This document shows, one piece after another, positions 1 through 64,000 of a stretch of 64,000 nucleotides of DNA. The position numbers and the translations under genes were made by a program. Source of the stretch: Candidatus Babeliales bacterium. Its GTDB lineage: Bacteria; Babelota; Babeliae; Babelales; JACPOV01. The DNA lies in contig JBAVOR010000016.1 of assembly GCA_049692255.1 (NCBI GenBank), positions 7,006 through 71,005 on the forward strand. Direction: 5' to 3'. Under the pieces are notes generated by a model. The model searched no databases and had not been told where the DNA came from. It saw only the letters and a program-made list of their open reading frames with translations. The stretch's first letter is position 1. The number at the start of each line of letters is the position of its first letter.

Positions 1-1
1 G

Positions 2-1390
2 GTATATCGTGTTACCAGCCACACTAAGCATGTGGGTCCTGGTACAACGTTTGTAGCGGTTAAGGGCATGAAGCAAGATGGTATAGATTTTATTGGTGAA
101 GCGCTCAATCTGGGCGCTTCTTCCATTGTTATACAGGAAGCAGTGCAGTTGTCTGATGCAACGATGAGCGCTCTTGAGCGAGCAGGTGCACAGCTCGTGC
201 GTGTAACGGACACGCGTCTGGCGTTGGCACAATTGAGTGCACAGGCGTACGGTAACCCGGCACAGCAACTAACTATTATTGGAGTAACGGGTACAAAGGG
301 TAAATCGACCACCTGCTTTTTAATAGAACAGATATTACGCACTGCAGGTTATGCGACTGCGCTTATTAGCTCTGTACGTAACGCGATTGGTACTACCTAT
401 TTTGAAACCCATCTCACCACACCGCAACCCGACTTTATTCAAATGTTTTTGGCACAGTGCGTGCAAGCAGGAGTGACCCATGTGGTTATAGAAGTGGCAG
501 CGCAGGCACTCACGCTCCATCGCGTCCATGGCATTACTTTTGATAGCGTACTATTTACGAATTTTGATCAAGAGCATCTGGAATTTTATGCATCCATGGA
601 TGATTATTTTGTAGCAAAAGAACAGCTGATGTCACGCGTTAAAGCAGGTGGTATTGCCTGGGTTAACGGAGATGATACGCGCTGTGCAATGCTTAAAAAT
701 AACTATGCGCATGTGCGTACGTATGGCGTAACAGCGGGTGTTGATGTGCTCGTTCGCATGCAATCGCGTGATACGGGTGCGCAGGTACACGAAGGTGACG
801 CTTGTTGGCAATCGCCTGCATTGCTCGGGTTATTTAATGGGTATAATATGACGGCAGCGTTGTGTGTTGCCCGTTCGTTAGATATCCCTGATGCGGTTAT
901 ACACAATGCATTTCATACGTTCACCGGTGTGCCGGGAAGGGTCGAACGATATTCATTGCCCAATGGTGCTATTGCGTGCATAGACAAAGCGCATAATCCA
1001 TCATCGTTTCATGCTATCTTGAGCACGTTGCGTGGAATAACTTCTCATTTAATTGTTATCTTTGGTGCCGGCGGCGAACGCGATAAATCAAAACGGCCGC
1101 TCATGGGAGCCATTGCTGCATCGTTTGGCGATCTCGTATTTATTACCACTGATGACCCGCGCTCTGAAGATCCTGCAACTATTATACAAGAGATTTATGC
1201 AGGAATTGAACCGGCATTACAGGCACGAGTGGTATGTGAGGTTGACCGTGAGATTGCAATTCGCGCAGCGTATGCAGCATCAAAGCCAGGCACCATTATT
1301 GCGCTCTTGGGCAAAGGGGTAGATGAATATCAGTTGATCCAAGGCATTAAGCAACCGTTTAGCGAGCGTGCTATTTTAGCTTCGCTTTAG
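2..1390 (+). CDS. murE: UDP-N-acetylmuramoyl-L-alanyl-D-glutamate--2,6-diaminopimelate ligase (MurE), 5'-truncated at window edge
   Basis: Mur ligase P-loop 'GVTGTKGKSTT'. C-terminal 'DDPRSEDP' matches the MurE DNPR motif. The ORF is open to the window start. Confidence 0.8.
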   Translation, partial: VYRVTSHTKHVGPGTTFVAVKGMKQDGIDFIGEALNLGASSIVIQEAVQLSDATMSALERAGAQLVRVTDTRLALAQLSAQAYGNPAQQLTIIGVTGTKGKSTTCFLIEQILRTAGYATALISSVRNAIGTTYFETHLTTPQPDFIQMFLAQCVQAGVTHVVIEVAAQALTLHRVHGITFDSVLFTNFDQEHLEFYASMDDYFVAKEQLMSRVKAGGIAWVNGDDTRCAMLKNNYAHVRTYGVTAGVDVLVRMQSRDTGAQVHEGDACWQSPALLGLFNGYNMTAALCVARSLDIPDAVIHNAFHTFTGVPGRVERYSLPNGAIACIDKAHNPSSFHAILSTLRGITSHLIVIFGAGGERDKSKRPLMGAIAASFGDLVFITTDDPRSEDPATIIQEIYAGIEPALQARVVCEVDREIAIRAAYAASKPGTIIALLGKGVDEYQLIQGIKQPFSERAILASL

Positions 1391-2994
1391 TTAACCTGCT
1401 TATACGATTTTTTATACACTGCGGCACTCGCTTCAGGGTCATACTCCTCACTCCAATCTGATTTATATGAAACATATATTTTTTTGTTTAGTATCTCGAG
1501 TTTCCAATCTTTTTCAAAGATAGTGCCAACAGTCAATCGTGCATACGTATCAAAGTCGAAGGGGTCTAGGCTGTGGCCGTATGGTGTATCGGGGCATACG
1601 TTGAGCGTGACAACCATGCCATTCCACGGTTTCTCTGTACCAACAGCAGGCGTACTTTTGTGACGCCATAATTGTACAGTGCCCGGGGTTAGCTGTGTGT
1701 CTGTCATGAGATCCATCATTGCATTATCACCATGTTGATGGGCACGGAATATGCCTACAACTGTATAGCTACCTGGCAGAGAGAAGCGCCATGCGGAAGT
1801 GCTCAAAGCGCCAAAAGTCCACCCTCTATTCTCGACATAGGCAATTGACTTGGCAGGATCAACTATAAAATCATTCCACATGAAACCCATTTCACGGGGT
1901 GATAATGGTTTTTTATTAGTAAACAGTGCATCCGAACTAACCTGCTGAGAATCTGTATATTGTTGCTTTAGTTGTACTATGGCATCTGGATCGTGAGAGA
2001 TTGCTTTGAGCATCTTTTCCCAGCCTTTTCCCTGCTCTAATGTTTCAATCAGTTCAAATCCAATTAAATCTGTTTTTAATGAGAAAAGTTGTGCAGGGTT
2101 ATACCCGATTTCGATGCCACCATGGCAGCACTGAATAAATTCATTTGGGTTTTTCTGTGACCCTACAAATAACACAGCAGGTAATAATTCGTACCAATTG
2201 CATATGTGACTAAAAAGATCAGGAGCAAGTTCGCCGAATTTCTCTTTTACTTCTTGCATGAATCCATAATGAATATTGATATACAAATCTTCATGGTTAC
2301 CACGCACCAAGACACATTGTGTAGGGTTGGCAGCTTTTAAGCGCAGGATAGAATACAGTACTTCAGCGCCATATAAACCGCGGTCAGTATAGTCACCTAA
2401 AAAGAGAATATAATGGTCAGGCTTAATAATAGTAAAATCTGATCTGATAATCCCTTGCTGCAATAACTCTTTTAAAAAATAACGCACAGACCGCATATCG
2501 CCATGCAGATCGCCATGCATGAGTAATGTAGTTTGCGGTGGCAATACCAGCTTTTGCGTATATGGTTGAAATGGGCGGTTAGGGTTTTGTAGATATGGCT
2601 TATCAAGTGATTTTGTGCCTACCCACTGCTTTTTGTCGAGTAAATAGGTGCTCATTGTTTTTTCACAGGCATCAATCCCGTTCATTAACTCTTGCGCAGT
2701 AAAATCTTTTGCTGTTAGAGTCCCTTCTTGTGACTTATGCCAAGAAGGCAACTCGTCGCATGCATCAATCCATTGCTCAACTGTTTTATAATGAAATTGC
2801 CCAGTTTTTTGCGGTGTTGTTATTGGCGGTGCCGTTTTTTTCGGTGGTGCAATAAATGCATTCTGCAAAGCAGCGAGCGCTTTTTGATAGCCCGTTAATG
2901 CTGCTTCCAACGGGTAACAGTGCTGCGTGTATAGCAGCGCAACAAGCATAAGAGATCTGCTCGTTATTGATACTTTATTTTTCATTCGATTCAC
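1387..2994 (-). CDS. PPP-family (calcineurin-like) Ser/Thr protein phosphatase with N-terminal signal peptide
   Basis: Canonical PPP motifs in order: GDLHGD, GDYTDRG, GNHE. Hydrophobic N-terminus 'SLMLVALLY'. 535 aa. Confidence 0.7.
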   Translation of the reverse strand: MNRMKNKVSITSRSLMLVALLYTQHCYPLEAALTGYQKALAALQNAFIAPPKKTAPPITTPQKTGQFHYKTVEQWIDACDELPSWHKSQEGTLTAKDFTAQELMNGIDACEKTMSTYLLDKKQWVGTKSLDKPYLQNPNRPFQPYTQKLVLPPQTTLLMHGDLHGDMRSVRYFLKELLQQGIIRSDFTIIKPDHYILFLGDYTDRGLYGAEVLYSILRLKAANPTQCVLVRGNHEDLYINIHYGFMQEVKEKFGELAPDLFSHICNWYELLPAVLFVGSQKNPNEFIQCCHGGIEIGYNPAQLFSLKTDLIGFELIETLEQGKGWEKMLKAISHDPDAIVQLKQQYTDSQQVSSDALFTNKKPLSPREMGFMWNDFIVDPAKSIAYVENRGWTFGALSTSAWRFSLPGSYTVVGIFRAHQHGDNAMMDLMTDTQLTPGTVQLWRHKSTPAVGTEKPWNGMVVTLNVCPDTPYGHSLDPFDFDTYARLTVGTIFEKDWKLEILNKKIYVSYKSDWSEEYDPEASAAVYKKSYKQVN

Positions 2995-3121
2995 TTTCTT
3001 TATCTTTTTTTAAAAAGAGTGATCTAGAGGGCATATCTTTACAAAAAACCTATTTTTAATACAGTAATATAATTATACGGCCCCTGAGCGGGTCAAGTAC
3101 AGAGTTTAAGGAGTTTTTATT

Positions 3122-5095
3122 ATGACTATGCAGTATATGCTGATTTTCGGCACTGCCGTGTGTGGAATACTCTTTTTGCTATTTTTATTTAGAAGAATAA
3201 CGCACACGCGTATCGATGATGAGCGTGTGTTAACTATCGGAAACGCAATTGATGCAGGAGCGGTTACTTTTTTGCGTGAAGAATATACCATCATTGCGCT
3301 GGTAATAGGAGTAGTGGCTATACTTTTGTGGTATGCGCTCTGTGCTCATGCTGCGATTATCTGCTTGGCAGGTGCATGTTGTTCTTTGCTAACCGGGTAC
3401 ATTGGTATGCGTGCAGCAACGCGCGCCAACATGCGTACTGCAATAGCTGCAAAAAATGAAGGAGAATACGCAGCATTTATGCTTGCGTTGTACGGTGGCG
3501 GAGTGATGGGTGTTTCAGTTGCAACCATTGGTATGTTCGGATTGGGGGTAACAACCTATTATGTTTTTGGCTCGCCGCAGATGGGACAGCTATTGGTGGC
3601 CTTTAGTTTAGGTGCCAGCATCGTTGCTTTTTTTGTGCGCATTGGTGGTGGTATTTATACTAAATCAGCAGACGTGGGGGCTGACTTGGTAGGCAAAGTG
3701 GAGACCGGCATTCCTGAAGATGACCCTCGTAACCCAGCAGTAATTGCCGATAACGTGGGTGATTGTGTGGGTGATACAGCGGGCATGGGAGCTGATATGT
3801 ATGAATCGTACATTGGGGCCATGGTCTCTGCTATGATCTTGGCAAAAGATCATGCGCTCTACAGCATGAGTGCATGTTTTTTATTGCCATTAATGTTGGC
3901 AGCAATTGGGCTGATGAGCTCTCTCAGCGCTCTCTTTGTAAGTTCGCATATGCGTACTAATCCGGCATGCATGTTACGGCACGCAACGTATGGCGCGCTG
4001 TTTATATTTGGATTGCTAACCACTTTGTACGTATATTCTTTGCAGTTACCAACTCATCTATTGATTTCTATTATTGCCGGCTGTTGTGCGGGTATGTTGA
4101 TCGGTCTTATCACTGAATATTACACGGCAGGAACGGCGGTAGAGCGTGTAGCAGAAAGTGCTCGTTGTGGCGCCGCAACCAATGTTATGTATGGCTTGTC
4201 CGTTGGCATGGAATCAACTGCATTACCCGTGTTGGTGTTACTTGCAGCGGTGCTGATAGCGCATACCTACGGTGGTGGACCATTTGGTGTAGCGTTAGCA
4301 GCGGTGGCAATGCTTGCAACGGTAGGTATTACTATGACTGTTGACGCCTATGGCCCTATTGTTGATAACGCAGCTGGTATTGCACAAATGGCTGGGTTTG
4401 GCGAGACGGCACGTATGGTGACCGATAAATTAGATGCGTTAGGTAATACGACCGCTGCTATTGGTAAGGGATTTGCGGTCGGTTCAGCACTATTAACTGC
4501 GCTCGCATTATTTACCGCGTACGCGCAAGAAGCGGCAATACACAGTTTAAATATGTTAGATCCGTTAGTGATGGTAGGTATATTTATTGGAGCGTGTGTG
4601 CCCTTTGTGGTTGCTGCATGTACCATGCGTTCGGTCAGCAAAGCAGCGTTGCACATGGTTATGGAAGTACGCCGTCAGTTTCAACAGATTCCCGGTCTTA
4701 TGGAAGGCACTGCGCTGCCCGATTATACACAATGCATAGCCATTAGTACGCGTGCAGCATTGCACGAGATGTTGCTGCCTGGATGCATTACGCTCAGCGT
4801 TCCCGTATTGGTGTTTTACACACTGGGTGTGGCATCGCTCGGTGGCCTTTTGATTGGCGCTATTGTGTCTGGTGTTATGCTCGCGCTTATGATGGCTAAC
4901 GCTGGTGGCGTGTGGGACAATGCTAAAAAATATATTGAAGCAGGTAATCTAGGCGGTAAGGGGTCTGAAACGTACAAAGCAGCAATGATTGGTGACATGA
5001 TCGGGGATCCGTTTAAAGATGCGTCTGGTCCATCACTCAATATTTTAATTAAACTAATGGCAGTAATTGCGTTGTTATTAGTAACGAAAAGTTGA
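3122..5095 (+). CDS. hppA: Membrane-bound proton-translocating pyrophosphatase (H+-PPase)
   Basis: Motifs '[19 protein letters not shown]', 'DNVGDCVGD' and '[23 protein letters not shown]'. Polytopic membrane protein. AAGGAG Shine-Dalgarno 8 nt upstream. Confidence 0.9.
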   Translation: [657 protein letters not shown]

Positions 5096-5164
5096 GTTTC
5101 TTTTTAAGAATACCGCGTAACTTACTGCATAACTAATCCACTTTTAGCCAAGCATTTGATTTTT

Positions 5165-5263
5165 GCGCTCGCCCTGAGTGTTCGACAAAGTCGAATGTAT
5201 CGAAGGGTATCGAGCGCTCATGTCCTTCGATACAATTGCTACGCAATCACTCAGGATGAGCGC
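5165..5263. repeat. REP/MITE-like palindromic intergenic element, copy A
   Basis: Terminal inverted repeat 'gcgctcgccctgagtg' ... 'cactcaggatgagcgc'. Internal palindromes 'ttcgacaaagtcgaa' and 'gtatcgaagg...ccttcgatac'. Shares the modules 'gcgctcNNcctgagt', 'tatcgaagg' and 'catgagcgc' with copies at 31427 and 61058. Lies between convergent hppA and the thioredoxin-like gene. Confidence 0.6.
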
Positions 5264-5311
5264 TTTTACAATCTCTTGTAAAGCTTCGTTAAATTTGAGT
5301 AGCTCTTTTTC

Positions 5312-6322
5312 TTATCTCCCAACAAACGATTTAAATTTAGAACGTAAGAGCGGTATGCCGTGGCCACCGCCGCGGACTCTATCAACTTCTTTACCATTTT
5401 TCATTAACACGGCACAGGGATAGCCTGTTACTTGTAGCTTGTGCACTAATGATTTAAAATGATCGCCATTCACGTTTACAAAAAACACGCCAGAGAATTC
5501 TTGCGCCATTTGTGTATATTTTGGTTTCATGCCAGGGCACATGCCGCACCACGGTGTTGAAAAAAGAAGCGCTACATGTGAATGTTCTTTGTATATTCCG
5601 TTCAATTCTTGCTCGCTACCCAGCTCTATCATATTCGATGCAGCCGAACCCATGTTTCTTTTTGGCTTTGATGTTCCTGCAGGGCGTGCGGCGGGAGGAC
5701 ATGCACTGCCTGCTGGTTGTGGCCGCATGTGAGGGCGTTGTGGATGTGCAGCCGATTGTGCTGGCTTTGCATGCGGCATTGGTTGAGGCTGAGCAACCAT
5801 TTTTGGCGCCTGTGCCAGGTGTGGGTTTACTTTTTCTGCTACTGCAGGTGTTGGTTGTACTCCTTTTCTGATTGCATTCAAGCGCGCGTTAAATGCGTCT
5901 TCGCTGGCAAACCCTGCCATCTTGGTTTGTCCGTCATGAGCTAATTGAGTGCCGTTGCCATCAAAAAATAGAAAAGTAGGATACGCATTTATGTCATATT
6001 TACTTTTTAGTGTGCCGATATTTTTGGTGCCATTAACGTTGAGAGACAAAAATATAACGTCAGGGTTTTTTTGTGCGAGACTTTCTACTTTGGGGTGCGC
6101 TGTAGTGCAATGACCACAGCCTGGAATCATAAAGAATCCAAGCACGTACGGTTTTCCTGGGGTAATGTAATTATTTATTTCAGTCGCATCGCGTACTTCA
6201 ATCAACGTACCTGCTGATTGTTCTTGCGTATTACGCCCTCTGCCTGCATGGGCTTCTGGGGTAATGGTACATAAACTTCCCGCCATAAAGACGAGAACAG
6301 AAAGTGAGCAGTGAGTAACCAT
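5312..6322 (-). CDS. Secreted tandem-thioredoxin (PDI-like) thiol:disulfide oxidoreductase
   Basis: Signal peptide. Two thioredoxin-fold domains with CGHC and CGMC active sites, separated by a Pro/Ala-rich linker. Confidence 0.7.
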   Translation of the reverse strand: MVTHCSLSVLVFMAGSLCTITPEAHAGRGRNTQEQSAGTLIEVRDATEINNYITPGKPYVLGFFMIPGCGHCTTAHPKVESLAQKNPDVIFLSLNVNGTKNIGTLKSKYDINAYPTFLFFDGNGTQLAHDGQTKMAGFASEDAFNARLNAIRKGVQPTPAVAEKVNPHLAQAPKMVAQPQPMPHAKPAQSAAHPQRPHMRPQPAGSACPPAARPAGTSKPKRNMGSAASNMIELGSEQELNGIYKEHSHVALLFSTPWCGMCPGMKPKYTQMAQEFSGVFFVNVNGDHFKSLVHKLQVTGYPCAVLMKNGKEVDRVRGGGHGIPLLRSKFKSFVGR

Positions 6323-6765
6323 AAGAACTCTCCTTTAAAATAAAAAGGTTTTTTTTATGATACTATAAAGAGCACGAGGGGTGTCAAGTGATCTTTGTAA
6401 TTTTTTACAAAAATATTCAATTTTAATTACATACCGTCTTCTTTTTTATAAAAATTTTAGAATATATTTTCGTTAAAAAAAGGAATATTTTTTCTTGCAT
6501 GTCATGATGCTAAGTGATAGCTTAAGTGAGTAACGGTACGCGCCTCAATTGTCTAATATAAAATTATTAATTAAAGCAGAGAAGATTGTGTTGATAGCAA
6601 CAAGGGAATCTTTGTCTGTTTTTTGCTGGGGTGATTCTGCAGCGTGCGTATTAAAAAAGAGAGCGCTGTAAAAAAAGTCATCCAGATGCTGTTGATGCGT
6701 GTGCGATGCGTGAGTAGGGTGTAGTAATGATATAAATATTATACATGTACTAAAAGGATAATCGT

Positions 6766-9294
6766 ATGCTAACTCCAGAGGCTCAAATACTAACCGGGTT
6801 CCGGGAACAGGTGGGAAAACAAATACGCGTGACGAATCGTCAGGGGGCGCTTGTACCATTTGATGAACAGATCGTTTATGAGGTATTGCATAAAACGATA
6901 CGTGGCTTTGAAACAGAAGTGTCAGCGTTGCTGATATTCCAAGAATTTCTTAAAAATATTTATGATACCGTAACCACGCAAGAAATTGAGAAAGCGTTGG
7001 TGTTGGCAGCGGTTGCATTTATTGAACAAGATCCATCCTATGATATAGTTGCTACGCGATTATTGCTGAACCGTTCTTACCGTGAAACATTTGGTCAAAC
7101 GGTTAATAATAATGTGTATGAACTGTATCAGTATGCATTTGTGCAAAGCATTCAAACGGGGATAGAACATGGCGTGTTAGATCAACGCTTACAGGAGTTC
7201 AATCTTCCTTATTTAGCCACCAAATTGCGTGCTGAGCGTGATGAACTGCTTACCTATTTAGGGCTGCAAACGCTGTATGAACGATACTTCTATAAAATTG
7301 CTAAGCGCAAAATGGAAGCGCCGCAAATGTTCTGGATGCGTATTGCTATGGGGCTTGCCATCAATGAAGCAAACAAAAATGAACGGGCGATTGAGTTCTA
7401 TGAAGTATTGTCTACCTTACGCTACGTGTCTTCTACGCCAACATTATTCCATTCAGGATACAAAATACCGCAGTTGAGTTCTTGCTATTTATCAACGGTG
7501 AGTGATGATTTAGGGCACATTTTTAAAGTGATTGGCGACAATGCACAGTTAGCAAAATGGGCAGGTGGTATTGGTAATGACTGGACCAATATTCGTGGTA
7601 CCGGTTCATTTATTAAAAGTATTCATGCAACGAGCCAGGGAGTTATTCCTTACTTAAAAATTGTTAACGATGTAGTCGTAGCAATTACACGTAGTGGTAT
7701 TCGTCGTGGTGGTACCTGCGTCTACTTAGAAACGTGGCACATTGATATTGAAGATTTTCTTGATCTCCGCAGAAACACGGGTGATGAACGGCGCCGTGCC
7801 CATGATATGAATACTGCCAACTGGATTCCGGATCTGTTTATGAAGCGGATCAAAGATGATGCAGATTGGACACTGTTTTCACCCCATGACACGCCTGATT
7901 TGCATGATCTCTATGGCAAAGCATTTGAAAAGCGCTACTGCGAGTATGAACAGTTAGCGCGCGATGGCAAAATTGAACAGTTCCGTACCGTGCCTGCTAA
8001 GAAGTTGTGGCGTAAAATGTTAAGCCGTTTGTTCGAAACGGGTCATCCATGGATTACATTTAAAGATCCTTGCAACATCCGTTCACCGCAAGACCATGTA
8101 GGTGTAGTGCATAGTTCTAATTTATGTACAGAAATTACCCTCAACACATCAGAAACAGAGACTGCGGTGTGTAACTTAGGTTCGATTAATATTGCGCAGT
8201 ACATTATTGATGGGGCGTTGGACGTTGAGTTAATGGGTAAAACTATTACGAGTGCAGTGCGCATGCTTGATAACGTGATCGATATTAATTTTTATCCGAC
8301 TAAAGAAGCGCGTACCTCTAACTTGCGTCATCGTCCTATTGGCTTGGGTATGATGGGTGTGCAAGATGCTCTCTACATGCTCAATATTCCATTCGATTCT
8401 GACAAAGCATTAGAGTTCTGTGATTATATTACAGAAGTATATTCATTCTATGCAATTGCCGCATCGTCTCAGTTGGCACAAGAGCGCGGAACGTATGAAA
8501 CGTATCGTGGTTCCAAGTGGGACAGAGGCATATTCCCCTTAGATACTATCACCTTGCTTGAACATGAGCGCGGTGAATATGTTGATGTGAATCGCACGAT
8601 GCGCCTTGATTGGCAACCGTTGCGTGAGCAAGTGCGTGCGTGTGGTATGCGTAACTCGAATGTTATGGCCATTGCACCAACTGCTACTATCGCTAATATT
8701 GCTGGGTGTTACCCCAGCATCGAACCGATATACAAAAACTTGTATGTTAAGTCGAACATTACGGGTGAGTTTACCATTATTAACAAATATCTCGTTGCTG
8801 ATCTTAAAAAGCTTGGCCTGTGGAGCAGTACCATGATTGAGCAATTGAAGTATTACGATGGTGAATTAGAGTTAATAGCAGGAATTCCTGATGCGCTGAA
8901 ACGTAAATATAAATGTGCGTTTGAGATAGATCCGGTCGATTTTATTAAGTTAACCGCAGTGCGCAGTAAATGGATCGATCAAAGCCAGTCCCATAATGTA
9001 TTTATGAAGGGAGTTTCTGGCAAGAAACTAGAAGAAATCTATTTTGCTGCATGGCAAGCTGGTCTTAAAACCACGTATTATTTACGCACACTGGGTGCAA
9101 CGCAGATAGAAAAATCAACGCTTGATGCGGGCAAATATGGATTTACCCAAAAACGGGATTACCAAGCAATGCCAAGCGAAGCAGCAGAGGAAAAAGAGAA
9201 TACGCTGATGCAATCGCCACAAGGGGAAGCAGTAACGTATAAAGCAGGTACCATTTGTGATCTCATGGGGCCTGATTGTGAGTCGTGTCAATAA
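6766..9294 (+). CDS. nrdA: Ribonucleoside-diphosphate reductase class Ia alpha subunit
   Basis: 842 aa. Catalytic 'NLCTEI' motif. C-terminal Cys pair 'CESCQ'. N-terminal ATP-cone-like region. Confidence 0.9.
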   Translation: MLTPEAQILTGFREQVGKQIRVTNRQGALVPFDEQIVYEVLHKTIRGFETEVSALLIFQEFLKNIYDTVTTQEIEKALVLAAVAFIEQDPSYDIVATRLLLNRSYRETFGQTVNNNVYELYQYAFVQSIQTGIEHGVLDQRLQEFNLPYLATKLRAERDELLTYLGLQTLYERYFYKIAKRKMEAPQMFWMRIAMGLAINEANKNERAIEFYEVLSTLRYVSSTPTLFHSGYKIPQLSSCYLSTVSDDLGHIFKVIGDNAQLAKWAGGIGNDWTNIRGTGSFIKSIHATSQGVIPYLKIVNDVVVAITRSGIRRGGTCVYLETWHIDIEDFLDLRRNTGDERRRAHDMNTANWIPDLFMKRIKDDADWTLFSPHDTPDLHDLYGKAFEKRYCEYEQLARDGKIEQFRTVPAKKLWRKMLSRLFETGHPWITFKDPCNIRSPQDHVGVVHSSNLCTEITLNTSETETAVCNLGSINIAQYIIDGALDVELMGKTITSAVRMLDNVIDINFYPTKEARTSNLRHRPIGLGMMGVQDALYMLNIPFDSDKALEFCDYITEVYSFYAIAASSQLAQERGTYETYRGSKWDRGIFPLDTITLLEHERGEYVDVNRTMRLDWQPLREQVRACGMRNSNVMAIAPTATIANIAGCYPSIEPIYKNLYVKSNITGEFTIINKYLVADLKKLGLWSSTMIEQLKYYDGELELIAGIPDALKRKYKCAFEIDPVDFIKLTAVRSKWIDQSQSHNVFMKGVSGKKLEEIYFAAWQAGLKTTYYLRTLGATQIEKSTLDAGKYGFTQKRDYQAMPSEAAEEKENTLMQSPQGEAVTYKAGTICDLMGPDCESCQ

Positions 9295-9326
9295 CAATGC
9301 AATAGTGCATACCGGGAGTATATATC

Positions 9327-10328
9327 ATGGCAAAACGTATTATTAATGATTCGCAGACTGATCCTAATAAAATATTACCTATGAACTATTTATGGGCGCG
9401 CCAACATTATAAAGATGGCATAGCAAACAACTGGACGCCGGAAGAGATTTCGATGCAGCAAGATGTCGAACAATGGCGTTCAGGCACTGTGCTGAGCGCG
9501 GGAGAAAGACGGTTGATTTTATGGAACTTAGGGTTCTTCTCTACTGCTGAATCGCTCACGGCAAACAATCTCGTGTTGGCGGTGTATCAGCACGTGACTA
9601 ACCCTGAATGTCGCCAGTATCTGTTGCGACAAGCGTATGAAGAGGCGGTGCATACCGATACTTTCATCTACTGTTGCGATTCGTTGGGGCTCGACCCGGA
9701 AGAGATATTTAACATGTACAATACCATTCCATCGATTGCAGAAAAAGATGAGTTTGTTATTGGGCTGACTAAATCGATCTTTGATCCACATTTTAGCACC
9801 GTGGGCACTGAAAATATCCGCAAATTTTTGCATGATCTAATCGGTTTCTATGTGATCATGGAAGGCATCTTCTTTTATGCTGGTTTTGCGATGATGCTTG
9901 CGCTCAAGCGACAAAACAAAATGATTGGTATTGGAGAACAGTTTGAATATATCATGCGTGATGAAAGCGTGCACTTAGCGTTTGGCTGTGACTTGATTAA
10001 TACGATCATAGAAGAAAACCCTGAAGTGTGGACTCCAGCGTTTCAAACAGAAGTGGTTGAACTGATTAAGCGTGCAGTGGTACTTGAAAAGCGCTATGCA
10101 TTCGATGCATGCCCTGATGGGTTATTGGGCATCAATGCGCAGCAGTTTTCTGATTACGTAGAATATATTACCGATCGCCGTTTAGAACGTATTGGGTTGC
10201 CACGCGTCTATTACAAAGAAAATCCGTTCCCATGGATGTCTCAAGCAGTCGATTTAAATAAAGAAAAGAACTTCTTTGAAACGCGCGTAACTGAGTATCA
10301 GTCGGCCGGTTCATTGGAATGGGAATAA
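9327..10328 (+). CDS. nrdB: Ribonucleoside-diphosphate reductase beta subunit
   Basis: 333 aa. Di-iron ligand motif 'EEAVHTD'. Immediately downstream of nrdA. Confidence 0.85.
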   Translation: MAKRIINDSQTDPNKILPMNYLWARQHYKDGIANNWTPEEISMQQDVEQWRSGTVLSAGERRLILWNLGFFSTAESLTANNLVLAVYQHVTNPECRQYLLRQAYEEAVHTDTFIYCCDSLGLDPEEIFNMYNTIPSIAEKDEFVIGLTKSIFDPHFSTVGTENIRKFLHDLIGFYVIMEGIFFYAGFAMMLALKRQNKMIGIGEQFEYIMRDESVHLAFGCDLINTIIEENPEVWTPAFQTEVVELIKRAVVLEKRYAFDACPDGLLGINAQQFSDYVEYITDRRLERIGLPRVYYKENPFPWMSQAVDLNKEKNFFETRVTEYQSAGSLEWE

Positions 10329-10333
10329 TTGAC

Positions 10334-11092
10334 ATGAGATTTATGAGGTTGTGGTGTATTGTGAGTTGCTTTGTGATGCAAATCCATGCATTGACCGATG
10401 AAATGCGTACTAAAGGGTTTGTATATTTACATGAAGTTGATCCGTCGACTCAAACGTCGGTGCGGTATGCTACCAATGAGAATTTTGTCGGAAATCCGGT
10501 TAATGGATATAACAAACCGTACGTAATTCTTACCCGTCAGACAGCGCAAGCACTTAAAAAAGCACAAGAAGCATTACAACTTCTTGGGTATGAATTGGTT
10601 GTGTACGATGGTGGACGGCCGCAGCGATCGGTTGATCATTTTGTTCGCTGGAGTGAAGAGCGGACTATGCCATTAACAGAAAATAAATATCTACCACGGG
10701 TCCCTAAAAATCGTGTTTTCGAATTGGGGTATGTAGACAAAAAATCGGGTCATAGTCGTGGTAGTACCGTTGATTTGACGATCATTAAAAAGGGTGCAAT
10801 CGTACACGAAGTGCAGCCCATTGAACGTCAGTTGACTGATGGTGCTACGATTACTTACTTAGATGATGGTACCGTAGATATGGGATCTTCATTTGATCTG
10901 TTTGATGAAGCATCTCATACAGAAAGCACATTAGTATTACCAGAACATCAAGCAATGCGTTCATTCTTAAAAAAGATTATGGAACAGCATGGCTTTAAAA
11001 ATTATCGGTATGAATGGTGGCATTTTACGTTAGTGAATGAACCATTCCCAGCCGATCAAGAAAGCAGCTATTTCGATTATGTAATCGAGTAG
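10334..11092 (+). CDS. ddpX: VanX-like D-alanyl-D-alanine dipeptidase (M15 family), secreted
   Basis: 'SGHSRGSTVDLT' zinc-ligand motif typical of VanX/DdpX. Signal peptide 'MRLWCIVSCFVMQIHA'. Overlaps the nrdB stop. Confidence 0.6.
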   Translation: MRFMRLWCIVSCFVMQIHALTDEMRTKGFVYLHEVDPSTQTSVRYATNENFVGNPVNGYNKPYVILTRQTAQALKKAQEALQLLGYELVVYDGGRPQRSVDHFVRWSEERTMPLTENKYLPRVPKNRVFELGYVDKKSGHSRGSTVDLTIIKKGAIVHEVQPIERQLTDGATITYLDDGTVDMGSSFDLFDEASHTESTLVLPEHQAMRSFLKKIMEQHGFKNYRYEWWHFTLVNEPFPADQESSYFDYVIE

Positions 11093-11110
11093 GTACGCTT
11101 TTCGGAAATT

Positions 11111-11148
11111 AAAAAAAGCCCTTCGTGTAAAAACACGGGGGCTTTTTT
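11111..11148 (+). terminator. Rho-independent terminator between convergent genes
   Basis: A-run, then hairpin agcccttcgtg/cacgggggct, then T6. Confidence 0.6.
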
Positions 11149-11153
11149 AATGC

Positions 11154-11945
11154 TTAAAAATCTAACTTTTTCTTAAATAAACGAATGCTCACAAAAGTCA
11201 TAATAAGCGTAAGCACTGTTAATACAGTGCAGCAAAGCCAGAAGTTCAAAAACCCTTCCTGACCCAAGATTGCGGCACGCATGCCTTCCATAATATAGAC
11301 CACCGGATTGCATACATTGAGCATTGCAATCAATGGGAATTTTTCGTGTAAAATGGTCCATGAAAACTGAAAGCAACCGAGTTGCCAGAGGGGAAATACG
11401 AAACGCATCCAAGCAGTGCCGATCCGTTCGATGTTGCGCACGCGGGTTGCAACAAATAAAGTAAATGCACCGTAAAAAATATTGGTGATACAAAAAATAA
11501 GTAAAAATTTGGGTAGATGAAAATGAGAAAGGTCAACACGCGCGCCCAGCAGTAGTTTGCACACGGGTAAAACAAAGCTACTCAGCATTCCCGCGTTCAG
11601 AGCATAAAAAACGATGGAACGAACAAATACAAGAATCGGTGGCATGGGGAGTGACAAGTAGAAGCCTGTAATGTTGACCCCATCCAAATCGTTCACTAAC
11701 TTTACCACATTGCCAAATAGTTCAAAAATACCCATGCTGGCTACTAGTCCTGCAACATAGAAATTTACATAGCCGCTGCTTAATCCAAATGCGGGAAGCA
11801 GATACGCAGCAATGCCAGACATAACGCAAATCCAAATGAGCATATCGATGAAGCGATCAAAAATTGTTTGACGCAATACCGTCAGGTCAGTACGCAATAG
11901 ATACCAAAAAATATGTGCATAGCGTTTTGCGCGTGTTATATTCAT
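11154..11945 (-). CDS. ABC-2 type transporter permease
   Basis: 263 aa, six predicted TM segments. Overlaps the upstream ATPase gene by 4 nt. Confidence 0.7.
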   Translation of the reverse strand: MNITRAKRYAHIFWYLLRTDLTVLRQTIFDRFIDMLIWICVMSGIAAYLLPAFGLSSGYVNFYVAGLVASMGIFELFGNVVKLVNDLDGVNITGFYLSLPMPPILVFVRSIVFYALNAGMLSSFVLPVCKLLLGARVDLSHFHLPKFLLIFCITNIFYGAFTLFVATRVRNIERIGTAWMRFVFPLWQLGCFQFSWTILHEKFPLIAMLNVCNPVVYIMEGMRAAILGQEGFLNFWLCCTVLTVLTLIMTFVSIRLFKKKLDF

Positions 11946-12682
11946 TTTTTTCCTTCAAATTCACGCGTCAGGTGTAAAAAAACTTCTTCCAATTTACCTT
12001 TTTGAAAGTTTTTTATTAAATTCTGTGGAGTATCAATCATCTTTATTTCTCCCTGATGCAGCACGCAAACACGGTCAGATAATATTTCTGCTTCGTCAAG
12101 ATAATGGGTCGTTAAAAGAACGGTAACCCCATCAGCCCGGATATCTTTAATATATTGCCACAAGAGATGGCGTACGTCTGGGTCAAGAGCAACCGTTGGT
12201 TCATCAAGAATAATAAATTGTGGCGCATGCATGAGGGTGCGTGCAATCATATACCGTTGCTTCCAACCCCCAGATAAACTATCGGGTGATTGATACAAAA
12301 ACTGTCCTATGCCCAAACGGCTATCCAGGTAATCGATGCGTGTTGCAATTGCTGCACTGTCCATGCCGTAGTAACGGCCCGCATTCACCATATTTTCTTT
12401 GTTAGTTAATAACGGATTCAGATTATTTTTTTGTGCACAGTATCCAATATGCATGCGATAGGCGGGAATATCATGGAATATAGATGCGCCATTAAAAAGA
12501 ATGTCTCCGGCTGATGGCGGATGAATGGTGGCAATCACCGATGAAAGGGTTGTTTTACCGGCTCCATTAACGCCGAGCAAGCTAACGATCTCTCCTGCAA
12601 AGAGATCAAGATTCACTTTTTTAAGCGCTAAAAGTTGACCGTACTTTTTTTCTAAGGAACGTACTTGAATGAGTTTGTTCAT
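11942..12682 (-). CDS. ABC transporter ATP-binding protein
   Basis: Walker A 'GVNGAGKTT', ABC signature 'LSGGWKQR', Walker B 'ILDEP'. Confidence 0.85.
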   Translation of the reverse strand: MNKLIQVRSLEKKYGQLLALKKVNLDLFAGEIVSLLGVNGAGKTTLSSVIATIHPPSAGDILFNGASIFHDIPAYRMHIGYCAQKNNLNPLLTNKENMVNAGRYYGMDSAAIATRIDYLDSRLGIGQFLYQSPDSLSGGWKQRYMIARTLMHAPQFIILDEPTVALDPDVRHLLWQYIKDIRADGVTVLLTTHYLDEAEILSDRVCVLHQGEIKMIDTPQNLIKNFQKGKLEEVFLHLTREFEGKK

Positions 12683-12765
12683 GGATTTTTTTTTAAAAAT
12701 ATTTCTCTACTACCCAAGCATACGAATTTTCATTCATTTGCGCAATTAAGATCAGCATCTATGGG

Positions 12766-14304
12766 TTATGCAACAACGCTATTATTAATTGCCTTGAGTT
12801 GTTCATTGTATATGTGGTTGAGCTGGACAATAAACTGGTTTCCTTCGTCTTTTGGTATTGTATTACTATGGCGTTTAATGTATAGTTCTATAGTTTTAAA
12901 AAGTTCCTTGAGTTTTTGCTCATTCTTTATTTCTACCGCATCAAGAGCAAACGAATCAAGCGCGCCATTAATGCTATCTTTATTATCTGTATACTCTTGG
13001 TCATACGTTTCGAATGATTTTCGCTTGTTCGTATGATTACATAATTCAGGAATAATAAAATTGAGTGGTTTCGATTGTGTAGCTATAGCATTACAGTTGT
13101 TTATAAACTCTTCTGTTTTTGTTTGATCGATATCAAAATGAAGAACATTAATGTCATTATTGCTCGAATTCGTCCAGTTATTTGAACCAAATCCGAGCAC
13201 ATGATGACTATTATTTTTTGTTATTCGCGCAAACCCTTTAATATGATTCGATTGCGCAAATTTTCCTGTTTTATGCGCTTCATCATAATTAAATACTGAG
13301 ACAGGAACCCCTTTTTTATACAGTGCTACTAAAAACTCTTGTGTCGGTTGTTTTTTTAAGGCGTCCTTGTCTACCGTAACTAATTTGAGTATTTTCTTGT
13401 TTGCCAATTGAAGCGCTGCCTCTTTCGTATCGCGATCATCCCAACTGTACATATTAATGTAACAAGAGTCCCCTTCTTGGCAGTTTTTTATAATAGTAGC
13501 AATCGATTTGTTTAAGTTATAGTTCAGCGAAGAAATAATGGTCTTTCCAGGAGGAGTGTGTTGAAGAACGGTGTTTTTGGTGCCATATTGAATAATAGTT
13601 TCTTGTTTTACGTTTGCATGTATGTCAGAAACCGCTTCAAACAAGTTTTTAACAAATTCATATGTTGCTTGCTCTACTGCATATTCGGCCATTTCGCGAT
13701 TGGCCATGTTGGTTATATTTTGTGATCCACTATACGCACGATATTGTCGTTTTTGATTAGCATCGACATAACTCCACGCCATTGTTTTGGTGTGTAATTT
13801 TTGCGCATATCCATTATTTTTTAGTAACTGTTGTTCATTATAAAATTGTATAGGTACAGCTGTACAATCGAGTTTTGCGTAGCGCATTGCAGTCAATACA
13901 GCATTTTTTTGTGATGCGCAACAGAAGAGATTGATGTTGACTCCTTCTGTATGTTTTTTAGCGAGTGTTGTAAGGAATTCAGTGTTGGTAATCAGAAAAT
14001 ATAACCCATAAAAATTGTCCCCCTTTTTCATTTTTTCAATAGATTGTGCAGCAAGAATTAATGCTCGATTGTTATCTTGTGCTGGATAAGAGATAGTAGC
14101 TATCCGTGGCGTGATTTGCCAGTCATAAGGGGGTAGAGTAACGGCTGCGGCCTGGTTTTTTTCAAGCTCTGCCTCTTGTGCTTCGAATGCACAGAACTGA
14201 TCTGTTATTTGAGATTCCATAGAGTAACTGTGACTATGCACGATAATAGTAAGAAATGCTACGATATGCCCTCTATGCACTAAAGTGCGATCCCTAAAAT
14301 ACAT
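12766..14304 (-). CDS. Hypothetical protein with weak, degenerate PLD/HKD-like 'HxK...GSxN' motifs
   Basis: 512 aa ORF. Two 'H-x-K ... G-S-x-N' stretches ('HTK...GSQN' and 'HIK...GSNN') with non-canonical spacing. True start may be the internal Met at ~14220. Confidence 0.45.
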   Translation of the reverse strand: MYFRDRTLVHRGHIVAFLTIIVHSHSYSMESQITDQFCAFEAQEAELEKNQAAAVTLPPYDWQITPRIATISYPAQDNNRALILAAQSIEKMKKGDNFYGLYFLITNTEFLTTLAKKHTEGVNINLFCCASQKNAVLTAMRYAKLDCTAVPIQFYNEQQLLKNNGYAQKLHTKTMAWSYVDANQKRQYRAYSGSQNITNMANREMAEYAVEQATYEFVKNLFEAVSDIHANVKQETIIQYGTKNTVLQHTPPGKTIISSLNYNLNKSIATIIKNCQEGDSCYINMYSWDDRDTKEAALQLANKKILKLVTVDKDALKKQPTQEFLVALYKKGVPVSVFNYDEAHKTGKFAQSNHIKGFARITKNNSHHVLGFGSNNWTNSSNNDINVLHFDIDQTKTEEFINNCNAIATQSKPLNFIIPELCNHTNKRKSFETYDQEYTDNKDSINGALDSFALDAVEIKNEQKLKELFKTIELYIKRHSNTIPKDEGNQFIVQLNHIYNEQLKAINNSVVA

Positions 14305-14418
14305 ATGCTATGTTCCCCTATAAGAGCGAATTATTGATACTATAAATACATATAAAGTATCTTAATAATGCCACATATAATGCCATTTGCCAATTGATTT
14401 GTGGCGACTTTGCAGCGC

Positions 14419-15312
14419 TTACCGCTTGAGTATGATTTTGCGTACCGATAGACCGGTGTCATCATCTTGATTGAGATACGCTATAATAGTGGCTAAATGG
14501 GTCAAAAAAGGGTCGAACAAAAATTCGATATGAGACAGGCCGCGCCAACCAATTTGCACAGAGGCTTGCATAAGACGTTGACCACCATCAAATACCCGTT
14601 CAGAAAATAACGGTACTTTTTTGCTGTCCTTTTGTACGCGCATGTGCGCATACATACCTTGTGGGTCCATAACTTGCATTGAATCTATGCGCGAGAATAG
14701 AGAAATTACCTTTTTAAAGCACGGGGCATGTACCAGATTTTTTGTTTCTTCTTGCACGGGGCACGCCAGCAAAATCAGCTCATCAATAACAAAGTCACTG
14801 TCTTTGTTGCAATACAATGCCATATTCAACGCAACGTTACCTCCATGGCTGTGTGTGATAATACGCACGTAGGGCGCAACAGCATATTTTTGTTGTGTAG
14901 CACGCACGAGTTGGGCTATCTGTTCATACAATACCAGCGCTTCTTTTTTGCGTGTCTGAAAATCAAGTTTTCCCGACCAGCCAAATAGATAAAAATGCTC
15001 TGCAGGGAACAAGGCGGGGCATGCTTTGCTGAGTGTGTTAGCAATGGTACGGTGGTGGTATTTAGGGTCAAGGTCTTGTGCGTGTGAGATGCCAGGCGGG
15101 CTAAAAGAAAAACGGGTCATTATTTTACTAAAAAAAATCTTACTGCCATGCACCCAGATAGTGATGATAGGGCGTTTATGGGGCTTTGAAAACGCATGTG
15201 GTGGAAGCGGCGATTCAATAATAATTTTCTGTGTATCGTGTGGCTGTAATCGGGCATTATGCATAATACTGACTAACAGGACTATTGATAGGCGCATGCG
15301 TTTATAATTCAT
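14419..15312 (-). CDS. Secreted alpha/beta-hydrolase (putative lipase/esterase)
   Basis: Signal peptide. Nucleophile-elbow-like 'ITHSHGGN'. 297 aa. Confidence 0.5.
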   Translation of the reverse strand: MNYKRMRLSIVLLVSIMHNARLQPHDTQKIIIESPLPPHAFSKPHKRPIITIWVHGSKIFFSKIMTRFSFSPPGISHAQDLDPKYHHRTIANTLSKACPALFPAEHFYLFGWSGKLDFQTRKKEALVLYEQIAQLVRATQQKYAVAPYVRIITHSHGGNVALNMALYCNKDSDFVIDELILLACPVQEETKNLVHAPCFKKVISLFSRIDSMQVMDPQGMYAHMRVQKDSKKVPLFSERVFDGGQRLMQASVQIGWRGLSHIEFLFDPFLTHLATIIAYLNQDDDTGLSVRKIILKR

Positions 15313-15358
15313 ATTTTTTTAACCCTTTCGTCTATTCATAATACCAGAGAGTGCATTT

Positions 15359-16672
15359 TTATGAAATAGTGGTGGCCAGTGCGCTGAGTTTTTGGGTTAG
15401 CTGGGTAAGAGATTCGGTAAGCACGTTTGTTGAAGAACGGGGATTGCGGATCGGTTTCTCTGGCAACAGGGCCTCCTGACGCTTATAGATAAAGAAATAG
15501 CCGGTGGGACCGGTTGGCGAGCCGTTAATTTCAGTAATTGCATCAGCAGAAAGTTCTGTGCCTACACGGGTAATGGTGCTATCATCACACCGGTACCAAA
15601 CCTGTTCTTTTTTAACATAGGCCCAGTAATGACCCCCAGACAGACCGCCTCCTTGGACCACCACGCTACTTAATGCATAGTGTGATGCTGCTTTACTACT
15701 CGTTGATGCTAATGCAGGATGCAGGGGGCGGACCCACGGTGACACATCAAGCTCCAAAGGAATAGCGATGGCGTGATTCACTTTTTGACGGGCAAGAGCG
15801 GTATAGGTGTAACGGTTCACATTAATACAAAGATAGGGAGGTGTGGTTAAAAAAAATAATTGTTTGATACAATCAGTGCGCACGTGGCCGCTGTTATCTT
15901 TGTATGCATCGAGTAGTTCCGGTTTGAAATATACTGCTAAGCACGAAGCAAGATCGGTGAGCGGTGTTTGTTGCGCGTCCAAAGCGGGCACGGTAAGAAC
16001 GCCAGGGCCATTTTCTGCCGTATCAGTTTCTAGCAATGGGGTGGTTGGTGCCTCATGAGCAGGGCAAGAAATGCGCGATACATAGATATTATGAAACAAC
16101 TGTTTAATACGCGTCTGTTGTATTTTCTGTTGCAGCAATACTGATTGGGGATTTTGTTTTAACTGTTCTTGCAATTGAGCAAGCGCACTATTGAGTACCA
16201 CTGCTTCTTTGTCGGTTATCGCGTGGCTAGTGCAACTATCTAAAAAACGGATAATAAATTCTCCCGCATCTTGTTGCGAACATACTTGGGCCTCAAAGAA
16301 TTCATTGTATGCACTGTCGCCTAACTTTTTGAGAGGGCCTTGCGTACAAGAAAATGTATGGGTGCCATCCAGATACTGTTGCACCAGTTGCGTAAAATAA
16401 TGTGCAGTAGGGTTAGTTGCCAGAGGAAACAGGGTTGATGCATTAGATCCGTACAAAATAGAAGTGAACGCCGGAATGTTGAGAAGTGCTTGCACTGATG
16501 CATTTAAAAAGCAGGTGTTGCCGCAGTTAAGCAAAGCGGGTGGTGTTGCGTTGTTGTGCGCGTTCATTAACAAGAATATGGTACTAATAATACGCAACAC
16601 CTGCGATACGTTATTATTTCTCATGCAGTACCCTGTCAGGCGCATGCATGTTTCTATTTTTATGCCAGGCAT
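15359..16672 (-). CDS. Eukaryote-like ubiquitin-specific protease (USP/UCH, peptidase C19) deubiquitinase
   Basis: Cys box 'LLNCGNTCFLNASVQALL'. His box 'GGHYWAYVKKE'. Asp box 'WYRCDDSTITRV'. Confidence 0.8.
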   Translation of the reverse strand: MPGIKIETCMRLTGYCMRNNNVSQVLRIISTIFLLMNAHNNATPPALLNCGNTCFLNASVQALLNIPAFTSILYGSNASTLFPLATNPTAHYFTQLVQQYLDGTHTFSCTQGPLKKLGDSAYNEFFEAQVCSQQDAGEFIIRFLDSCTSHAITDKEAVVLNSALAQLQEQLKQNPQSVLLQQKIQQTRIKQLFHNIYVSRISCPAHEAPTTPLLETDTAENGPGVLTVPALDAQQTPLTDLASCLAVYFKPELLDAYKDNSGHVRTDCIKQLFFLTTPPYLCINVNRYTYTALARQKVNHAIAIPLELDVSPWVRPLHPALASTSSKAASHYALSSVVVQGGGLSGGHYWAYVKKEQVWYRCDDSTITRVGTELSADAITEINGSPTGPTGYFFIYKRQEALLPEKPIRNPRSSTNVLTESLTQLTQKLSALATTIS

Positions 16673-16821
16673 GCTCGAACGGTTCTATGCATAATAGCAC
16701 AAACAGGATGCACCATTTTACTGCTGCAGGCATACCAACTCCCGAGCGGCGAGTATCAAAAAAGTATGCATGCATTTAATAGGCCGTTTGCCAGAACTTG
16801 ATGGTGATGCTGGTGCCTGCT

Positions 16822-18207
16822 TCATTTACTTCCCTTTTTTTCGATTGTTTCAATGTGAGTATTGAGTTCTTCAATAAGCTCTTTAGCGTGTTGTTTAGCA
16901 GTGCTATCGTTGAACTCCTGATCTGTTTGGTATGGGCTCTTTGTAATAACTTGTTCAAGTTCTCGTTTATAATTCTTATATGGTGATAGTTTATTCGCAG
17001 AAAGCATTTCAGCACGATCCAATATGTTCATATGATAACGATAAAAATCTATTTCTCTTAAGTTGACTGTATGTTGTAGCATAGTAATATGTTTTTTTAA
17101 TGCTTCTACTTTTGCAATTAATGCTTTTTTTGCTTCAGCAGTGTCAGGGATTTTTTTAAGAATATCTTCATATTTTTTTATGAGGTCTGTTTGTTCCTGA
17201 ATAAGCTTTTGATAATCCCTTGTTAGATTATACCAAGCGTCGCTAGTCCTTTCATTTAACGAAGGGTTGTTGTAAAAATCTATGCTCTCGCGTTGCTTAG
17301 CATTGACGTCTTCTGTAGGATTTTTGCTGTCTAAATATGCAAGTAATGAAAATTCATCAGACCCGCGAGAACCATGCCTCCAATTTTTACCCTGTAAGGA
17401 CTCTGCTAGTTGGTATTTGCTTTCGAGAGCTTTTTTGAGCTCGCCATCTACAGATCCCTGAAATTCTGCAATGGTTTGTTGCCAGCTTGTAATTCTTTCA
17501 CTCGGCTTTTTTCCACTTCCTGTCCAGTTTTGTTCTCTCTGTTCGGCTAAGTGCTTGCTATTGAGCGAATAGCTTGAATTGTTCCAAATCGTATTATCCT
17601 GTTCCAATTGTTCAGAAAGTTGTTGTAATGCAGCTGTTTTTTCGGTTGGGTTTTGTATAGTTTCTATTCTGGCTAATTCAGTATTAATTGGTTTAATGAA
17701 ATTGTCTCCAAAATAGCTTGCCTCTGATTCTGTATTTTTTTCACTCCATTCAAATAACGTATCCAATGCTGTATCGATCTCTTGTTTAAGTTCTTCTTCA
17801 GGTGTGAGTTGCTTTTTTTGCGAAGTTTGGATAAATGTACTCGTTGATTCTCGTGTAAAACCACTTCGCTTTTGCAATTCTTTCTGCAATTCTTCTTTTG
17901 TTAGGCTTTTTTTTGTCGATTTTAACGTACTCGTTTCTTCTTCTAGTGTAGGCAACTCAACTGCTTCCCCTGGCCTCAATGCAATTCCGCCTTCAGGAAG
18001 CGGCTTGCCTTGATACCACCAATCTCTAATTCCTTGCTTGATTCTTTGTCCTAGTGAGTCTTTTTTAATTTCTTCTACATTAGCAACGCTTGATTTGATT
18101 TTTAGCTCTCCTGCCCACAGATTTGGTAGATGGTACATGGTAATAAGAACGATAAGTATACGAATCACGCGCACTCCTTTTTTTGATTTTTTACGTACAA
18201 CGTACAA
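16822..18207 (-). CDS. Secreted coiled-coil protein, hypothetical
   Basis: Signal/TM anchor 'VIRILIVLITMYHLPNLWAGE'. Long E/K/Q-rich heptad-like stretches. 461 aa. Confidence 0.5.
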   Translation of the reverse strand: MYVVRKKSKKGVRVIRILIVLITMYHLPNLWAGELKIKSSVANVEEIKKDSLGQRIKQGIRDWWYQGKPLPEGGIALRPGEAVELPTLEEETSTLKSTKKSLTKEELQKELQKRSGFTRESTSTFIQTSQKKQLTPEEELKQEIDTALDTLFEWSEKNTESEASYFGDNFIKPINTELARIETIQNPTEKTAALQQLSEQLEQDNTIWNNSSYSLNSKHLAEQREQNWTGSGKKPSERITSWQQTIAEFQGSVDGELKKALESKYQLAESLQGKNWRHGSRGSDEFSLLAYLDSKNPTEDVNAKQRESIDFYNNPSLNERTSDAWYNLTRDYQKLIQEQTDLIKKYEDILKKIPDTAEAKKALIAKVEALKKHITMLQHTVNLREIDFYRYHMNILDRAEMLSANKLSPYKNYKRELEQVITKSPYQTDQEFNDSTAKQHAKELIEELNTHIETIEKKGSK

Positions 18208-18352
18208 TCAATGTAGCGCATGGGCAGCACGCAGAGTCAATGCTTTGTGTAAAAAAGATGATCAATGCGGTAAATTATGTTACAATGCGTAATCAATGTA
18301 ATTTTAAAATCATGTGCGTGTTAATGCTACACGCAATCAAGGGGTGATTTAT

Positions 18353-19297
18353 ATGAAAAAGATAATGCTATTAACGCTGTTTTTTGTGTCTGCTGTGTCA
18401 GTGAGGGCAAGTGAGAGCAGACATGAGCACGGGAGCGTTTCTCCATTTAATAACGCAGAGTCCCTTGATGGTAACATAGATATTAATAGTCCAGAATATC
18501 TACGCGCTCAGCTCGAAAAAGCGAATGCTGAAAAAAAGGCATATCTGACTTTCATTCAAAAATCAATTAAAAACACTGCAGCTGTTATGACTATAGGTGA
18601 TATGATGCAAAGAGGTTTTAGCGGTGGCGTAACCTCGGGTATTGCGCAGATAACGAGCAACGTTATTGTGGGAAGTATTACCAGCGGAGCCTTGATGATT
18701 CCTATGTTAGCCTATGATAAATATATTGAACAGAAAATAAAAGCGAGTGGAAAGTATGCGCAAACAGTTGCTGAAGTTAATGCACAAACTGCCGCGGAGG
18801 CGCGCGCGCAACTTTTTGGCGGTGTTACCGTAATGAATAAAAAGATGGTCCAAGTCCCTGGGGTGTTTCAAGAATTTAGCGAATCAATTAAATATGCTAT
18901 TGACCCTAAAGACCCAGAGTTGAAAACTTTTTTACGCAAAACGCACGGTGAACTGCTTACGCAAACACTCGCCACGTTTACTGAATTCTCTGAAGAAGAG
19001 CATGAAAAGAATATGGCAACTGCTACAGAGCTGGCTACTTTGTTGGCGCATGTTAAGCAGGCGGCTGAAGAAAAAACAAAATTAACCGAAGAACAGCAAA
19101 AAATAGTGCAAGAATCGATCAATACAGATCTCAAGCGCGCCCACTATCTGCTGCTTTTACTGCAGCACGGGGCGCGGTACGACCAACCAGGATACACGCA
19201 AGACGGGCGTATGGTAGAAGATTTTGGCATTGCGCTAGCTGCAGGGACTGTTATTACGGGCATTGCTACAGCAGGCTATACGTTACTTGGGAAATAA
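18353..19297 (+). CDS. Secreted hypothetical protein
   Basis: Start at 'MKKIMLLTLFFVSAVSVRA' signal peptide. AGGGG Shine-Dalgarno upstream. 315 aa. Confidence 0.5.
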   Translation: MKKIMLLTLFFVSAVSVRASESRHEHGSVSPFNNAESLDGNIDINSPEYLRAQLEKANAEKKAYLTFIQKSIKNTAAVMTIGDMMQRGFSGGVTSGIAQITSNVIVGSITSGALMIPMLAYDKYIEQKIKASGKYAQTVAEVNAQTAAEARAQLFGGVTVMNKKMVQVPGVFQEFSESIKYAIDPKDPELKTFLRKTHGELLTQTLATFTEFSEEEHEKNMATATELATLLAHVKQAAEEKTKLTEEQQKIVQESINTDLKRAHYLLLLLQHGARYDQPGYTQDGRMVEDFGIALAAGTVITGIATAGYTLLGK

Positions 19298-19415
19298 TAT
19301 AAAATCGCGCCAATACGTATTCTGTAATAAGCGCTTTTTCTTATATCCTTCAATTCTGTTTCACGATTTCTGCAAAAGGGACAATGACGCGCACCAATCA
19401 TTTGCAATAGTTTTT

Positions 19416-20078
19416 TTAACGAGAAAATATCGCACTAAACAGCTGTGTTAAATCAAATTTAAATGCAACGCTCGTTGATTGTGCAGAAATTTGTATTTTT
19501 TGTGCGACATATTTTTCAGGAAAATGTGTTTCTACTAACGAGCGCATGAGCCGTACAATCTCTACTCCCTTTTCTTCAATGGTCGTATGCAGTGTGCCTG
19601 TGAGATAATTATGCCACAACTCATCAAAGTAGGGGTGCAACTCAACAGGTGTAGCAAGGCGATTCTCTGGCCAATGCGTAACAAATGTAAGCATCGTTTT
19701 TTTGTATAGATTATTTTCTAACATATGAGTGCCTCCGTAGTGGCCAACGCTCAGCCCAATAACAAAGGGAAACATAATAACCCCACCTGCATTCATTTCA
19801 AAAGTATCCATATCTATGCAGTCAGTGAGCAGCGCTGCAGTGTGAAGCATATGCCCGCTTGTCGCTGCTAAAAGGCCAGCGGTAACAGCAATACTCACTT
19901 TTTTAAGCTTAAATAGCGCACTGCTTTTTTCTTCATTAACACGAGTCATGAAAACGTGTTCCATGTACGCCCATTCATTTCCCTGGAAAAGTGCTGGTAT
20001 CGCTGCAATAGACGAAGCGGCAATGCATGCGCTAAAAATAAATGCTTTTTGCAATTTGAACACGAATAAAACTCCCAC
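19416..20078 (-). CDS. Hypothetical membrane protein
   Basis: 220 aa ORF with several hydrophobic segments. Confidence 0.4.
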   Translation of the reverse strand: MGVLFVFKLQKAFIFSACIAASSIAAIPALFQGNEWAYMEHVFMTRVNEEKSSALFKLKKVSIAVTAGLLAATSGHMLHTAALLTDCIDMDTFEMNAGGVIMFPFVIGLSVGHYGGTHMLENNLYKKTMLTFVTHWPENRLATPVELHPYFDELWHNYLTGTLHTTIEEKGVEIVRLMRSLVETHFPEKYVAQKIQISAQSTSVAFKFDLTQLFSAIFSR

Positions 20079-20099
20079 TAATGGAATACATACTATGAA

Positions 20100-20666
20100 T
20101 CATATATGTTCATAATAAGGAATAATAGCGCGCAAAGCAAGCAAGCAAGCGATGGCCCCGCAGGGAATGGGTTGGTGGTACAGCAGGTAATCGTACCAAG
20201 GAGTATACAGAAATAGGAGGTATAAAAATACAGGGATGCTTTTTGCGTTCGTTCGCGTCGAGGTGAGCGAACTATGTGTTCTGCTGAGCATCCAGCTCAG
20301 AGCACCAATGGCCGTCGTGTGTATCCATACGAGTATATGTAACTGGCCGAGCGGCATAGTCAATGGAAGTTGATAATACGTAGCGGTTGCCAGGTATAGT
20401 GTTGCGCTCATGCAATACCAACAGGTAATGTGCGTAAAGTAACGAGCGTGCGAGGGTATGGTGCGTAGGGTGCTGACTACGTGTATCAGTTGTAAGCTGT
20501 ACGTAGTGCACACTGCGCTATCAAAAAGAGCGACGCCTGATACCCCTACTATTGCACACCCAATAACACGGGCGATGAGCAAAGGGACGATAATGAGCGA
20601 TACTGCTAATAACGTGTGTATATGGTTCGATATAATTTTTCGTACACACTCAAAATCATGTACCAT
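20100..20666 (-). CDS. Hypothetical polytopic membrane protein
   Basis: 188 aa ORF, hydrophobic throughout. Confidence 0.35.
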   Translation of the reverse strand: MVHDFECVRKIISNHIHTLLAVSLIIVPLLIARVIGCAIVGVSGVALFDSAVCTTYSLQLIHVVSTLRTIPSHARYFTHITCWYCMSATLYLATATYYQLPLTMPLGQLHILVWIHTTAIGALSWMLSRTHSSLTSTRTNAKSIPVFLYLLFLYTPWYDYLLYHQPIPCGAIACLLALRAIIPYYEHI

Positions 20667-20677
20667 GAGCGCCTATG

Positions 20678-21979
20678 CTACTCTGGTGCGTGATCAGTGC
20701 CTTTAAAAATGCGTACTTGCAGCACCCGTTTTGCGCTTGCTTGCTGTACATGGAAACCGTACTCTTTGTACACAATCCGTTCGCCGGTTTTAGGCAGATG
20801 TTGTAACTGCTCAGTCAGGAAACCGCCAATAGTAACAGCCGTTACTACTTCAAAGTTGATATTGAGTAGTTTACTCAGCGTTTCTAGCGTCACGCTGCCA
20901 TCGATTAACCAACCGCCGTCATGCAACGGTACAATTTTTTCCGGTACGTTTTCGTATTCGTCACGAATTTCACCCACAATCTCTTCCAGCACGTCTTCCA
21001 ATGTTACTAAGCCAGTAATGCTGCCATATTCGTTGAGCACGATGGCTATGTGAATATGTTTCAGGCGCAACTCGCGTAATAGTTGGTTGATTTTTAAACT
21101 TTCAGGGATAAATAGAATAGGGCGAACCAGCTCTTCGAGTGGTTTTTCTTGTTGTTGAGACATGAGCAAAAAGATATCTTTTTGCAGCACCATACCAATG
21201 ATATTATCTTTGGTTTCTTTAAAGACCGGTAGGCGCGATAGTTGATATTTAGAAAATACCTCGAACGATTCTTTGAGCGTTGCGCGTGCATCCAGCATTA
21301 CAATATCAATTGCGGGGACCATGATCTCTTTTACTTGCTTGCTGCCCAACTTAAAGATGCTTTGAAGCATTTCTGTTTTTTCTCGTTCCATTAACCCTTT
21401 TTCATTAATGTAATCGATTAAAAAACGAATTTCTCGTTCGGTGACCATCGATTCGGTGGGTTCTGTCGGTCCACCGAAAATGCTTAACACCCACGCAGAC
21501 AACCGCATCAAAAAATTAACTACCGGGTACAGCGTGTAATACACCACATTCGTGAACCAAAGTGTTGAACGGAACAGTCGCTCGCCATGTATTTTAGCTA
21601 AATTTTTGGGAATCACTTCACCAAAGATTAAGATAGCAGTAGTGGCCACACCAATGCCCACCGAAAACCCTAAGCCGCCCGAAAGCTGCAGCTGTTCAAA
21701 GAGTGTTTCCATGATATTAGTAATGAGCGCTGCCGCAGTCACGTCGGCCAAATTGCTGCCAATCAATATGGTCACCAGTACTTGCTGAGGGCGCTCTTCG
21801 AGCGTTTTAAATAACTCTTGGTAGCGCGGGCTGGTGGTAGCTATTTCTTTGAGTTTAAACAAACGCAATGCCGTTATGGCCGTTTCTAAAAAAGAAAACA
21901 GCGCACACGCGAGCAATGCAACAAAAAAACCTAGCAATTGGGGGTAAAAAAAGGCACTTCCTAATGGGTCTGGGCTCAT
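20678..21979 (-). CDS. CNNM/HlyC/CorC-family transporter (DUF21-CBS-CorC)
   Basis: N-terminal membrane DUF21-like region, then a CBS pair, then a C-terminal CorC_HlyC-like domain. 433 aa. Confidence 0.75.
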   Translation of the reverse strand: MSPDPLGSAFFYPQLLGFFVALLACALFSFLETAITALRLFKLKEIATTSPRYQELFKTLEERPQQVLVTILIGSNLADVTAAALITNIMETLFEQLQLSGGLGFSVGIGVATTAILIFGEVIPKNLAKIHGERLFRSTLWFTNVVYYTLYPVVNFLMRLSAWVLSIFGGPTEPTESMVTEREIRFLIDYINEKGLMEREKTEMLQSIFKLGSKQVKEIMVPAIDIVMLDARATLKESFEVFSKYQLSRLPVFKETKDNIIGMVLQKDIFLLMSQQQEKPLEELVRPILFIPESLKINQLLRELRLKHIHIAIVLNEYGSITGLVTLEDVLEEIVGEIRDEYENVPEKIVPLHDGGWLIDGSVTLETLSKLLNINFEVVTAVTIGGFLTEQLQHLPKTGERIVYKEYGFHVQQASAKRVLQVRIFKGTDHAPE

Positions 21980-22006
21980 GATACCTACAGTGTCCTTACC
22001 GTATAA

Positions 22007-24013
22007 TTATTCATCAAAATCATCATCCTCTTCATCGACATCGGCAATCGTATCATATTCTTTATCGAAAAACGATTGTAATTTTTTACTGCGCGAAGAG
22101 TGGCGTAACTTACGTAAAGCCTTTACTTCAATTTGACGAATACGCTCACGAGTTACCGAAAAGTCTTTCCCGACTTCTTCTAGCGTATGCTCTGAAGCAA
22201 CGTCTATGCCAAAACGCATTTTTAACACTTTTTCTTCGCGTGGCGTTAATGTCTTAAGCACTTCACGCACTCGTTCCTTCAGATCGTTGCTGGCAACCGT
22301 TTCTGCAGGAGAAAAATCGTTTTCATTTTCAATAAAGTCTTTAATAAAGGCGTCTTCGCTATCACCAACCGGTGTTTCTAAAGAGATAGGTTCTTTAGAA
22401 ATTTTGATGATATTTTTAATCTTCTTTTCATCAATATTCAGCTCTTTAGACAGTTCGGTGTGTGATGGTTCGCGGCCATGTTCTTGAATAAAGATGCGTT
22501 TAATTTTGTTGATCTTGTTGAGCGTTTCAACCATGTGAACCGGTACACGAATGGTACGAGACTGATCGGCAATGGCACGGGTAATTGCTTGACGGATCCA
22601 CCAAGTCGCATACGTAGAGAACTTATATCCCCGTTCAAATTCGAACTTTTCCACCGCTTTCATCAAACCAATGTTACCTTCTTGAATCAGGTCAAGAAAG
22701 TGCAAGCCTTTGTTGATGTATTTTTTAGCAATATTAACGACAAGGCGTAAGTTTGCTTTTGCTAGATCATCTTTAGCACGTTTGTCTTTGAGCAAGCCGA
22801 TTTGCAACTTATGATAATGCTTATAAATAACTTCGTGTGGCAAGCCCATCTCTTGTTCTACTTTTTTAATGAGCTTGTGCGCGGTGCGAATGTTTCTTTC
22901 CAACTCTTCTTTTTCTGCCACTTGCTCTGCATCGATATTTTTTATGCCGTTCAGATTATTAAGTCGTATTTCATCACGCTTAATCTCTTGCTGTTTTTCT
23001 TCAATTTTATTGATATTTTTTTCAATGCGTTTTGATAGTTTGCGCAGTAATTTGTTGGCGATCTTAATCATTTGAATTTGTGCGCTTATTTCTTCTTTAT
23101 TTTTGCGCACCTTATCAAGCATCTCTTTCTTTTTTTCTTCTGTTTCCAATTTTCCGCGATAGCTTAAGTAAATGCGCTCTTCGTTTGCTATTAAATCTTT
23201 AATGGTATTGATAGTTGCCAAAAAGACCGCGCCTTCTTCTTCAATTTTAGGAAGGTTTTCTTGGAACTCAGAAAACTGAATAATATCTTTCAGCGGTACC
23301 GTATTTTTTTGTACCTTTTCTCCGATGCTCACCAGCTCTTTGTGAATAAAAGGGAATTTAGAGATCGATTCGATAGCTTCTTTTTTGCCTAACGCTATCT
23401 GGTCTGCAATAACTTTTTCTGTTTTTTTATTGAGTAACGGAATCTTACCGATTTCTCGCAGGTATACTTTTACCCCATCAGTTAATTGGGTAGCCCCTGC
23501 CATTTCTTTAGGATTTTCCTCTTCTTCCTCATCTTCATCTTCGGCCGCTTCTTCTTCTTGTTCATCCCCTTCAAACTCGAGATTATTAAAGCTCGACTTT
23601 ACTGAGCTGGTAGCAGACTCTTCTTCATCTTTGTGTAAATCTTCCAACGCCGATGAGGCTAGATCATCAACATCATCAATTAACATTTCTATACCCTCTT
23701 TTTCCAATGTGCGTAAAAGTTCTTGGGTATCTTTTTCATTTAATTGATACTGTTGCGTTGCTTCAATCAGTTCTTCTTGAGTGAGTGCGCCTCGCTTATG
23801 CGCGCGGGTAACGATAGCGGCAAATATCTGATTTTTGATATCCGTATCTTTGTCGGCAAGCTGCTCTTTCTTAACCGCATCTTGGATACTATTTTTTTTG
23901 GAAAGGGAGCTCTTTTTTAGTATCGATTTTGGTTTATTTTTTGTGCTCATGGAAGATGAGGATGCTACCGGTTTTTTACTGATTGTTTGTTTGATCGTTA
24001 TTTTTTTCTTCAT
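22007..24013 (-). CDS. rpoD: RNA polymerase sigma-70 factor RpoD with N-terminal Lys/Ser-rich extension
   Basis: Region 2 '[36 protein letters not shown]'. Region 4 present. Acidic patch '[15 protein letters not shown]'. Start overlaps the dnaG stop. Confidence 0.9.
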
Positions 24014-25800
24014 ATAAGCCCCTTACGCAAAAGAGTGCGGCGTAATTCCTGGAACGTTTGTATTATCGATTCAACTTCTTGGGTATTTTGAGCCATTGTT
24101 GCGTGTTGTAACCGTTCTTTGGTTTGTGCAACAATGGTTTTCCACTGCCTTTTTTGAAATTGCATGAGAAGCATCGGTAGGTCATTTTTTTCTACCGTAT
24201 CGCCATACTCAATAAGCAATTTATGTACAAGCAGCTTTTCATCAGCAGGTAATAAAGACATACGATCGCCACCATGGTCTGCATTATGCAGTGTGGCCTC
24301 TTTTATTTTAATATAGATAGTTTTTAATGGCTCACTCAAATAGGTGCGTACATATGTCTCGTCTTCTGGCTCAAGGATATCCATATGGTTTATTATAACA
24401 GAAAATAATTTTTTTTCCAAGATGGTGAGCGTTTCAGCACTATCAATGAGCGGTGGTAAGGCCGGTGTCGCTACAGAAACGGCTGATTCAGGCAGCTCTT
24501 TTTTACTGCTATTTTTGAGCATGCGCTGATATTCTTGCTTGAGCGTTTCGACCGATATGGCAAACTGCTGTGCCGCCTGTTGCAAAATAAGATCTTTTTT
24601 GAATGGGTCTTGCAGATGTGCTATAGCATCAAGCACCTCTTTGATAGCTTCTATTTTTTCCTTGACCGCTTTAGCGCTGAATCCTGCGCTATTCTTTTCA
24701 ATTAAATAACTGAAAATATCTTTTGACTGTGCGATAGCCTCTTCGAGCGTTCCTTTTTTAGCAAGCCATGAGGCAGGGTCTTCTGTTGGCGGTAAAGGAA
24801 TGATGTGCAGTTCAAGGCCTAGTTCCCAGCACAGTGATGCCATGCGTACCATGGCCCGTTGCCCAGCGGCATCTCCATCGTATGCAGCGTATATATGATT
24901 AACATACCGTGCAATAAGGCGCAGCTGTTCAATGGTGCAGGCGGTACCCATGGTTGCTACCGTTGCCCCATAACCGTGCTGCATCATAGCCATGCAATCA
25001 AGGTATCCTTCAACAATAAAGACGCTATCTTCTTTTTGCATTGCCGCTTTTGCTCTATCGAGCCCGAACAGGAGATGGCCTTTGGTAAAATATTCATTTT
25101 CACGGGAATTGTAATATTTTGCTCGTTCGTCTCCGCCAACAAATACACGGCCACCAAAGCCATAGATACGACCCATGTGGTCGGTAATAGGGAACATAAC
25201 GCGATTTTCAAAGGGAGAAAATGGCATATTTTTAGTTTCTTGTATAATGCCAACTTTGATCAGATCTTCTACTAAAAAAGAACTTTTTTTGAGTGCAGTA
25301 ATAACTTGCTGCACCCCGTGTGCGCCCGGAGGAAAATAACCGATTTGATGCGTAATAATCATCTGCTCTTGAATGCCTCTGTTCTTGAGATATTGCAGTA
25401 CTGCAGGTGATTTGAGTAACAGACTATGAAATAATGAACAGAGCATCTGGTGCAATGCGTGGTAACGTGTTTTTTCTTCGTGTGATTGAGTGCGGTCTGG
25501 CCCTTTAGAGGGACTCATCTTTTCTGGCAAACTAATTTTATATTGATCAGCAAGCATTTGCACTGCTTCAAAGGGAGAGCAATGTTCTACTTTTGCAATA
25601 AATTCGATCACATCACCCCCGGTATGGCAACCAAAGCAGTAGAAAATATTTTTATGGGGGCTGACGGTAAAAGAAGCAGTCTTTTCGGTATGAAACGGGC
25701 AGGTGCCCTTAAAGTAGTATCCTACCTTTTTGAGTGTGGCATATTGACTTACCACATCCAAAATTGAAACTTGTTGTTTAATGAGACTGAATGCGTTCAT
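24010..25800 (-). CDS. dnaG: DNA primase
   Basis: CHC2 zinc finger '[13 protein letters not shown]...CFGC'. TOPRIM region 'EGYLDCMA'. 596 aa. Confidence 0.85.
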
Positions 25801-26530
25801 GTGTGTATCGCCTTACGTACCAATATATACCCAGGCCGCTGCTTATTACCAATAGTGCGATACATTGTTGTACCGAGAGCCATGACATGGGGGTGCATGT
25901 GCGATCGGCACGAAAAAAATCAACGATAAAACGTTCCAATCCTACTCCTATGACGTATGCAGCAAAGATTGTGCCTTGTGCATGCCAACGTTTGTGTGCC
26001 ATTGCGTATAAGCAGGCAAATAAGAGCAGCAATGCGCCAGCGCTGTACAGTTGTGTCGGATGGGTGTGCACAGAGTAAAGCCATAGATCTCGTGCTTGCA
26101 TGAGTGCGGTGCCGCCACAACAACCAGCAGTTAAGCAGCCAATGCGCGCAACTGCCTGTAATAATGGCATATATAACGCCAAAATATCAGCAGTAGGGAG
26201 CACGGGAATGGCGCGGGACCATAAGTAGAACGCTATTGTTGATACGGTAGCAATAACGCTCCCTAAAATAGAAAACCCACCATACCAGGGCAGTAGTAGA
26301 TCAAGAAAACTTTCGATTTGGCCATGAGAAGTAAGTGCATAGACCACTCGTCCCCCAATAAAAGCGCTTACAATGCCTGTAATAATAAGTGAAGAAAAGA
26401 CGTTTTCATCAAAAAGTTGTTTTCTTCTTTCATCGTGAATAATAAGTCGCCAGTAAAGCAGCGTGGCACATGCAATAAAGAGGCCGTAACTGTGAATGGC
26501 AATGGGGCCCCAGATATGGAGTAGTTCCAT
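25778..26530 (-). CDS. lgt: Prolipoprotein diacylglyceryl transferase
   Basis: 250 aa polytopic membrane protein. 'HPTQLYSA' region typical of Lgt. 'GGF' motif. Confidence 0.7.
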   Translation of the reverse strand: MELLHIWGPIAIHSYGLFIACATLLYWRLIIHDERRKQLFDENVFSSLIITGIVSAFIGGRVVYALTSHGQIESFLDLLLPWYGGFSILGSVIATVSTIAFYLWSRAIPVLPTADILALYMPLLQAVARIGCLTAGCCGGTALMQARDLWLYSVHTHPTQLYSAGALLLLFACLYAMAHKRWHAQGTIFAAYVIGVGLERFIVDFFRADRTCTPMSWLSVQQCIALLVISSGLGIYWYVRRYTHERIQSH

Positions 26531-26711
26531 ATAACCTCTGTTTTTTTAATGTTTGTGTATTCTTACTAGTCTGGGCAAAAATGTTGGTTTTGGCAAAGGA
26601 TTCGAAGAAAATATTATTCCTCTTGTATTTATTGCAAATTGGATAATAAAATATATATACTATTGTGTAGATACGGATTGAAATTAAAAAGCGGATTAAA
26701 ACGGAGGACTT

Positions 26712-27110
26712 ATGAATAAAATGATGGGCTCGTTGTTATTGATGAGTATGGCGGGGAATATGCATGCAGTGCCTACCGCAATAACCATTACTAACAAAAC
26801 AGGAAACACAATTAACGCACTGATACCTAATGCTTTTGGCGGGGATCGAGGATATTTAGTAGTACCCACTACTGAAAAAGATGGTATTCTAGATGGGCAA
26901 ACTGTAATATTAAGCTGCGCTAAGATAGCAACTAACACAATCGTGAATTTTCATGCGTTGCGCTGGACTCTCCCCACCATTCAACTAGCTATTAGTGATG
27001 CTGATAACAAGTGGCAAACCGTCAGATCTGGTATTCCACCTCTTGATTATCAGCTTGCAGTTACTATTACTGCAAAAGATGTCGTACTTATTAAAGAGCA
27101 AAAATCGTAA
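26712..27110 (+). CDS. Small secreted hypothetical protein
   Basis: Signal peptide 'MMGSLLLMSMAGNMHA'. 132 aa. Confidence 0.4.
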   Translation: MNKMMGSLLLMSMAGNMHAVPTAITITNKTGNTINALIPNAFGGDRGYLVVPTTEKDGILDGQTVILSCAKIATNTIVNFHALRWTLPTIQLAISDADNKWQTVRSGIPPLDYQLAVTITAKDVVLIKEQKS

Positions 27111-27127
27111 ATAATAAGGAGTTATTA

Positions 27128-27478
27128 ATGAAAAGAATAAGAGTTCTTTGGTGGGTTATAATGACATATACAATAGATATGCTTCCTGGTCATTACGCAG
27201 TATCAGTTACCAATAACGCAAGCGTGCCTGTAGATATGAAATTAGAGGTACAAAAAGACGGAGCACCTCTTACGTTGCAATTCGTAAGCGGAACGAAGTC
27301 GGGAGGATCAGCTCAGCTGGCAGGAGATATTGATGCGGGCAATAGTGCAGCAGTGTTTTCAATAGCATATCAAGGGGGGAATTGGCAGATTATACGGAAT
27401 AATATACCTGCCGGCGCTGTGCCAACTCAGATAACACTTGCCCAGCAGAAAAATCTCCGTACTTTTTCTGCTAACTAA
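27128..27478 (+). CDS. Small hypothetical protein
   Basis: 116 aa ORF immediately after the previous one. AAGGAG Shine-Dalgarno. Confidence 0.4.
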   Translation: MKRIRVLWWVIMTYTIDMLPGHYAVSVTNNASVPVDMKLEVQKDGAPLTLQFVSGTKSGGSAQLAGDIDAGNSAAVFSIAYQGGNWQIIRNNIPAGAVPTQITLAQQKNLRTFSAN

Positions 27479-28109
27479 TATTTGCAGTACTTTTGTCTTG
27501 CGTATCTGGCTGTGCTTGTAATGCTATGCGATCAGGCGCATCCCAGCAGAAAGTAATGCTTGCTTGTTTATGGCCTGCGGGCAAGGGCAGCGAAAGTTCT
27601 TTTTTTTCTTGATGGTACATGATGCCGAACCGTTTAAATTCGCATGCATACGCGACCGTTACTTTACCATCACTGACCGGTACCGTGACCGATTCATTAT
27701 TGCCCAACAGTTTTTGATTGATAGTTACTTGGAAAAGAGAAGGTTTTGGTTTTGCCCAATGCCCTTCGTAGGTAATCATTTTGTCGGTAATGCTATTTAC
27801 GATAGTGATCGTTTCCGCTTTTTTAGCTGCAGGAACAACTGGAGATATAACAGCAGTAATGGCTTGAGGCTTTTCATGTGCTCTTGGCTCCTGTTTTTGT
27901 TGCGTGGCTATTTCTTTTCGCTCGAGCCCATTTTTTGGTGCACAATTGGGTTCCTGCTTCTTTTGTGTTACGGCTACTGGGGCTTTTTTTTCTAGTTCGC
28001 AGCTCATGCGTTGCGACTGTTGTTTTTTCTTTAACATCGCGCTCGTAACACATGGATATTGCGCAAGTATGCCCAGCAATGCAATAGATATTTTTTTTGT
28101 ATGCTTCAT
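27471..28109 (-). CDS. Secreted hypothetical protein
   Basis: Signal peptide 'ISIALLGILAQYPCVTSA'. 212 aa. Confidence 0.4.
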   Translation of the reverse strand: MKHTKKISIALLGILAQYPCVTSAMLKKKQQSQRMSCELEKKAPVAVTQKKQEPNCAPKNGLERKEIATQQKQEPRAHEKPQAITAVISPVVPAAKKAETITIVNSITDKMITYEGHWAKPKPSLFQVTINQKLLGNNESVTVPVSDGKVTVAYACEFKRFGIMYHQEKKELSLPLPAGHKQASITFCWDAPDRIALQAQPDTQDKSTANIS

Positions 28110-28140
28110 CTCTGTTCCTTCTTTTTCAAAACATTAAAAA

Positions 28141-28635
28141 TTACTTCTTAAACATGTTTTTTATCTCAACTGCGGCCTCAATTGCGGCTCCTATTGCAAT
28201 GAGTCCTAGTGGAATGGCAAATGCTACCCCGCCGACTGTCCACCAATTCATGAATCTTTCTGGTGAAACTATTTTGCATTCCGTACTGGATTCGGTCGCT
28301 TCATAGCGGTAAAACATCTTATAATTGGCGACGTTTAAACCGCACCATTGCACCGGTTGTATAAAGCTGACTTCGGCATGAGCTACTCGCATAGCGACAC
28401 CATCTTTATAAAACGTGTTTTCTTTGGTTACTTTTTCGATTCTAAATTTACCGCAACCAGGAAAATCAATTTCTTTATTCACATCGTCTTCTTTGAATGA
28501 TTGTGGTATAGGAAAGTTCTCAACCAGAAACGTTTCAAGTATTTTCTGCTTATTTTGCGGCGCATCAGCCTCTGCAGTGTAAATGCACGATATAATACCT
28601 AAAGTTGCTAGCAGTAGCAATGCATATTTTTTCAT
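28141..28635 (-). CDS. Secreted/anchored hypothetical protein
   Basis: N-terminal signal peptide plus C-terminal hydrophobic segment. 164 aa. Confidence 0.4.
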   Translation of the reverse strand: MKKYALLLLATLGIISCIYTAEADAPQNKQKILETFLVENFPIPQSFKEDDVNKEIDFPGCGKFRIEKVTKENTFYKDGVAMRVAHAEVSFIQPVQWCGLNVANYKMFYRYEATESSTECKIVSPERFMNWWTVGGVAFAIPLGLIAIGAAIEAAVEIKNMFKK

Positions 28636-30443
28636 TATCCATTCTTTCTCTTTTTATATGCCATATCTTGTATTTTAAAAATAAGCAACGATAATGCAGC
28701 GGGAGTCATGCCGGGAATCAACGCAGCATCAGCAATAGTTGCTGGCTTGTAGCGCACTAACTTTTCTTGTAACTCTTTTGATAGTCCTGGAACATCTTTA
28801 AAATCGGTACTATCTTCGATAACCAGTTCCCGATATCGCTCCATTTTTTGGATCTCTTTTTGTTCCCGCTTTAGATACGGTTCATAGCGTATTTCTGACC
28901 ACAATGCCTGAAGTGCTCGGTCATTTAATTTGTTCTCTGTTGCGGCGCGTAATGTTTCTATGTTCGTTTCGTCTCTCCCTAAAAGCTTAAGGAGTTCTTC
29001 ATGGTTTTTATTTTTTTTGAGTGCTGTGATCGATTCTTTAACTAATGTTTCTTCGTTTTTAATCGTATCAAATAGCTCTTTACTGATCAGCCCTAAATTA
29101 TGACTTGAATCTGCTAAGCGATAAAACACGGTGTACTGCCCGAGCGTTAATCTATTTTCTGAGCGTGCGGTAAACATACGATACGGTTCATCGACTCCCA
29201 GTGTTACTAAATCATCAATCATAACACCAATGTATCCATCATGCCGTTTTAATACAAATGGCTCTAGGGTGTGTGCTTTTAAATGGGCATTGATGCCAGC
29301 AATAATGCCTTGCCCTGCAGCTTCTTCGTAGCCAGTAGTACCGTTAATTTGTCCTGCTAAAAAGAGGCCAGGTACTAATTTGGTTTCTAGCGAATGTTTC
29401 AGTTGATTGGGATGCACAAAATCATATTCAACCGCGTATCCAGCTTTAGTGATAATCGCATTTTCAAACCCCTTGATAGTGCGAATAAACTGCTCTTGTA
29501 CGTGCAACGGCAGCGATGTAGAAATACCGTTTGGATAGATTTCTTCTGTCGATGCACTTTCTGGTTCAACAAATACGTGGTGTGCAGTTTTGTCTGCAAA
29601 GCGCGCAATTTTATCTTCTATTGAAGGGCAGTAGCGGGGCGGTTTGCCCGTAATGTGCCCTGTGTACATAGGGGAAAGATGTAAGTTTTCACGAATGATG
29701 CGATGTGTTTCTTCGTTGGTATAGGTGATATAACAGTCACGGGTGTTAGTGACCCGGTGAGGGCTGAATTCGAATAGATATTCAAGATTGTCAGCCTCTT
29801 GCACGCTCATGCGTGAAAAATCGAGGCTCGAACGCAAAAGCCGTGGTGGAGTACCGGTTTTTAACCGTGACATGCGTAAGCCTAAGCGCTGCAGTTGTGC
29901 AGATAAATCTTTTACCGCTTCTTCCCCGCGACGACCAGCTGATTGGCTTTCAAGGCCAATATAGGTGCGGCCATTTAAAAAAGTACCGGTAGTGAGTACT
30001 ACGCTTTTACCCTGTAAGCGCTGTCCATTGGTTAAGGTAACGCCAGTGACTCCGTGCGCATTTGTTTGAATAGATGCGACCATGCCAGCCATGAGAGTAA
30101 GGTTAGGATGCTGTTGGAGTGTGGCAATGCTTAACTGATTATAACTTTCTTTATCGATCTGCAACCGAAGCCCATGGACTGCAGCACCTTTTTTAGTATT
30201 GAGCATACGTGCTTGCAGATATGTCTTCGTGCAGAGCTTAGGCATAAGGCCACCGAGTGCGCTAATTTCAAAAACCATGTGCCCTTTGCCAATACCCCCA
30301 ATTGCAGGGTTGCAGGGCATCCAGCCAATCTTATCGATCGAAAGGGTTATAAGAACTGTTTTTGAACCCATACTCGCTGCGGCATATGCTGCTTCGATGC
30401 CGGCGTGTCCGCCGCCGACAATAATGACATCAAAATCGTGCAT
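28635..30443 (-). CDS. mnmG: tRNA uridine 5-carboxymethylaminomethyl modification enzyme MnmG (GidA)
   Basis: FAD-binding 'FDVIIVGGGHAGIEAA'. Length about 600 aa. Start probably the Met of 'MHDFDVII' (ORF open to 30491). Confidence 0.85.
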   Translation of the reverse strand: MHDFDVIIVGGGHAGIEAAYAAASMGSKTVLITLSIDKIGWMPCNPAIGGIGKGHMVFEISALGGLMPKLCTKTYLQARMLNTKKGAAVHGLRLQIDKESYNQLSIATLQQHPNLTLMAGMVASIQTNAHGVTGVTLTNGQRLQGKSVVLTTGTFLNGRTYIGLESQSAGRRGEEAVKDLSAQLQRLGLRMSRLKTGTPPRLLRSSLDFSRMSVQEADNLEYLFEFSPHRVTNTRDCYITYTNEETHRIIRENLHLSPMYTGHITGKPPRYCPSIEDKIARFADKTAHHVFVEPESASTEEIYPNGISTSLPLHVQEQFIRTIKGFENAIITKAGYAVEYDFVHPNQLKHSLETKLVPGLFLAGQINGTTGYEEAAGQGIIAGINAHLKAHTLEPFVLKRHDGYIGVMIDDLVTLGVDEPYRMFTARSENRLTLGQYTVFYRLADSSHNLGLISKELFDTIKNEETLVKESITALKKNKNHEELLKLLGRDETNIETLRAATENKLNDRALQALWSEIRYEPYLKREQKEIQKMERYRELVIEDSTDFKDVPGLSKELQEKLVRYKPATIADAALIPGMTPAALSLLIFKIQDMAYKKRKNG

Positions 30444-30605
30444 TGTGTTGTTCATCTCTCGTGGATGAGTAAAATTGTCAAAAAAAAGCACCGACTATAG
30501 ACGATCATATTGACCTCCCTATAGCCGGTAAATTATATACTCATTAGCGCTTTTGTGCAAAAACCAAGGGCGGGTAAAGCCCCTCCATTTACGAAGATGG
30601 TTTTT

Positions 30606-31118
30606 TTACTTCTTCTTTCTTGCTGGCGCAGTACGGTGTGCAGGTGCTGCCGGCTTTTTTGTTGGTTTATGTTCTGCTGCAGCTGCGGCATTTCCTTTAT
30701 TGTTATACAATAGGATGCCTACGCGTGTAGCAAACGCTACCGTTCCTCGGTTAGTGATGCCTGTTGGCAAGAGGTTACGGAATGGGTCTAATCTTCTTTT
30801 GACGACCGATACGTCAGTTGAATTGCGAAGACTTTTTAATGCGATGATTAAGTTATTAAACATCTTTTCTGCCCCGCCTGGCGCATTTCTGAATTCAGGT
30901 TTTTGCAGAATAGTCTCTTTGAACTGCTCAAACACATGAATAATATTATCGATAAATGTCGCAAAATCGGGCGCATTATCGAATGCTTCTTCAATCAGTG
31001 TTTCAGGATCTTGTGTTACCGCCGCTACATCTGCTGCAGGTAATTGCGTGTTGAATATGTGGGTAGCTAAATAAAACGCGCCCATAATAAACAACTTTTT
31101 TTTGTTGAGAAATTTCAT
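30606..31118 (-). CDS. Secreted hypothetical protein with basic C-terminal tail
   Basis: Start at 'MKFLNKKKLFIMGAFYLATHIF'. C-terminal 'KKPAAPAHRTAPARKKK'. Confidence 0.4.
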   Translation of the reverse strand: MKFLNKKKLFIMGAFYLATHIFNTQLPAADVAAVTQDPETLIEEAFDNAPDFATFIDNIIHVFEQFKETILQKPEFRNAPGGAEKMFNNLIIALKSLRNSTDVSVVKRRLDPFRNLLPTGITNRGTVAFATRVGILLYNNKGNAAAAAEHKPTKKPAAPAHRTAPARKKK

Positions 31119-31426
31119 ATTGTACTCCTTTAAGATGCCTTTAAGGCCCCTCATTGTGTAAAATAGTTCAGGATCTATCGTCATTGTTGCCTAAAAACAC
31201 AATTCTGTCAAAAGTGCCCCACCCTCCCCCTGCTAAAATTACATATAGAAAATAGCCTTCTCTGGTGGGGGCCCATACGGTGAATGGCCGCCCCGATGAA
31301 TTATTTTCTATTAGAAACTATTATGAATGGTTGCGCTTACTTTAATAGTATTTTATGGCAAATATCAGTACGCTAAGGGGCATTGCTTGAGCGCTGTTGG
31401 AAATGCTTGCAAAAATGCGCTCATCC

Positions 31427-31467
31427 TGAGTGCCACTCGAAGAGTGGTGTATCGAAGGACATGAGCG
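31427..31467. repeat. REP/MITE-like element, copy B (partial)
   Basis: 'gcgctcatcctgagtg' + palindrome 'ccactcgaagagtgg' + 'gtatcgaaggacatgagcg'. The last module is the reverse complement of the copy A module 'cgctcatgtccttcgatac'. Confidence 0.5.
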
Positions 31468-31498
31468 TTACCCTTAAACCTATGAAAGAACTCTATCT

Positions 31499-32560
31499 AT
31501 GCTTTATTTTTTAGCTCAATATGCGCAAGAATATTGTTCCGTTTTTCACGTTATTCACTACGTGAGTTTCCGTGCTATAGGGGGTTTGCTTACCGCACTC
31601 ATCTGTTCATTTATCTGGGGTAACCGCTTTATTGCCAAAGCAAAGCAGCTCTTTCGCTCGAAAGCGCGTGAGTTGACTCCCGAAAGTCACCGTGCAAAAG
31701 ATAATATGCCCACGATGGGAGGGTTATTTATTTTATGCGTATTCGTGGCCAATGTGCTGCTTTGGTGCAATTTACAGCAACCGAATGTATGGATCTTTTT
31801 ATGCGGCGTAGTTGGGTTTGGTGCCATTGGCTTTTTTGATGATTGGTCAAAGATTTATTATAAAAAAGGAATATCAGCACGTACCAAATTTATACTCCAA
31901 TGGGGCATTAGCCTTATTACGATGGCGCTGTTGCTCAATACCGGCTTTTCTACAACCATAACATTCCCCTTTATTAAATGGTTTCAGCCTGCTCTTGGTA
32001 TGTTTTTTCTTCTGTGGGGGGCGTTTTTGATGACCGCTACCAGCAATGCAGTGAACTTAACCGATGGACTTGATGGGCTTGCAATTGTTTCGCTCATTCC
32101 TAACTTTGCATTTTTTACCGGTGTTTCGTATTTGGCCGGCCATTATCAGCTAGCCCATTATCTGAATATTCCCTTTGCAGGGAGCGCAGAGTTAGCGGTG
32201 ATTGGTGCTATTTTAGTGGGAGCTTCGATTGGCTTTCTTTGGTATAACGCATACCCAGCACAAATTTTCATGGGAGACGTTGGTTCTTTGGCGCTCGGTA
32301 GTGCTTTAGCGTTGCTTGCACTGTTATCTAAGCAAGAACTGTTACTCGCCATTTCTGGCGGGCTCTTTGTGGCGGAAACGCTGTCAGTAATTGCGCAGGT
32401 GTGGTCTTTCCGTTATTTAGGCAAACGGATTTTTCGTATGGCCCCTATGCATCATCATTTTGAGCTATTGGGCTGGCAAGAAGCGAAGATTACCATTCGC
32501 TTTGGTATTATTTCATTAATATTGTGCTTGCTGGCGGCAATTACATTAAAACTGCGGTAA
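31499..32560 (+). CDS. mraY: Phospho-N-acetylmuramoyl-pentapeptide transferase
   Basis: 353 aa polytopic membrane protein. MraY family motifs 'PTMGG' and 'DGLDGLA'. 'HHHFE' region. Confidence 0.85.
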   Translation: MLYFLAQYAQEYCSVFHVIHYVSFRAIGGLLTALICSFIWGNRFIAKAKQLFRSKARELTPESHRAKDNMPTMGGLFILCVFVANVLLWCNLQQPNVWIFLCGVVGFGAIGFFDDWSKIYYKKGISARTKFILQWGISLITMALLLNTGFSTTITFPFIKWFQPALGMFFLLWGAFLMTATSNAVNLTDGLDGLAIVSLIPNFAFFTGVSYLAGHYQLAHYLNIPFAGSAELAVIGAILVGASIGFLWYNAYPAQIFMGDVGSLALGSALALLALLSKQELLLAISGGLFVAETLSVIAQVWSFRYLGKRIFRMAPMHHHFELLGWQEAKITIRFGIISLILCLLAAITLKLR

Positions 32561-33859
32561 GCGTGTTCTTTTTGCGCTTACATACAAGACGACGCCGATT
32601 AAACCAAACATGCCAAAGATAATAATGGGTGCCAGGGAAGCATTGACGATAAAGTTGCGCAAAGAGCCAACCATAAGCAGTGCGCAGCTGACAAGCCCGC
32701 CAATGCACAGCGCTATTTTCTTTTGTTCTTTGTGTGCAGAGAGCAGGTATGTTAAATGACCGATGATGCTCAAGGTAAATGCAATAATGCACCCAAATAC
32801 GCTAATTTGTTGCAAGAGCACAGCGGTTCCACCAGTTACATATAAATGTAAAAGACATACCCCTATTTCTATGATGAAGCAGGCATGCGGTGAACCAAAT
32901 ATATTTTTGTGTGTAAACAGATGACCAAACGGTATGTGATTGTTATGGGCAAGCACATAGAGGTTCCATGCATTACCAAATAAAATGCCATAGCTGCCAC
33001 CCAACGCTGCACATGCAGTAGCGATATATAAGAGAGTAGTTATCGTTTGTTGCGTTGCTGGGGCCATGGCGAGCAGCGCGCTTACTTTGGTCAATAGGGC
33101 TGGGAATATGATCAAATAAGAAGGGCTGTGCATAATTGCAGTATTGAGTAGAACGAAGGCAAAAAATTGATACGCAATAGTGATAGTTACGGTAAAAAGA
33201 AAGGCGCCAATAATAACGCGCGCCGTATTTTTTTCTGGCTTTGCAATGAGCATGCTAATTGAACACGCGGTTTCAAATCCTAAGAATGCATATAACACAC
33301 TAGGAATGGTAGTGCCGATCGCATGCCAACTGGTGGCAGGTATGTACCAATCCTGATACAAAAGAATGCTCGTTATTATAATGCACAACAGTGGTACTAG
33401 TTTTAACACAAGAAAACTAATAATAAAAGCAGTGCCAAAGCGCAGTCCAAAATAGTTGATGATGGCAAATAGCGCCAGTCCAACAGCGTCACACGCGTGT
33501 AAAGGAATGGAATGCTGTAGTACTGCCTGCAGTATCGTAGAAAAAACATGCATCAGCAGTGTTGCAGAGGCGAGCTTGCCGATGAAGTAGAGCCAAGCAC
33601 TAGCGAACCCCCACGGGGCTCCTAATGATGCGCTACTGTATTGATAAAAGCCACCATAGGGATGTTTAGTGGTGATATCAGCAAGGGCAAAAATGAGTGG
33701 TAAGAGCACGAGTGCTACGCAGATATAACTTAAAAATCCCCATACGCCAGCATTGGTTGCTAGGTATGCGGTATTAATAAAAATACCCGATCCAAACATA
33801 GTATTAATGGTAATAAGGAAGGCGGTAAAAAACGAAAGAGACGTGTGTGCAGTGCTCAT
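32546..33859 (-). CDS. Amino-acid permease (APC superfamily)
   Basis: 437 aa, 12 TM-like segments. N-terminal 'GSGIFINTAYLA' resembles the APC consensus. Confidence 0.6.
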   Translation of the reverse strand: MSTAHTSLSFFTAFLITINTMFGSGIFINTAYLATNAGVWGFLSYICVALVLLPLIFALADITTKHPYGGFYQYSSASLGAPWGFASAWLYFIGKLASATLLMHVFSTILQAVLQHSIPLHACDAVGLALFAIINYFGLRFGTAFIISFLVLKLVPLLCIIITSILLYQDWYIPATSWHAIGTTIPSVLYAFLGFETACSISMLIAKPEKNTARVIIGAFLFTVTITIAYQFFAFVLLNTAIMHSPSYLIIFPALLTKVSALLAMAPATQQTITTLLYIATACAALGGSYGILFGNAWNLYVLAHNNHIPFGHLFTHKNIFGSPHACFIIEIGVCLLHLYVTGGTAVLLQQISVFGCIIAFTLSIIGHLTYLLSAHKEQKKIALCIGGLVSCALLMVGSLRNFIVNASLAPIIIFGMFGLIGVVLYVSAKRTRLPQF

Positions 33860-33865
33860 ATAGTG

Positions 33866-34657
33866 TTATTCACATTCTGATGGGCTACATAAATTGCGCT
33901 CATCGGTAGTACGGGTAATAGTGTTATTTTTTTGTAATTCTCGATAAGCAAATGTGTAAATAAGAGAGCTGATAGGCATAGTAACCATAATCCAGATGAT
34001 AGTGAATATTTTACCTGCAAATAAGGTTGCCAAAAAAGCACCGCCATACCAAATAAAAAACCACGTGGCCAGCAGCGCAAAAAGCAGATTAATTTTTTTA
34101 TGGCGCGTTAAAGCAGCGCTTTTTCTAAATGCGGTGATGACGGAACAGTTTTCATCAATAACAAATTGTTGCCAAAAAGGAAACGTGAGTATAAAGATGA
34201 TGCCGGGAACTATTAAAAGAAAACTGCTGATTGCCAAACCAAGGTTAAATAAAAATTCTCCAATAGCACATTTAAGTATAATTGAAAAAGGAGGGATCGC
34301 GTCGCTCAACGAGAACTGTTTTCCATCATATAAACGGAATGCAATGGTAGTAAGTCCTGCGCGCGACCATACGGCAACCAACGAGCAACAGATGCCTGCA
34401 AAGATAATAATAATAACAGCCAGAGTAGTAGTTATCGCAAAGGAAAGTGGCGTGTTAATGATGATATTGCCACCAGCAATAGTCCTGAGTATATAGCTCG
34501 TACTGAGTATGCCCATACCAATAGAAGCTATCGTTCCGAACAGTGCTAAACACCACATTGCGTGAAATAATAAAAAGAACCATAGATTGTTCCATGCGGT
34601 GGTAAATGCCCACTCAAGGGTAGAAAAAACAAATTTTTTCGTGTGTGAAAAGTCCAT
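33866..34657 (-). CDS. Polytopic membrane protein (DUF975/YciC-like)
   Basis: 263 aa, hydrophobic. Internally repeated membrane hairpins. Confidence 0.4.
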   Translation of the reverse strand: MDFSHTKKFVFSTLEWAFTTAWNNLWFFLLFHAMWCLALFGTIASIGMGILSTSYILRTIAGGNIIINTPLSFAITTTLAVIIIIFAGICCSLVAVWSRAGLTTIAFRLYDGKQFSLSDAIPPFSIILKCAIGEFLFNLGLAISSFLLIVPGIIFILTFPFWQQFVIDENCSVITAFRKSAALTRHKKINLLFALLATWFFIWYGGAFLATLFAGKIFTIIWIMVTMPISSLIYTFAYRELQKNNTITRTTDERNLCSPSECE

Positions 34658-34998
34658 GTATATCCTCGTGATTGCCTGTAATCCGGCGTTTAGATATCTA
34701 TCCTTCCTTATAAAACTAGCAAAAAATGAGCACTATTGCAAAAAAACAGATATAAATTTACAAATAAATAATATTTTTAGGCGACTTGCAGGGGCAATAG
34801 TTTTCTGTTAAATTTCGACCCTGCGGTCTGATAACAGTGAATTGCATACACTTTAAAAGTCGAGGAGGACTTGCCTATGATGTTCAAACAGTTATCTGCT
34901 CATGCAATGATTATGGTTGCGTTACATGACAATACACTAGGTTCTGTGAACCAATTTTCTGCGTTCGCTCTTTATCCTATCAAGCGTAACTTTATGCG

Positions 34999-35322
34999 AT
35001 GTGTCCGTCGAAGCTCCTGTCTCTCCGTAGTTTAGCGAAGTCGGAAGCCTGGATCGCGATGAGCGCTTCTCTGGTGGCTTTATGTTTTTTGCTCATAGAA
35101 CCTAGAGATTATGCATCAGTAGGATTGGTAAATAAAATGCCCACTCTTAATGATTCGTACGAAAGCATTATTCATGTTAATCCTTCTCGGTCAACCATTG
35201 GATTGGGTTTTTTATATAAACATGCTTTTACTGGTATGTATCGCGGTAAAGATTATTGGATGCGTATTAATATACCTCTTATGACCGTTTGGGGCATTGA
35301 TTGGTTTTTCTGGCGAATTTAG
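34999..35322 (+). CDS. Small hypothetical protein (uncertain)
   Basis: 107 aa ORF in an otherwise ~940 nt non-coding gap. Followed by a terminator at 35403. No clear Shine-Dalgarno. Confidence 0.2.
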   Translation: MCPSKLLSLRSLAKSEAWIAMSASLVALCFLLIEPRDYASVGLVNKMPTLNDSYESIIHVNPSRSTIGLGFLYKHAFTGMYRGKDYWMRINIPLMTVWGIDWFFWRI

Positions 35323-35402
35323 TGGTAAAAATGATGCTGCCTTAAACCGTTGGACCATCTGGGCCGGCGGTGGCGTCACATTCTAGACCCTGTCAACCCA
35401 TT

Positions 35403-35441
35403 AAAAAGCCTCGACGAATGTAGATTCAGTCGGGGCTTTTT
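35403..35441 (+). terminator. Rho-independent terminator-like hairpin upstream of the giant gene
   Basis: 'aaaaagcctcgac-gaatgtagattca-gtcggggcttttt'. 8/9 bp stem flanked by an A-run and a T-run. Confidence 0.5.
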
Positions 35442-35596
35442 AATTTGAACTAAAAACGTATTTGATTATAAGAAATAATTTCGCTGCAAAAAAAAGCAAA
35501 AAAACTATTGTATAAGTATGCTTGCATTTTTTAAAAGGATTTGATTTTATCAATCTAATTGATTGTGTCCTGATATCTAAAAAAAGGTTGAGTGAT

Positions 35597-38500
35597 ATGT
35601 ATGGATTAACTATTTTTCTGGCGATGTTATTTTCTTCTTTTGCTTCTCTTGACGCTACTCTGCAAACAAGACGTTTTCATAATATTCTGGTTGGAAATAA
35701 TACCACTACAAATTATCTCAATGTTTTAAGACAAGTATTTATTGATGGGGATCTTTTTGTAAAGGGAACCATTAATGGTTCAGGGGGAAATTCAGGATTT
35801 ATTCAAGCAGTGCCAGGAGCGACGATTAATGCGGTACCACGGTTTGCTAATGCCAATGGTTCACAGCTCGCTAATTCTTCTGTTTTAATCGATAATGCGG
35901 GCAACGTCACGTTAAATGGTATTACTAAAAATGGTATTACTGTTGCATGGCCATCAACTGCTGGTGCTGCGGGCACGTTTTTAGCGAATGATGGTGCGGG
36001 TAATTTAGTATATGCTACCCCTGCTGGTGCAGGTAACGTATCAACAGCATTAAATTTTACCACTAACAATGCATTAACGCGTGTTGATCTACCCAGTGGA
36101 GTAAATAATATTCAACAATCGGTGGTGACGCTTGATAATAGCGGCAACATTGCCGGGGTGAATCAATTAGTAGCAGGAACTTTTTTTGGTTCTTTGCAAG
36201 GTAATGCGGCCAGTGCTACTAATTTTACTGGGTCATTAGCGGGTGATGTGAGTGGTACACAAACTGCTACTGTTGTCAATTCGGTAGGCGGTCAGTCTGC
36301 TGCTGCTGTGGCAAATGCTGCATTCGCAGTTACGAATGCAACGCCAAACAGTGTGCCGAACACGCTGGTTGAACGTGATGCATCACGTAACTTTAGTGCG
36401 GGTACTATTACGGCCAGCTTAATGGGCGCTGCATCATTAAATGTGCTAAAAAGTGGCGATACCATGACAGGCCCTTTGGTAATGGGGACGCAGACAGCAG
36501 TTCGTCTACAAGATGCGGGTGGTACGAACTATGTGGGGTTGAATGCACCCAGCAGTGTAACTAGTAGTTATACCATGAGCATGCCGGGCACAGCACCGGT
36601 CTCTGGGCAATTTTTACAAGCCTCTGCAGCCAATGCATTGCAGTGGGCAGACATTGGGGGTTTACCATCGACTGGTCGTACTATTTATGTATCAAAAGAT
36701 GGCAGTGATAGTAACGATGGTTCGCTTTCTGCTCCTTTTTTAACCGTTGCACATGCGTTACTAGTCGCTAATACGCTTTCAACAATTTCTAATCCTGTGG
36801 TGGTGCAAGTCGGCGCCGGTGCGTTTATAGAAAACAACTCTGGTGGCGCTTTGGCTATTACAGCAGATGGCATCACGCTTAAAGGTGGTTCAAACCAAGC
36901 AACCATTATTGCACCAACAACGTTATCGATTAACTTATTTAATGTGACAACTCCGAATGTATTATTCAGGGATATTAATCTCAACGCTGGTGTGAGTGGG
37001 TCTACGGCAGCTGCTATTAATATTAATGTGGGGGTCACGGGATTCGGCGGTGGTTGTACTAACGTAAACATTGCACAGTTCCAAACAGGTATTGCACTTA
37101 ACAATTCCAACAGCACTCCTCCCATATTTGTTATCAATTCTGTCAATGCGCAAGGCAATGGTACCGCTGTAGCGGTCAGTAATTACCGTCTTATTATGCA
37201 AAGTTCATCAATATTGGGCCCTTATCTTTCGAGCATTATTCAAAATACCGGCATTTCATTAACGGGTATTAATACGTTGGCAACCATAGATTCATGTGTG
37301 TTTAGATTGTTATTGAACGGCATTACGGTAGCTGGCGGTGCCCCTTTGCGCATTACTGGCAGCCAATTTATTAATATGCAAAACGGCATAGTGTGTTCAG
37401 GAGGGGGTAATGCAGACGTTGTTGGTTGTAATTTCCTGGTGAATACTACTAGTTCAATCAATGTCTCTGCATCAGGAGCTGGCACAACAGTAATAATTGA
37501 TGGTGCAATTTTTAATTGTGTTGATGCTACCAACACGCCGCAGGGAACTGCTGTGCAAGTAACAACGGGTGGATCATTAACGGTGAACTCATCCACTATT
37601 TCAGGTGCAGCACTTGGCATGCAAGCTGGCGCAGCAGGAGATACGAGTACGACAACACTGTTGTCTGTTGGTACCGATATTATTGGTTGTACCGCTGACT
37701 TTACTCAAGCAGGTACATCAACATTCAGATTTGTCGGCGGAGTATTTGATTCTAATTTGGTCACTATTGCCAACGGCACGAATGTCCATCTTTCTCTATT
37801 TGACAGAACCTCTGGCGAAGCATTAACGATTGGTAACAGCACAGATACGAGCCAAGTATTGTACCGCGCATTCAATGGTGAAGCATCATTACCTTTTACC
37901 TCGTATGAGCCAAACTATTATGGCTCTAAAGGGCTTCTTTTCCAAAATCCCAATGCAGATGCAACATTCAGTGGTGTGCAGGCAGCCAGTAATGATGCAA
38001 ACTATTATGTCGTTACCGGCAGCAATACGAATCAAGCGGGCATTAATTTAATTTCTGATACATTAAATATTGGGACTTCTGACTTTGTGCGTGGCTGGAA
38101 TATCAGCAAATTAGGCACATCAGGTAATTTAACGTTCAACTATTCAAATAATGACACTGGTGGCCAAGCAGCGCGCGGCAGCAACCCAGTGATGCAACTG
38201 GATGGCTTTAATAATCAGGTGTTATTTCCCGCGGCAATCAACTCGCCGCTACCGACAAACACCGTGGCTAAATTGGTCTGGAATGGTGATACCGATTTAT
38301 ATCGTGGTGCTGCAGGCACGCTGCAAACAGATGGTAATTTAATTGTTGGCGGTTTAACACCAAACACCGCTGTGACTACTAATGGCAGCGATCAATTAAC
38401 ATCGAGCGTAACCACTGCAACGGAACTGGGCTATGTGTCTGGCGTTACTTCTGCTATACAACCACAGATTAATAATAAAGTTTCAAAAACGGGTGACACG

Positions 38501-41500
38501 ATGACCGGGCCATTGATAATGGCAACACAAACCCCCATTCGTTTTCAAGATGCGGGAGGTGTTAACTATGCAGCTCTCAATGCACCAACTGCAGTAAGCA
38601 GTAGTTATACAGTCAGCTTGCCAACAGCGGCGCCGGCAGCAGCGCAATTTTTACAAGCAGCAACTCCGACAACATTGCAATGGGCAAGTATTGGGGGGGT
38701 GCCCAATGTGAGTCGTACCATCTACGTAGCACAGGGGGGTAATGATAGTAACGATGGCTCATTATCTGCCCCATTTGCTACAATTGCGCATGCGGTGGCA
38801 GTAGCTAATACGTTATCAACATTAACCAATCCGGTGGTGGTTCAAGTTGGTGCTGGCACCTTTATTGAAAATAATTCAGGTGGAGCAATTGCCATCACTG
38901 CAGATGGTATTACCATTAATGGCAGCTCTATTACGGGGACCATTGTAGTACCAAATACGATTTCTAATGCATTATTTAATGTAACAACACCGAACGTACT
39001 CTTTTCTAATATCTATCTCGATGCGGGAACTACGGGATCAACAGCAGCGGGTATTAACGTGAACACCAGTACTACTGGTGAAGGTGGCTGTCATGATATT
39101 GTGCTTTCGCGTTTCCAAACTGGCCTAGCTATCAATAATTCAAATGTAAGCAGCTCCCCTATATTTATTATTAGTTCAATCGAAACGCAAGGGAACAGCA
39201 CTGCTATTGCGGTCAATAATTACCGCGCTATTATTCAAGGTTCTTCATTCTTAGGGCCATTTGTTGCAGGGGCCATTGCGAATACCGGTATTGCATTGAC
39301 GGGAACTCAGACATTAGCAACCTTACTCGCTAACTCATTTCGATTGTTAAGTACTGGCATTACTATCACTGGTGGTGCAGATATGCGTATTACAGGCAGC
39401 AACTTTGATAACATGCAAAATGGGGTAAGCTGTTCTGGTGGCAGTAATGCAGAAATAGTGGGATGCAATTTTATAATTAATGAAGCATCATCGGTGAACA
39501 TATCGGCAGCGGGAGCTGGAACGAATGTTATAGTCAATGGTTGTATTATCGATTGTGCCGATGTGACTGATGCACAGCAAGGAACAGCAGTACAATCGAC
39601 AACCGGTGCAATATTGGTTGTTGGTGCATCAAATATTTCGGCAGCGGCTGTCGGTATCCAATGTGGCACCACGGGCGATACGAGTAGTACCATAGTTGCT
39701 GTATTTTCTACGAATCTGGTTGGTTGTATTAATGATATTACTCAAGTAGCTACAGCAAACCTTCAATTTGTAGGTGGTGTATTTGATTCCAACTTACTGA
39801 GCATTGCCAACAGTGCCAACGTAACCATTTCTGCATTTGATCGATTTTCTAATAATGCGTTAACAATTGGTAATAAAACTGATGTTAGTCAACCTCTTTA
39901 TAAAGTATTAAATGGTGAAGCCTCGTTACCATTTACCTCTTATGAACCAAACTATTATGGCAATAAAGGGCTTCTGTATCAAAACCCGAATGCTGACGCA
40001 ACATTTAATGGTGTGCAAGCGGCCAGCAATGATGCTAACTATTATGTCATTACCGGCAGCAATACCAACCAAGCAGGCATCAACTTAATTTCTGATACAT
40101 TAAATATTGGGACTTCTGATTTTGTGCGTGGTTGGAATATCAGTAAATTGGGTACGTCAGGTAATTTAACATTCAACTATTCAAATAATGACACTGGTGG
40201 CCAAGCAGCGCGTGGTAGCAATCCAGTGATGCAGCTTGATGGATTTAATAATCAAGTGTTATTTCCCGCGGCAATCAATTCACCGCTACCGACAAACACC
40301 GTGGCTAAATTGGTCTGGAATGGTGATACCGATTTATATCGTGGTGCGGCAGGCACGCTGCAAACAGATGGTAATTTAATTGTTGGCGGTTTAACACCAA
40401 ACACCGCTGTGACTACTAATGGCAGCGATCAATTAACATCAAGCGTAACCACTGCAACGGAAATTGGATTTGTTTCTGGCGTCACTTCTGCAATACAGAC
40501 CCAGCTTAATAGTAAATTTCCTGCATCGGGTGGTACATTGACCGGTCCGCTGACATTACCTGCAGGAACTGCAGCGGCGCCATCATTAAATTTTGCTGGA
40601 AGCACTACTACGGGCCTTTCTGCCGCAACGGCAAATACGTTATCCTTTGATACGAATGGTGTTGAACGAATGAAAATCGGAGCAACGGGGACGATAGCTA
40701 TTGATGGATTTACCACTGCGGGTGTAGTACATAATGACGCAAGTGGAAATTTGAGCAGTTCGTTAATTGTTGATGCAGATATTACTACTGGCACCATTAC
40801 CGATGATAAATTACAAACGATTACCACCGGCGGCAAAGTAGCAAACTCTGCTACCACTGCAACATCAGCAAATACACTCAGTACCATTGTCTTGCGTGAT
40901 GGGACTACTGGTGGTTTTAGTGCTGGTGCAATCAGCGCAACGAGCGTAACGGCATCAGCAAATCCTGGATTTTTTGGTAATTTATCGGGCAATGCGACAA
41001 GCGCAACTACTGCTGCATCTGCTACGAGCTTTACTGGTCCATTGCTCGGTGATGTGACCGGTACGCAAAGTGCAACGGTAGTATCAACCGTTGGTGGAGC
41101 TACTGCGGCTGCAGTAGCAACGGCTGCTAATGCAGTAGCCAATGCAACTAATCTGGCTACACCAAGCACCTTGGTATTGCGCGATAGTTCCGGTAATTTT
41201 AGCGGAGGAACTATTACTGCCACAACAGGCTTTTCAGGGAACTTGACGGGTAATGTGACTGGCAATGCCACAACGGCAACGAGCGCAAACACGGCTGGGT
41301 CAGCAACTAATTTTACTGGCTCATTGTCTGGTGATGTCACAGGAACACAGGGCGCAACGGTGGTGAGCTTTGTTGGAGGAAAATCGGCTGCATCAGTTGC
41401 CAATACCGTTACTACCGTGAATGCAGCAACAAGCAATAACACACCAAATACGCTTGTCTTACGTGACGGTAGTGGTAACTTTACTACTAATCAGATTACT

Positions 41501-44500
41501 ATTGCCGGTTCGGTAACAAATCCAACAGATACAGCAACCAAAGCATATGTTGATAGCGTCGCAGCAACCGGGTTAGAAGTGCATACCCCTGCAGTAGTAG
41601 TCAGTACCACTAATGTTGCACTCAGCGGGCTACAAACGATTGATGGCATAACACTAGTTGCTGGAAATCGTGTACTTTTGGTTGGCCAGACCAGTCAAGT
41701 GCAAAATGGGTTATGGGTAGCAGCATCAGGTTCATGGACACGACCAACCGATTTCGCAACGGGTACTGAGGCAGGCCAAGCATATGTGCTTATTTTAGAA
41801 GGTACTAATTTTGGCGGCTCAAGTTGGGTATGTACGACGTCCACAGCAATCATTGATACAGATCCAATTACTTTTGTTGAGTTTTCCCTACCATCACAAA
41901 CTACGGGGGCCAATTTAGGTTCTGGTACTGGTATTTTTGCTAACAAAACTGGCCAAACGCTTAACTTTAAAAGTTTGCTGGAAGGAACCCATGTTGTTAT
42001 AACCAATGATGCTAATACGGTAACACTGGCAACCGACGCAACGAGCGCAGACACCATCAGCACTATAGTAGCACGTGATGGTTCCGGTAATTTTAGTGCA
42101 GGTACTATTACCGCGAGTTTAATTGGTGCGGCATCATTAAACGTATTAAAAGCGGGTGATACCATGACAGGGCCATTAGTTATGGCTACCCAAACGCCAA
42201 TACGTTTTCAAGACGCTGGTGGCACAAACTATGCGGCATTACAGGCTCCAGCAGCGGTAAGTAGCAGTTATGCCGTTGCATTACCGACCGCTGCACCAAA
42301 TGCGGGGCAATATTTACAAGCACTTTCGTCTACTTCCTTACAATGGGCATCGGTCGGTGGTACACCAAACGTGAGTCGTACTATATACGTATCCCAAGAT
42401 GGAAGTGATAGTAATAATGGGTCATTCTCATCACCATTTTTAACTATTGCGCATGCAGTATCGGTTGCAAATAGTCTTTCGACATTAACTAATCCGGTAG
42501 TAATTCAAGTGGGTGCAGGGGTGTTTGTAGAAGATAACTCTGGCGGCGCTATTACTATTACGGCAGATGGCATTACTTTAAATGGTGCGTCTACGATCGG
42601 CACCATCGTAGTGCCAAACACCTTATCAAACACGCTGTTTAATGTTACATCGCCGAATGTGTTATTTTCTAATATCTATCTCGATGCGGGAACTACGGGA
42701 TCTACTGCAGCGGGCGTAACGATCAATACAAGTATCACCGGTGATGGTGGATTTTTAAATGTAGTTCTTTCTCGCTTCCAGACCGGTTTGTCAATTAATA
42801 ACTCAAATATAAGTAGTACGCCGATATTTATCGCTGATGGTATTGAAACGCAAGGCAATGGTACAGCTATCGCGGTAACCAATTACCGTGTTATTATTCA
42901 ATGTTCATCGTTCTTAGGGCCTTTTGGTAACGCAGGATCAATTCAAAATACTGGAATTGCATTGACTGGATCAAGCACATTAGCAACGATGTTGGCCTGC
43001 TCATTTCGTTTATTGAATACGGGTATTTCGGTAACAGGCGGAGCGGCCATGCGTACTACGGGAAATAATTTTGATAATATGCAAAATGGTATTGTCTGCT
43101 CTGGGGGCGGTGATGCGAATATTGTTGGTTGTAACTTTCTTGTTAATGAATCTTCTTCAGTGAACGTGTCTGTAGCGGGCGTTGGTACTGAAGCTATAGT
43201 TAGTAGTTGCATATTCGATTGCCCTGATGCAACTGATACGCCGCAAGGTACAGTGGTGCAAGCAACAACTGGTGCATCATTAACAGTTAATTCATCTACC
43301 ATAACGGGGGCCGTTGTTGGTATTCAATGTGGTACGACTGGAGATACCAGCAGTACTGTGGTTACGATAGATTCAACTGATTTGCAAGAATGCACTAATG
43401 ATATTATGCAAGTGGGTACGTCGACGCTTCGTTTTGTAGGTGGCGTATTTGATACGAATGCAATAAGTATTGCCGATGGTACCAATGTGCATATTTCTGC
43501 TTTTGATAGAACTTCTGGTGAAGCGTTAACGATTGGTAATAATACTGATGCGAGTCAAATGGTGTATCGTGTGCTCAATGGCCAAGCCGCATTACCTTTT
43601 GTATCGTATGAGCCCAACTATTATGGCAACAAAGGACTTTTATATGAAAACGCCAATGCAGATGCAACATTTAATGGTGTGCAAGCAGCAAGTAACGATG
43701 TGAGTTATTATTTAGTTACGGGCAATAACACGAATCAGGCGAGTATTAATTTAATTTCTGATACGGTCAATTTTGGCACTAGTGATTCGGTACGTGGCTG
43801 GAATATTAGTAAATTGGGTACATCTGCTAATTTGACCTTCAATTATTCGAACAATGACACCAGCGGACAAGCAGCACGCGGTAACAATCCGGTGATGCAA
43901 CTCGATGGATTTAATAATCAGGTTTTATTTCCGGCTGCTACCAATACCCCATTACCAACTAACACTGTAGCAAAATTAGTTTGGGCTGGTGATACGAATC
44001 TATATCGCACAGCTGCCAATACGCTGCAAACGGATGGTAATTTTATTATCGGTGGCAATCTCACTGTTGATGCTCTAACGTCTGGTGCAGTAAATCCAAA
44101 TACCGCTATAGTGACTAACGGAACTAATCAATTACTTTCCAGTGTTACCACGGCAACGGAAATTGGATTTGTTTCTGGCGTCACTTCGTCAATACAAACA
44201 CAGCTGAATAGTAAATTTCCTGCATCGGGTGGTACATTGACCGGTCCGCTGACATTACCTGCAGGAACTGCAGCGGCACCATCATTAAATTTTACGGGCA
44301 GCACTACTACGGGCCTTTCTGCTGCAACGGCAAATACGTTATCATTCGATACGAATGGTGTTGAAGCTATGAATATTAATGCAAGTGGGGTAGTGAGTAT
44401 TGATGCATTTACCACTGCAGGTGTAGTACATAACAATGCAAGTGGTAATTTGAGCAGCTCCCTTATTGTTGATGCAGACATTACTACTGGCACCATTACC

Positions 44501-47278
44501 GATGATAAATTACAAACAATTACCACCGGCGGCAAGGTGGCGAACTCTGCTACCACCGCAACACCAGCGAATACCGCAAATGCCATTGTATCACGTGACG
44601 CGAGTGGTAATTTTGCTGCTGGTGCAATCACCGCTAACACGTTTACTGCTAACTCAAATCCTGGGTTCTTTGGTAATCTGTCGGGCAACGCATCTACCGC
44701 AACATCTGCCACCACTGCCATTAGCTTTACCGGGCCTTTGCTGGGTGATGTGACTGGTACGCAAAGTGCAACGGTAGTATCAATGGTAGGCGGCCAAACT
44801 GCGGCAGTAGTGGCAGCTGCGGCATCGGCAGTTGCAAATGCATCGAGCGCAAACAATCCGGGCACTCTGGTGCTACGTGACGGCTCTGGTAATTTTGCTG
44901 CAGGTAAGATTACTATTACAGGAGGCACCGCTGCTGCACCATCATTACAGTTTAGCAATGGTACCAACACAGGATTCTCATCGCCTTCAGCCAATACATT
45001 GTCATTTGATGTGAATGGTACACAGGCGTTGGGCATTGCAACGAATACAAACGCAACATTTGCGGGTACTGTTACTGCTTCCTCCGGTTTTTTTGGCCCA
45101 TTAACAGGTAACGTTACGGGTAATATAACTGGTTCAGTGACATTACCTGCAGGCACTGCTGCGGTTCCATCATTGCAGTTTAGTAATGGCACCAACACCG
45201 GTATGTCTTCACCGGTTGCTAACACCTTGTCATTTGATATCAGTGGTGCTGAAGCAATGAATATTAATACAAGTGGTGTGGTCACCATTGATGCATTTAC
45301 TACCGCTGGTGTGGTGCATAACAATGCGAGTGGTAATTTGAGCAGTTCGCTGATTGTTGATGCAGACATTACTACGGGCACTATTACTGATGATAAATTG
45401 CAAACGATTAGTACGGGTGGCAAAGTTGCAAATTCTGCTACCACCGCAACACCAGCAAATACCGCAAATGCCATAGTATCTCGCGATGCGAGTGGTAATT
45501 TTGCTGCTGGTGCAATCACTGCAAACACATTCACTGCCAACTCTAATCCCGGATTTATCGGCAACTTATCGGGCAACGCGTCGACTTCAACATCAGCAAC
45601 CACAGCGGTTAGTTTTACTGGCCCATTGATGGGTGATGTTACTGGTAACCAGACAGCAACCGTGGTATCAACAGTTGGTGGTGCATCAGCAGCTTCAGTA
45701 GCGAGCACGGTTACTACCGTTAACGCAGCAACCAGTTCAAATATTGCAAGCACATTAGTGCTGCGTAACGGCACAGGCGGATTTAGTGCAGGCACTATCA
45801 ATGCAACCAGTTTTGTAGGACCGCTTACCGGTAATGTTACCGGTAACGTTACTGGCAACATTACCGGTTTAGTGACATTGCCAGCAGGCACTGCTGCAGC
45901 GCCATCATTAAACTTTACCGGTAGTTTGACCACTGGTCTTTCTGCCGCAACAGCAAATAGATTATCTTTTGACACGAATGGCACTGAACAGATGGCAATC
46001 GGTGCAACCGGCACTATTACTATGACCAGCTTAGCTGGCACGGCAGGAGTAGTGCACAATGATGCGAGCGGTAATTTAAGCAGTTCTTTAATTGTTAACG
46101 CAGACGTATCTGCAACTGCAGCAATAGTAGACACCAAACTTGGTACCATTCAAACAGCAGGCAAAGTGTTAAACTCTGCCACTACTGCTACCAGTGCCAA
46201 TACTGCAAATGCTATTGTTGCTCGCGATGCGAGTGGCAACTTTAGTGCGGGCACCATTACCGCCAGCTTGATGGGTGCAGTAACATTACCCGCAGGGACT
46301 GCCGCCGTGCCATCATTGCAATTTACGGGAAGTAGCAATACCGGCCTTTCAGCAGCGACGGCAAATAGGTTATCATTTGACACCAGTGGTGCTGAGCGTA
46401 TGAGTATTAGCCCAGTTGGTACCGTGGCGATTAATGGTTTTGTGACTACGGGTGTAGTGCATAACGATGCGAGCGGTAACTTATCAAGTTCTTTAATTGT
46501 TGATGCAGACATTACTACCGGTACTATTACCAATGATAAATTAGTAACTCTTACAGCAACAGGCTTAGTAGCAAACTCTGCGACCACAGCCACCACAGCG
46601 AATACCTTGAGCACGATAGTGCTACGTGATGGAACAACTGGTGGCTTTAGCGCAGGTACCATTACGGCAACATTTTCAGGAAATTTATCTGGTAATGTTA
46701 CCGGCAATCTTACGGGGAATGTGATAGGCTCGGCTTCATTAAACGTGTTAAAAGCAGGTGATACGATGACTGGTACATTAACGTTACCAGCAGGCACTGC
46801 TGCAGCGCCATCATTACAATTTACGGGCAGTACTAATACGGGTATCTCGGCCCCATCAGCTAATACATTGTCATTTGATGTGAATGGTACGCAGGGGCTA
46901 AGTATTACTACAGCGGCTATTATTGATGCGTTGCCATGGTGTAATCAGGCAATAATGAGCGCAACACCAACAACGGGCAGTACTATTACGACCACTGCTA
47001 CTACTTCAATTTTATTGCTCAAAAATACAACAAACGTTACTGGTGTGACTATTGATTTCCCACCTAATCCAACGAATGGTCAGATGTTTACCATTATGTT
47101 AGGCACGACCAGCACTATTACTATGACCAACGCAGGGGGTACGGGCGGTGCAACTATTGTTAATGGCGTTACTGGTTTAAATGCTACTGCTACACCGACT
47201 GCCACAGCAAACGGCGCAGCGGTTGCCTACTTGTATAGCTCAACTTCAAATGCATGGTATCGCATGTGGCGTGGATAA
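35597..47278 (+). CDS. Giant (~3,890 aa) secreted fibrous protein: 3 pectate-lyase-like beta-helix modules plus ~15 phage-tail-fibre-like repeats
   Basis: Single uninterrupted ORF. Start at signal peptide 'MYGLTIFLAMLFSSFASLDA' (the ORF is open from 35522). Each beta-helix module begins 'SGDTMTGPL...RTIYVS.DGSDSNDGS.S.PF.T.AHA...NPVV.QVGAG.F.ENNSGGA..ITADGIT'. About 15 repeats of '...NT...LV.RD.SGNFSAG.ITA' and 'LPAGTAAAPSL.F.G...TG.S...ANTLSFD.NG.E.M'. Confidence 0.85.
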   Translation: MYGLTIFLAMLFSSFASLDATLQTRRFHNILVGNNTTTNYLNVLRQVFIDGDLFVKGTINGSGGNSGFIQAVPGATINAVPRFANANGSQLANSSVLIDNAGNVTLNGITKNGITVAWPSTAGAAGTFLANDGAGNLVYATPAGAGNVSTALNFTTNNALTRVDLPSGVNNIQQSVVTLDNSGNIAGVNQLVAGTFFGSLQGNAASATNFTGSLAGDVSGTQTATVVNSVGGQSAAAVANAAFAVTNATPNSVPNTLVERDASRNFSAGTITASLMGAASLNVLKSGDTMTGPLVMGTQTAVRLQDAGGTNYVGLNAPSSVTSSYTMSMPGTAPVSGQFLQASAANALQWADIGGLPSTGRTIYVSKDGSDSNDGSLSAPFLTVAHALLVANTLSTISNPVVVQVGAGAFIENNSGGALAITADGITLKGGSNQATIIAPTTLSINLFNVTTPNVLFRDINLNAGVSGSTAAAININVGVTGFGGGCTNVNIAQFQTGIALNNSNSTPPIFVINSVNAQGNGTAVAVSNYRLIMQSSSILGPYLSSIIQNTGISLTGINTLATIDSCVFRLLLNGITVAGGAPLRITGSQFINMQNGIVCSGGGNADVVGCNFLVNTTSSINVSASGAGTTVIIDGAIFNCVDATNTPQGTAVQVTTGGSLTVNSSTISGAALGMQAGAAGDTSTTTLLSVGTDIIGCTADFTQAGTSTFRFVGGVFDSNLVTIANGTNVHLSLFDRTSGEALTIGNSTDTSQVLYRAFNGEASLPFTSYEPNYYGSKGLLFQNPNADATFSGVQAASNDANYYVVTGSNTNQAGINLISDTLNIGTSDFVRGWNISKLGTSGNLTFNYSNNDTGGQAARGSNPVMQLDGFNNQVLFPAAINSPLPTNTVAKLVWNGDTDLYRGAAGTLQTDGNLIVGGLTPNTAVTTNGSDQLTSSVTTATELGYVSGVTSAIQPQINNKVSKTGDTMTGPLIMATQTPIRFQDAGGVNYAALNAPTAVSSSYTVSLPTAAPAAAQFLQAATPTTLQWASIGGVPNVSRTIYVAQGGNDSNDGSLSAPFATIAHAVAVANTLSTLTNPVVVQVGAGTFIENNSGGAIAITADGITINGSSITGTIVVPNTISNALFNVTTPNVLFSNIYLDAGTTGSTAAGINVNTSTTGEGGCHDIVLSRFQTGLAINNSNVSSSPIFIISSIETQGNSTAIAVNNYRAIIQGSSFLGPFVAGAIANTGIALTGTQTLATLLANSFRLLSTGITITGGADMRITGSNFDNMQNGVSCSGGSNAEIVGCNFIINEASSVNISAAGAGTNVIVNGCIIDCADVTDAQQGTAVQSTTGAILVVGASNISAAAVGIQCGTTGDTSSTIVAVFSTNLVGCINDITQVATANLQFVGGVFDSNLLSIANSANVTISAFDRFSNNALTIGNKTDVSQPLYKVLNGEASLPFTSYEPNYYGNKGLLYQNPNADATFNGVQAASNDANYYVITGSNTNQAGINLISDTLNIGTSDFVRGWNISKLGTSGNLTFNYSNNDTGGQAARGSNPVMQLDGFNNQVLFPAAINSPLPTNTVAKLVWNGDTDLYRGAAGTLQTDGNLIVGGLTPNTAVTTNGSDQLTSSVTTATEIGFVSGVTSAIQTQLNSKFPASGGTLTGPLTLPAGTAAAPSLNFAGSTTTGLSAATANTLSFDTNGVERMKIGATGTIAIDGFTTAGVVHNDASGNLSSSLIVDADITTGTITDDKLQTITTGGKVANSATTATSANTLSTIVLRDGTTGGFSAGAISATSVTASANPGFFGNLSGNATSATTAASATSFTGPLLGDVTGTQSATVVSTVGGATAAAVATAANAVANATNLATPSTLVLRDSSGNFSGGTITATTGFSGNLTGNVTGNATTATSANTAGSATNFTGSLSGDVTGTQGATVVSFVGGKSAASVANTVTTVNAATSNNTPNTLVLRDGSGNFTTNQITIAGSVTNPTDTATKAYVDSVAATGLEVHTPAVVVSTTNVALSGLQTIDGITLVAGNRVLLVGQTSQVQNGLWVAASGSWTRPTDFATGTEAGQAYVLILEGTNFGGSSWVCTTSTAIIDTDPITFVEFSLPSQTTGANLGSGTGIFANKTGQTLNFKSLLEGTHVVITNDANTVTLATDATSADTISTIVARDGSGNFSAGTITASLIGAASLNVLKAGDTMTGPLVMATQTPIRFQDAGGTNYAALQAPAAVSSSYAVALPTAAPNAGQYLQALSSTSLQWASVGGTPNVSRTIYVSQDGSDSNNGSFSSPFLTIAHAVSVANSLSTLTNPVVIQVGAGVFVEDNSGGAITITADGITLNGASTIGTIVVPNTLSNTLFNVTSPNVLFSNIYLDAGTTGSTAAGVTINTSITGDGGFLNVVLSRFQTGLSINNSNISSTPIFIADGIETQGNGTAIAVTNYRVIIQCSSFLGPFGNAGSIQNTGIALTGSSTLATMLACSFRLLNTGISVTGGAAMRTTGNNFDNMQNGIVCSGGGDANIVGCNFLVNESSSVNVSVAGVGTEAIVSSCIFDCPDATDTPQGTVVQATTGASLTVNSSTITGAVVGIQCGTTGDTSSTVVTIDSTDLQECTNDIMQVGTSTLRFVGGVFDTNAISIADGTNVHISAFDRTSGEALTIGNNTDASQMVYRVLNGQAALPFVSYEPNYYGNKGLLYENANADATFNGVQAASNDVSYYLVTGNNTNQASINLISDTVNFGTSDSVRGWNISKLGTSANLTFNYSNNDTSGQAARGNNPVMQLDGFNNQVLFPAATNTPLPTNTVAKLVWAGDTNLYRTAANTLQTDGNFIIGGNLTVDALTSGAVNPNTAIVTNGTNQLLSSVTTATEIGFVSGVTSSIQTQLNSKFPASGGTLTGPLTLPAGTAAAPSLNFTGSTTTGLSAATANTLSFDTNGVEAMNINASGVVSIDAFTTAGVVHNNASGNLSSSLIVDADITTGTITDDKLQTITTGGKVANSATTATPANTANAIVSRDASGNFAAGAITANTFTANSNPGFFGNLSGNASTATSATTAISFTGPLLGDVTGTQSATVVSMVGGQTAAVVAAAASAVANASSANNPGTLVLRDGSGNFAAGKITITGGTAAAPSLQFSNGTNTGFSSPSANTLSFDVNGTQALGIATNTNATFAGTVTASSGFFGPLTGNVTGNITGSVTLPAGTAAVPSLQFSNGTNTGMSSPVANTLSFDISGAEAMNINTSGVVTIDAFTTAGVVHNNASGNLSSSLIVDADITTGTITDDKLQTISTGGKVANSATTATPANTANAIVSRDASGNFAAGAITANTFTANSNPGFIGNLSGNASTSTSATTAVSFTGPLMGDVTGNQTATVVSTVGGASAASVASTVTTVNAATSSNIASTLVLRNGTGGFSAGTINATSFVGPLTGNVTGNVTGNITGLVTLPAGTAAAPSLNFTGSLTTGLSAATANRLSFDTNGTEQMAIGATGTITMTSLAGTAGVVHNDASGNLSSSLIVNADVSATAAIVDTKLGTIQTAGKVLNSATTATSANTANAIVARDASGNFSAGTITASLMGAVTLPAGTAAVPSLQFTGSSNTGLSAATANRLSFDTSGAERMSISPVGTVAINGFVTTGVVHNDASGNLSSSLIVDADITTGTITNDKLVTLTATGLVANSATTATTANTLSTIVLRDGTTGGFSAGTITATFSGNLSGNVTGNLTGNVIGSASLNVLKAGDTMTGTLTLPAGTAAAPSLQFTGSTNTGISAPSANTLSFDVNGTQGLSITTAAIIDALPWCNQAIMSATPTTGSTITTTATTSILLLKNTTNVTGVTIDFPPNPTNGQMFTIMLGTTSTITMTNAGGTGGATIVNGVTGLNATATPTATANGAAVAYLYSSTSNAWYRMWRG
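36452..38489 (+). repeat. Beta-helix module copy 1 (intragenic ~2.04 kb tandem unit)
   Basis: Starts 'agtggcgataccatgacaggccc'. Its 3' part (38100-38440) is more than 95% identical to 40140-40480. Confidence 0.7.
38490..40440 (+). repeat. Beta-helix module copy 2
   Basis: Starts 'acgggtgacacgatgaccgggcc'. Protein-level co-linear with copies 1 and 3. Confidence 0.7.
40441..42153 (+). repeat. Tail-fibre-like repeat array 1
   Basis: 'EIGFVSGVTSAIQTQLNSKFPASGGTLTGPLTLPAGTAAAPSL...'. 40461-40665 is about 95% identical to 44161-44365. Confidence 0.65.
42154..44150 (+). repeat. Beta-helix module copy 3
   Basis: Starts 'gcgggtgataccatgacagggcc'. The flanking 'gcatcattaaacgt.ttaaaag' is shared with copy 1. 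Confidence 0.7.
44151..46790 (+). repeat. Tail-fibre-like repeat array 2 (about 6 units of irregular length)
   Basis: 'LPAGTAA(A/V)PSL' recurs at about 44257, 45143, 45880, 46285 and 46783. 'VHN(D/N)ASGNLSSSLIVDADITTGTITDDKL' recurs four times. Confidence 0.65.
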
Positions 47279-47396
47279 CAATAGTATTTATTCTCTTTCG
47301 ACCAAAAAGATGCAAGTATGCTGCTTATCATTGCAAGCTATAGGCAGTATACTTGTTTACATACGTAATCATGATGCAATCAGGGGGATACGAACC

Positions 47397-47816
47397 ATGG
47401 AACAAAGAAATATCTTTATCAACACGCCGGCAGGCATATTAAAAAGCGTGATAACACCGCAAGGAATCACCAGTACACTGTTTGTTGACGCATTGCCAAA
47501 GGGCGCATCAATACAGGAACATCCTGAGTCTTTACGTTTTGCGCTTACCGGCACTCCACTGCAAGTAAAAGTGTGGCATGCACTTCAAGCTATCCCGGTT
47601 GGCAAAACAGTGTCATATCAAGAACTGGCAATTATATGTGGGTATCCGCGTGCATGGCGTGCAGTTGCCAATGCCGTAGGGAAAAACCCTATCTCCTATT
47701 TTATTCCGTGCCATCGAGTGATACGCAAAGATGGAACGCTTGGCGGTTACGCCTGGGGCCTCGAGCGCAAACGATTGCTTTTGCACGCAGAGAAAATAAC
47801 AGATAAAAAAAGTTAA
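47397..47816 (+). CDS. ogt: Methylated-DNA--protein-cysteine methyltransferase
   Basis: Active-site 'IPCHRVI'. HTH 'VSYQELA'. Start chosen at 'MEQRNIF' (the ORF is open from 47181 but overlaps the giant gene). Confidence 0.75.
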   Translation: MEQRNIFINTPAGILKSVITPQGITSTLFVDALPKGASIQEHPESLRFALTGTPLQVKVWHALQAIPVGKTVSYQELAIICGYPRAWRAVANAVGKNPISYFIPCHRVIRKDGTLGGYAWGLERKRLLLHAEKITDKKS

Positions 47817-47985
47817 TGGAGTTTTGGTAGCGGCTTTTACTTGCTATGCAATGAGGGTTGCGGTAATCGTTTATGCAAAACAGTTGCATTTACTAGTTTT
47901 AATCCGCTAGTTTTTTTCTTACAATACTTCCATACAAGTACGATAAGAAATAATCGAAACACTTTTTATAAGGAGTCTATTACCC

Positions 47986-48192
47986 ATGGCGTTTAGTGTT
48001 AAATCTAAAAAAAGCGGTAAAACGTATTATCTGCACACCAAAGAAGTAAAGCTCGCTGCAGGGCGTTTGCAAAAGATCTTCTATTTTGCTGGCGAAGCGG
48101 CAAAGAACGCAATTGATGCGTTACCAGCTGGCTACGAAGTAATGGAAAATGAACGCACCGGTTTGCCAATGCTGCGTAAAAAGAAAAAATAA
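47986..48192 (+). CDS. Small basic hypothetical protein (68 aa)
   Basis: AAGGAG Shine-Dalgarno 8 nt upstream. Strong terminator immediately downstream. Confidence 0.5.
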   Translation: MAFSVKSKKSGKTYYLHTKEVKLAAGRLQKIFYFAGEAAKNAIDALPAGYEVMENERTGLPMLRKKKK

Positions 48193-48212
48193 ACGCACGC
48201 ATAGTTTTGAAA

Positions 48213-48253
48213 ATAAAAAAAGCCCCAGGTTTTTATGCCTGGGGCTTTTTTTA
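48213..48253. terminator. Bidirectional rho-independent terminator
   Basis: 'aaaaaaagccccagg-tttttat-gcctggggcttttttt'. Perfect 8 bp GC-rich stem flanked by A7 and T7. Sits between convergent genes. Confidence 0.85.
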
Positions 48254-48266
48254 TTTTGGGTTACTT

Positions 48267-49931
48267 TTATCGATGCATTGGTCGTTTGGTGTCTTTAACG
48301 ATATATGCTTTTACCCGTTTGTGTGTAATTGGGTTTGTTTGAATAGTCTGCAAACATTCGCGTAAACGGTTTTCTGTTAAAGAAATAAACGTTTTTTTCT
48401 TAATAACGCGTACTTTTAAGATTTCGTTGCCCGCTACATTACAAATGTCTGCCAAGTAGTTGCGCACCATTTTTTCATTGCACTTATTGTCAGTCCCCAC
48501 TTCTACACAGATTTCATCAATGGTTTCTTCATCATTGCCACGGTCATATGCACGATCGCTTACGCGATTGCTACTGATTGGAGAAATCTCTTCATGTGCT
48601 ATATCTTTAAAAAATATTGTTTCCAATGCTACAGCAAACGCTTGCTGTATTTCTGCTGGCGTAAACGAACTTATCGTTTCTTTCAACGAAGCATGGATGC
48701 TTGAGAGCTTTTCGAGTGGCTTTTTTGATTGTTCAATAAAGTCAGAAATAGCAACCATTTTTATTTGCATAACTGCTTCGATTGAAGGGATGGAAATTTC
48801 TTGTAATTTGGTATTAGCTGAACGTTCAAGGCGCTTGATGCGATATTGTTCGTTCGGTTGTACAAATACGATCGCAATACCTTCTTTACCCGCACGGCCT
48901 GTACGTCCAATACGGTGTACGTAGTTTTCAAATTCGTTGGGGATAGAGAAGTTAATTACGTGGGTTAAATCGGACACGTCAATACCACGTGCAGCAACGT
49001 CGGTAGCAACAAGGATATTAAAATCTTTATTTTTAAATCCTTTGATCACTTGGTTACGCACTGTTTGTTTCATGTCACCATGCAAGCAATTTACTTTGAA
49101 TCCTTTGCTTGCTAGCTGTTCCATCACTTCACTTGCCAACAACTTTGTTTGGCAGAAAATGATACCATAAAAGTTAGGGGTTGCTTCGATAAAGCGTGCC
49201 GTTGCGTCAACGCGCTTGCGCATAGGAACAACGCAATAATATTGCTCAACTTGTGAGCTGACTAACCCCGGCGTTGCCGCTTTAATAACCGATACATTCG
49301 CCATATGTGACTTAATAATCTCTTTAATACCCGGGCGTACCGTCGCAGAGAATAACCAAATTTGCCTATTTTTTGGGGCGAATTGTAAAATTTCATCAAT
49401 CTCCTCTTTGAAGCCCATATCGAGCATAATGTCTGCTTCATCGAGTACTAATACCGATAACGCACTGAGTGAGAGTGTTTTGCGGCGCAAATGGTCATTT
49501 AAACGCCCTGGCGTACCAATAATAATCTGTGCGCCTCGTTTAATGTTAGTAATCTGCTGGTTGATAGGCATGCCACCGTAAATAGGTTCTATAGCAATGC
49601 CAGTGTGCGCGCTGACCGCTTTTAAGCTTTCATAAATTTGAAGCACGAGTTCGCGGGTTGGTGCAACTACTAAGCCTTGTACAATGCGTTTGTTGATATC
49701 AATAGCATGAAGCAAAGGGATGCCAAATGCTAATGTTTTGCCCGTACCTGTTTGCGCTTGTGCGTGCACGTCTTGCTTAAGGTTTTCGAGCAATAATGAT
49801 ATTGCTTTGGTTTGAATTTCAGTGGGCTGTTGAAAGCCAAGTGTTTGTAAGTTTTTTTGGATTTCCGGAGAAATCGGGAGTGTAGTAAACGAGTTCATTA
49901 GATAGGTACCTTTCATTTTGTGCCTAAACAT
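48267..49931 (-). CDS. DEAD-box ATP-dependent RNA helicase with C-terminal RNA-binding extension
   Basis: Q-motif. 'AQTGTGKTLAF', 'DEAD', 'SAT' and 'HRIGRTGRAG' motifs. Alternative start 'MNSFTTLP' near 49898. Confidence 0.85.
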   Translation of the reverse strand: MFRHKMKGTYLMNSFTTLPISPEIQKNLQTLGFQQPTEIQTKAISLLLENLKQDVHAQAQTGTGKTLAFGIPLLHAIDINKRIVQGLVVAPTRELVLQIYESLKAVSAHTGIAIEPIYGGMPINQQITNIKRGAQIIIGTPGRLNDHLRRKTLSLSALSVLVLDEADIMLDMGFKEEIDEILQFAPKNRQIWLFSATVRPGIKEIIKSHMANVSVIKAATPGLVSSQVEQYYCVVPMRKRVDATARFIEATPNFYGIIFCQTKLLASEVMEQLASKGFKVNCLHGDMKQTVRNQVIKGFKNKDFNILVATDVAARGIDVSDLTHVINFSIPNEFENYVHRIGRTGRAGKEGIAIVFVQPNEQYRIKRLERSANTKLQEISIPSIEAVMQIKMVAISDFIEQSKKPLEKLSSIHASLKETISSFTPAEIQQAFAVALETIFFKDIAHEEISPISSNRVSDRAYDRGNDEETIDEICVEVGTDNKCNEKMVRNYLADICNVAGNEILKVRVIKKKTFISLTENRLRECLQTIQTNPITHKRVKAYIVKDTKRPMHR

Positions 49932-50163
49932 TCATTTATAGCACAAGATGCCAATACCAGAATCCATGCGCCGATATATCTCCATATGCTATTTGTATAT
50001 CATAGTATCATATTTTTACGCACCTGCATACCCCCGGCGAATATTTGGGTATTTAGGCAAATAATTCAAATTGAAAACTTTCTAGGCGCTCGCTTATTTG
50101 CGGCACAAATTACCGCAACAGTGTGTTACCAATATTTTTGTATGTTTATTTATGAAGTTATTT

Positions 50164-50200
50164 TTAATCCCCGATCTTTTTAAAACCGGGGATTATTTTT
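50164..50200 (+). terminator. Orphan rho-independent terminator-like hairpin in a 530 nt AT-rich intergenic region
   Basis: 'taatccccg-atctttttaaaa-ccggggatta' followed by 'ttttt'. No annotated plus-strand gene upstream. Confidence 0.4.
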
Positions 50201-50460
50201 GTATCAATGTTAGGCGTCATCAAAACCAATTGCGAAATATTTTTTCTAAATACTGCAATTCTTTTTGGCCCCATTCCGTATGCTTCAAAACAAGTTGATA
50301 TGTAAGCCAAAAAAGAAATTGACCAAGCATAATATGAGTCATCTCACTCATTATCTACTCCCATCTTTCTAAAAATCCATTTCTTTGAAGGGATTCCTAA
50401 AAAATAAAGGGTTAGAGTGAGTAAATATACTTCGTACCAATACCACATATTTTACGGTTC

Positions 50461-50982
50461 CTATACAGGTCCAGTTTCAACGGCGAGAACTATGCCACCC
50501 GCAATACCCATCGCATTACTCAATAATTCAATCGAAGGACCAGCATAACTAGCAAGGGTTGCTTGTACTATCATCTGGCTACCAGGTACAAAAAAGTTAG
50601 CAGCGAATGATACGCCTAATATAGCCCCTTGTGCAGCCAAATGAGTAGCAGCTTTAGACCAGACAAATCCTAAATAAGCGCCATTAGCGCCACCACCATT
50701 TAATCTTCCATGGGCCTTAAGCGTATATTCGCCATTGCTCATTTTGCTAGCAGTAATGTAACCATATGTGGCAAATTGATTGAGATTTGATTTGTTCATG
50801 TTACGCAATTGTGCATCCATGTTCCAGTTATGCACTTTTCGTGTTATTTCATCGTTGACAACGTAGAAATTGTCTTTGTGATGAATAAGTTGTGCATTAT
50901 CAAGACCATATACGGTTAGTTCTTGTGCGCGCACGCCACATGAAATTAACAAGATGGCTAATAGACGTTTAGTAATTGACAT
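50461..50982 (-). CDS. Secreted hypothetical protein
   Basis: Signal peptide 'LLAILLISCGVRAQE'. Gly/Ala-rich C-terminal half. 173 aa. Confidence 0.45.
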   Translation of the reverse strand: MSITKRLLAILLISCGVRAQELTVYGLDNAQLIHHKDNFYVVNDEITRKVHNWNMDAQLRNMNKSNLNQFATYGYITASKMSNGEYTLKAHGRLNGGGANGAYLGFVWSKAATHLAAQGAILGVSFAANFFVPGSQMIVQATLASYAGPSIELLSNAMGIAGGIVLAVETGPV

Positions 50983-51379
50983 AAGAGTCCTTCTTAGCTG
51001 TATTAAACTATTTAAAAATTACTTCACCGCTAGCCTTTTTTTGAAAAAAACAAAAAGCGATTAAGATGCTTACTGTATCATGCAGCCTCCTTTGGAAAAA
51101 TATAAAATAATAAAAATGATAAAAGATTGTAGATGATATGGAAAATATTGGCAAGTTATTTTATCAATTATTATGTTTCAATCGCGTTTTTAATGGGTAT
51201 ACAAATGTAGAAAAAATGGCTTAGCTAAGACACATTTTAAACTTTATTTCAACAAATTTTATGACATATTTTTTTATATTTTTAATGCACTAAAAACATA
51301 ACGTTGACTGCACAATTGCTACGCAATAGCGTATATTTTTAGATTAGAGCAAGACAAAAAGTGGGACGAATCAATAGCA

Positions 51380-51868
51380 TTGATGCAAGGGGTGATTAAG
51401 CACAATCCCCATGATAAAGATGCGTATATGTGTATGAACTATCTTCTTATGAATCTTTTGGCAGAAGAAGAATATGATGTGCAAAAAGAAAAGTATTATG
51501 AAATGTTAGCAAAATGGTATTTTGATGAATCATATACGCAGTTTTCTAATGATGCAGAATATTTATATATTACTGGTAAGACAGCAGTGATGGGAGAATG
51601 GTTTTTTGGTATCACTGCGCAAGATTATGAGGCGATGATAGAAAAAGCTAAACGATTAGAACCGCAGAATGTCGTATATAAAGAAGATTATTATTGGGAC
51701 CTTTACGATAAAAATTCGTGCGACCCAGAGCTTGTTGCTTATGCGCGATTGTTATTGAGTGCAGCTTCTCCGGCCAGACAGCAATTAACAAGTAAAGGTG
51801 CGGTGGGCGAATATTTGCTTGAATTGAAAGAGAACTGGTGTAGGGCAGTTTTAGCAAATATGCAATGA
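51380..51868 (+). CDS. Hypothetical protein
   Basis: 162 aa ORF. Preceded by a 400 nt AT-rich gap. Confidence 0.35.
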   Translation: MMQGVIKHNPHDKDAYMCMNYLLMNLLAEEEYDVQKEKYYEMLAKWYFDESYTQFSNDAEYLYITGKTAVMGEWFFGITAQDYEAMIEKAKRLEPQNVVYKEDYYWDLYDKNSCDPELVAYARLLLSAASPARQQLTSKGAVGEYLLELKENWCRAVLANMQ

Positions 51869-51877
51869 CGCTGATAC

Positions 51878-64000: not shown

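Follow-up and report, generated by a model that had tools for sequence, protein, structure and literature searches.

A putative exported USP-type deubiquitinase with a conserved C-terminal helix in an undescribed Dependentiae lineage

Why would a bacterium encode a deubiquitinase of the eukaryotic USP type, and where would such an enzyme act? This question is raised by a gene on the minus strand of a 64-kb stretch of DNA, the whole of which is called here the window. Its maximal open reading frame (15359..16672, minus strand) begins with ATG, ends with the stop codon at 15359..15361 and encodes 437 amino acids. The assignment as a USP-type cysteine protease is based on the list of open reading frames, the Pfam PF00443 profile and an AlphaFold model; the open reading frames that overlap the gene on the other strand are short (60–93 aa) and unsupported. 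Considered as a whole, the evidence makes it quite probable that the product is a competent canonical USP of a protist-parasitic member of the Dependentiae, exported from the bacterial cell and stripping host ubiquitin.

The catalytic domain provides the starting point. The Pfam UCH profile (PF00443), recommended as a check in the earlier note on this DNA, matches the protein over its full length (profile positions 3–254 of 254, residues 47–396), with an E-value of 4.6e-38 and 131.7 bits at a gathering cut-off of 23.9. A phmmer search against PDB sequences gave 95 matches at E <= 0.01, and all among those shown are USPs; the best is USP15 (1.9e-16), followed by USP8, USP11 and USP5. The earlier note had described all three C19 boxes as intact, and indeed the exact open reading frame was recovered with GNTCFLNASVQAL, GGHYWAYVK and WYRCDDS at the expected places. 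The Cys and His boxes are not misaligned, both pairing residue for residue with those of USP15 in the phmmer alignment.

In detail, the Cys box NCGNTCFLNASVQAL (16484..16528, minus strand) aligns to the USP15 box GNTCFMNSAIQCL and is located about 12 residues past the signal region, with the motif quoted in the earlier note, GNTCFLNASVQAL, translating from 16484..16522. Within NCGNTCFLNA, the oxyanion-hole Asn49 lies at 16526..16528 and the catalytic Cys54 at 16511..16513. The His box GGHYWAYVK (15611..15637, minus strand), which contains His348 (15629..15631) and the gatekeeper Tyr349, aligns to GGHYTAF of USP15, and the Asp box WYRCDDS (15578..15598, minus strand), with Asp363 and Asp364, aligns to FDDS of the same enzyme. 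The role of an aromatic gatekeeper at the USP His box has been described previously (PMC10643670). A further element, the QQDAGEF box (Q133–F139; 16256..16276, minus strand), was recognized by alignment to USPs. Across an alignment of 15 sequences, eukaryotic USPs among them, Q133 is invariant, together with N49, C54, H348, Y349 and D364, and both E138 and F139 are found in at least 90% of sequences. Asp135 and Glu138 correspond in the alignment to the acidic residues that hold the Arg72/Arg74 tail of ubiquitin in USPs; the role given to the conserved Glu of the QQDxxE box is taken from PMC10719079.

The predicted structure shows the Thumb–Palm–Fingers “hand” fold. The AlphaFold model has a pLDDT of 83.2 and a pTM of 0.79, and its superposition on full USP domains matches 290–317 residues, with USP18 being the top Foldseek match. 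Identity to USPs of eukaryotes (USP2, USP7, USP12, USP14, USP15 and others) and of giant viruses amounts to 18–26%. The Fingers subdomain (about residues 196–290; 15803..16087, minus strand) is supported by both the model and the USP15 alignment, and consists of beta strands at residues 196–203, 214–221, 225–229, 268–276 and 280–290. At the former CxxC zinc-ribbon positions, where USP15 has CPEC and CPNC, only one Cys is kept at each, Cys203 (SCPAH) and Cys268 (TDCIKQ), which suggests that zinc binding by the Fingers has probably been lost. USP7 and USP14 likewise lack the zinc ribbon.

These features make the protein a member of C19/USP with intact catalytic and ubiquitin-tail-binding residues and a canonical predicted fold. 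Because the characterized USPs of Simkania negevensis, SnUSP1-3, depend on the same residues, a catalytically competent enzyme with Cys54-dependent ubiquitin isopeptidase activity is expected by analogy. The choice between ubiquitin and another Gly-Gly modifier as the substrate cannot be read from the sequence.

The second point concerns the organism in which the gene resides. The window is an ordinary bacterial chromosome, carrying genes for MurE, a membrane pyrophosphatase, NrdA/NrdB, a VanX-like dipeptidase, an ABC ATPase, CNNM/CorC, RpoD, DnaG, Lgt and MnmG, and, further along, MraY-like, UmuDC-like, DEAD-helicase and GH3 proteins. The claim that a C19 gene is encoded by a bacterium is therefore borne out, since MurE, NrdAB, RpoD, DnaG, Lgt and MnmG surround it. 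The best named matches of MnmG are to Candidatus Dependentiae bacterium (67%) and Candidatus Babeliales bacterium (63–65%; 63–67% in all), with no database match above 71% identity, and RpoD and CorC are 71–73% identical to those of two Babeliales MAGs. These similarities place the host in an undescribed lineage of Dependentiae/Babeliales (TM6), neither Legionella nor a chlamydia. The earlier note had pointed to Legionella, Chlamydia-like organisms and amoeba symbionts as the setting in which such enzymes are known, and the MnmG, RpoD and CorC matches shift this setting to the Dependentiae. This phylum consists of obligate parasites that live inside the cells of amoebae and other protists (PMC4378268, PMC6561590, PMC4776705).

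An exact match to the USP sequence is found in one Logan assembly only (SRR28002569), on a single contig of 27 kb. When species-representative genomes were scanned using the family alignment, USP relatives at 32–33% identity came up in two Babeliales MAGs (loci L002 and L003). In the window and in both of these genomes, the USP gene lies about 5–6 kb from a dnaG–rpoD–corC block, in the same orientation. Its GC content (0.457), GC3 (0.429) and codon usage are mid-range among the window genes. This shared neighbourhood and host-typical composition argue for an old acquisition that has become a vertically inherited resident gene. A recent horizontal transfer was considered and rejected, the composition and codon usage being unremarkable. 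In addition, the USP is only about 33% identical across Babeliales genomes where RpoD is about 72% identical, so it appears to evolve fast, as host-interface proteins often do. A viral origin was likewise rejected, as the USPs of giant viruses are no closer than the eukaryotic ones, and no eukaryotic or viral donor group stands out among the relatives in similarity searches.

The N-terminus of the protein is relevant to its location. Three in-frame ATG codons (M1, M10 and M17) precede the hydrophobic stretch of the open reading frame, which the earlier note had reported and which is indeed present at residues 25–36 (VLRIISTIFLLM). In a public assembly, the gene caller starts the identical protein at Met17, giving 421 aa. 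From this residue, the N-terminus is short and reads “M-K/R, hydrophobic, then PPxLxNCGNTCF”, in line with the aligned homologues, the closest of which show M-K-K/R, a hydrophobic core, a small-residue site and then WPPSLxNCGNTCF. On account of the public start and this similarity, Met17 (ATG at 16622..16624) is likely to be the true start and the product a protein of 421 aa.

The segment beginning at Met17, MRNNNVSQVLRIISTIFLLMNAHNNA (16547..16624, minus strand), resembles a Sec-type signal, as judged from the translation, the N-termini of relatives and the 93–94 family members that are signal-like in the same region. It consists of a typical basic n-region, MRNNNVSQVLR, and the core IISTIFLLM (hydrophobic core of 9–12 residues). 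The signal peptide was called heuristically, by hydrophobicity and family comparison alone; by this measure, an export signal with a basic n-region and a hydrophobic core is kept family-wide, although the cleavage site of the window protein itself is weak. Its -3/-1 positions are poor (MNA/H or NNA/T), whereas the sites of aligned relatives are good (SYS/Y, VNS/W and VYA/G). The signal may thus be either cleaved or used as a signal anchor, and the poor site means that the protein could be membrane-anchored. The predicted mature N-terminus would lie about 10–12 residues ahead of the catalytic Cys.

The opposite end of the protein carries a second distinctive element, which, like the large and apparently lineage-specific family described below, the earlier note had not mentioned. 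After the catalytic domain, a linker rich in Pro, Lys and Arg, QEALLPEKPIRN (15443..15478, minus strand), was delineated from the alignment and from a low-confidence part of the model (pLDDT below 50 at residues 409–413). Across the family, its length varies from about 10 to about 70 residues (alignment columns 427–490). It leads to a conserved C-terminal amphipathic helix at residues 411–436, ending in LTESLTQLTQKLSALATTI (15365..15442, minus strand), which is recognized as a helix by AlphaFold (pLDDT 90–95 at residues 421–437) and by a family-wide heptad pattern, its Leu and Ile residues following a 3-4-3-4 spacing. The tail consensus of the family is LTKSLKNLSQSLQGLAKRLK, and the tail of the window protein is LTESLTQLTQKLSALATTIS. 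Of the 119 small family members, 88 show the a-d-a-d pattern within their last 35 residues (88–91 as an overall figure), compared with a mean of 15 and a maximum of 24 for shuffled tails, and with 11% of internal windows.

In this tail, a narrow stripe of Leu residues is flanked by polar or basic faces, as is usual for coiled coils but not for membrane anchors. The helix was also considered as a general sorting signal, and this idea was rejected for the window and for L002, L003 and L004: when a tail HMM was searched against every open reading frame of at least 100 aa in these four, it matched the USPs alone. Eukaryotic USPs have neither the C-terminal helix motif nor the signal peptide. The most likely role of this zipper-like helix, with its flexible linker, is to position or regulate the USP through targeting, oligomerisation or self-activation. 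It may serve as a tether, as an element for oligomerisation or as a self-activating tail of the USP7 kind.

The window protein belongs to a large family of small USPs, comprising about 100 or more clusters at 50% identity. An exhaustive HMMER search over 1.84 billion cluster representatives yielded 37,494 proteins with a USP domain at E <= 1e-3, of which 162 reached E <= 1e-30, and a word-indexed protein search found three mid-range relatives among the 12 matches listed. Per-domain re-scoring separates the family from other USPs: short family proteins reach 120–617 bits, with profile coverage from about 1–10 to about 385–390, and the window protein reaches 555.6 bits at positions 2–388, whereas eukaryote-like USPs do not exceed about 94 bits and match positions 25–325 only. 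Architecture was counted among the best 149 matches, 119 of which are small members. A signal-like N-terminus occurs in 93–94 family members (93 of the 119 small ones), and the catalytic Cys falls within the first 50 residues in 104 of the 119. The USPs at both Babeliales MAG loci have the same layout as the window protein. The shared layout is thus predicted to comprise a Sec-type signal, an early Cys box (within about 50 residues), a single USP domain, a variable linker and a C-terminal heptad helix. All four members that could be assigned to a taxon (the window protein, L002, L003 and P0143) belong to Dependentiae/Babeliales, the others being about 100 metagenome proteins. Of 20 family members looked up by cluster, one had a name that carries a taxon and a second a name that gives the protein function only; in NCBI, the product of one family gene from a Babeliales MAG bears the label “ubiquitin carboxyl-terminal hydrolase family protein”.

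The USP gene is part of a run of minus-strand genes, every product of which starts with a hydrophobic, signal-like segment. These include an orphan 461-aa protein rich in Glu, Lys and Gln (16822..18207, minus strand; from the list of open reading frames), which is rich in coiled coils as judged by eye, a 297-aa lipase-like alpha/beta hydrolase (14419..15312, minus strand) with weak matches of the PGAP1/Tle3 type, and a protein of 512 aa in which two stretches are PLD-like (12766..14304, minus strand), found by profile matches. Together these genes give the impression of a local group of exported proteins for host interaction. The neighbourhood does not resemble a bacterial ubiquitin-like conjugation or defence operon, the neighbours being PLD-like, lipase-like and orphan secreted proteins and not E1, E2 or ubiquitin-like ones, and a signal peptide on the USP is itself incompatible with a cytoplasmic conjugation or defence system; PADLOC gave no match for the USP gene or its four neighbours. 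Promoter and terminator scans of 12000..19500 found sites no more numerous than in shuffled sequence. A conserved module consisting of the USP and an upstream partner was considered and rejected, since BLAST showed no similarity of the window to L002 or L003 in the four genes that separate corC from the USP, or in the downstream genes. Only the regional anchor dnaG–rpoD–corC is shared with these loci, and the PLD-like and lipase-like genes are peculiar to the window genome.

In the proposed mechanism, the N-terminal Sec-type signal would carry the USP across the inner membrane, and release would then occur via a type II system or, alternatively, on outer-membrane vesicles. Once outside, Cys54, His348 and Asp363 would hydrolyse the bond after the C-terminal Gly-Gly of ubiquitin. 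Stripping of host ubiquitin, be it from the bacterial cell, the compartment that houses it or host proteins, would then blunt ubiquitin-dependent autophagy or degradation.

Regarding the route, a type II secretion system was the sole secretion system detected in Babela massiliensis (PMC4378268), such a system is reported as core in TM6 (PMC4776705), and outer-membrane vesicles have been seen in Chromulinavorax. No gsp (type II secretion) genes were present among the scanned open reading frames of the 64-kb window, and a type II system in this genome is assumed from the phylum. The type IV route proposed in the earlier note is unlikely in view of the Sec-type N-terminus and of the published Dependentiae genomes, in which type II is reported as the only or a core secretion system (PMC4378268, PMC4776705). 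A type II system or vesicles alone do not cross the host vacuolar membrane, which counts against access to cytosolic ubiquitin by this route if the bacterium stays in a vacuole. As to the earlier suggestion of a secreted, host-directed effector, export and host targeting continue to be the best reading of the data, given the export signal. The description of such enzymes as typical does not hold for the USP type, as bacterial deubiquitinases are mostly OTU or CE-clan enzymes.

Several other explanations have to be weighed against an exported enzyme acting on host ubiquitin. The main one, which concerns where the enzyme acts, is that the USP is retained on the surface or anchored in the envelope, by an uncleaved signal anchor or by the C-terminal helix, and strips ubiquitin from its own bacterial cell. 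Surface retention has been proposed for TssM of Burkholderia, including action on ester-linked ubiquitin on LPS; the non-catalytic domain of TssM has been proposed to localise it to the bacterial surface (PMC10719079), and TssM-type enzymes are reported to reverse LPS ubiquitylation (PMC10371091). The poor signal-peptidase site of the window protein fits this possibility, as does a conserved helix on a flexible linker, which resembles a tether. However, the cleavage sites of close relatives are good, the Leu stripe with its polar and basic faces is of the coiled-coil and not the membrane-anchor type, and the protein has no lipobox. Retention at the surface is consequently regarded as possible but rather doubtful. 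A target other than host ubiquitin, such as NEDD8, a ubiquitin-like protein of the protist or an unrelated bacterial or periplasmic substrate, would be compatible with the existence of USP folds that prefer ISG15 (USP18, the top Foldseek match) or SUMO (USPL1), with some ISG15 cross-reactivity of SnUSP2 (PMC10643670) and with a signal peptide that puts the protein first in the periplasm; it is nevertheless unlikely.

The remaining two explanations have far less in their favour. An inactive pseudo-enzyme that only binds ubiquitin is very improbable, all catalytic and oxyanion residues being intact and invariant across the family. Eukaryotic contamination, a chimeric assembly or a very recent horizontal transfer might be suspected from the eukaryotic nature of the closest solved and named USP relatives, and from a lineage known from metagenome assemblies only. 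These origins are effectively refuted: the open reading frame is uninterrupted and has bacterial genes on both sides on one contig, it resembles the rest of the window in composition and codon usage, two independent Babeliales MAGs have the same neighbourhood, and the family stands well apart from eukaryotic USPs, with its own signal and tail.

The preferred reading thus remains an exported canonical USP directed at host ubiquitin, and part of it was already known, namely that C19 hydrolases are predicted to be secreted in Dependentiae (2015) and that Simkania USPs are active (2023). The general picture is unchanged, since bacterial USP-type deubiquitinases and the “secreted C19 hydrolases” of Dependentiae had both been published. 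The size of the presumed Dependentiae family, its minimal signal–USP–linker–helix layout and the conserved C-terminal helix appear to be undescribed in the literature searched. More tentatively, and with a good deal of doubt, the Dependentiae may have a large radiation, specific to their lineage, of minimal canonical USPs exported by Sec and type II secretion, with the zipper helix as a new functional module; this helix could be a tether to the bacterial surface or to a host membrane or protein, or a USP7-like self-activating element. If true, these USPs would form a distinct mechanistic class of bacterial deubiquitinase and not merely another copy of a eukaryotic enzyme. Hardly any members of the Dependentiae, a widespread phylum that parasitises protists, are in culture, and next to nothing is known of how they manipulate their hosts. 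A compact, presumably Sec-exported USP of about 380 residues with full Fingers should be an easy expression target, and would for the first time make interference with ubiquitin by these bacteria accessible to biochemistry.

Among known systems, the nearest by taxonomy are enzymes of Babela massiliensis, predicted by Pagnier et al. 2015 (PMC4378268) to be secreted C19 ubiquitin C-terminal hydrolases. They come from the same phylum, are of the C19/USP type, were predicted to be secreted by a signal peptide and were read as exploiting host ubiquitin signalling. That record is, however, a one-line genome annotation, so the likeness is by description, and the host of the window is a different, undescribed lineage. 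Two predicted USPs have also been reported in Amoebophilus (PMC8831229). Eukaryotic and giant-virus USPs have in common with the window protein the fold, the catalytic residues and the ubiquitin-tail box, but the eukaryotic enzymes differ in having no signal peptide and no C-terminal helix motif, and match the family profile at positions 25–325 only.

With the window protein, a third, independent bacterial lineage with USP-type enzymes would follow Burkholderia TssM and the Simkania SnUSPs. TssM of Burkholderia pseudomallei/mallei is USP-related and exported by Sec and type II secretion, not by type III, IV or VI (Hermanns et al. 2023, PMC10719079; PDB 8pz3). The resemblance lies in this relationship, in the Sec/type II route and in an extra non-catalytic module, which is thought to localise TssM. 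The difference is that TssM is divergent and fingerless, with a Littlefinger loop instead, whereas the window protein keeps its Fingers. SnUSP1-3 of Simkania negevensis (Chlamydiota) have been shown by experiment to be ubiquitin-directed and mostly linkage-promiscuous, with activity that depends on Cys, His and the Tyr gatekeeper (Boll et al. 2023, PMC10643670). Like the window protein, they resemble the eukaryote-type USP domain along its whole length and have its canonical Cys, His and aromatic Tyr, and Simkania is amoeba-associated and intracellular. The SnUSPs, compared here by description, are large proteins of another phylum, with hydrophobic regions and a catalytic domain that starts from about residues 60–190. 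That phylum has type III secretion. Next to them, the window USP is minimal, consisting of a signal, a Cys box within about 12 residues and a C-terminal zipper helix.

The gene for the ubiquitin-specific protease (USP) is adjoined immediately downstream by two genes on the minus strand that may encode further secreted enzymes. One specifies a 297-aa alpha/beta hydrolase (positions 14419–15312) with weak matches to PGAP1/Tle3-lipase, in which a nucleophile-elbow-like motif, THSHGG, can be seen by eye. The other specifies a 512-aa protein (12766–14304) in which two stretches are PLD-like (PLDc_2, E 4.5e-14) and H-x-K motifs were likewise recognized by eye. Both proteins begin with a hydrophobic N-terminus and are candidate secreted phospholipases. 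BLAST found no homologue of either among the six USP-flanking ORFs of each of two Babeliales MAGs that carry a related USP. In these two MAGs, the gene located just downstream of USP (11207–12190 in locus L002 and 11444–12424 in locus L003, both on the minus strand) is 89% identical between the loci, a conservation far above that of USP itself or of its other neighbours.

Just upstream of USP lies an orphan gene (16822–18207, minus strand) encoding a 461-aa protein whose N-terminus is signal-like, …VIRILIVLITMYHLPNLWA, and which contains an extended stretch rich in Glu, Lys and Gln that by eye looks coiled-coil-rich. No family match was found for this protein, and neither L002 nor L003 has a homologue at the corresponding place.

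A giant ORF of 3918 aa occupies positions 35522–47278 of the plus strand as a single reading frame. Its start resembles a signal peptide at Met26, MYGLTIFLAMLFSSFASLDA; T, A, G, S and N together make up 58% of its residues, and repeats of the GN[LV][ST]GN type are present. No TM-like segments were seen, and no Pfam match was found at E <= 1e-3. The product appears to be a giant fibre or adhesin, secreted and of unknown family.

Elsewhere, the window encodes a translesion polymerase pair, UmuD-like (Peptidase_S24) and UmuC-like (IMS family), at 53185–55022 on the minus strand. No tRNA genes were found across the 64 kb, and about 15 of the ORFs of at least 150 aa lack a Pfam or NCBIfam match. 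Since the best database identity of its MnmG is only 70–71%, the lineage is without a close sequenced relative; the exact genome was found in one SRA-derived assembly only, SRR28002569.

Two different members of the USP family, P0149 and P0154, are each located on a 32,691-bp contig, which suggests two paralogues of one genome, possibly encoded by adjacent genes. The HMMER search also returned very long proteins, namely P0136 (3205 aa), P0139 (1918 aa), P0151 (2009 aa) and P0264 (2916 aa), with 10–13 separate USP-domain matches apiece. Their best single domains score 38–59 bits, and they rank high solely because domain scores add up. Judging by sequence, these proteins appear to be tandem arrays of eukaryotic USPs that gene prediction has joined together.

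A USP-domain protein of 798 aa is encoded in a Bacteroidetes MAG (JAAGZN010000679.1, locus L004, 3659–6055, plus strand). Its N-terminus is signal- or lipoprotein-like, a long stretch rich in Asn and Asp follows, and the USP domain, with the motifs GGHYWAYVK...WYNANDS, lies at the C-terminus. It is a bacterial USP of another phylum, with a different architecture.

What the first reader, a model, noticed from the sequence alone, without database searches (positions are those of the whole stretch)
35597..47278. Giant ~3,900-aa secreted fibrous protein built from beta-helix and phage-tail-fibre-like repeats
It is one uninterrupted 11.7 kb ORF with a signal peptide. Three ~680 aa modules each begin 'SGDTMTGPL' and contain '...RTIYVS.DGSDSNDGSLS.PF.T.AHA...NPVV.QVGAG.F.ENNSGGA.ITADGIT'. 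That segment is the classic N-terminal cap and first rungs of pectin-lyase-fold right-handed beta-helices, as in tailspikes and pectate lyases. About 15 repeats of roughly 90-100 aa follow the pattern '(LPAGTAAAPSL)...ANTLSFD.NG.E...GVVHN.ASGNLSSSLIVDADITTGTITDDKL...LV.RD.SGNFSAG.ITA'. From memory these resemble the 'GGTMTG.L' phage tail fibre repeat; that match is unverified. A C-terminal '...GNRVLLVGQTSQVQNGLWVAASGSWTRPTDF' resembles the receptor-binding tips of tail fibres. The whole architecture looks like a chain of phage receptor-binding modules fused into a cell-surface fibre. In a host-associated bacterium this is a prime candidate for a host-attachment or invasion organelle, or for a domesticated phage-derived structure.
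Basis: partly seen in the sequence, partly recalled or inferred. Interest (0 to 1): 0.85.

Follow-up and report, generated by a model that had tools for sequence, protein, structure and literature searches.

The report
Giant phage-fibre-like surface protein of Dependentiae
This is a real 3,893-residue exported protein of an uncultured intracellular parasite of protists (Babeliales). It is built from phage tail-fibre and tailspike-like parts and belongs to a large undescribed family that most likely forms long surface fibres for recognising host cells.

Summary
The ORF is real: window 35597-47278, + strand, 3,893 aa, no internal stops. It is identical to NCBI MGB8467931.1, a "hypothetical protein" of a Candidatus Babeliales (Dependentiae/TM6) MAG.

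Domain order: signal peptide, conserved N-domain, two alternating fibre units (L, g), three ~680-aa modules, one phage "knob" in mid-protein, and a C-terminal beta-sandwich.

Each module holds a right-handed beta-helix plus an unresolved "b" domain. The helix model has pLDDT 80-95 and matches phi29 gp12, Sf6/HK620 tailspikes, AlgE4 and PfbA. The knob and fibre motifs hit phage tail-fibre and capsid-decoration proteins. Pfam and NCBIfam find nothing.

The module profile finds 286 cluster representatives at E<=1e-30, 1,000-7,500 aa. All ten placeable loci are Dependentiae, and neighbours are housekeeping genes, not prophage.

Across the family the N-domain is constant while the C-terminus varies (this beta-sandwich, Peptidase_S74, C1q, WD40). 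That is the logic of the Bdellovibrio MAT fibres.

Module copies are old duplicates under purifying selection (dN/dS 0.07-0.17), so this is not an assembly artefact.

Best reading: a Sec-exported, probably trimeric, host-recognition fibre. Surface location, trimer state and ligand are all inferred, not shown.

The parts
35597..35656 (+). Predicted Sec signal peptide (aa 1-20, MYGLTIFLAMLFSSFASLDA|T)
   Evidence: This is the only N-terminal hydrophobic segment. Homologues carry classical signal peptides at the same position. An SD-like AGG/GAG lies upstream of the ATG. No predictor was run.
35657..36196 (+). Conserved N-terminal domain 'N' (aa 21-200; ...NAVPRFANANG...ITKNGITVAWPS..GTFL..DGAGNLVYATPAG.GNVST...)
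   Evidence: Found right after the signal peptide in 31 family members and loci. It stays the same when the C-terminal tip differs. There is no PDB or Pfam hit. Proposed to be the cell-proximal anchor (inference).
36197..36454 (+). First fibre segment (g unit: GDVSGTQ...ERDASRNFSAGTITA...GDTMTG)
   Evidence: phrog_5342 tail fiber, E 1.6e-12. 64-74% identity over ~40 aa to T4-like cyanophage tail-fibre proteins.
36455..38491 (+). Module A (aa 287-965): linker, beta-helix (aa ~356-745, nt 36662-37831), 'b' domain (aa ~746-935), tail
   Evidence: Self-similarity. Local domain mapping. dN/dS against the other copies is 0.08-0.17.
38492..40528 (+). Module B (aa 966-1644): beta-helix plus 'b' domain; this is the copy that was modelled
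   Evidence: AF2 pLDDT is 80-95 for segment residues 70-445. Foldseek against PDB: phi29 gp12 E 1.4e-5, AlgE4, Sf6/HK620 tailspikes, PfbA, all probability 1.0. The 'b' half has pLDDT <50 and no PDB relative.
40529..41566 (+). Fibre stretch 1 (aa 1645-1990): one L unit (LPAGTA...VVHNDASGNL...) and g units (GDVTGTQ x2)
   Evidence: Motif census. PHROG tail fiber and head decoration hits.
41567..41926 (+). 'Knob' domain K (aa 1991-2110; ...GNRVLLVGQTSQVQNGLWVAASGSWTRPTDF...)
   Evidence: PDB 9nx3_A capsid decoration protein, E 8.1e-12. Twelve PHROGs down to E 3e-21. tblastn hits in 331 phage records annotated tail fiber or head decoration.
41927..42154 (+). Short fibre linker (RDGSGNFSAGTITA...GDTMTG) between the knob and module C
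   Evidence: The recurrent cassette K-L-g-B-b is seen across the family.
42155..44227 (+). Module C (aa 2187-2877): beta-helix plus 'b' domain
   Evidence: 61-82% identical to modules A and B in 100-aa tiles. dN/dS 0.07-0.14.
44228..46918 (+). Fibre stretch 2 (aa 2878-3774): alternating L and g units; L units start at aa 2887, ~3107, 3183, 3428, 3564, 3730
   Evidence: PHROG tail fiber and structural protein hits.
46919..47278 (+). C-terminal beta-sandwich domain 'C' (aa 3775-3893, ends WYRMWRG) plus the stop codon

Best explanation
The gene encodes one member of a large, uncharacterised protein family of giant modular fibres, so far placed only in Dependentiae.

Proposed working (inferred unless marked otherwise):
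- The protein is exported by Sec through its N-terminal signal peptide. It probably crosses the outer membrane through the type II secretion/GspD machinery that TM6 genomes conserve.
- It is held at the cell surface by the family-constant N-terminal domain.
- It probably assembles as a parallel trimer, like the phage fibres and spikes its parts come from. Some relatives end in the Peptidase_S74 trimerisation chaperone.
- The shaft is made of two alternating small phage-type beta units (L, g).
- Strung along the shaft are three tailspike-like right-handed beta-helix modules, each followed by a highly conserved 'b' domain, and one phage 'knob' domain.
- The distal end is a beta-sandwich tip, which is one of several interchangeable tips in the family.
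- The beta-helix modules and the tip are proposed to bind, and possibly cleave, surface glycans of the phagotrophic protist host. This would mediate attachment and uptake and so contribute to host range.

Shown here: the domain architecture, the folds of the beta-helix and the C-terminal domain, homology of the knob and fibre units to phage proteins, the family's distribution, and purifying selection.

Inferred only: export route, trimeric state, orientation (N proximal, C distal), ligand, and any enzymatic activity.
For: - The ORF is intact and matches a Babeliales MAG protein.
- The context is chromosomal housekeeping: MnmG, GT4, amino-acid permease, Ogt, DEAD helicase, RpoD, DnaG, RNR. There are no phage genes.
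- The beta-helix fold is supported. The knob and fibre units are phage-homologous.
- The C-terminal beta-sandwich resembles phage tailspike/fibre gp10-like domains.
- Family size: 286 representatives at E<=1e-30, many of 1,500-7,500 aa.
- All 9 genome loci are Dependentiae/TM6, and the named cluster members are Babeliaceae.
- The architecture follows the grammar N-(Lg)n-K-Lg-Bb-(Lg)n-L-C, with 1-5 modules.
- The N-domain is constant while the C-terminus swaps between this domain, Peptidase_S74 (53.7 and 49.9 bits), C1q (27.9 bits), BclA_C-like and WD40. Bdellovibrio MAT surface fibres have the same design (PMC10769870).
- Module copies have saturated dS (1.3-2.0) with dN/dS 0.07-0.17.
- TM6 genomes conserve a T2SS with two GspD copies (PMC4776705). 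Dependentiae enter their hosts by phagotrophy (PMC6561590).
Against: - There is no experimental or proteomic evidence of expression or surface location.
- No trimer modelling was possible.
- The window's own signal peptide lacks a basic n-region.
- The 'b' domain (the most conserved part) and the N-domain have unknown folds.
- The C-terminal fold resembles phage domains that act as virion-proximal docking modules (CBA120 TSP4-N, gp34 proximal part). The polarity could therefore be reversed, or the tip could dock another protein rather than a host ligand.
- No conserved partner gene that could act as an anchor or exporter was found next to the gene in ten loci.
- No catalytic residues were identified.
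- The Dependentiae genomics papers I read do not mention surface fibres.
Confidence: 0.6

Rival explanations
1. It is primarily a secreted or surface-tethered polysaccharide depolymerase. The three beta-helix modules would be glycoside hydrolase, lyase or epimerase domains that digest host glycocalyx, cyst or cell wall, or food-vacuole contents. The fibre parts would be mere spacers.
For: Foldseek top hits include enzymes with this fold: tailspike endoglycosidases (Sf6, HK620, CBA120), AlgE4/AlgE6 epimerases, rhamnogalacturonan lyase, GH55, GH87 and GH110. The cap motif matches beta-helix enzymes 3vst and 5olq. Several acidic or polar residues are invariant in the helix: E122, D392, D411, Q414, D446.
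Against: Non-enzymatic beta-helix adhesins match equally well (PfbA). There is no sequence membership in any CAZy-type Pfam family. The long fibre, the knob and the swappable lectin-like tips (C1q, WD40) point to binding. Enzyme and adhesin roles are not mutually exclusive, as in tailspikes.
Confidence: 0.17
2. It is a non-specific structural coat, a hair-like 'nap' around the infectious cell comparable to the BclA nap of Bacillus exospores or to giant-virus fibrils. It would increase apparent size and stickiness to trigger phagocytosis, or protect the cell, rather than recognise a specific receptor.
For: One relative ends in a BclA_C-like domain, and others end in C1q domains like BclA. Hosts are phagotrophs. 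The composition is extremely Thr/Ser/Asn/Gly/Ala-rich, as in fibrous coats.
Against: The diversity of tips and the divergence of the three beta-helix copies under purifying selection (55-78% identity, dN/dS ~0.1-0.17) suggest distinct specificities rather than bulk material. Only one or two genes per genome were seen.
Confidence: 0.15
3. It is a prophage or phage tail-fibre/tailspike gene sitting in the bacterial contig.
For: PHROG, PDB and tblastn hits to phage tail-fibre, virion and decoration proteins.
Against: There are no phage genes within +/-30 kb, and the neighbours are housekeeping genes. It has an N-terminal signal peptide. The full module is absent from 50,697 phage genomes and from IMG/VR, where only the cap matches. 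Homologues lie in different, non-syntenic chromosomal contexts in ten Dependentiae loci.
Confidence: 0.02
4. The giant ORF is an assembly artefact, a chimeric or expanded repeat produced by short-read MAG assembly.
For: It is highly repetitive. One 450-nt stretch is 91-95% identical between modules A and B. The source is a MAG.
Against: The longest exact DNA repeat between A and B is only 92 nt. Copies differ mostly at synonymous sites, with saturated dS. Relatives of 3,225-4,436 aa with 2-3 modules occur on contigs of 0.7-1.4 Mb, including one complete chromosome. The frame stays open for 3,918 codons.
Confidence: 0.04

Closest known systems
Bdellovibrio bacteriovorus MAT (mosaic adhesive trimer) fibre proteins (Caulton et al. 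2024, PMC10769870)
   Same: Both have a signal peptide followed by a family-constant beta-rich N-terminal domain, then a long phage-like beta fibre. C-terminal tips are interchangeable and include Peptidase_S74 and TNF/C1q-like folds. Both belong to a bacterium that must recognise and enter another cell.
   Different: - This protein is 3-7 times longer.
- It carries up to three (relatives up to five) complete tailspike-type beta-helix + 'b' modules and a phage knob in line within the shaft.
- Its host is a eukaryote.
- Homology of the two N-domains was not testable here.
Phage tailspikes and branched tail-fibre systems (P22/Sf6/HK620 tailspikes, phi29 gp12, CBA120 TSP1-4, T4 gp34/gp10)
   Same: The beta-helix fold matches. 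The C-terminal region resembles TSP4-N/gp10-like domains and the long-tail-fibre proximal subunit. The fibre motifs RDxxGNFxAGxITA and GDTMTG are shared with T4-like cyanophage tail fibres. Relatives carry the S74 chaperone.
   Different: This is a cellular, Sec-exported protein in a housekeeping context. Several spike-like modules are fused in series in one chain, whereas phages assemble them from separate proteins. The module has no full-length phage homologue.
Phage capsid decoration / head-fibre proteins with the 'NGLW' domain (PDB 9nx3; Gordonia phage Yvonnetastic gp56; phrog_2647)
   Same: The knob domain (aa 1991-2110) is homologous: E 8e-12 to 9nx3 and 45-51% identity to phage proteins.
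   Different: Here it is a single internal bead in a 3,893-aa fibre, placed just upstream of a beta-helix module (cassette K-L-g-B-b). It is not a capsid-bound protein.
Beta-helix adhesins of intracellular and pathogenic bacteria exported by type V secretion (chlamydial Pmps, pertactin, Hbp) and PfbA
   Same: A right-handed beta-helix is used as a surface adhesion module (PfbA hit). These are large paralogous families in host-dependent bacteria.
   Different: There is no C-terminal beta-barrel translocator and no Autotransporter or Chlam_PMP Pfam hit. The C-terminus is a 119-aa beta-sandwich.
Bacillus exosporium BclA nap
   Same: A trimeric hair-like fibre with a C1q/TNF-like tip. One relative has a BclA_C-like end, and others have C1q ends.
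   Different: BclA has a collagen-like shaft and no beta-helix modules. The window protein itself has a different tip.

Membership tests
Right-handed parallel beta-helix (pectin-lyase fold) superfamily | Three-strand-per-rung right-handed parallel beta-helix with an N-terminal cap | tested here: met
   The AF2 model of module B has pLDDT 80-95 over ~375 residues, with regular short strands. All 48 Foldseek hits at E<=1e-3 are beta-helix proteins.
Right-handed parallel beta-helix (pectin-lyase fold) superfamily | Sequence membership in Pfam Beta_helix / Pectate_lyase_3 / related models | tested here: not met
   There is no Pfam hit at E<=1 for the whole protein or the separate modules, nor for ten relatives. 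Only the cap motif aligns weakly to 3vst and 5olq, E 0.03-0.12.
Right-handed parallel beta-helix (pectin-lyase fold) superfamily | Catalytic groove residues of a glycosidase, lyase or epimerase | not testable with these tools
   Invariant acidic residues exist, but they could not be placed on the model or matched to a known active site.
Pfam Phage_fiber_2 (PF03406) tail-fibre repeat | Match to the repeat profile | tested here: not met
   No hit at E<=1. The G[DG]T[ML]TG motif occurs 6 times, but that is only a short resemblance.
Chlorovirus glycoprotein repeat (PF06598) | Match to the repeat profile | tested here: not met
   No hit at E<=1.
Phage tail-fibre / virion structural protein families (PHROGs 5342, 11518, 28766, 2824, 2647, 27782) | Significant profile match | tested here: met
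   phrog_5342 tail fiber, E 8e-22 for the whole protein. The knob matches 12 PHROGs, E 1e-12 to 3e-21. The matches cover the fibre units and the knob only, not the beta-helix module, the N-domain or the C-domain.
Bdellovibrio MAT fibre family | Signal peptide followed by a family-constant N-terminal domain | tested here: met
   The same layout is present within this family. Homology to the MAT N-domain itself could not be tested because no sequence or structure was available.
Bdellovibrio MAT fibre family | Interchangeable C-terminal tips, including Peptidase_S74 | tested here: met
   This holds for the wider family: S74 in P0068 and P0033, C1q in P0051, WD40 in P0047, BclA_C-like in P0075. 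The window protein carries a non-S74 tip.
Bdellovibrio MAT fibre family | Detectable sequence or structure homology to solved MAT fragments | tested here: not met
   [not shown]
Bdellovibrio MAT fibre family | Intertwined trimer; surface localisation | not testable with these tools
   No multimer prediction was available and there are no experimental data.
Type V (autotransporter) adhesins, including chlamydial Pmps | C-terminal beta-barrel translocator domain | tested here: not met
   The C-terminus is a 119-aa beta-sandwich. There is no Autotransporter or Pmp Pfam hit.
Prophage-encoded tail fibre | Location within a phage gene cluster | tested here: not met
   The neighbours over the whole 64-kb window are cellular genes. 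No tRNA is present. There is no shared synteny among loci.
T9SS cargo (C-terminal sorting domain) | CTD beta-sandwich similar to the Por_Secre_tail domain | tested here: not met
   [not shown]

The most novel reading that the evidence does not exclude
Dependentiae carry a phylum-specific host-recognition apparatus domesticated from phage receptor-binding proteins. It would be a trimeric fibre roughly 0.2-0.3 um long, comparable to the cell's own diameter. That length is an extrapolation from the ~550 A modelled for the ~900-aa MAT fibre Bd3182. Several complete tailspike-like modules (1-5 per chain), a capsid-decoration knob and a swappable tip would be arranged in series, a 'string of tailspikes' not described for any phage or cell. 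Module number, module divergence and tip type would set which protists a lineage can attach to and be taken up by. The gp10-like C-terminal domain might even dock further fibres, as the CBA120 TSP4 N-terminal region does.
Probability: 0.3. Interest if true: 0.78.

Novelty: new variant of a known kind. Interest (0 to 1): 0.62.

Why it matters
Dependentiae (TM6/Babelota) are a widespread, almost entirely uncultured phylum of obligate parasites of protists. How they recognise and enter hosts is unknown. The genomics papers I could read discuss ankyrin effectors, transporters and type IV pili, but no adhesin.

This family is a concrete, sequence-defined candidate for the host-recognition structure. 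It has a readable modular code (number of beta-helix modules, tip type) that could be compared with host range across MAGs and tested in the few cultured strains.

It would also be a second case, with no detectable sequence or fold match to the solved Bdellovibrio MAT fragments, of a cell-invading bacterium building surface fibres from phage receptor-binding parts. The architecture, with in-line tailspike modules, has not been seen in phages.

The family is invisible to Pfam and NCBIfam and is annotated only as 'hypothetical protein'.

Tried and rejected
- **Curated libraries:** Pfam on the whole protein and on eight pieces gave only sub-threshold noise (Prefoldin, PilY2, Kre9, SSrecog). NCBIfam gave nothing.
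- **Word-indexed protein search, module:** it found only 5 relatives. This badly underestimates the family compared with the exhaustive profile search.
- **Word-indexed protein search, other domains:** the C-terminal domain alone found nothing, not even itself. The N-domain profile found only 9 mostly fragmentary hits.
- **PDB profile searches:** the 'b' domain, the N-domain and the C-terminal region gave no significant hit.
- **Modelling limits:** the AF2 model of the 'b' half of the module was unusable (pLDDT <50). The afdb50 fold library was unavailable.
- **tblastn against phages:** the fibre region 44234-45496 found nothing, probably because of low-complexity masking.
- **Conserved neighbour genes** (anchor, chaperone, exporter): none found; only antisense shadow ORFs clustered.
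- **Rfam and tRNA scans** of the window were empty.
- **Literature:** searches for 9NX3 and for fibres or adhesins in Dependentiae returned nothing relevant.
- **Rejected readings:** prophage origin, assembly artefact, autotransporter and T9SS cargo (see rival explanations and membership tests).
Full report
**1. Observation**

Frame +1 is open from 35522 to 47278, 3,918 codons. The probable start is the ATG at 35597, about 10 nt downstream of an AGG/GAG stretch. This gives a 3,893-aa protein with no internal stop. That exact sequence is NCBI MGB8467931.1, [quoted passage not shown], on a 71-kb contig.

The protein is 58% Thr, Ala, Gly, Ser and Asn. Its only N-terminal hydrophobic segment is aa 1-16, followed by SLDA|T. 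Homologues have textbook signal peptides at the same place.

Tiled self-BLAST shows three ~680-aa modules, at aa ~287-965, 966-1644 and 2187-2877. It also shows many shorter repeats.

Two details of the finding are wrong:
- The short repeats are two interleaved unit types. There are seven L units (LPAGTA...), five of them full length, and five g units (GDVTGTQ...). There are not 15 copies of one 90-100-aa unit.
- The "GNRVLLVGQ...NGLW...WTRPTDF" motif lies in mid-protein (aa ~2024-2054), not at the C-terminus.

**2. Context**

The window is ordinary chromosome:
- Cell wall, metabolism and membrane: a Mur ligase, H+-PPase, ribonucleotide reductase, Lgt.
- Information processing: RpoD, DnaG, MnmG, Ogt, a DEAD-box helicase, UmuDC.
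- Next to the giant gene: a GT4 transferase and an amino-acid permease.

There are no phage genes, no tRNA and no Rfam hit. No other copy or fragment of the gene lies elsewhere in the window.

**3. Anatomy and fold evidence**

*Beta-helix.* An AF2 model of module B, built from an 8-sequence alignment, is confident (pLDDT 80-95) for ~375 residues of regular short strands. Foldseek against the PDB returns only right-handed beta-helix proteins:
- phi29 gp12 (E 1.4e-5)
- AlgE4/AlgE6 epimerases
- Sf6, HK620 and CBA120 tailspikes
- the pneumococcal adhesin PfbA

By sequence, only the cap motif (RTIYV..G.DSN.GS...PF.T) aligns weakly to beta-helix enzymes. Pfam sees nothing.

*'b' domain.* The following ~190 aa (YEPNYYG...VRGWNISK...NNDT.GQAARG...DTNLYR...L.TDGN) is the best-conserved part of the module. 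It was not modelled (pLDDT <50) and has no PDB relative.

*Knob.* This domain is homologous to a solved phage capsid decoration protein (9nx3, E 8e-12). It also matches tail-fibre, head-decoration and virion PHROGs. tblastn hits appear in 331 phage genomes.

*Fibre units.* These hit tail-fibre PHROGs (phrog_5342, E 8e-22). The RDxxxNFSAGTITA...GDTMTG stretch is 64-74% identical to T4-like cyanophage tail fibres.

- the N-terminal gp10-like domains of CBA120 TSP4
- an Acinetobacter phage tailspike
- the long-tail-fibre proximal subunit of phage KP1
- the repeat domains of the protease CpaA

Foldseek agrees on the targets but more weakly (E 1e-3 to 5e-2).

*N-domain.* It has no detectable relative outside the family.

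**4. The family**

A profile of the module was searched exhaustively against 1.84 billion cluster representatives. It finds:
- 6,788 proteins at E<=1e-3
- 286 proteins at E<=1e-30
- about 130 proteins with near full-length module matches

Many of these are giants, up to 6,021 and 7,500 aa.

A scan of one genome per GTDB species found nine loci, all in Dependentiae/TM6/Babeliales MAGs or SAGs. They carry ORFs of 1,482-4,436 aa, some on contigs of 0.7-1.4 Mb. Two named relatives are adjacent paralogues in a Babeliaceae MAG. The scan used a single peptide pattern, so the apparent restriction to Dependentiae rests on few genomes.

I mapped domains locally with jackhmmer over 161 proteins. This gives a clear grammar: N-(L g)n-K-L-g-B-b-(L g)n-L-C.
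- The minimal complete member is 1,012 aa (N L g B b L C).
- Modules number from one to five.
- K-L-g-B-b is a recurrent cassette.

The N-domain is constant, but the C-terminus is not:

| C-terminal ending | Example | Score |
|---|---|---|
| WYRxxRG beta-sandwich (as here) | 38 proteins | local mapping |
| Peptidase_S74 intramolecular chaperone | P0068, P0033 | 53.7, 49.9 bits |
| C1q | P0051 | 27.9 bits |
| BclA_C-like | P0075 | 34 bits, below the cut-off of 38 |
| WD40/PD40 propeller | P0047 | WD40 54.8 bits |
| Unassigned ends | several | none |

No gene is conserved next to the family gene across loci. The full module is absent from 50,697 phage genomes and from IMG/VR. There, only the ~100-aa cap region matches viral proteins, at 29-44% identity.

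**5. Evolution and assembly**

Between the three module copies, synonymous sites are saturated (dS 1.3-2.0) while dN/dS is 0.07-0.17. The copies are therefore old and each is kept by selection.

One patch, the 'b' core of copies A and B, has dS 0.29 and dN/dS 0.01. This indicates a more recent gene conversion.

The longest exact DNA repeat between A and B is 92 nt. Together with similarly built relatives on megabase contigs, this argues against an assembly chimera.

**6. Mechanism (inference)**

The parts come from proteins that are obligate trimers (tail fibres, tailspikes, S74-chaperoned spikes, C1q/BclA tips). A parallel trimeric fibre is therefore the most economical model.

The constant N-domain with variable C-terminus argues that export and anchoring information is N-terminal and that the C-terminus is the distal, ligand-facing end. 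This is the arrangement argued for Bdellovibrio MAT fibres (PMC10769870).

Export would be by Sec, then probably by the T2SS/GspD system conserved in TM6 (PMC4776705). Dependentiae are diderm and reach their hosts by being ingested (PMC6561590).

I therefore propose that the fibre binds, and perhaps trims, host-surface glycans through its beta-helix modules and tip, promoting attachment and uptake.

The main caveat is that the C-domain resembles phage domains that dock proteins to each other. Reversed polarity or fibre-fibre docking cannot be excluded.

**7. Comparison and novelty**

It is not any of the following:
- An autotransporter: there is no beta-barrel.
- T9SS cargo: no match to a T9SS sorting domain was found, and the C-terminus varies within the family.
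- A prophage gene.

I did not explicitly test for the C-terminal repeats of RTX adhesins. No Pfam model of any kind matched, and the protein has an N-terminal signal peptide.

The in-line fusion of several tailspike-like modules with a capsid-decoration knob in one exported chain, in a phylum of protist parasites, appears undescribed in the papers I could search. I rate it a new variant of a known kind: phage-derived bacterial surface fibres.

Noticed in passing
window 44128-46149 (-), 40429-41442 (-), 46150-46797 (-): Long antisense ORFs (673, 337 and 215 aa) lie inside the giant gene. Similar antisense ORFs occur in all related loci and cluster together by BLAST. They look like shadow ORFs caused by the Thr/Ala/Gly/Ser-rich repeats, not genes.
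   Followed up: partly
window 15359-16672 (-): A 437-aa protein matches the eukaryotic-type ubiquitin C-terminal hydrolase family (UCH/USP, PF00443, E 4.6e-38). This is a eukaryote-like deubiquitinase, typical of effectors of intracellular bacteria.
   Followed up: no
window 35408-35445 (+): By eye: an 8-bp GC-rich hairpin (GCCTCGAC...GTCGGGGC, 13-nt loop) followed by TTTTT, about 150 nt upstream of the giant gene's ATG. It may terminate the upstream 107-aa ORF and leave the giant gene as its own transcription unit. The terminator scan missed it because the loop exceeds 8 nt.
   Followed up: no
window 37994-38440 vs 40031-40480: This patch of the 'b' domain is 91-95% identical in DNA between modules A and B, against 61-69% for the rest of the modules. 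In this patch dS is 0.29 and dN/dS is 0.01. This is evidence of intragenic gene conversion.
   Followed up: yes
L001 8903-21080: In MAG CAVUUR010000004.1 the homologous region is split into three consecutive same-strand ORFs (1,826, 1,009 and 1,155 aa). Together they have the N...C architecture, so this is a frameshifted or pseudogenised copy, a sequencing error, or a genuine split.
   Followed up: no
P0010 / P0024 (MFA6066704.1 / MFA6066703.1, locus tags WC707_05995 / WC707_05990): Two family members of 3,971 and 2,509 aa have consecutive locus tags in a Candidatus Babeliaceae MAG, so tandem paralogues exist. TM6 GW2011_GWF2_30_66 also has two copies, on separate contigs (L008, L009).
   Followed up: partly
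window 53185-55022 (-): A UmuD-like (Peptidase_S24) and UmuC-like (IMS, Y-family polymerase) gene pair, in a genome type usually described as highly reduced.
   Followed up: no
P0153 (228 aa, contig 484,552 bp): A short protein matches almost the whole N-domain profile (E 1.4e-65). It is either a stand-alone N-domain protein or a truncated gene call at the start of a family member.
   Followed up: no

Follow-up and report, generated by a model that had tools for sequence, protein, structure and literature searches.

What does an 11.7-kb gene in the genome of an uncultured Candidatus Babeliales (Dependentiae) bacterium encode, and how did long stretches within it come to be nearly identical to one another? 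The gene was studied within the window, that is, the whole 64-kb stretch of DNA that was analyzed (64,000 nucleotides). The open reading frame (ORF) list and the translation give a single uninterrupted frame of 3,893 amino acids plus stop over 11.7 kb at 35597-47278 (+), the product of which is deposited at NCBI as MGB8467931.1, a "hypothetical protein" of a metagenome-assembled genome (MAG); an identical sequence with the same ATG start was retrieved as P0039. The ATG at 35597 is preceded by a purine-rich stretch (AAGG..GAG), and a terminator-like hairpin of the upstream gene is located at ~35404-35440. Apart from a chance Prefoldin hit, the protein had no Pfam match at E <= 0.1, it had no NCBIfam match, and it had no sequence match to curated beta-helix families such as Pfam Beta_helix and Pectate_lyase_3.

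The original prediction described 2.04-kb tandem units more than 95% identical and ~3.7-kb units about 95% identical. The duplications were confirmed as real and far beyond chance, with corrections to both spacing and identity. Block 38100-38440 matches 40137-40477 with 93.8% identity at an offset of 2,037 nt (679 codons, in frame), whereas an offset of 2,040 gives an identity at chance level (28.7%). Likewise, block 40461-40665 matches 44160-44364 with 94.1% identity at an offset of 3,699 nt (1,233 codons, in frame) compared to 27.3% at 3,700. Identity above 95% is confined to the sub-block 38240-38420 (97-98%), and the longest exact repeats are 92, 71, and 65 nt. The 5' parts of the modules were found to be more diverged, as had been claimed (~55-73% nucleotide identity in their 5' two-thirds). 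Tandem Repeats Finder reported nothing relevant at the locus because the repeat periods exceed 500; the protein self-comparison was performed with the query cut into chunks.

Self-comparison and motif mapping divided the gene into the following parts, all on the + strand. A signal-peptide-like hydrophobic N-terminal segment read from the translation, MYGLTIFLAMLFSSFASLDA (35597-35656), is followed by an N-terminal fibre region with short tail-fibre-like repeats (35657-36439; GDVSGTQ and an RDxxxNFSAG-type motif), which is kept in all related loci. Module A1 (36440-38476; 679 aa) comprises a GDTMTGPL connector, a predicted beta-helix, and a conserved C-terminal third. Module A2 (38477-40513; 679 aa), with a predicted beta-helix core at ~38708-39856, abuts A1 directly to form a tandem, and module A3 (42140-44209; 690 aa) lies 3.66 kb further on, where an 11-aa insertion near its end moves the offset from 3,666 to 3,699. 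Fibre repeat block 1 (40514-41506) consists of B units (LPAGTAAAPSLNF...VVHNDASGNL...RDxxGxFSAG) and C units (GDVTGTQ...RDxSGNF), and is followed by a single-copy phage-type domain (41588-41875; protein residues 1998-2093). Fibre repeat block 2 (44210-46738; repeat families D1, D2, and D7-D11) contains approximately five B units interleaved with C units, with a mutual nucleotide identity of 60-88%. A C-terminal knob of ~110 aa (46946-47275), which family alignment shows to be common to the whole family, ends in WYRMWRG.

The locus had also been described as a hotspot for assembly collapse. It is indeed a hotspot, although of fragmentation rather than collapse: for this organism, two short-read contigs from Logan break off precisely where the outermost repeated 31-mers lie, at 38077 (inferred from the record coordinates) and 45490 (read directly), and related genes are frequently cut at contig ends. 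The order and number of modules in the interior (38077-45490) derive solely from the assembly of this MAG, and a short-read assembler could be misled by exact repeats 65-92 nt long, which makes the module count of this MAG provisional. Because short-read assemblies of the gene break precisely at repeated k-mers, most metagenome bins give no reliable estimate of its length or copy number. Chimeric or mis-joined repeats could on these grounds (contigs of the same run that break at repeats, exact repeats of up to 92 nt, end-clipped related genes) have created the arrangement wholly or in part. We regard such an artefact as unlikely, because the 11.7-kb reading frame is unbroken, the three modules differ pairwise at 24-31% of residues and thus none is a copy-paste of another, and two relatives (L005 and L007) possess intact three-module genes with the same mosaic on contigs of 0.7-1.4 Mb.

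The high-identity stretches form two homogenised tracts on the + strand. Tract 1 (37880-38476, partner 39917-40513, offset 2,037) covers the 3' ends of A1 and A2; it is 91% identical over 581 nt, and 44 of its 51 mismatches (86%) fall at codon position 3, mostly as transitions. Synonymous divergence (pS), which is saturated across most of each module (0.55-0.85), falls to 0.10-0.39 in this tract, compared to 0.55-0.80 upstream of it, and to 0.10-0.15 at the A1/A2 3' end itself; as the module end is approached, third-position identity rises from 0.43 to 0.97. Between A1 and A2, up to 30 consecutive third codon positions are identical, compared to a maximum run of 23 in permutations (0/20,000 permutations reach 30). 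Tract 2 (40440-40860, partner 44139-44559, offset 3,699) spans the junction between module A and the first B repeat and is 88% identical, with a third-position identity of 0.65-0.90 versus a baseline of 0.25-0.5 (max-segment permutation test, 0/10,000).

Strong purifying selection on the C-terminal part of the modules, without recombination between copies, could in principle yield such stretches, and the C-terminal third is both the best conserved part between genomes (52-68% versus 36-51% for the centre) and low in pN (~0-0.04). However, A1 and A2 are nearly identical at synonymous sites as well, whereas the equivalent segment of A2/A3 has a pS of 0.5-0.7 at a similar pN (0.03-0.13), so purifying selection alone is insufficient; the A2/A3 comparison also argues against extreme segment-specific codon bias. 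This explanation is further at odds with the concentration of A1/A2 differences at third positions, with the permutation result for the run of 30, and with the low pS at module 3' ends in relatives (0.00-0.25 in L005, L006, and part of L007, with 0.00 reached in the first two); we consider it very unlikely.

The local pS drop in A1/A2 and the same drop in relatives point instead to recurrent localized gene conversion, not selection alone. At the level of sequence comparison, the synonymous sites establish that the near-identical stretches were produced by gene conversion or unequal exchange that was localized and occurred repeatedly. The exchange proposed originally was thereby upheld, but not its description as ongoing: conversion in this genome has been recurrent and is not demonstrably ongoing, as the A1/A2 ends remain ~9% different, mostly at synonymous sites. 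Modules group by genome, with 69-76% identity inside the window versus <=58% to any other genome. Synonymous-site analysis shows that the modules arose via intragenic duplication and that exchange homogenises their conserved 3' third and the module-to-shaft junctions, whereas the bodies of the beta-helices have remained diverged. For the helix centres, positive selection was unsupported, with a gross pN/pS below 1 and saturated pS in these regions. The fibre family provides a clean natural case of mosaic concerted evolution, in which junctions are homogenised and presumed ligand-facing bodies are free to diverge.

Variability of this gene could alternatively be generated by a diversity-generating retroelement (DGR) acting on a tail-fibre-like target, and DGR targets are often tail-fibre-like receptor-binding proteins. 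Nevertheless, differences between repeat partners have no adenine specificity and are mostly third-position transitions, the homogenised tracts are 400-600 nt long and lie inside coding modules, and no reverse-transcriptase match was obtained among the flanking ORFs scanned (part of the ORFs of the window). A DGR variable protein was rejected as exceedingly improbable.

The modules were assessed by structure prediction. AlphaFold2 modelled residues 78-460 of module A2 as a right-handed parallel beta-helix with regular rungs (pLDDT ~90), and Foldseek searches of the PDB matched this core to alginate epimerases/lyases, GH87, and the tailspikes phi29 gp12, HK620, and Sf6 (probability 1.0, E 2e-6 to 5e-4). 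Each of the three modules is confidently predicted to hold a right-handed beta-helix core of the tailspike/pectate-lyase fold; confidence was low (pLDDT <50) for the conserved C-terminal third. In the central rungs, G or N account for most of the invariant columns, among which no conserved acidic residues appear, and the central helix is the most variable part of the module (centres 28-69% identical). The knob was modelled as an all-beta domain, a beta-sandwich (pLDDT >90), with weak Foldseek matches to a phage capsid spike and to CBA120 TSP4 N-terminal domains (E 1e-3 to 2e-2). Fibre repeat block 1 had a local match to PHROG 5342 "tail fiber protein" (E 8e-22), and the single-copy domain matched PDB 9nx3 "capsid decoration protein" (E 1.6e-10 and 4.6e-12) as well as 324 phage records in tblastn, labelled as tail fibre or virion proteins.

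An exhaustive profile search retrieved 470 representatives at E <= 1e-30; a word-indexed search with module A2 had yielded only 8 matches, and the family looked rare until the profile search. No second genome of the same species was found in the searches made (a single member makes up the 90% cluster, and module A2 has a best match of 53% identity). Within the genome collection, close relatives occur only in Dependentiae/Babeliales or untyped MAGs, and many Dependentiae genomes possess the gene intact, with synteny partly conserved; for instance, locus L008 has the downstream DEAD-box helicase in common (63% identical). The family plan includes a hydrophobic leader, N-terminal shaft repeats, at least one 679-aa A module, B/C shaft repeats, the phage-type domain, and a WYRxxRG knob, and each of these components was found in the window gene as well as in related loci (MGB8467931.1, MFA6066704.1, and P0038-P0184). 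The expectation of length variability was borne out among related genomes: family proteins have 1 to 5 full modules and range from ~870 to 7,500 aa, and two of them (P0044 and P0050) hold modules that are 100% identical to each other within the protein.

The PHROG 5342 match, the phage-type domain at residues 1998-2093, and the tailspike-like predicted fold would also be consistent with a prophage or tailocin tail fibre or tailspike, or a decaying remnant of one, rather than a cellular surface protein. We find this improbable given the genomic setting. The flanking genes are housekeeping genes (mnmG, mraY, a permease, ogt, a DEAD-box helicase, and umuDC) and ORFs without a match, and no phage structural genes were identified among the flanking ORFs examined, so that a virion component was rejected by gene context: the neighbours are not a phage, prophage, or tailocin cluster, despite the PHROG 5342 similarity. 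No tRNA or Rfam families were detected in the 64-kb window. Moreover, the protein has a hydrophobic N-terminal leader, which virion proteins normally do not have, and such leaders also begin the complete homologues P0003, P0004, and P0007; the fibre protein is probably Sec-exported, judging from the reading of this N-terminus. Intact genes across many Dependentiae genomes argue in the same direction, as do the IMG/VR contigs, among which the full module was not found; the sole part common to viral contigs is the beta-helix N-cap motif YVSxxGSDSNDGS..PF.T (~90 aa).

Like phage tailspikes (phi29 gp12, HK620, Sf6, and CBA120), the protein is predicted to have a body formed by a right-handed parallel beta-helix, which begins with a cap motif and is flanked by fibre-like segments, and the helix centre is the most variable part; the likeness derives from the predicted fold, and no Pfam beta-helix family was matched. 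In contrast to tailspikes, the gene lies in a bacterial chromosome without phage genes, its product has a hydrophobic leader, and three helices, rather than one per protein, are concatenated in one 3,893-aa chain. With phage tail fibres (PHROG 5342; PDB 9nx3 domain) it shares, at significant E-values, GDTMTG and RDxxGNF-type shaft motifs and one ~100-aa domain, although these matches are local (24-41% of a 561-aa query, 33-46% identity) and the context and architecture in the window are cellular.

The streptococcal alpha C/Rib and staphylococcal Aap/SasG proteins exemplify large, repetitive surface proteins of bacteria in which intragenic repeats undergo concerted evolution and differ in number. 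Like them, the window gene has repeats arranged in tandem and in frame that recombination has homogenised, the number of copies differs between genomes, and the repeats are troublesome for assemblers. However, its units are very large (679 aa) and correspond to whole enzyme-like beta-helix domains that are only partly homogenised, with similar ends and diverged centres, and no domain families are held in common. Giant ORFs with few annotated domains and a proposed role in target-cell attachment or degradation have been described in the host-dependent Omnitrophota (PMC10066038; bioRxiv 10.1101/2023.11.21.568195). Shared features are the very large gene, the few annotated domains, the symbiotic or parasitic lifestyle, and the proposed surface-attachment role, whereas the Omnitrophota belong to another phylum, their ORFs exceed 20 kb compared to 11.7 kb here, and their folds are antiparallel beta-helix and SecA-like parts rather than parallel tailspike-type helices.

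We propose with moderate confidence that this single gene encodes a giant secreted fibre composed of three tailspike-like modules, fibre-repeat shafts, and a knob, with repeats shaped by conversion and a putative role in attachment. The modules are strung on phage-tail-fibre-like shafts and capped by the small C-terminal beta-sandwich knob. Dependentiae are obligate intracellular bacteria of protists. In such a parasite, the predicted folds suggest, the protein may serve as a surface attachment fibre whose diverged beta-helix modules bind, and perhaps cut, glycans of the protist host, which would make it a multivalent equivalent, carried on a cell, of the receptor-binding proteins of phages. 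The original prediction of host-range or immune-evasion roles is narrowed: immune evasion is unsupported as worded, the likely hosts being protists, and a role in host range or attachment is more plausible given the fold and domain content. More tentatively, it is possible that Dependentiae took over phage receptor-binding parts (beta-helix, shaft, and knob) to build giant "poly-tailspike" fibres for host recognition and entry, in which the number of modules (1 to 5) and the helix centres would set the host range and conversion would keep the modules interchangeable.

Attachment and entry of Dependentiae into protists are not addressed in the literature searched, and queries combining Dependentiae with tail fibres or giant proteins returned nothing on this fibre family, whose members are annotated only as "hypothetical". 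A secreted fibre with several diverged tailspike-like modules represents a concrete, testable candidate for host recognition. Two other types of adhesin were considered and rejected. No Ig-like, cadherin, or RTX Pfam domains were detected, as would be found in a giant RTX, Bap, or Ig-repeat adhesin. A trimeric autotransporter adhesin is contradicted by the missing YadA-type anchor (no Pfam match) and by the C-terminus, a soluble-looking beta-sandwich ending in WYRMWRG. Separately, one JGI fragment is named as a trimeric autotransporter, which is an automatic label only.

The longest reading of the giant ORF extends from 35522 to 47278 on the plus strand, and the gene likely starts at the ATG at 35597, giving a modular protein of 3,893 aa. 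The public protein collection includes an identical entry that has the same start (NCBI MGB8467931.1, 'MAG: hypothetical protein WCE21_02915 [Candidatus Babeliales bacterium]'), and no Pfam or NCBIfam family matched the sequence. The domain order was established by chunked protein self-comparison, a unit HMM, and a motif map. A hydrophobic leader at the N-terminus is followed by a shaft of short repeats (~260 aa), the large modules A1 (residues 282-960) and A2 (residues 961-1639), which abut directly, a first block of B and C shaft repeats (1640-1970), a single-copy domain (~1975-2120), module A3 with an 11-aa insertion (2182-2871), a second shaft block of approximately five B units interleaved with C units (2872-3714), and a C-terminal domain ending in WYRMWRG. 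Three antisense ORFs within the gene, at 44128-46149 (673 aa), 40429-41442 (337 aa), and 46150-46797 (215 aa) on the minus strand, are most likely by-products of its biased, repetitive Gly/Thr/Ala/Ser codon content and not genes.

The giant gene is thus modular, with three predicted tailspike-fold modules. In the AlphaFold2 model of A2, built from a 10-row alignment, residues 78-460 form a right-handed parallel beta-helix (pLDDT ~90), and the fold of the first 77 and last ~220 residues is not confident. Foldseek comparison with the PDB matched this model to mannuronan epimerases/lyases and GH87 glucanases, as well as to tailspikes and appendages of phages phi29 (gp12), HK620, Sf6, CBA120, and Phi92 (probability ~1.0, E 2e-6 to 5e-4). 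The shaft repeats match PHROG 5342 'tail fiber protein' (E 8e-22), and the single-copy domain matches the 'capsid decoration protein' of PDB entry 9nx3 (E 1.6e-10 and 4.6e-12) and, by tblastn, 324 phage records labeled as tail-fiber or virion proteins. The C-terminal 110 aa are predicted with confidence to adopt an all-beta fold, which resembles phage spike domains only weakly. Viral contigs have in common with the module only a ~90-aa helix N-cap.

The long near-identical duplications originally predicted within 36452-46790 are real for both pairs of blocks, although their quoted spacings of 2,040 and 3,700 nt were slightly wrong, giving identities of 27-29%, which is the chance level. Block 38100-38440 is 93.8% identical to its partner at +2,037 nt, and block 40461-40665 is 94.1% identical to its partner at +3,699 nt, both offsets being divisible by three. 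A sliding profile revealed that the +2,037 similarity covers a full 2,037-nt unit (36440-38476 versus 38477-40513), with ~55-73% identity over the first two-thirds and a climb to 87-98% over 37880-38420. The +3,699 tract (~40440-40860) is 85-97% identical, and exact repeats in the gene reach 92, 71, and 65 nt.

In Nei-Gojobori windows on codon alignments of A1, A2, and A3, synonymous divergence is saturated in all pairs over almost the full module length (pS 0.5-0.8), too high for positive selection to be judged. Only at the 3' end of A1/A2 does pS drop, stepwise from 0.56 to 0.39, 0.37, 0.10, and 0.15. Over the same segment, A2/A3 retains a pS of 0.5-0.7 with a nonsynonymous divergence (pN) of 0.03-0.13; thus, purifying selection accounts for the amino acid conservation of the module 3' end but not for the synonymous identity of A1 and A2. 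Third-position identity between A1 and A2 rises gradually from ~0.43 to 0.97 toward the module end, and the longest run of identical third positions (30) was reached in none of 10,000 and none of 20,000 shuffles, whose maxima were 29 and 23. A gradual increase of this kind is compatible with several conversion events that differ in age and have a common 3' junction. Since 44 of the 51 differences in this tract fall at third codon positions and their spectrum is not adenine-specific, a DGR was excluded. Module A2 is nearer to A3 in its first and middle thirds (78% and 69%), but its last third is nearer to A1 (92%). Such a hybrid is expected when modules that had already diverged undergo unequal exchange or conversion.

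The same behavior was observed in related loci of other genomes. At module 3' ends, synonymous divergence likewise collapses to 0.00-0.25 in all three pairs of L005, in L006, and in part of L007, and a smaller dip occurs at the 5' ends in L005 (modules 2/3) and L006. Modules cluster by genome, being 69-76% identical inside the window versus at most 58% to any other genome. Across the family, intragenic pairs have a U-shaped identity profile, with similar ends and central beta-helix sixths that are only 28-55% identical. These data show recurrent, localized homogenization at module ends and junctions.

Module copy number also changes across the family, whose proteins are up to 7,500 aa long. 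An exhaustive profile search retrieved 470 cluster representatives at E <= 1e-30; among the best 150, one full module was counted in 77 proteins, two in 17, three in seven, and four and five in one protein each. A word-indexed search with A2 yielded only eight relatives because it scored just the 8,000 candidates with the most words in common, a list that low-complexity shaft motifs probably flooded. In two homologs, P0044 (2,098 aa) and P0050 (7,500 aa), two modules match at ~100% identity across >650 aa, through either very recent duplication of a whole module or an assembly artifact. In two Microflora Danica MAGs, a series of 4 to 10 or more adjacent ORFs replaces the single homologous gene and jointly spans two to three modules (L006, with ENA copy L002, at 4225-16402; L003, from the same ENA series as L002, at 3358-14466), owing to either assembly frameshift errors or real pseudogenization.

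The expectation of an assembly hotspot was borne out, in the form of fragmentation and not of collapse. Run SRR28002569 yielded two Logan short-read contigs that match the window at 100% identity. One stops at 38077, as given by its record coordinates, where the final unique 31-mer precedes the first run of repeated ones (38048-38082 = 40085-40119). The second stops exactly at 45490, where 31-mers first become unique again on the right of the repeat 44600-44631 = 45488-45519. Both contigs stop at repeated 31-mers, and the giant gene is therefore a fragmentation hotspot, with its interior (38077-45490) supported by the MAG assembly alone. Many metagenomic family members are fragments on 0.6- to 3-kb contigs or run off contig ends. 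Protein and module homolog searches found no second genome of this species.

The hydrophobic leader, also present in complete homologs, suggests that the protein is exported. It may form a fiber, which the analogy with tailspikes suggests is probably trimeric. For this presumed obligate intracellular organism, the fiber would bind host-surface glycans multivalently; differing specificities may come from the diverged helix centers, and the conserved junctions may act as recombination substrates. A role of the putative fiber in host range is plausible, whereas protist hosts make the immune-evasion role also proposed unlikely. The protein would work like phage receptor-binding proteins and repetitive bacterial adhesins evolving in concert, but it belongs to neither by sequence-family or context criteria. 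Literature searches for Dependentiae with tail fiber or giant proteins found no paper on this family. Large surface proteins commonly show intragenic repeats and conversion; what is unusual here is the joining in series, within a cellular Dependentiae gene, of entire tailspike-like modules, together with the consistent mosaic pattern.

The giant gene is flanked by ordinary bacterial genes (mnmG, a lone mraY, an amino acid permease, ogt, a DEAD-box helicase, and umuDC), with no phage genes among the flanking ORFs examined. Among one-genome-per-species GTDB contigs, close module relatives occur only in Dependentiae/Babeliales or untyped 'bacterium' MAGs, and L008 has a 63% identical DEAD-box helicase in the same downstream position. 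The full-length mraY (31499-32560, plus strand; TIGR00445, E 2e-104) lies between an unannotated ORF and the permease, outside any cell-division/cell-wall (dcw) cluster. The longest ogt ORF (47181-47816, plus strand) overlaps the giant gene 3' end by ~98 nt; as called on the Logan contig (168 aa), it starts near 47310 without overlap. Just beyond the 3' end of the convergent helicase gene, a strong hairpin at 48210-48257 with a 20-bp stem, bordered on either side by T and A runs, resembles a bidirectional terminator. At 53185-55022 on the minus strand, a umuD-like (Peptidase_S24) and umuC pair encodes error-prone polymerase V, here in a bacterium presumed to be obligately intracellular.
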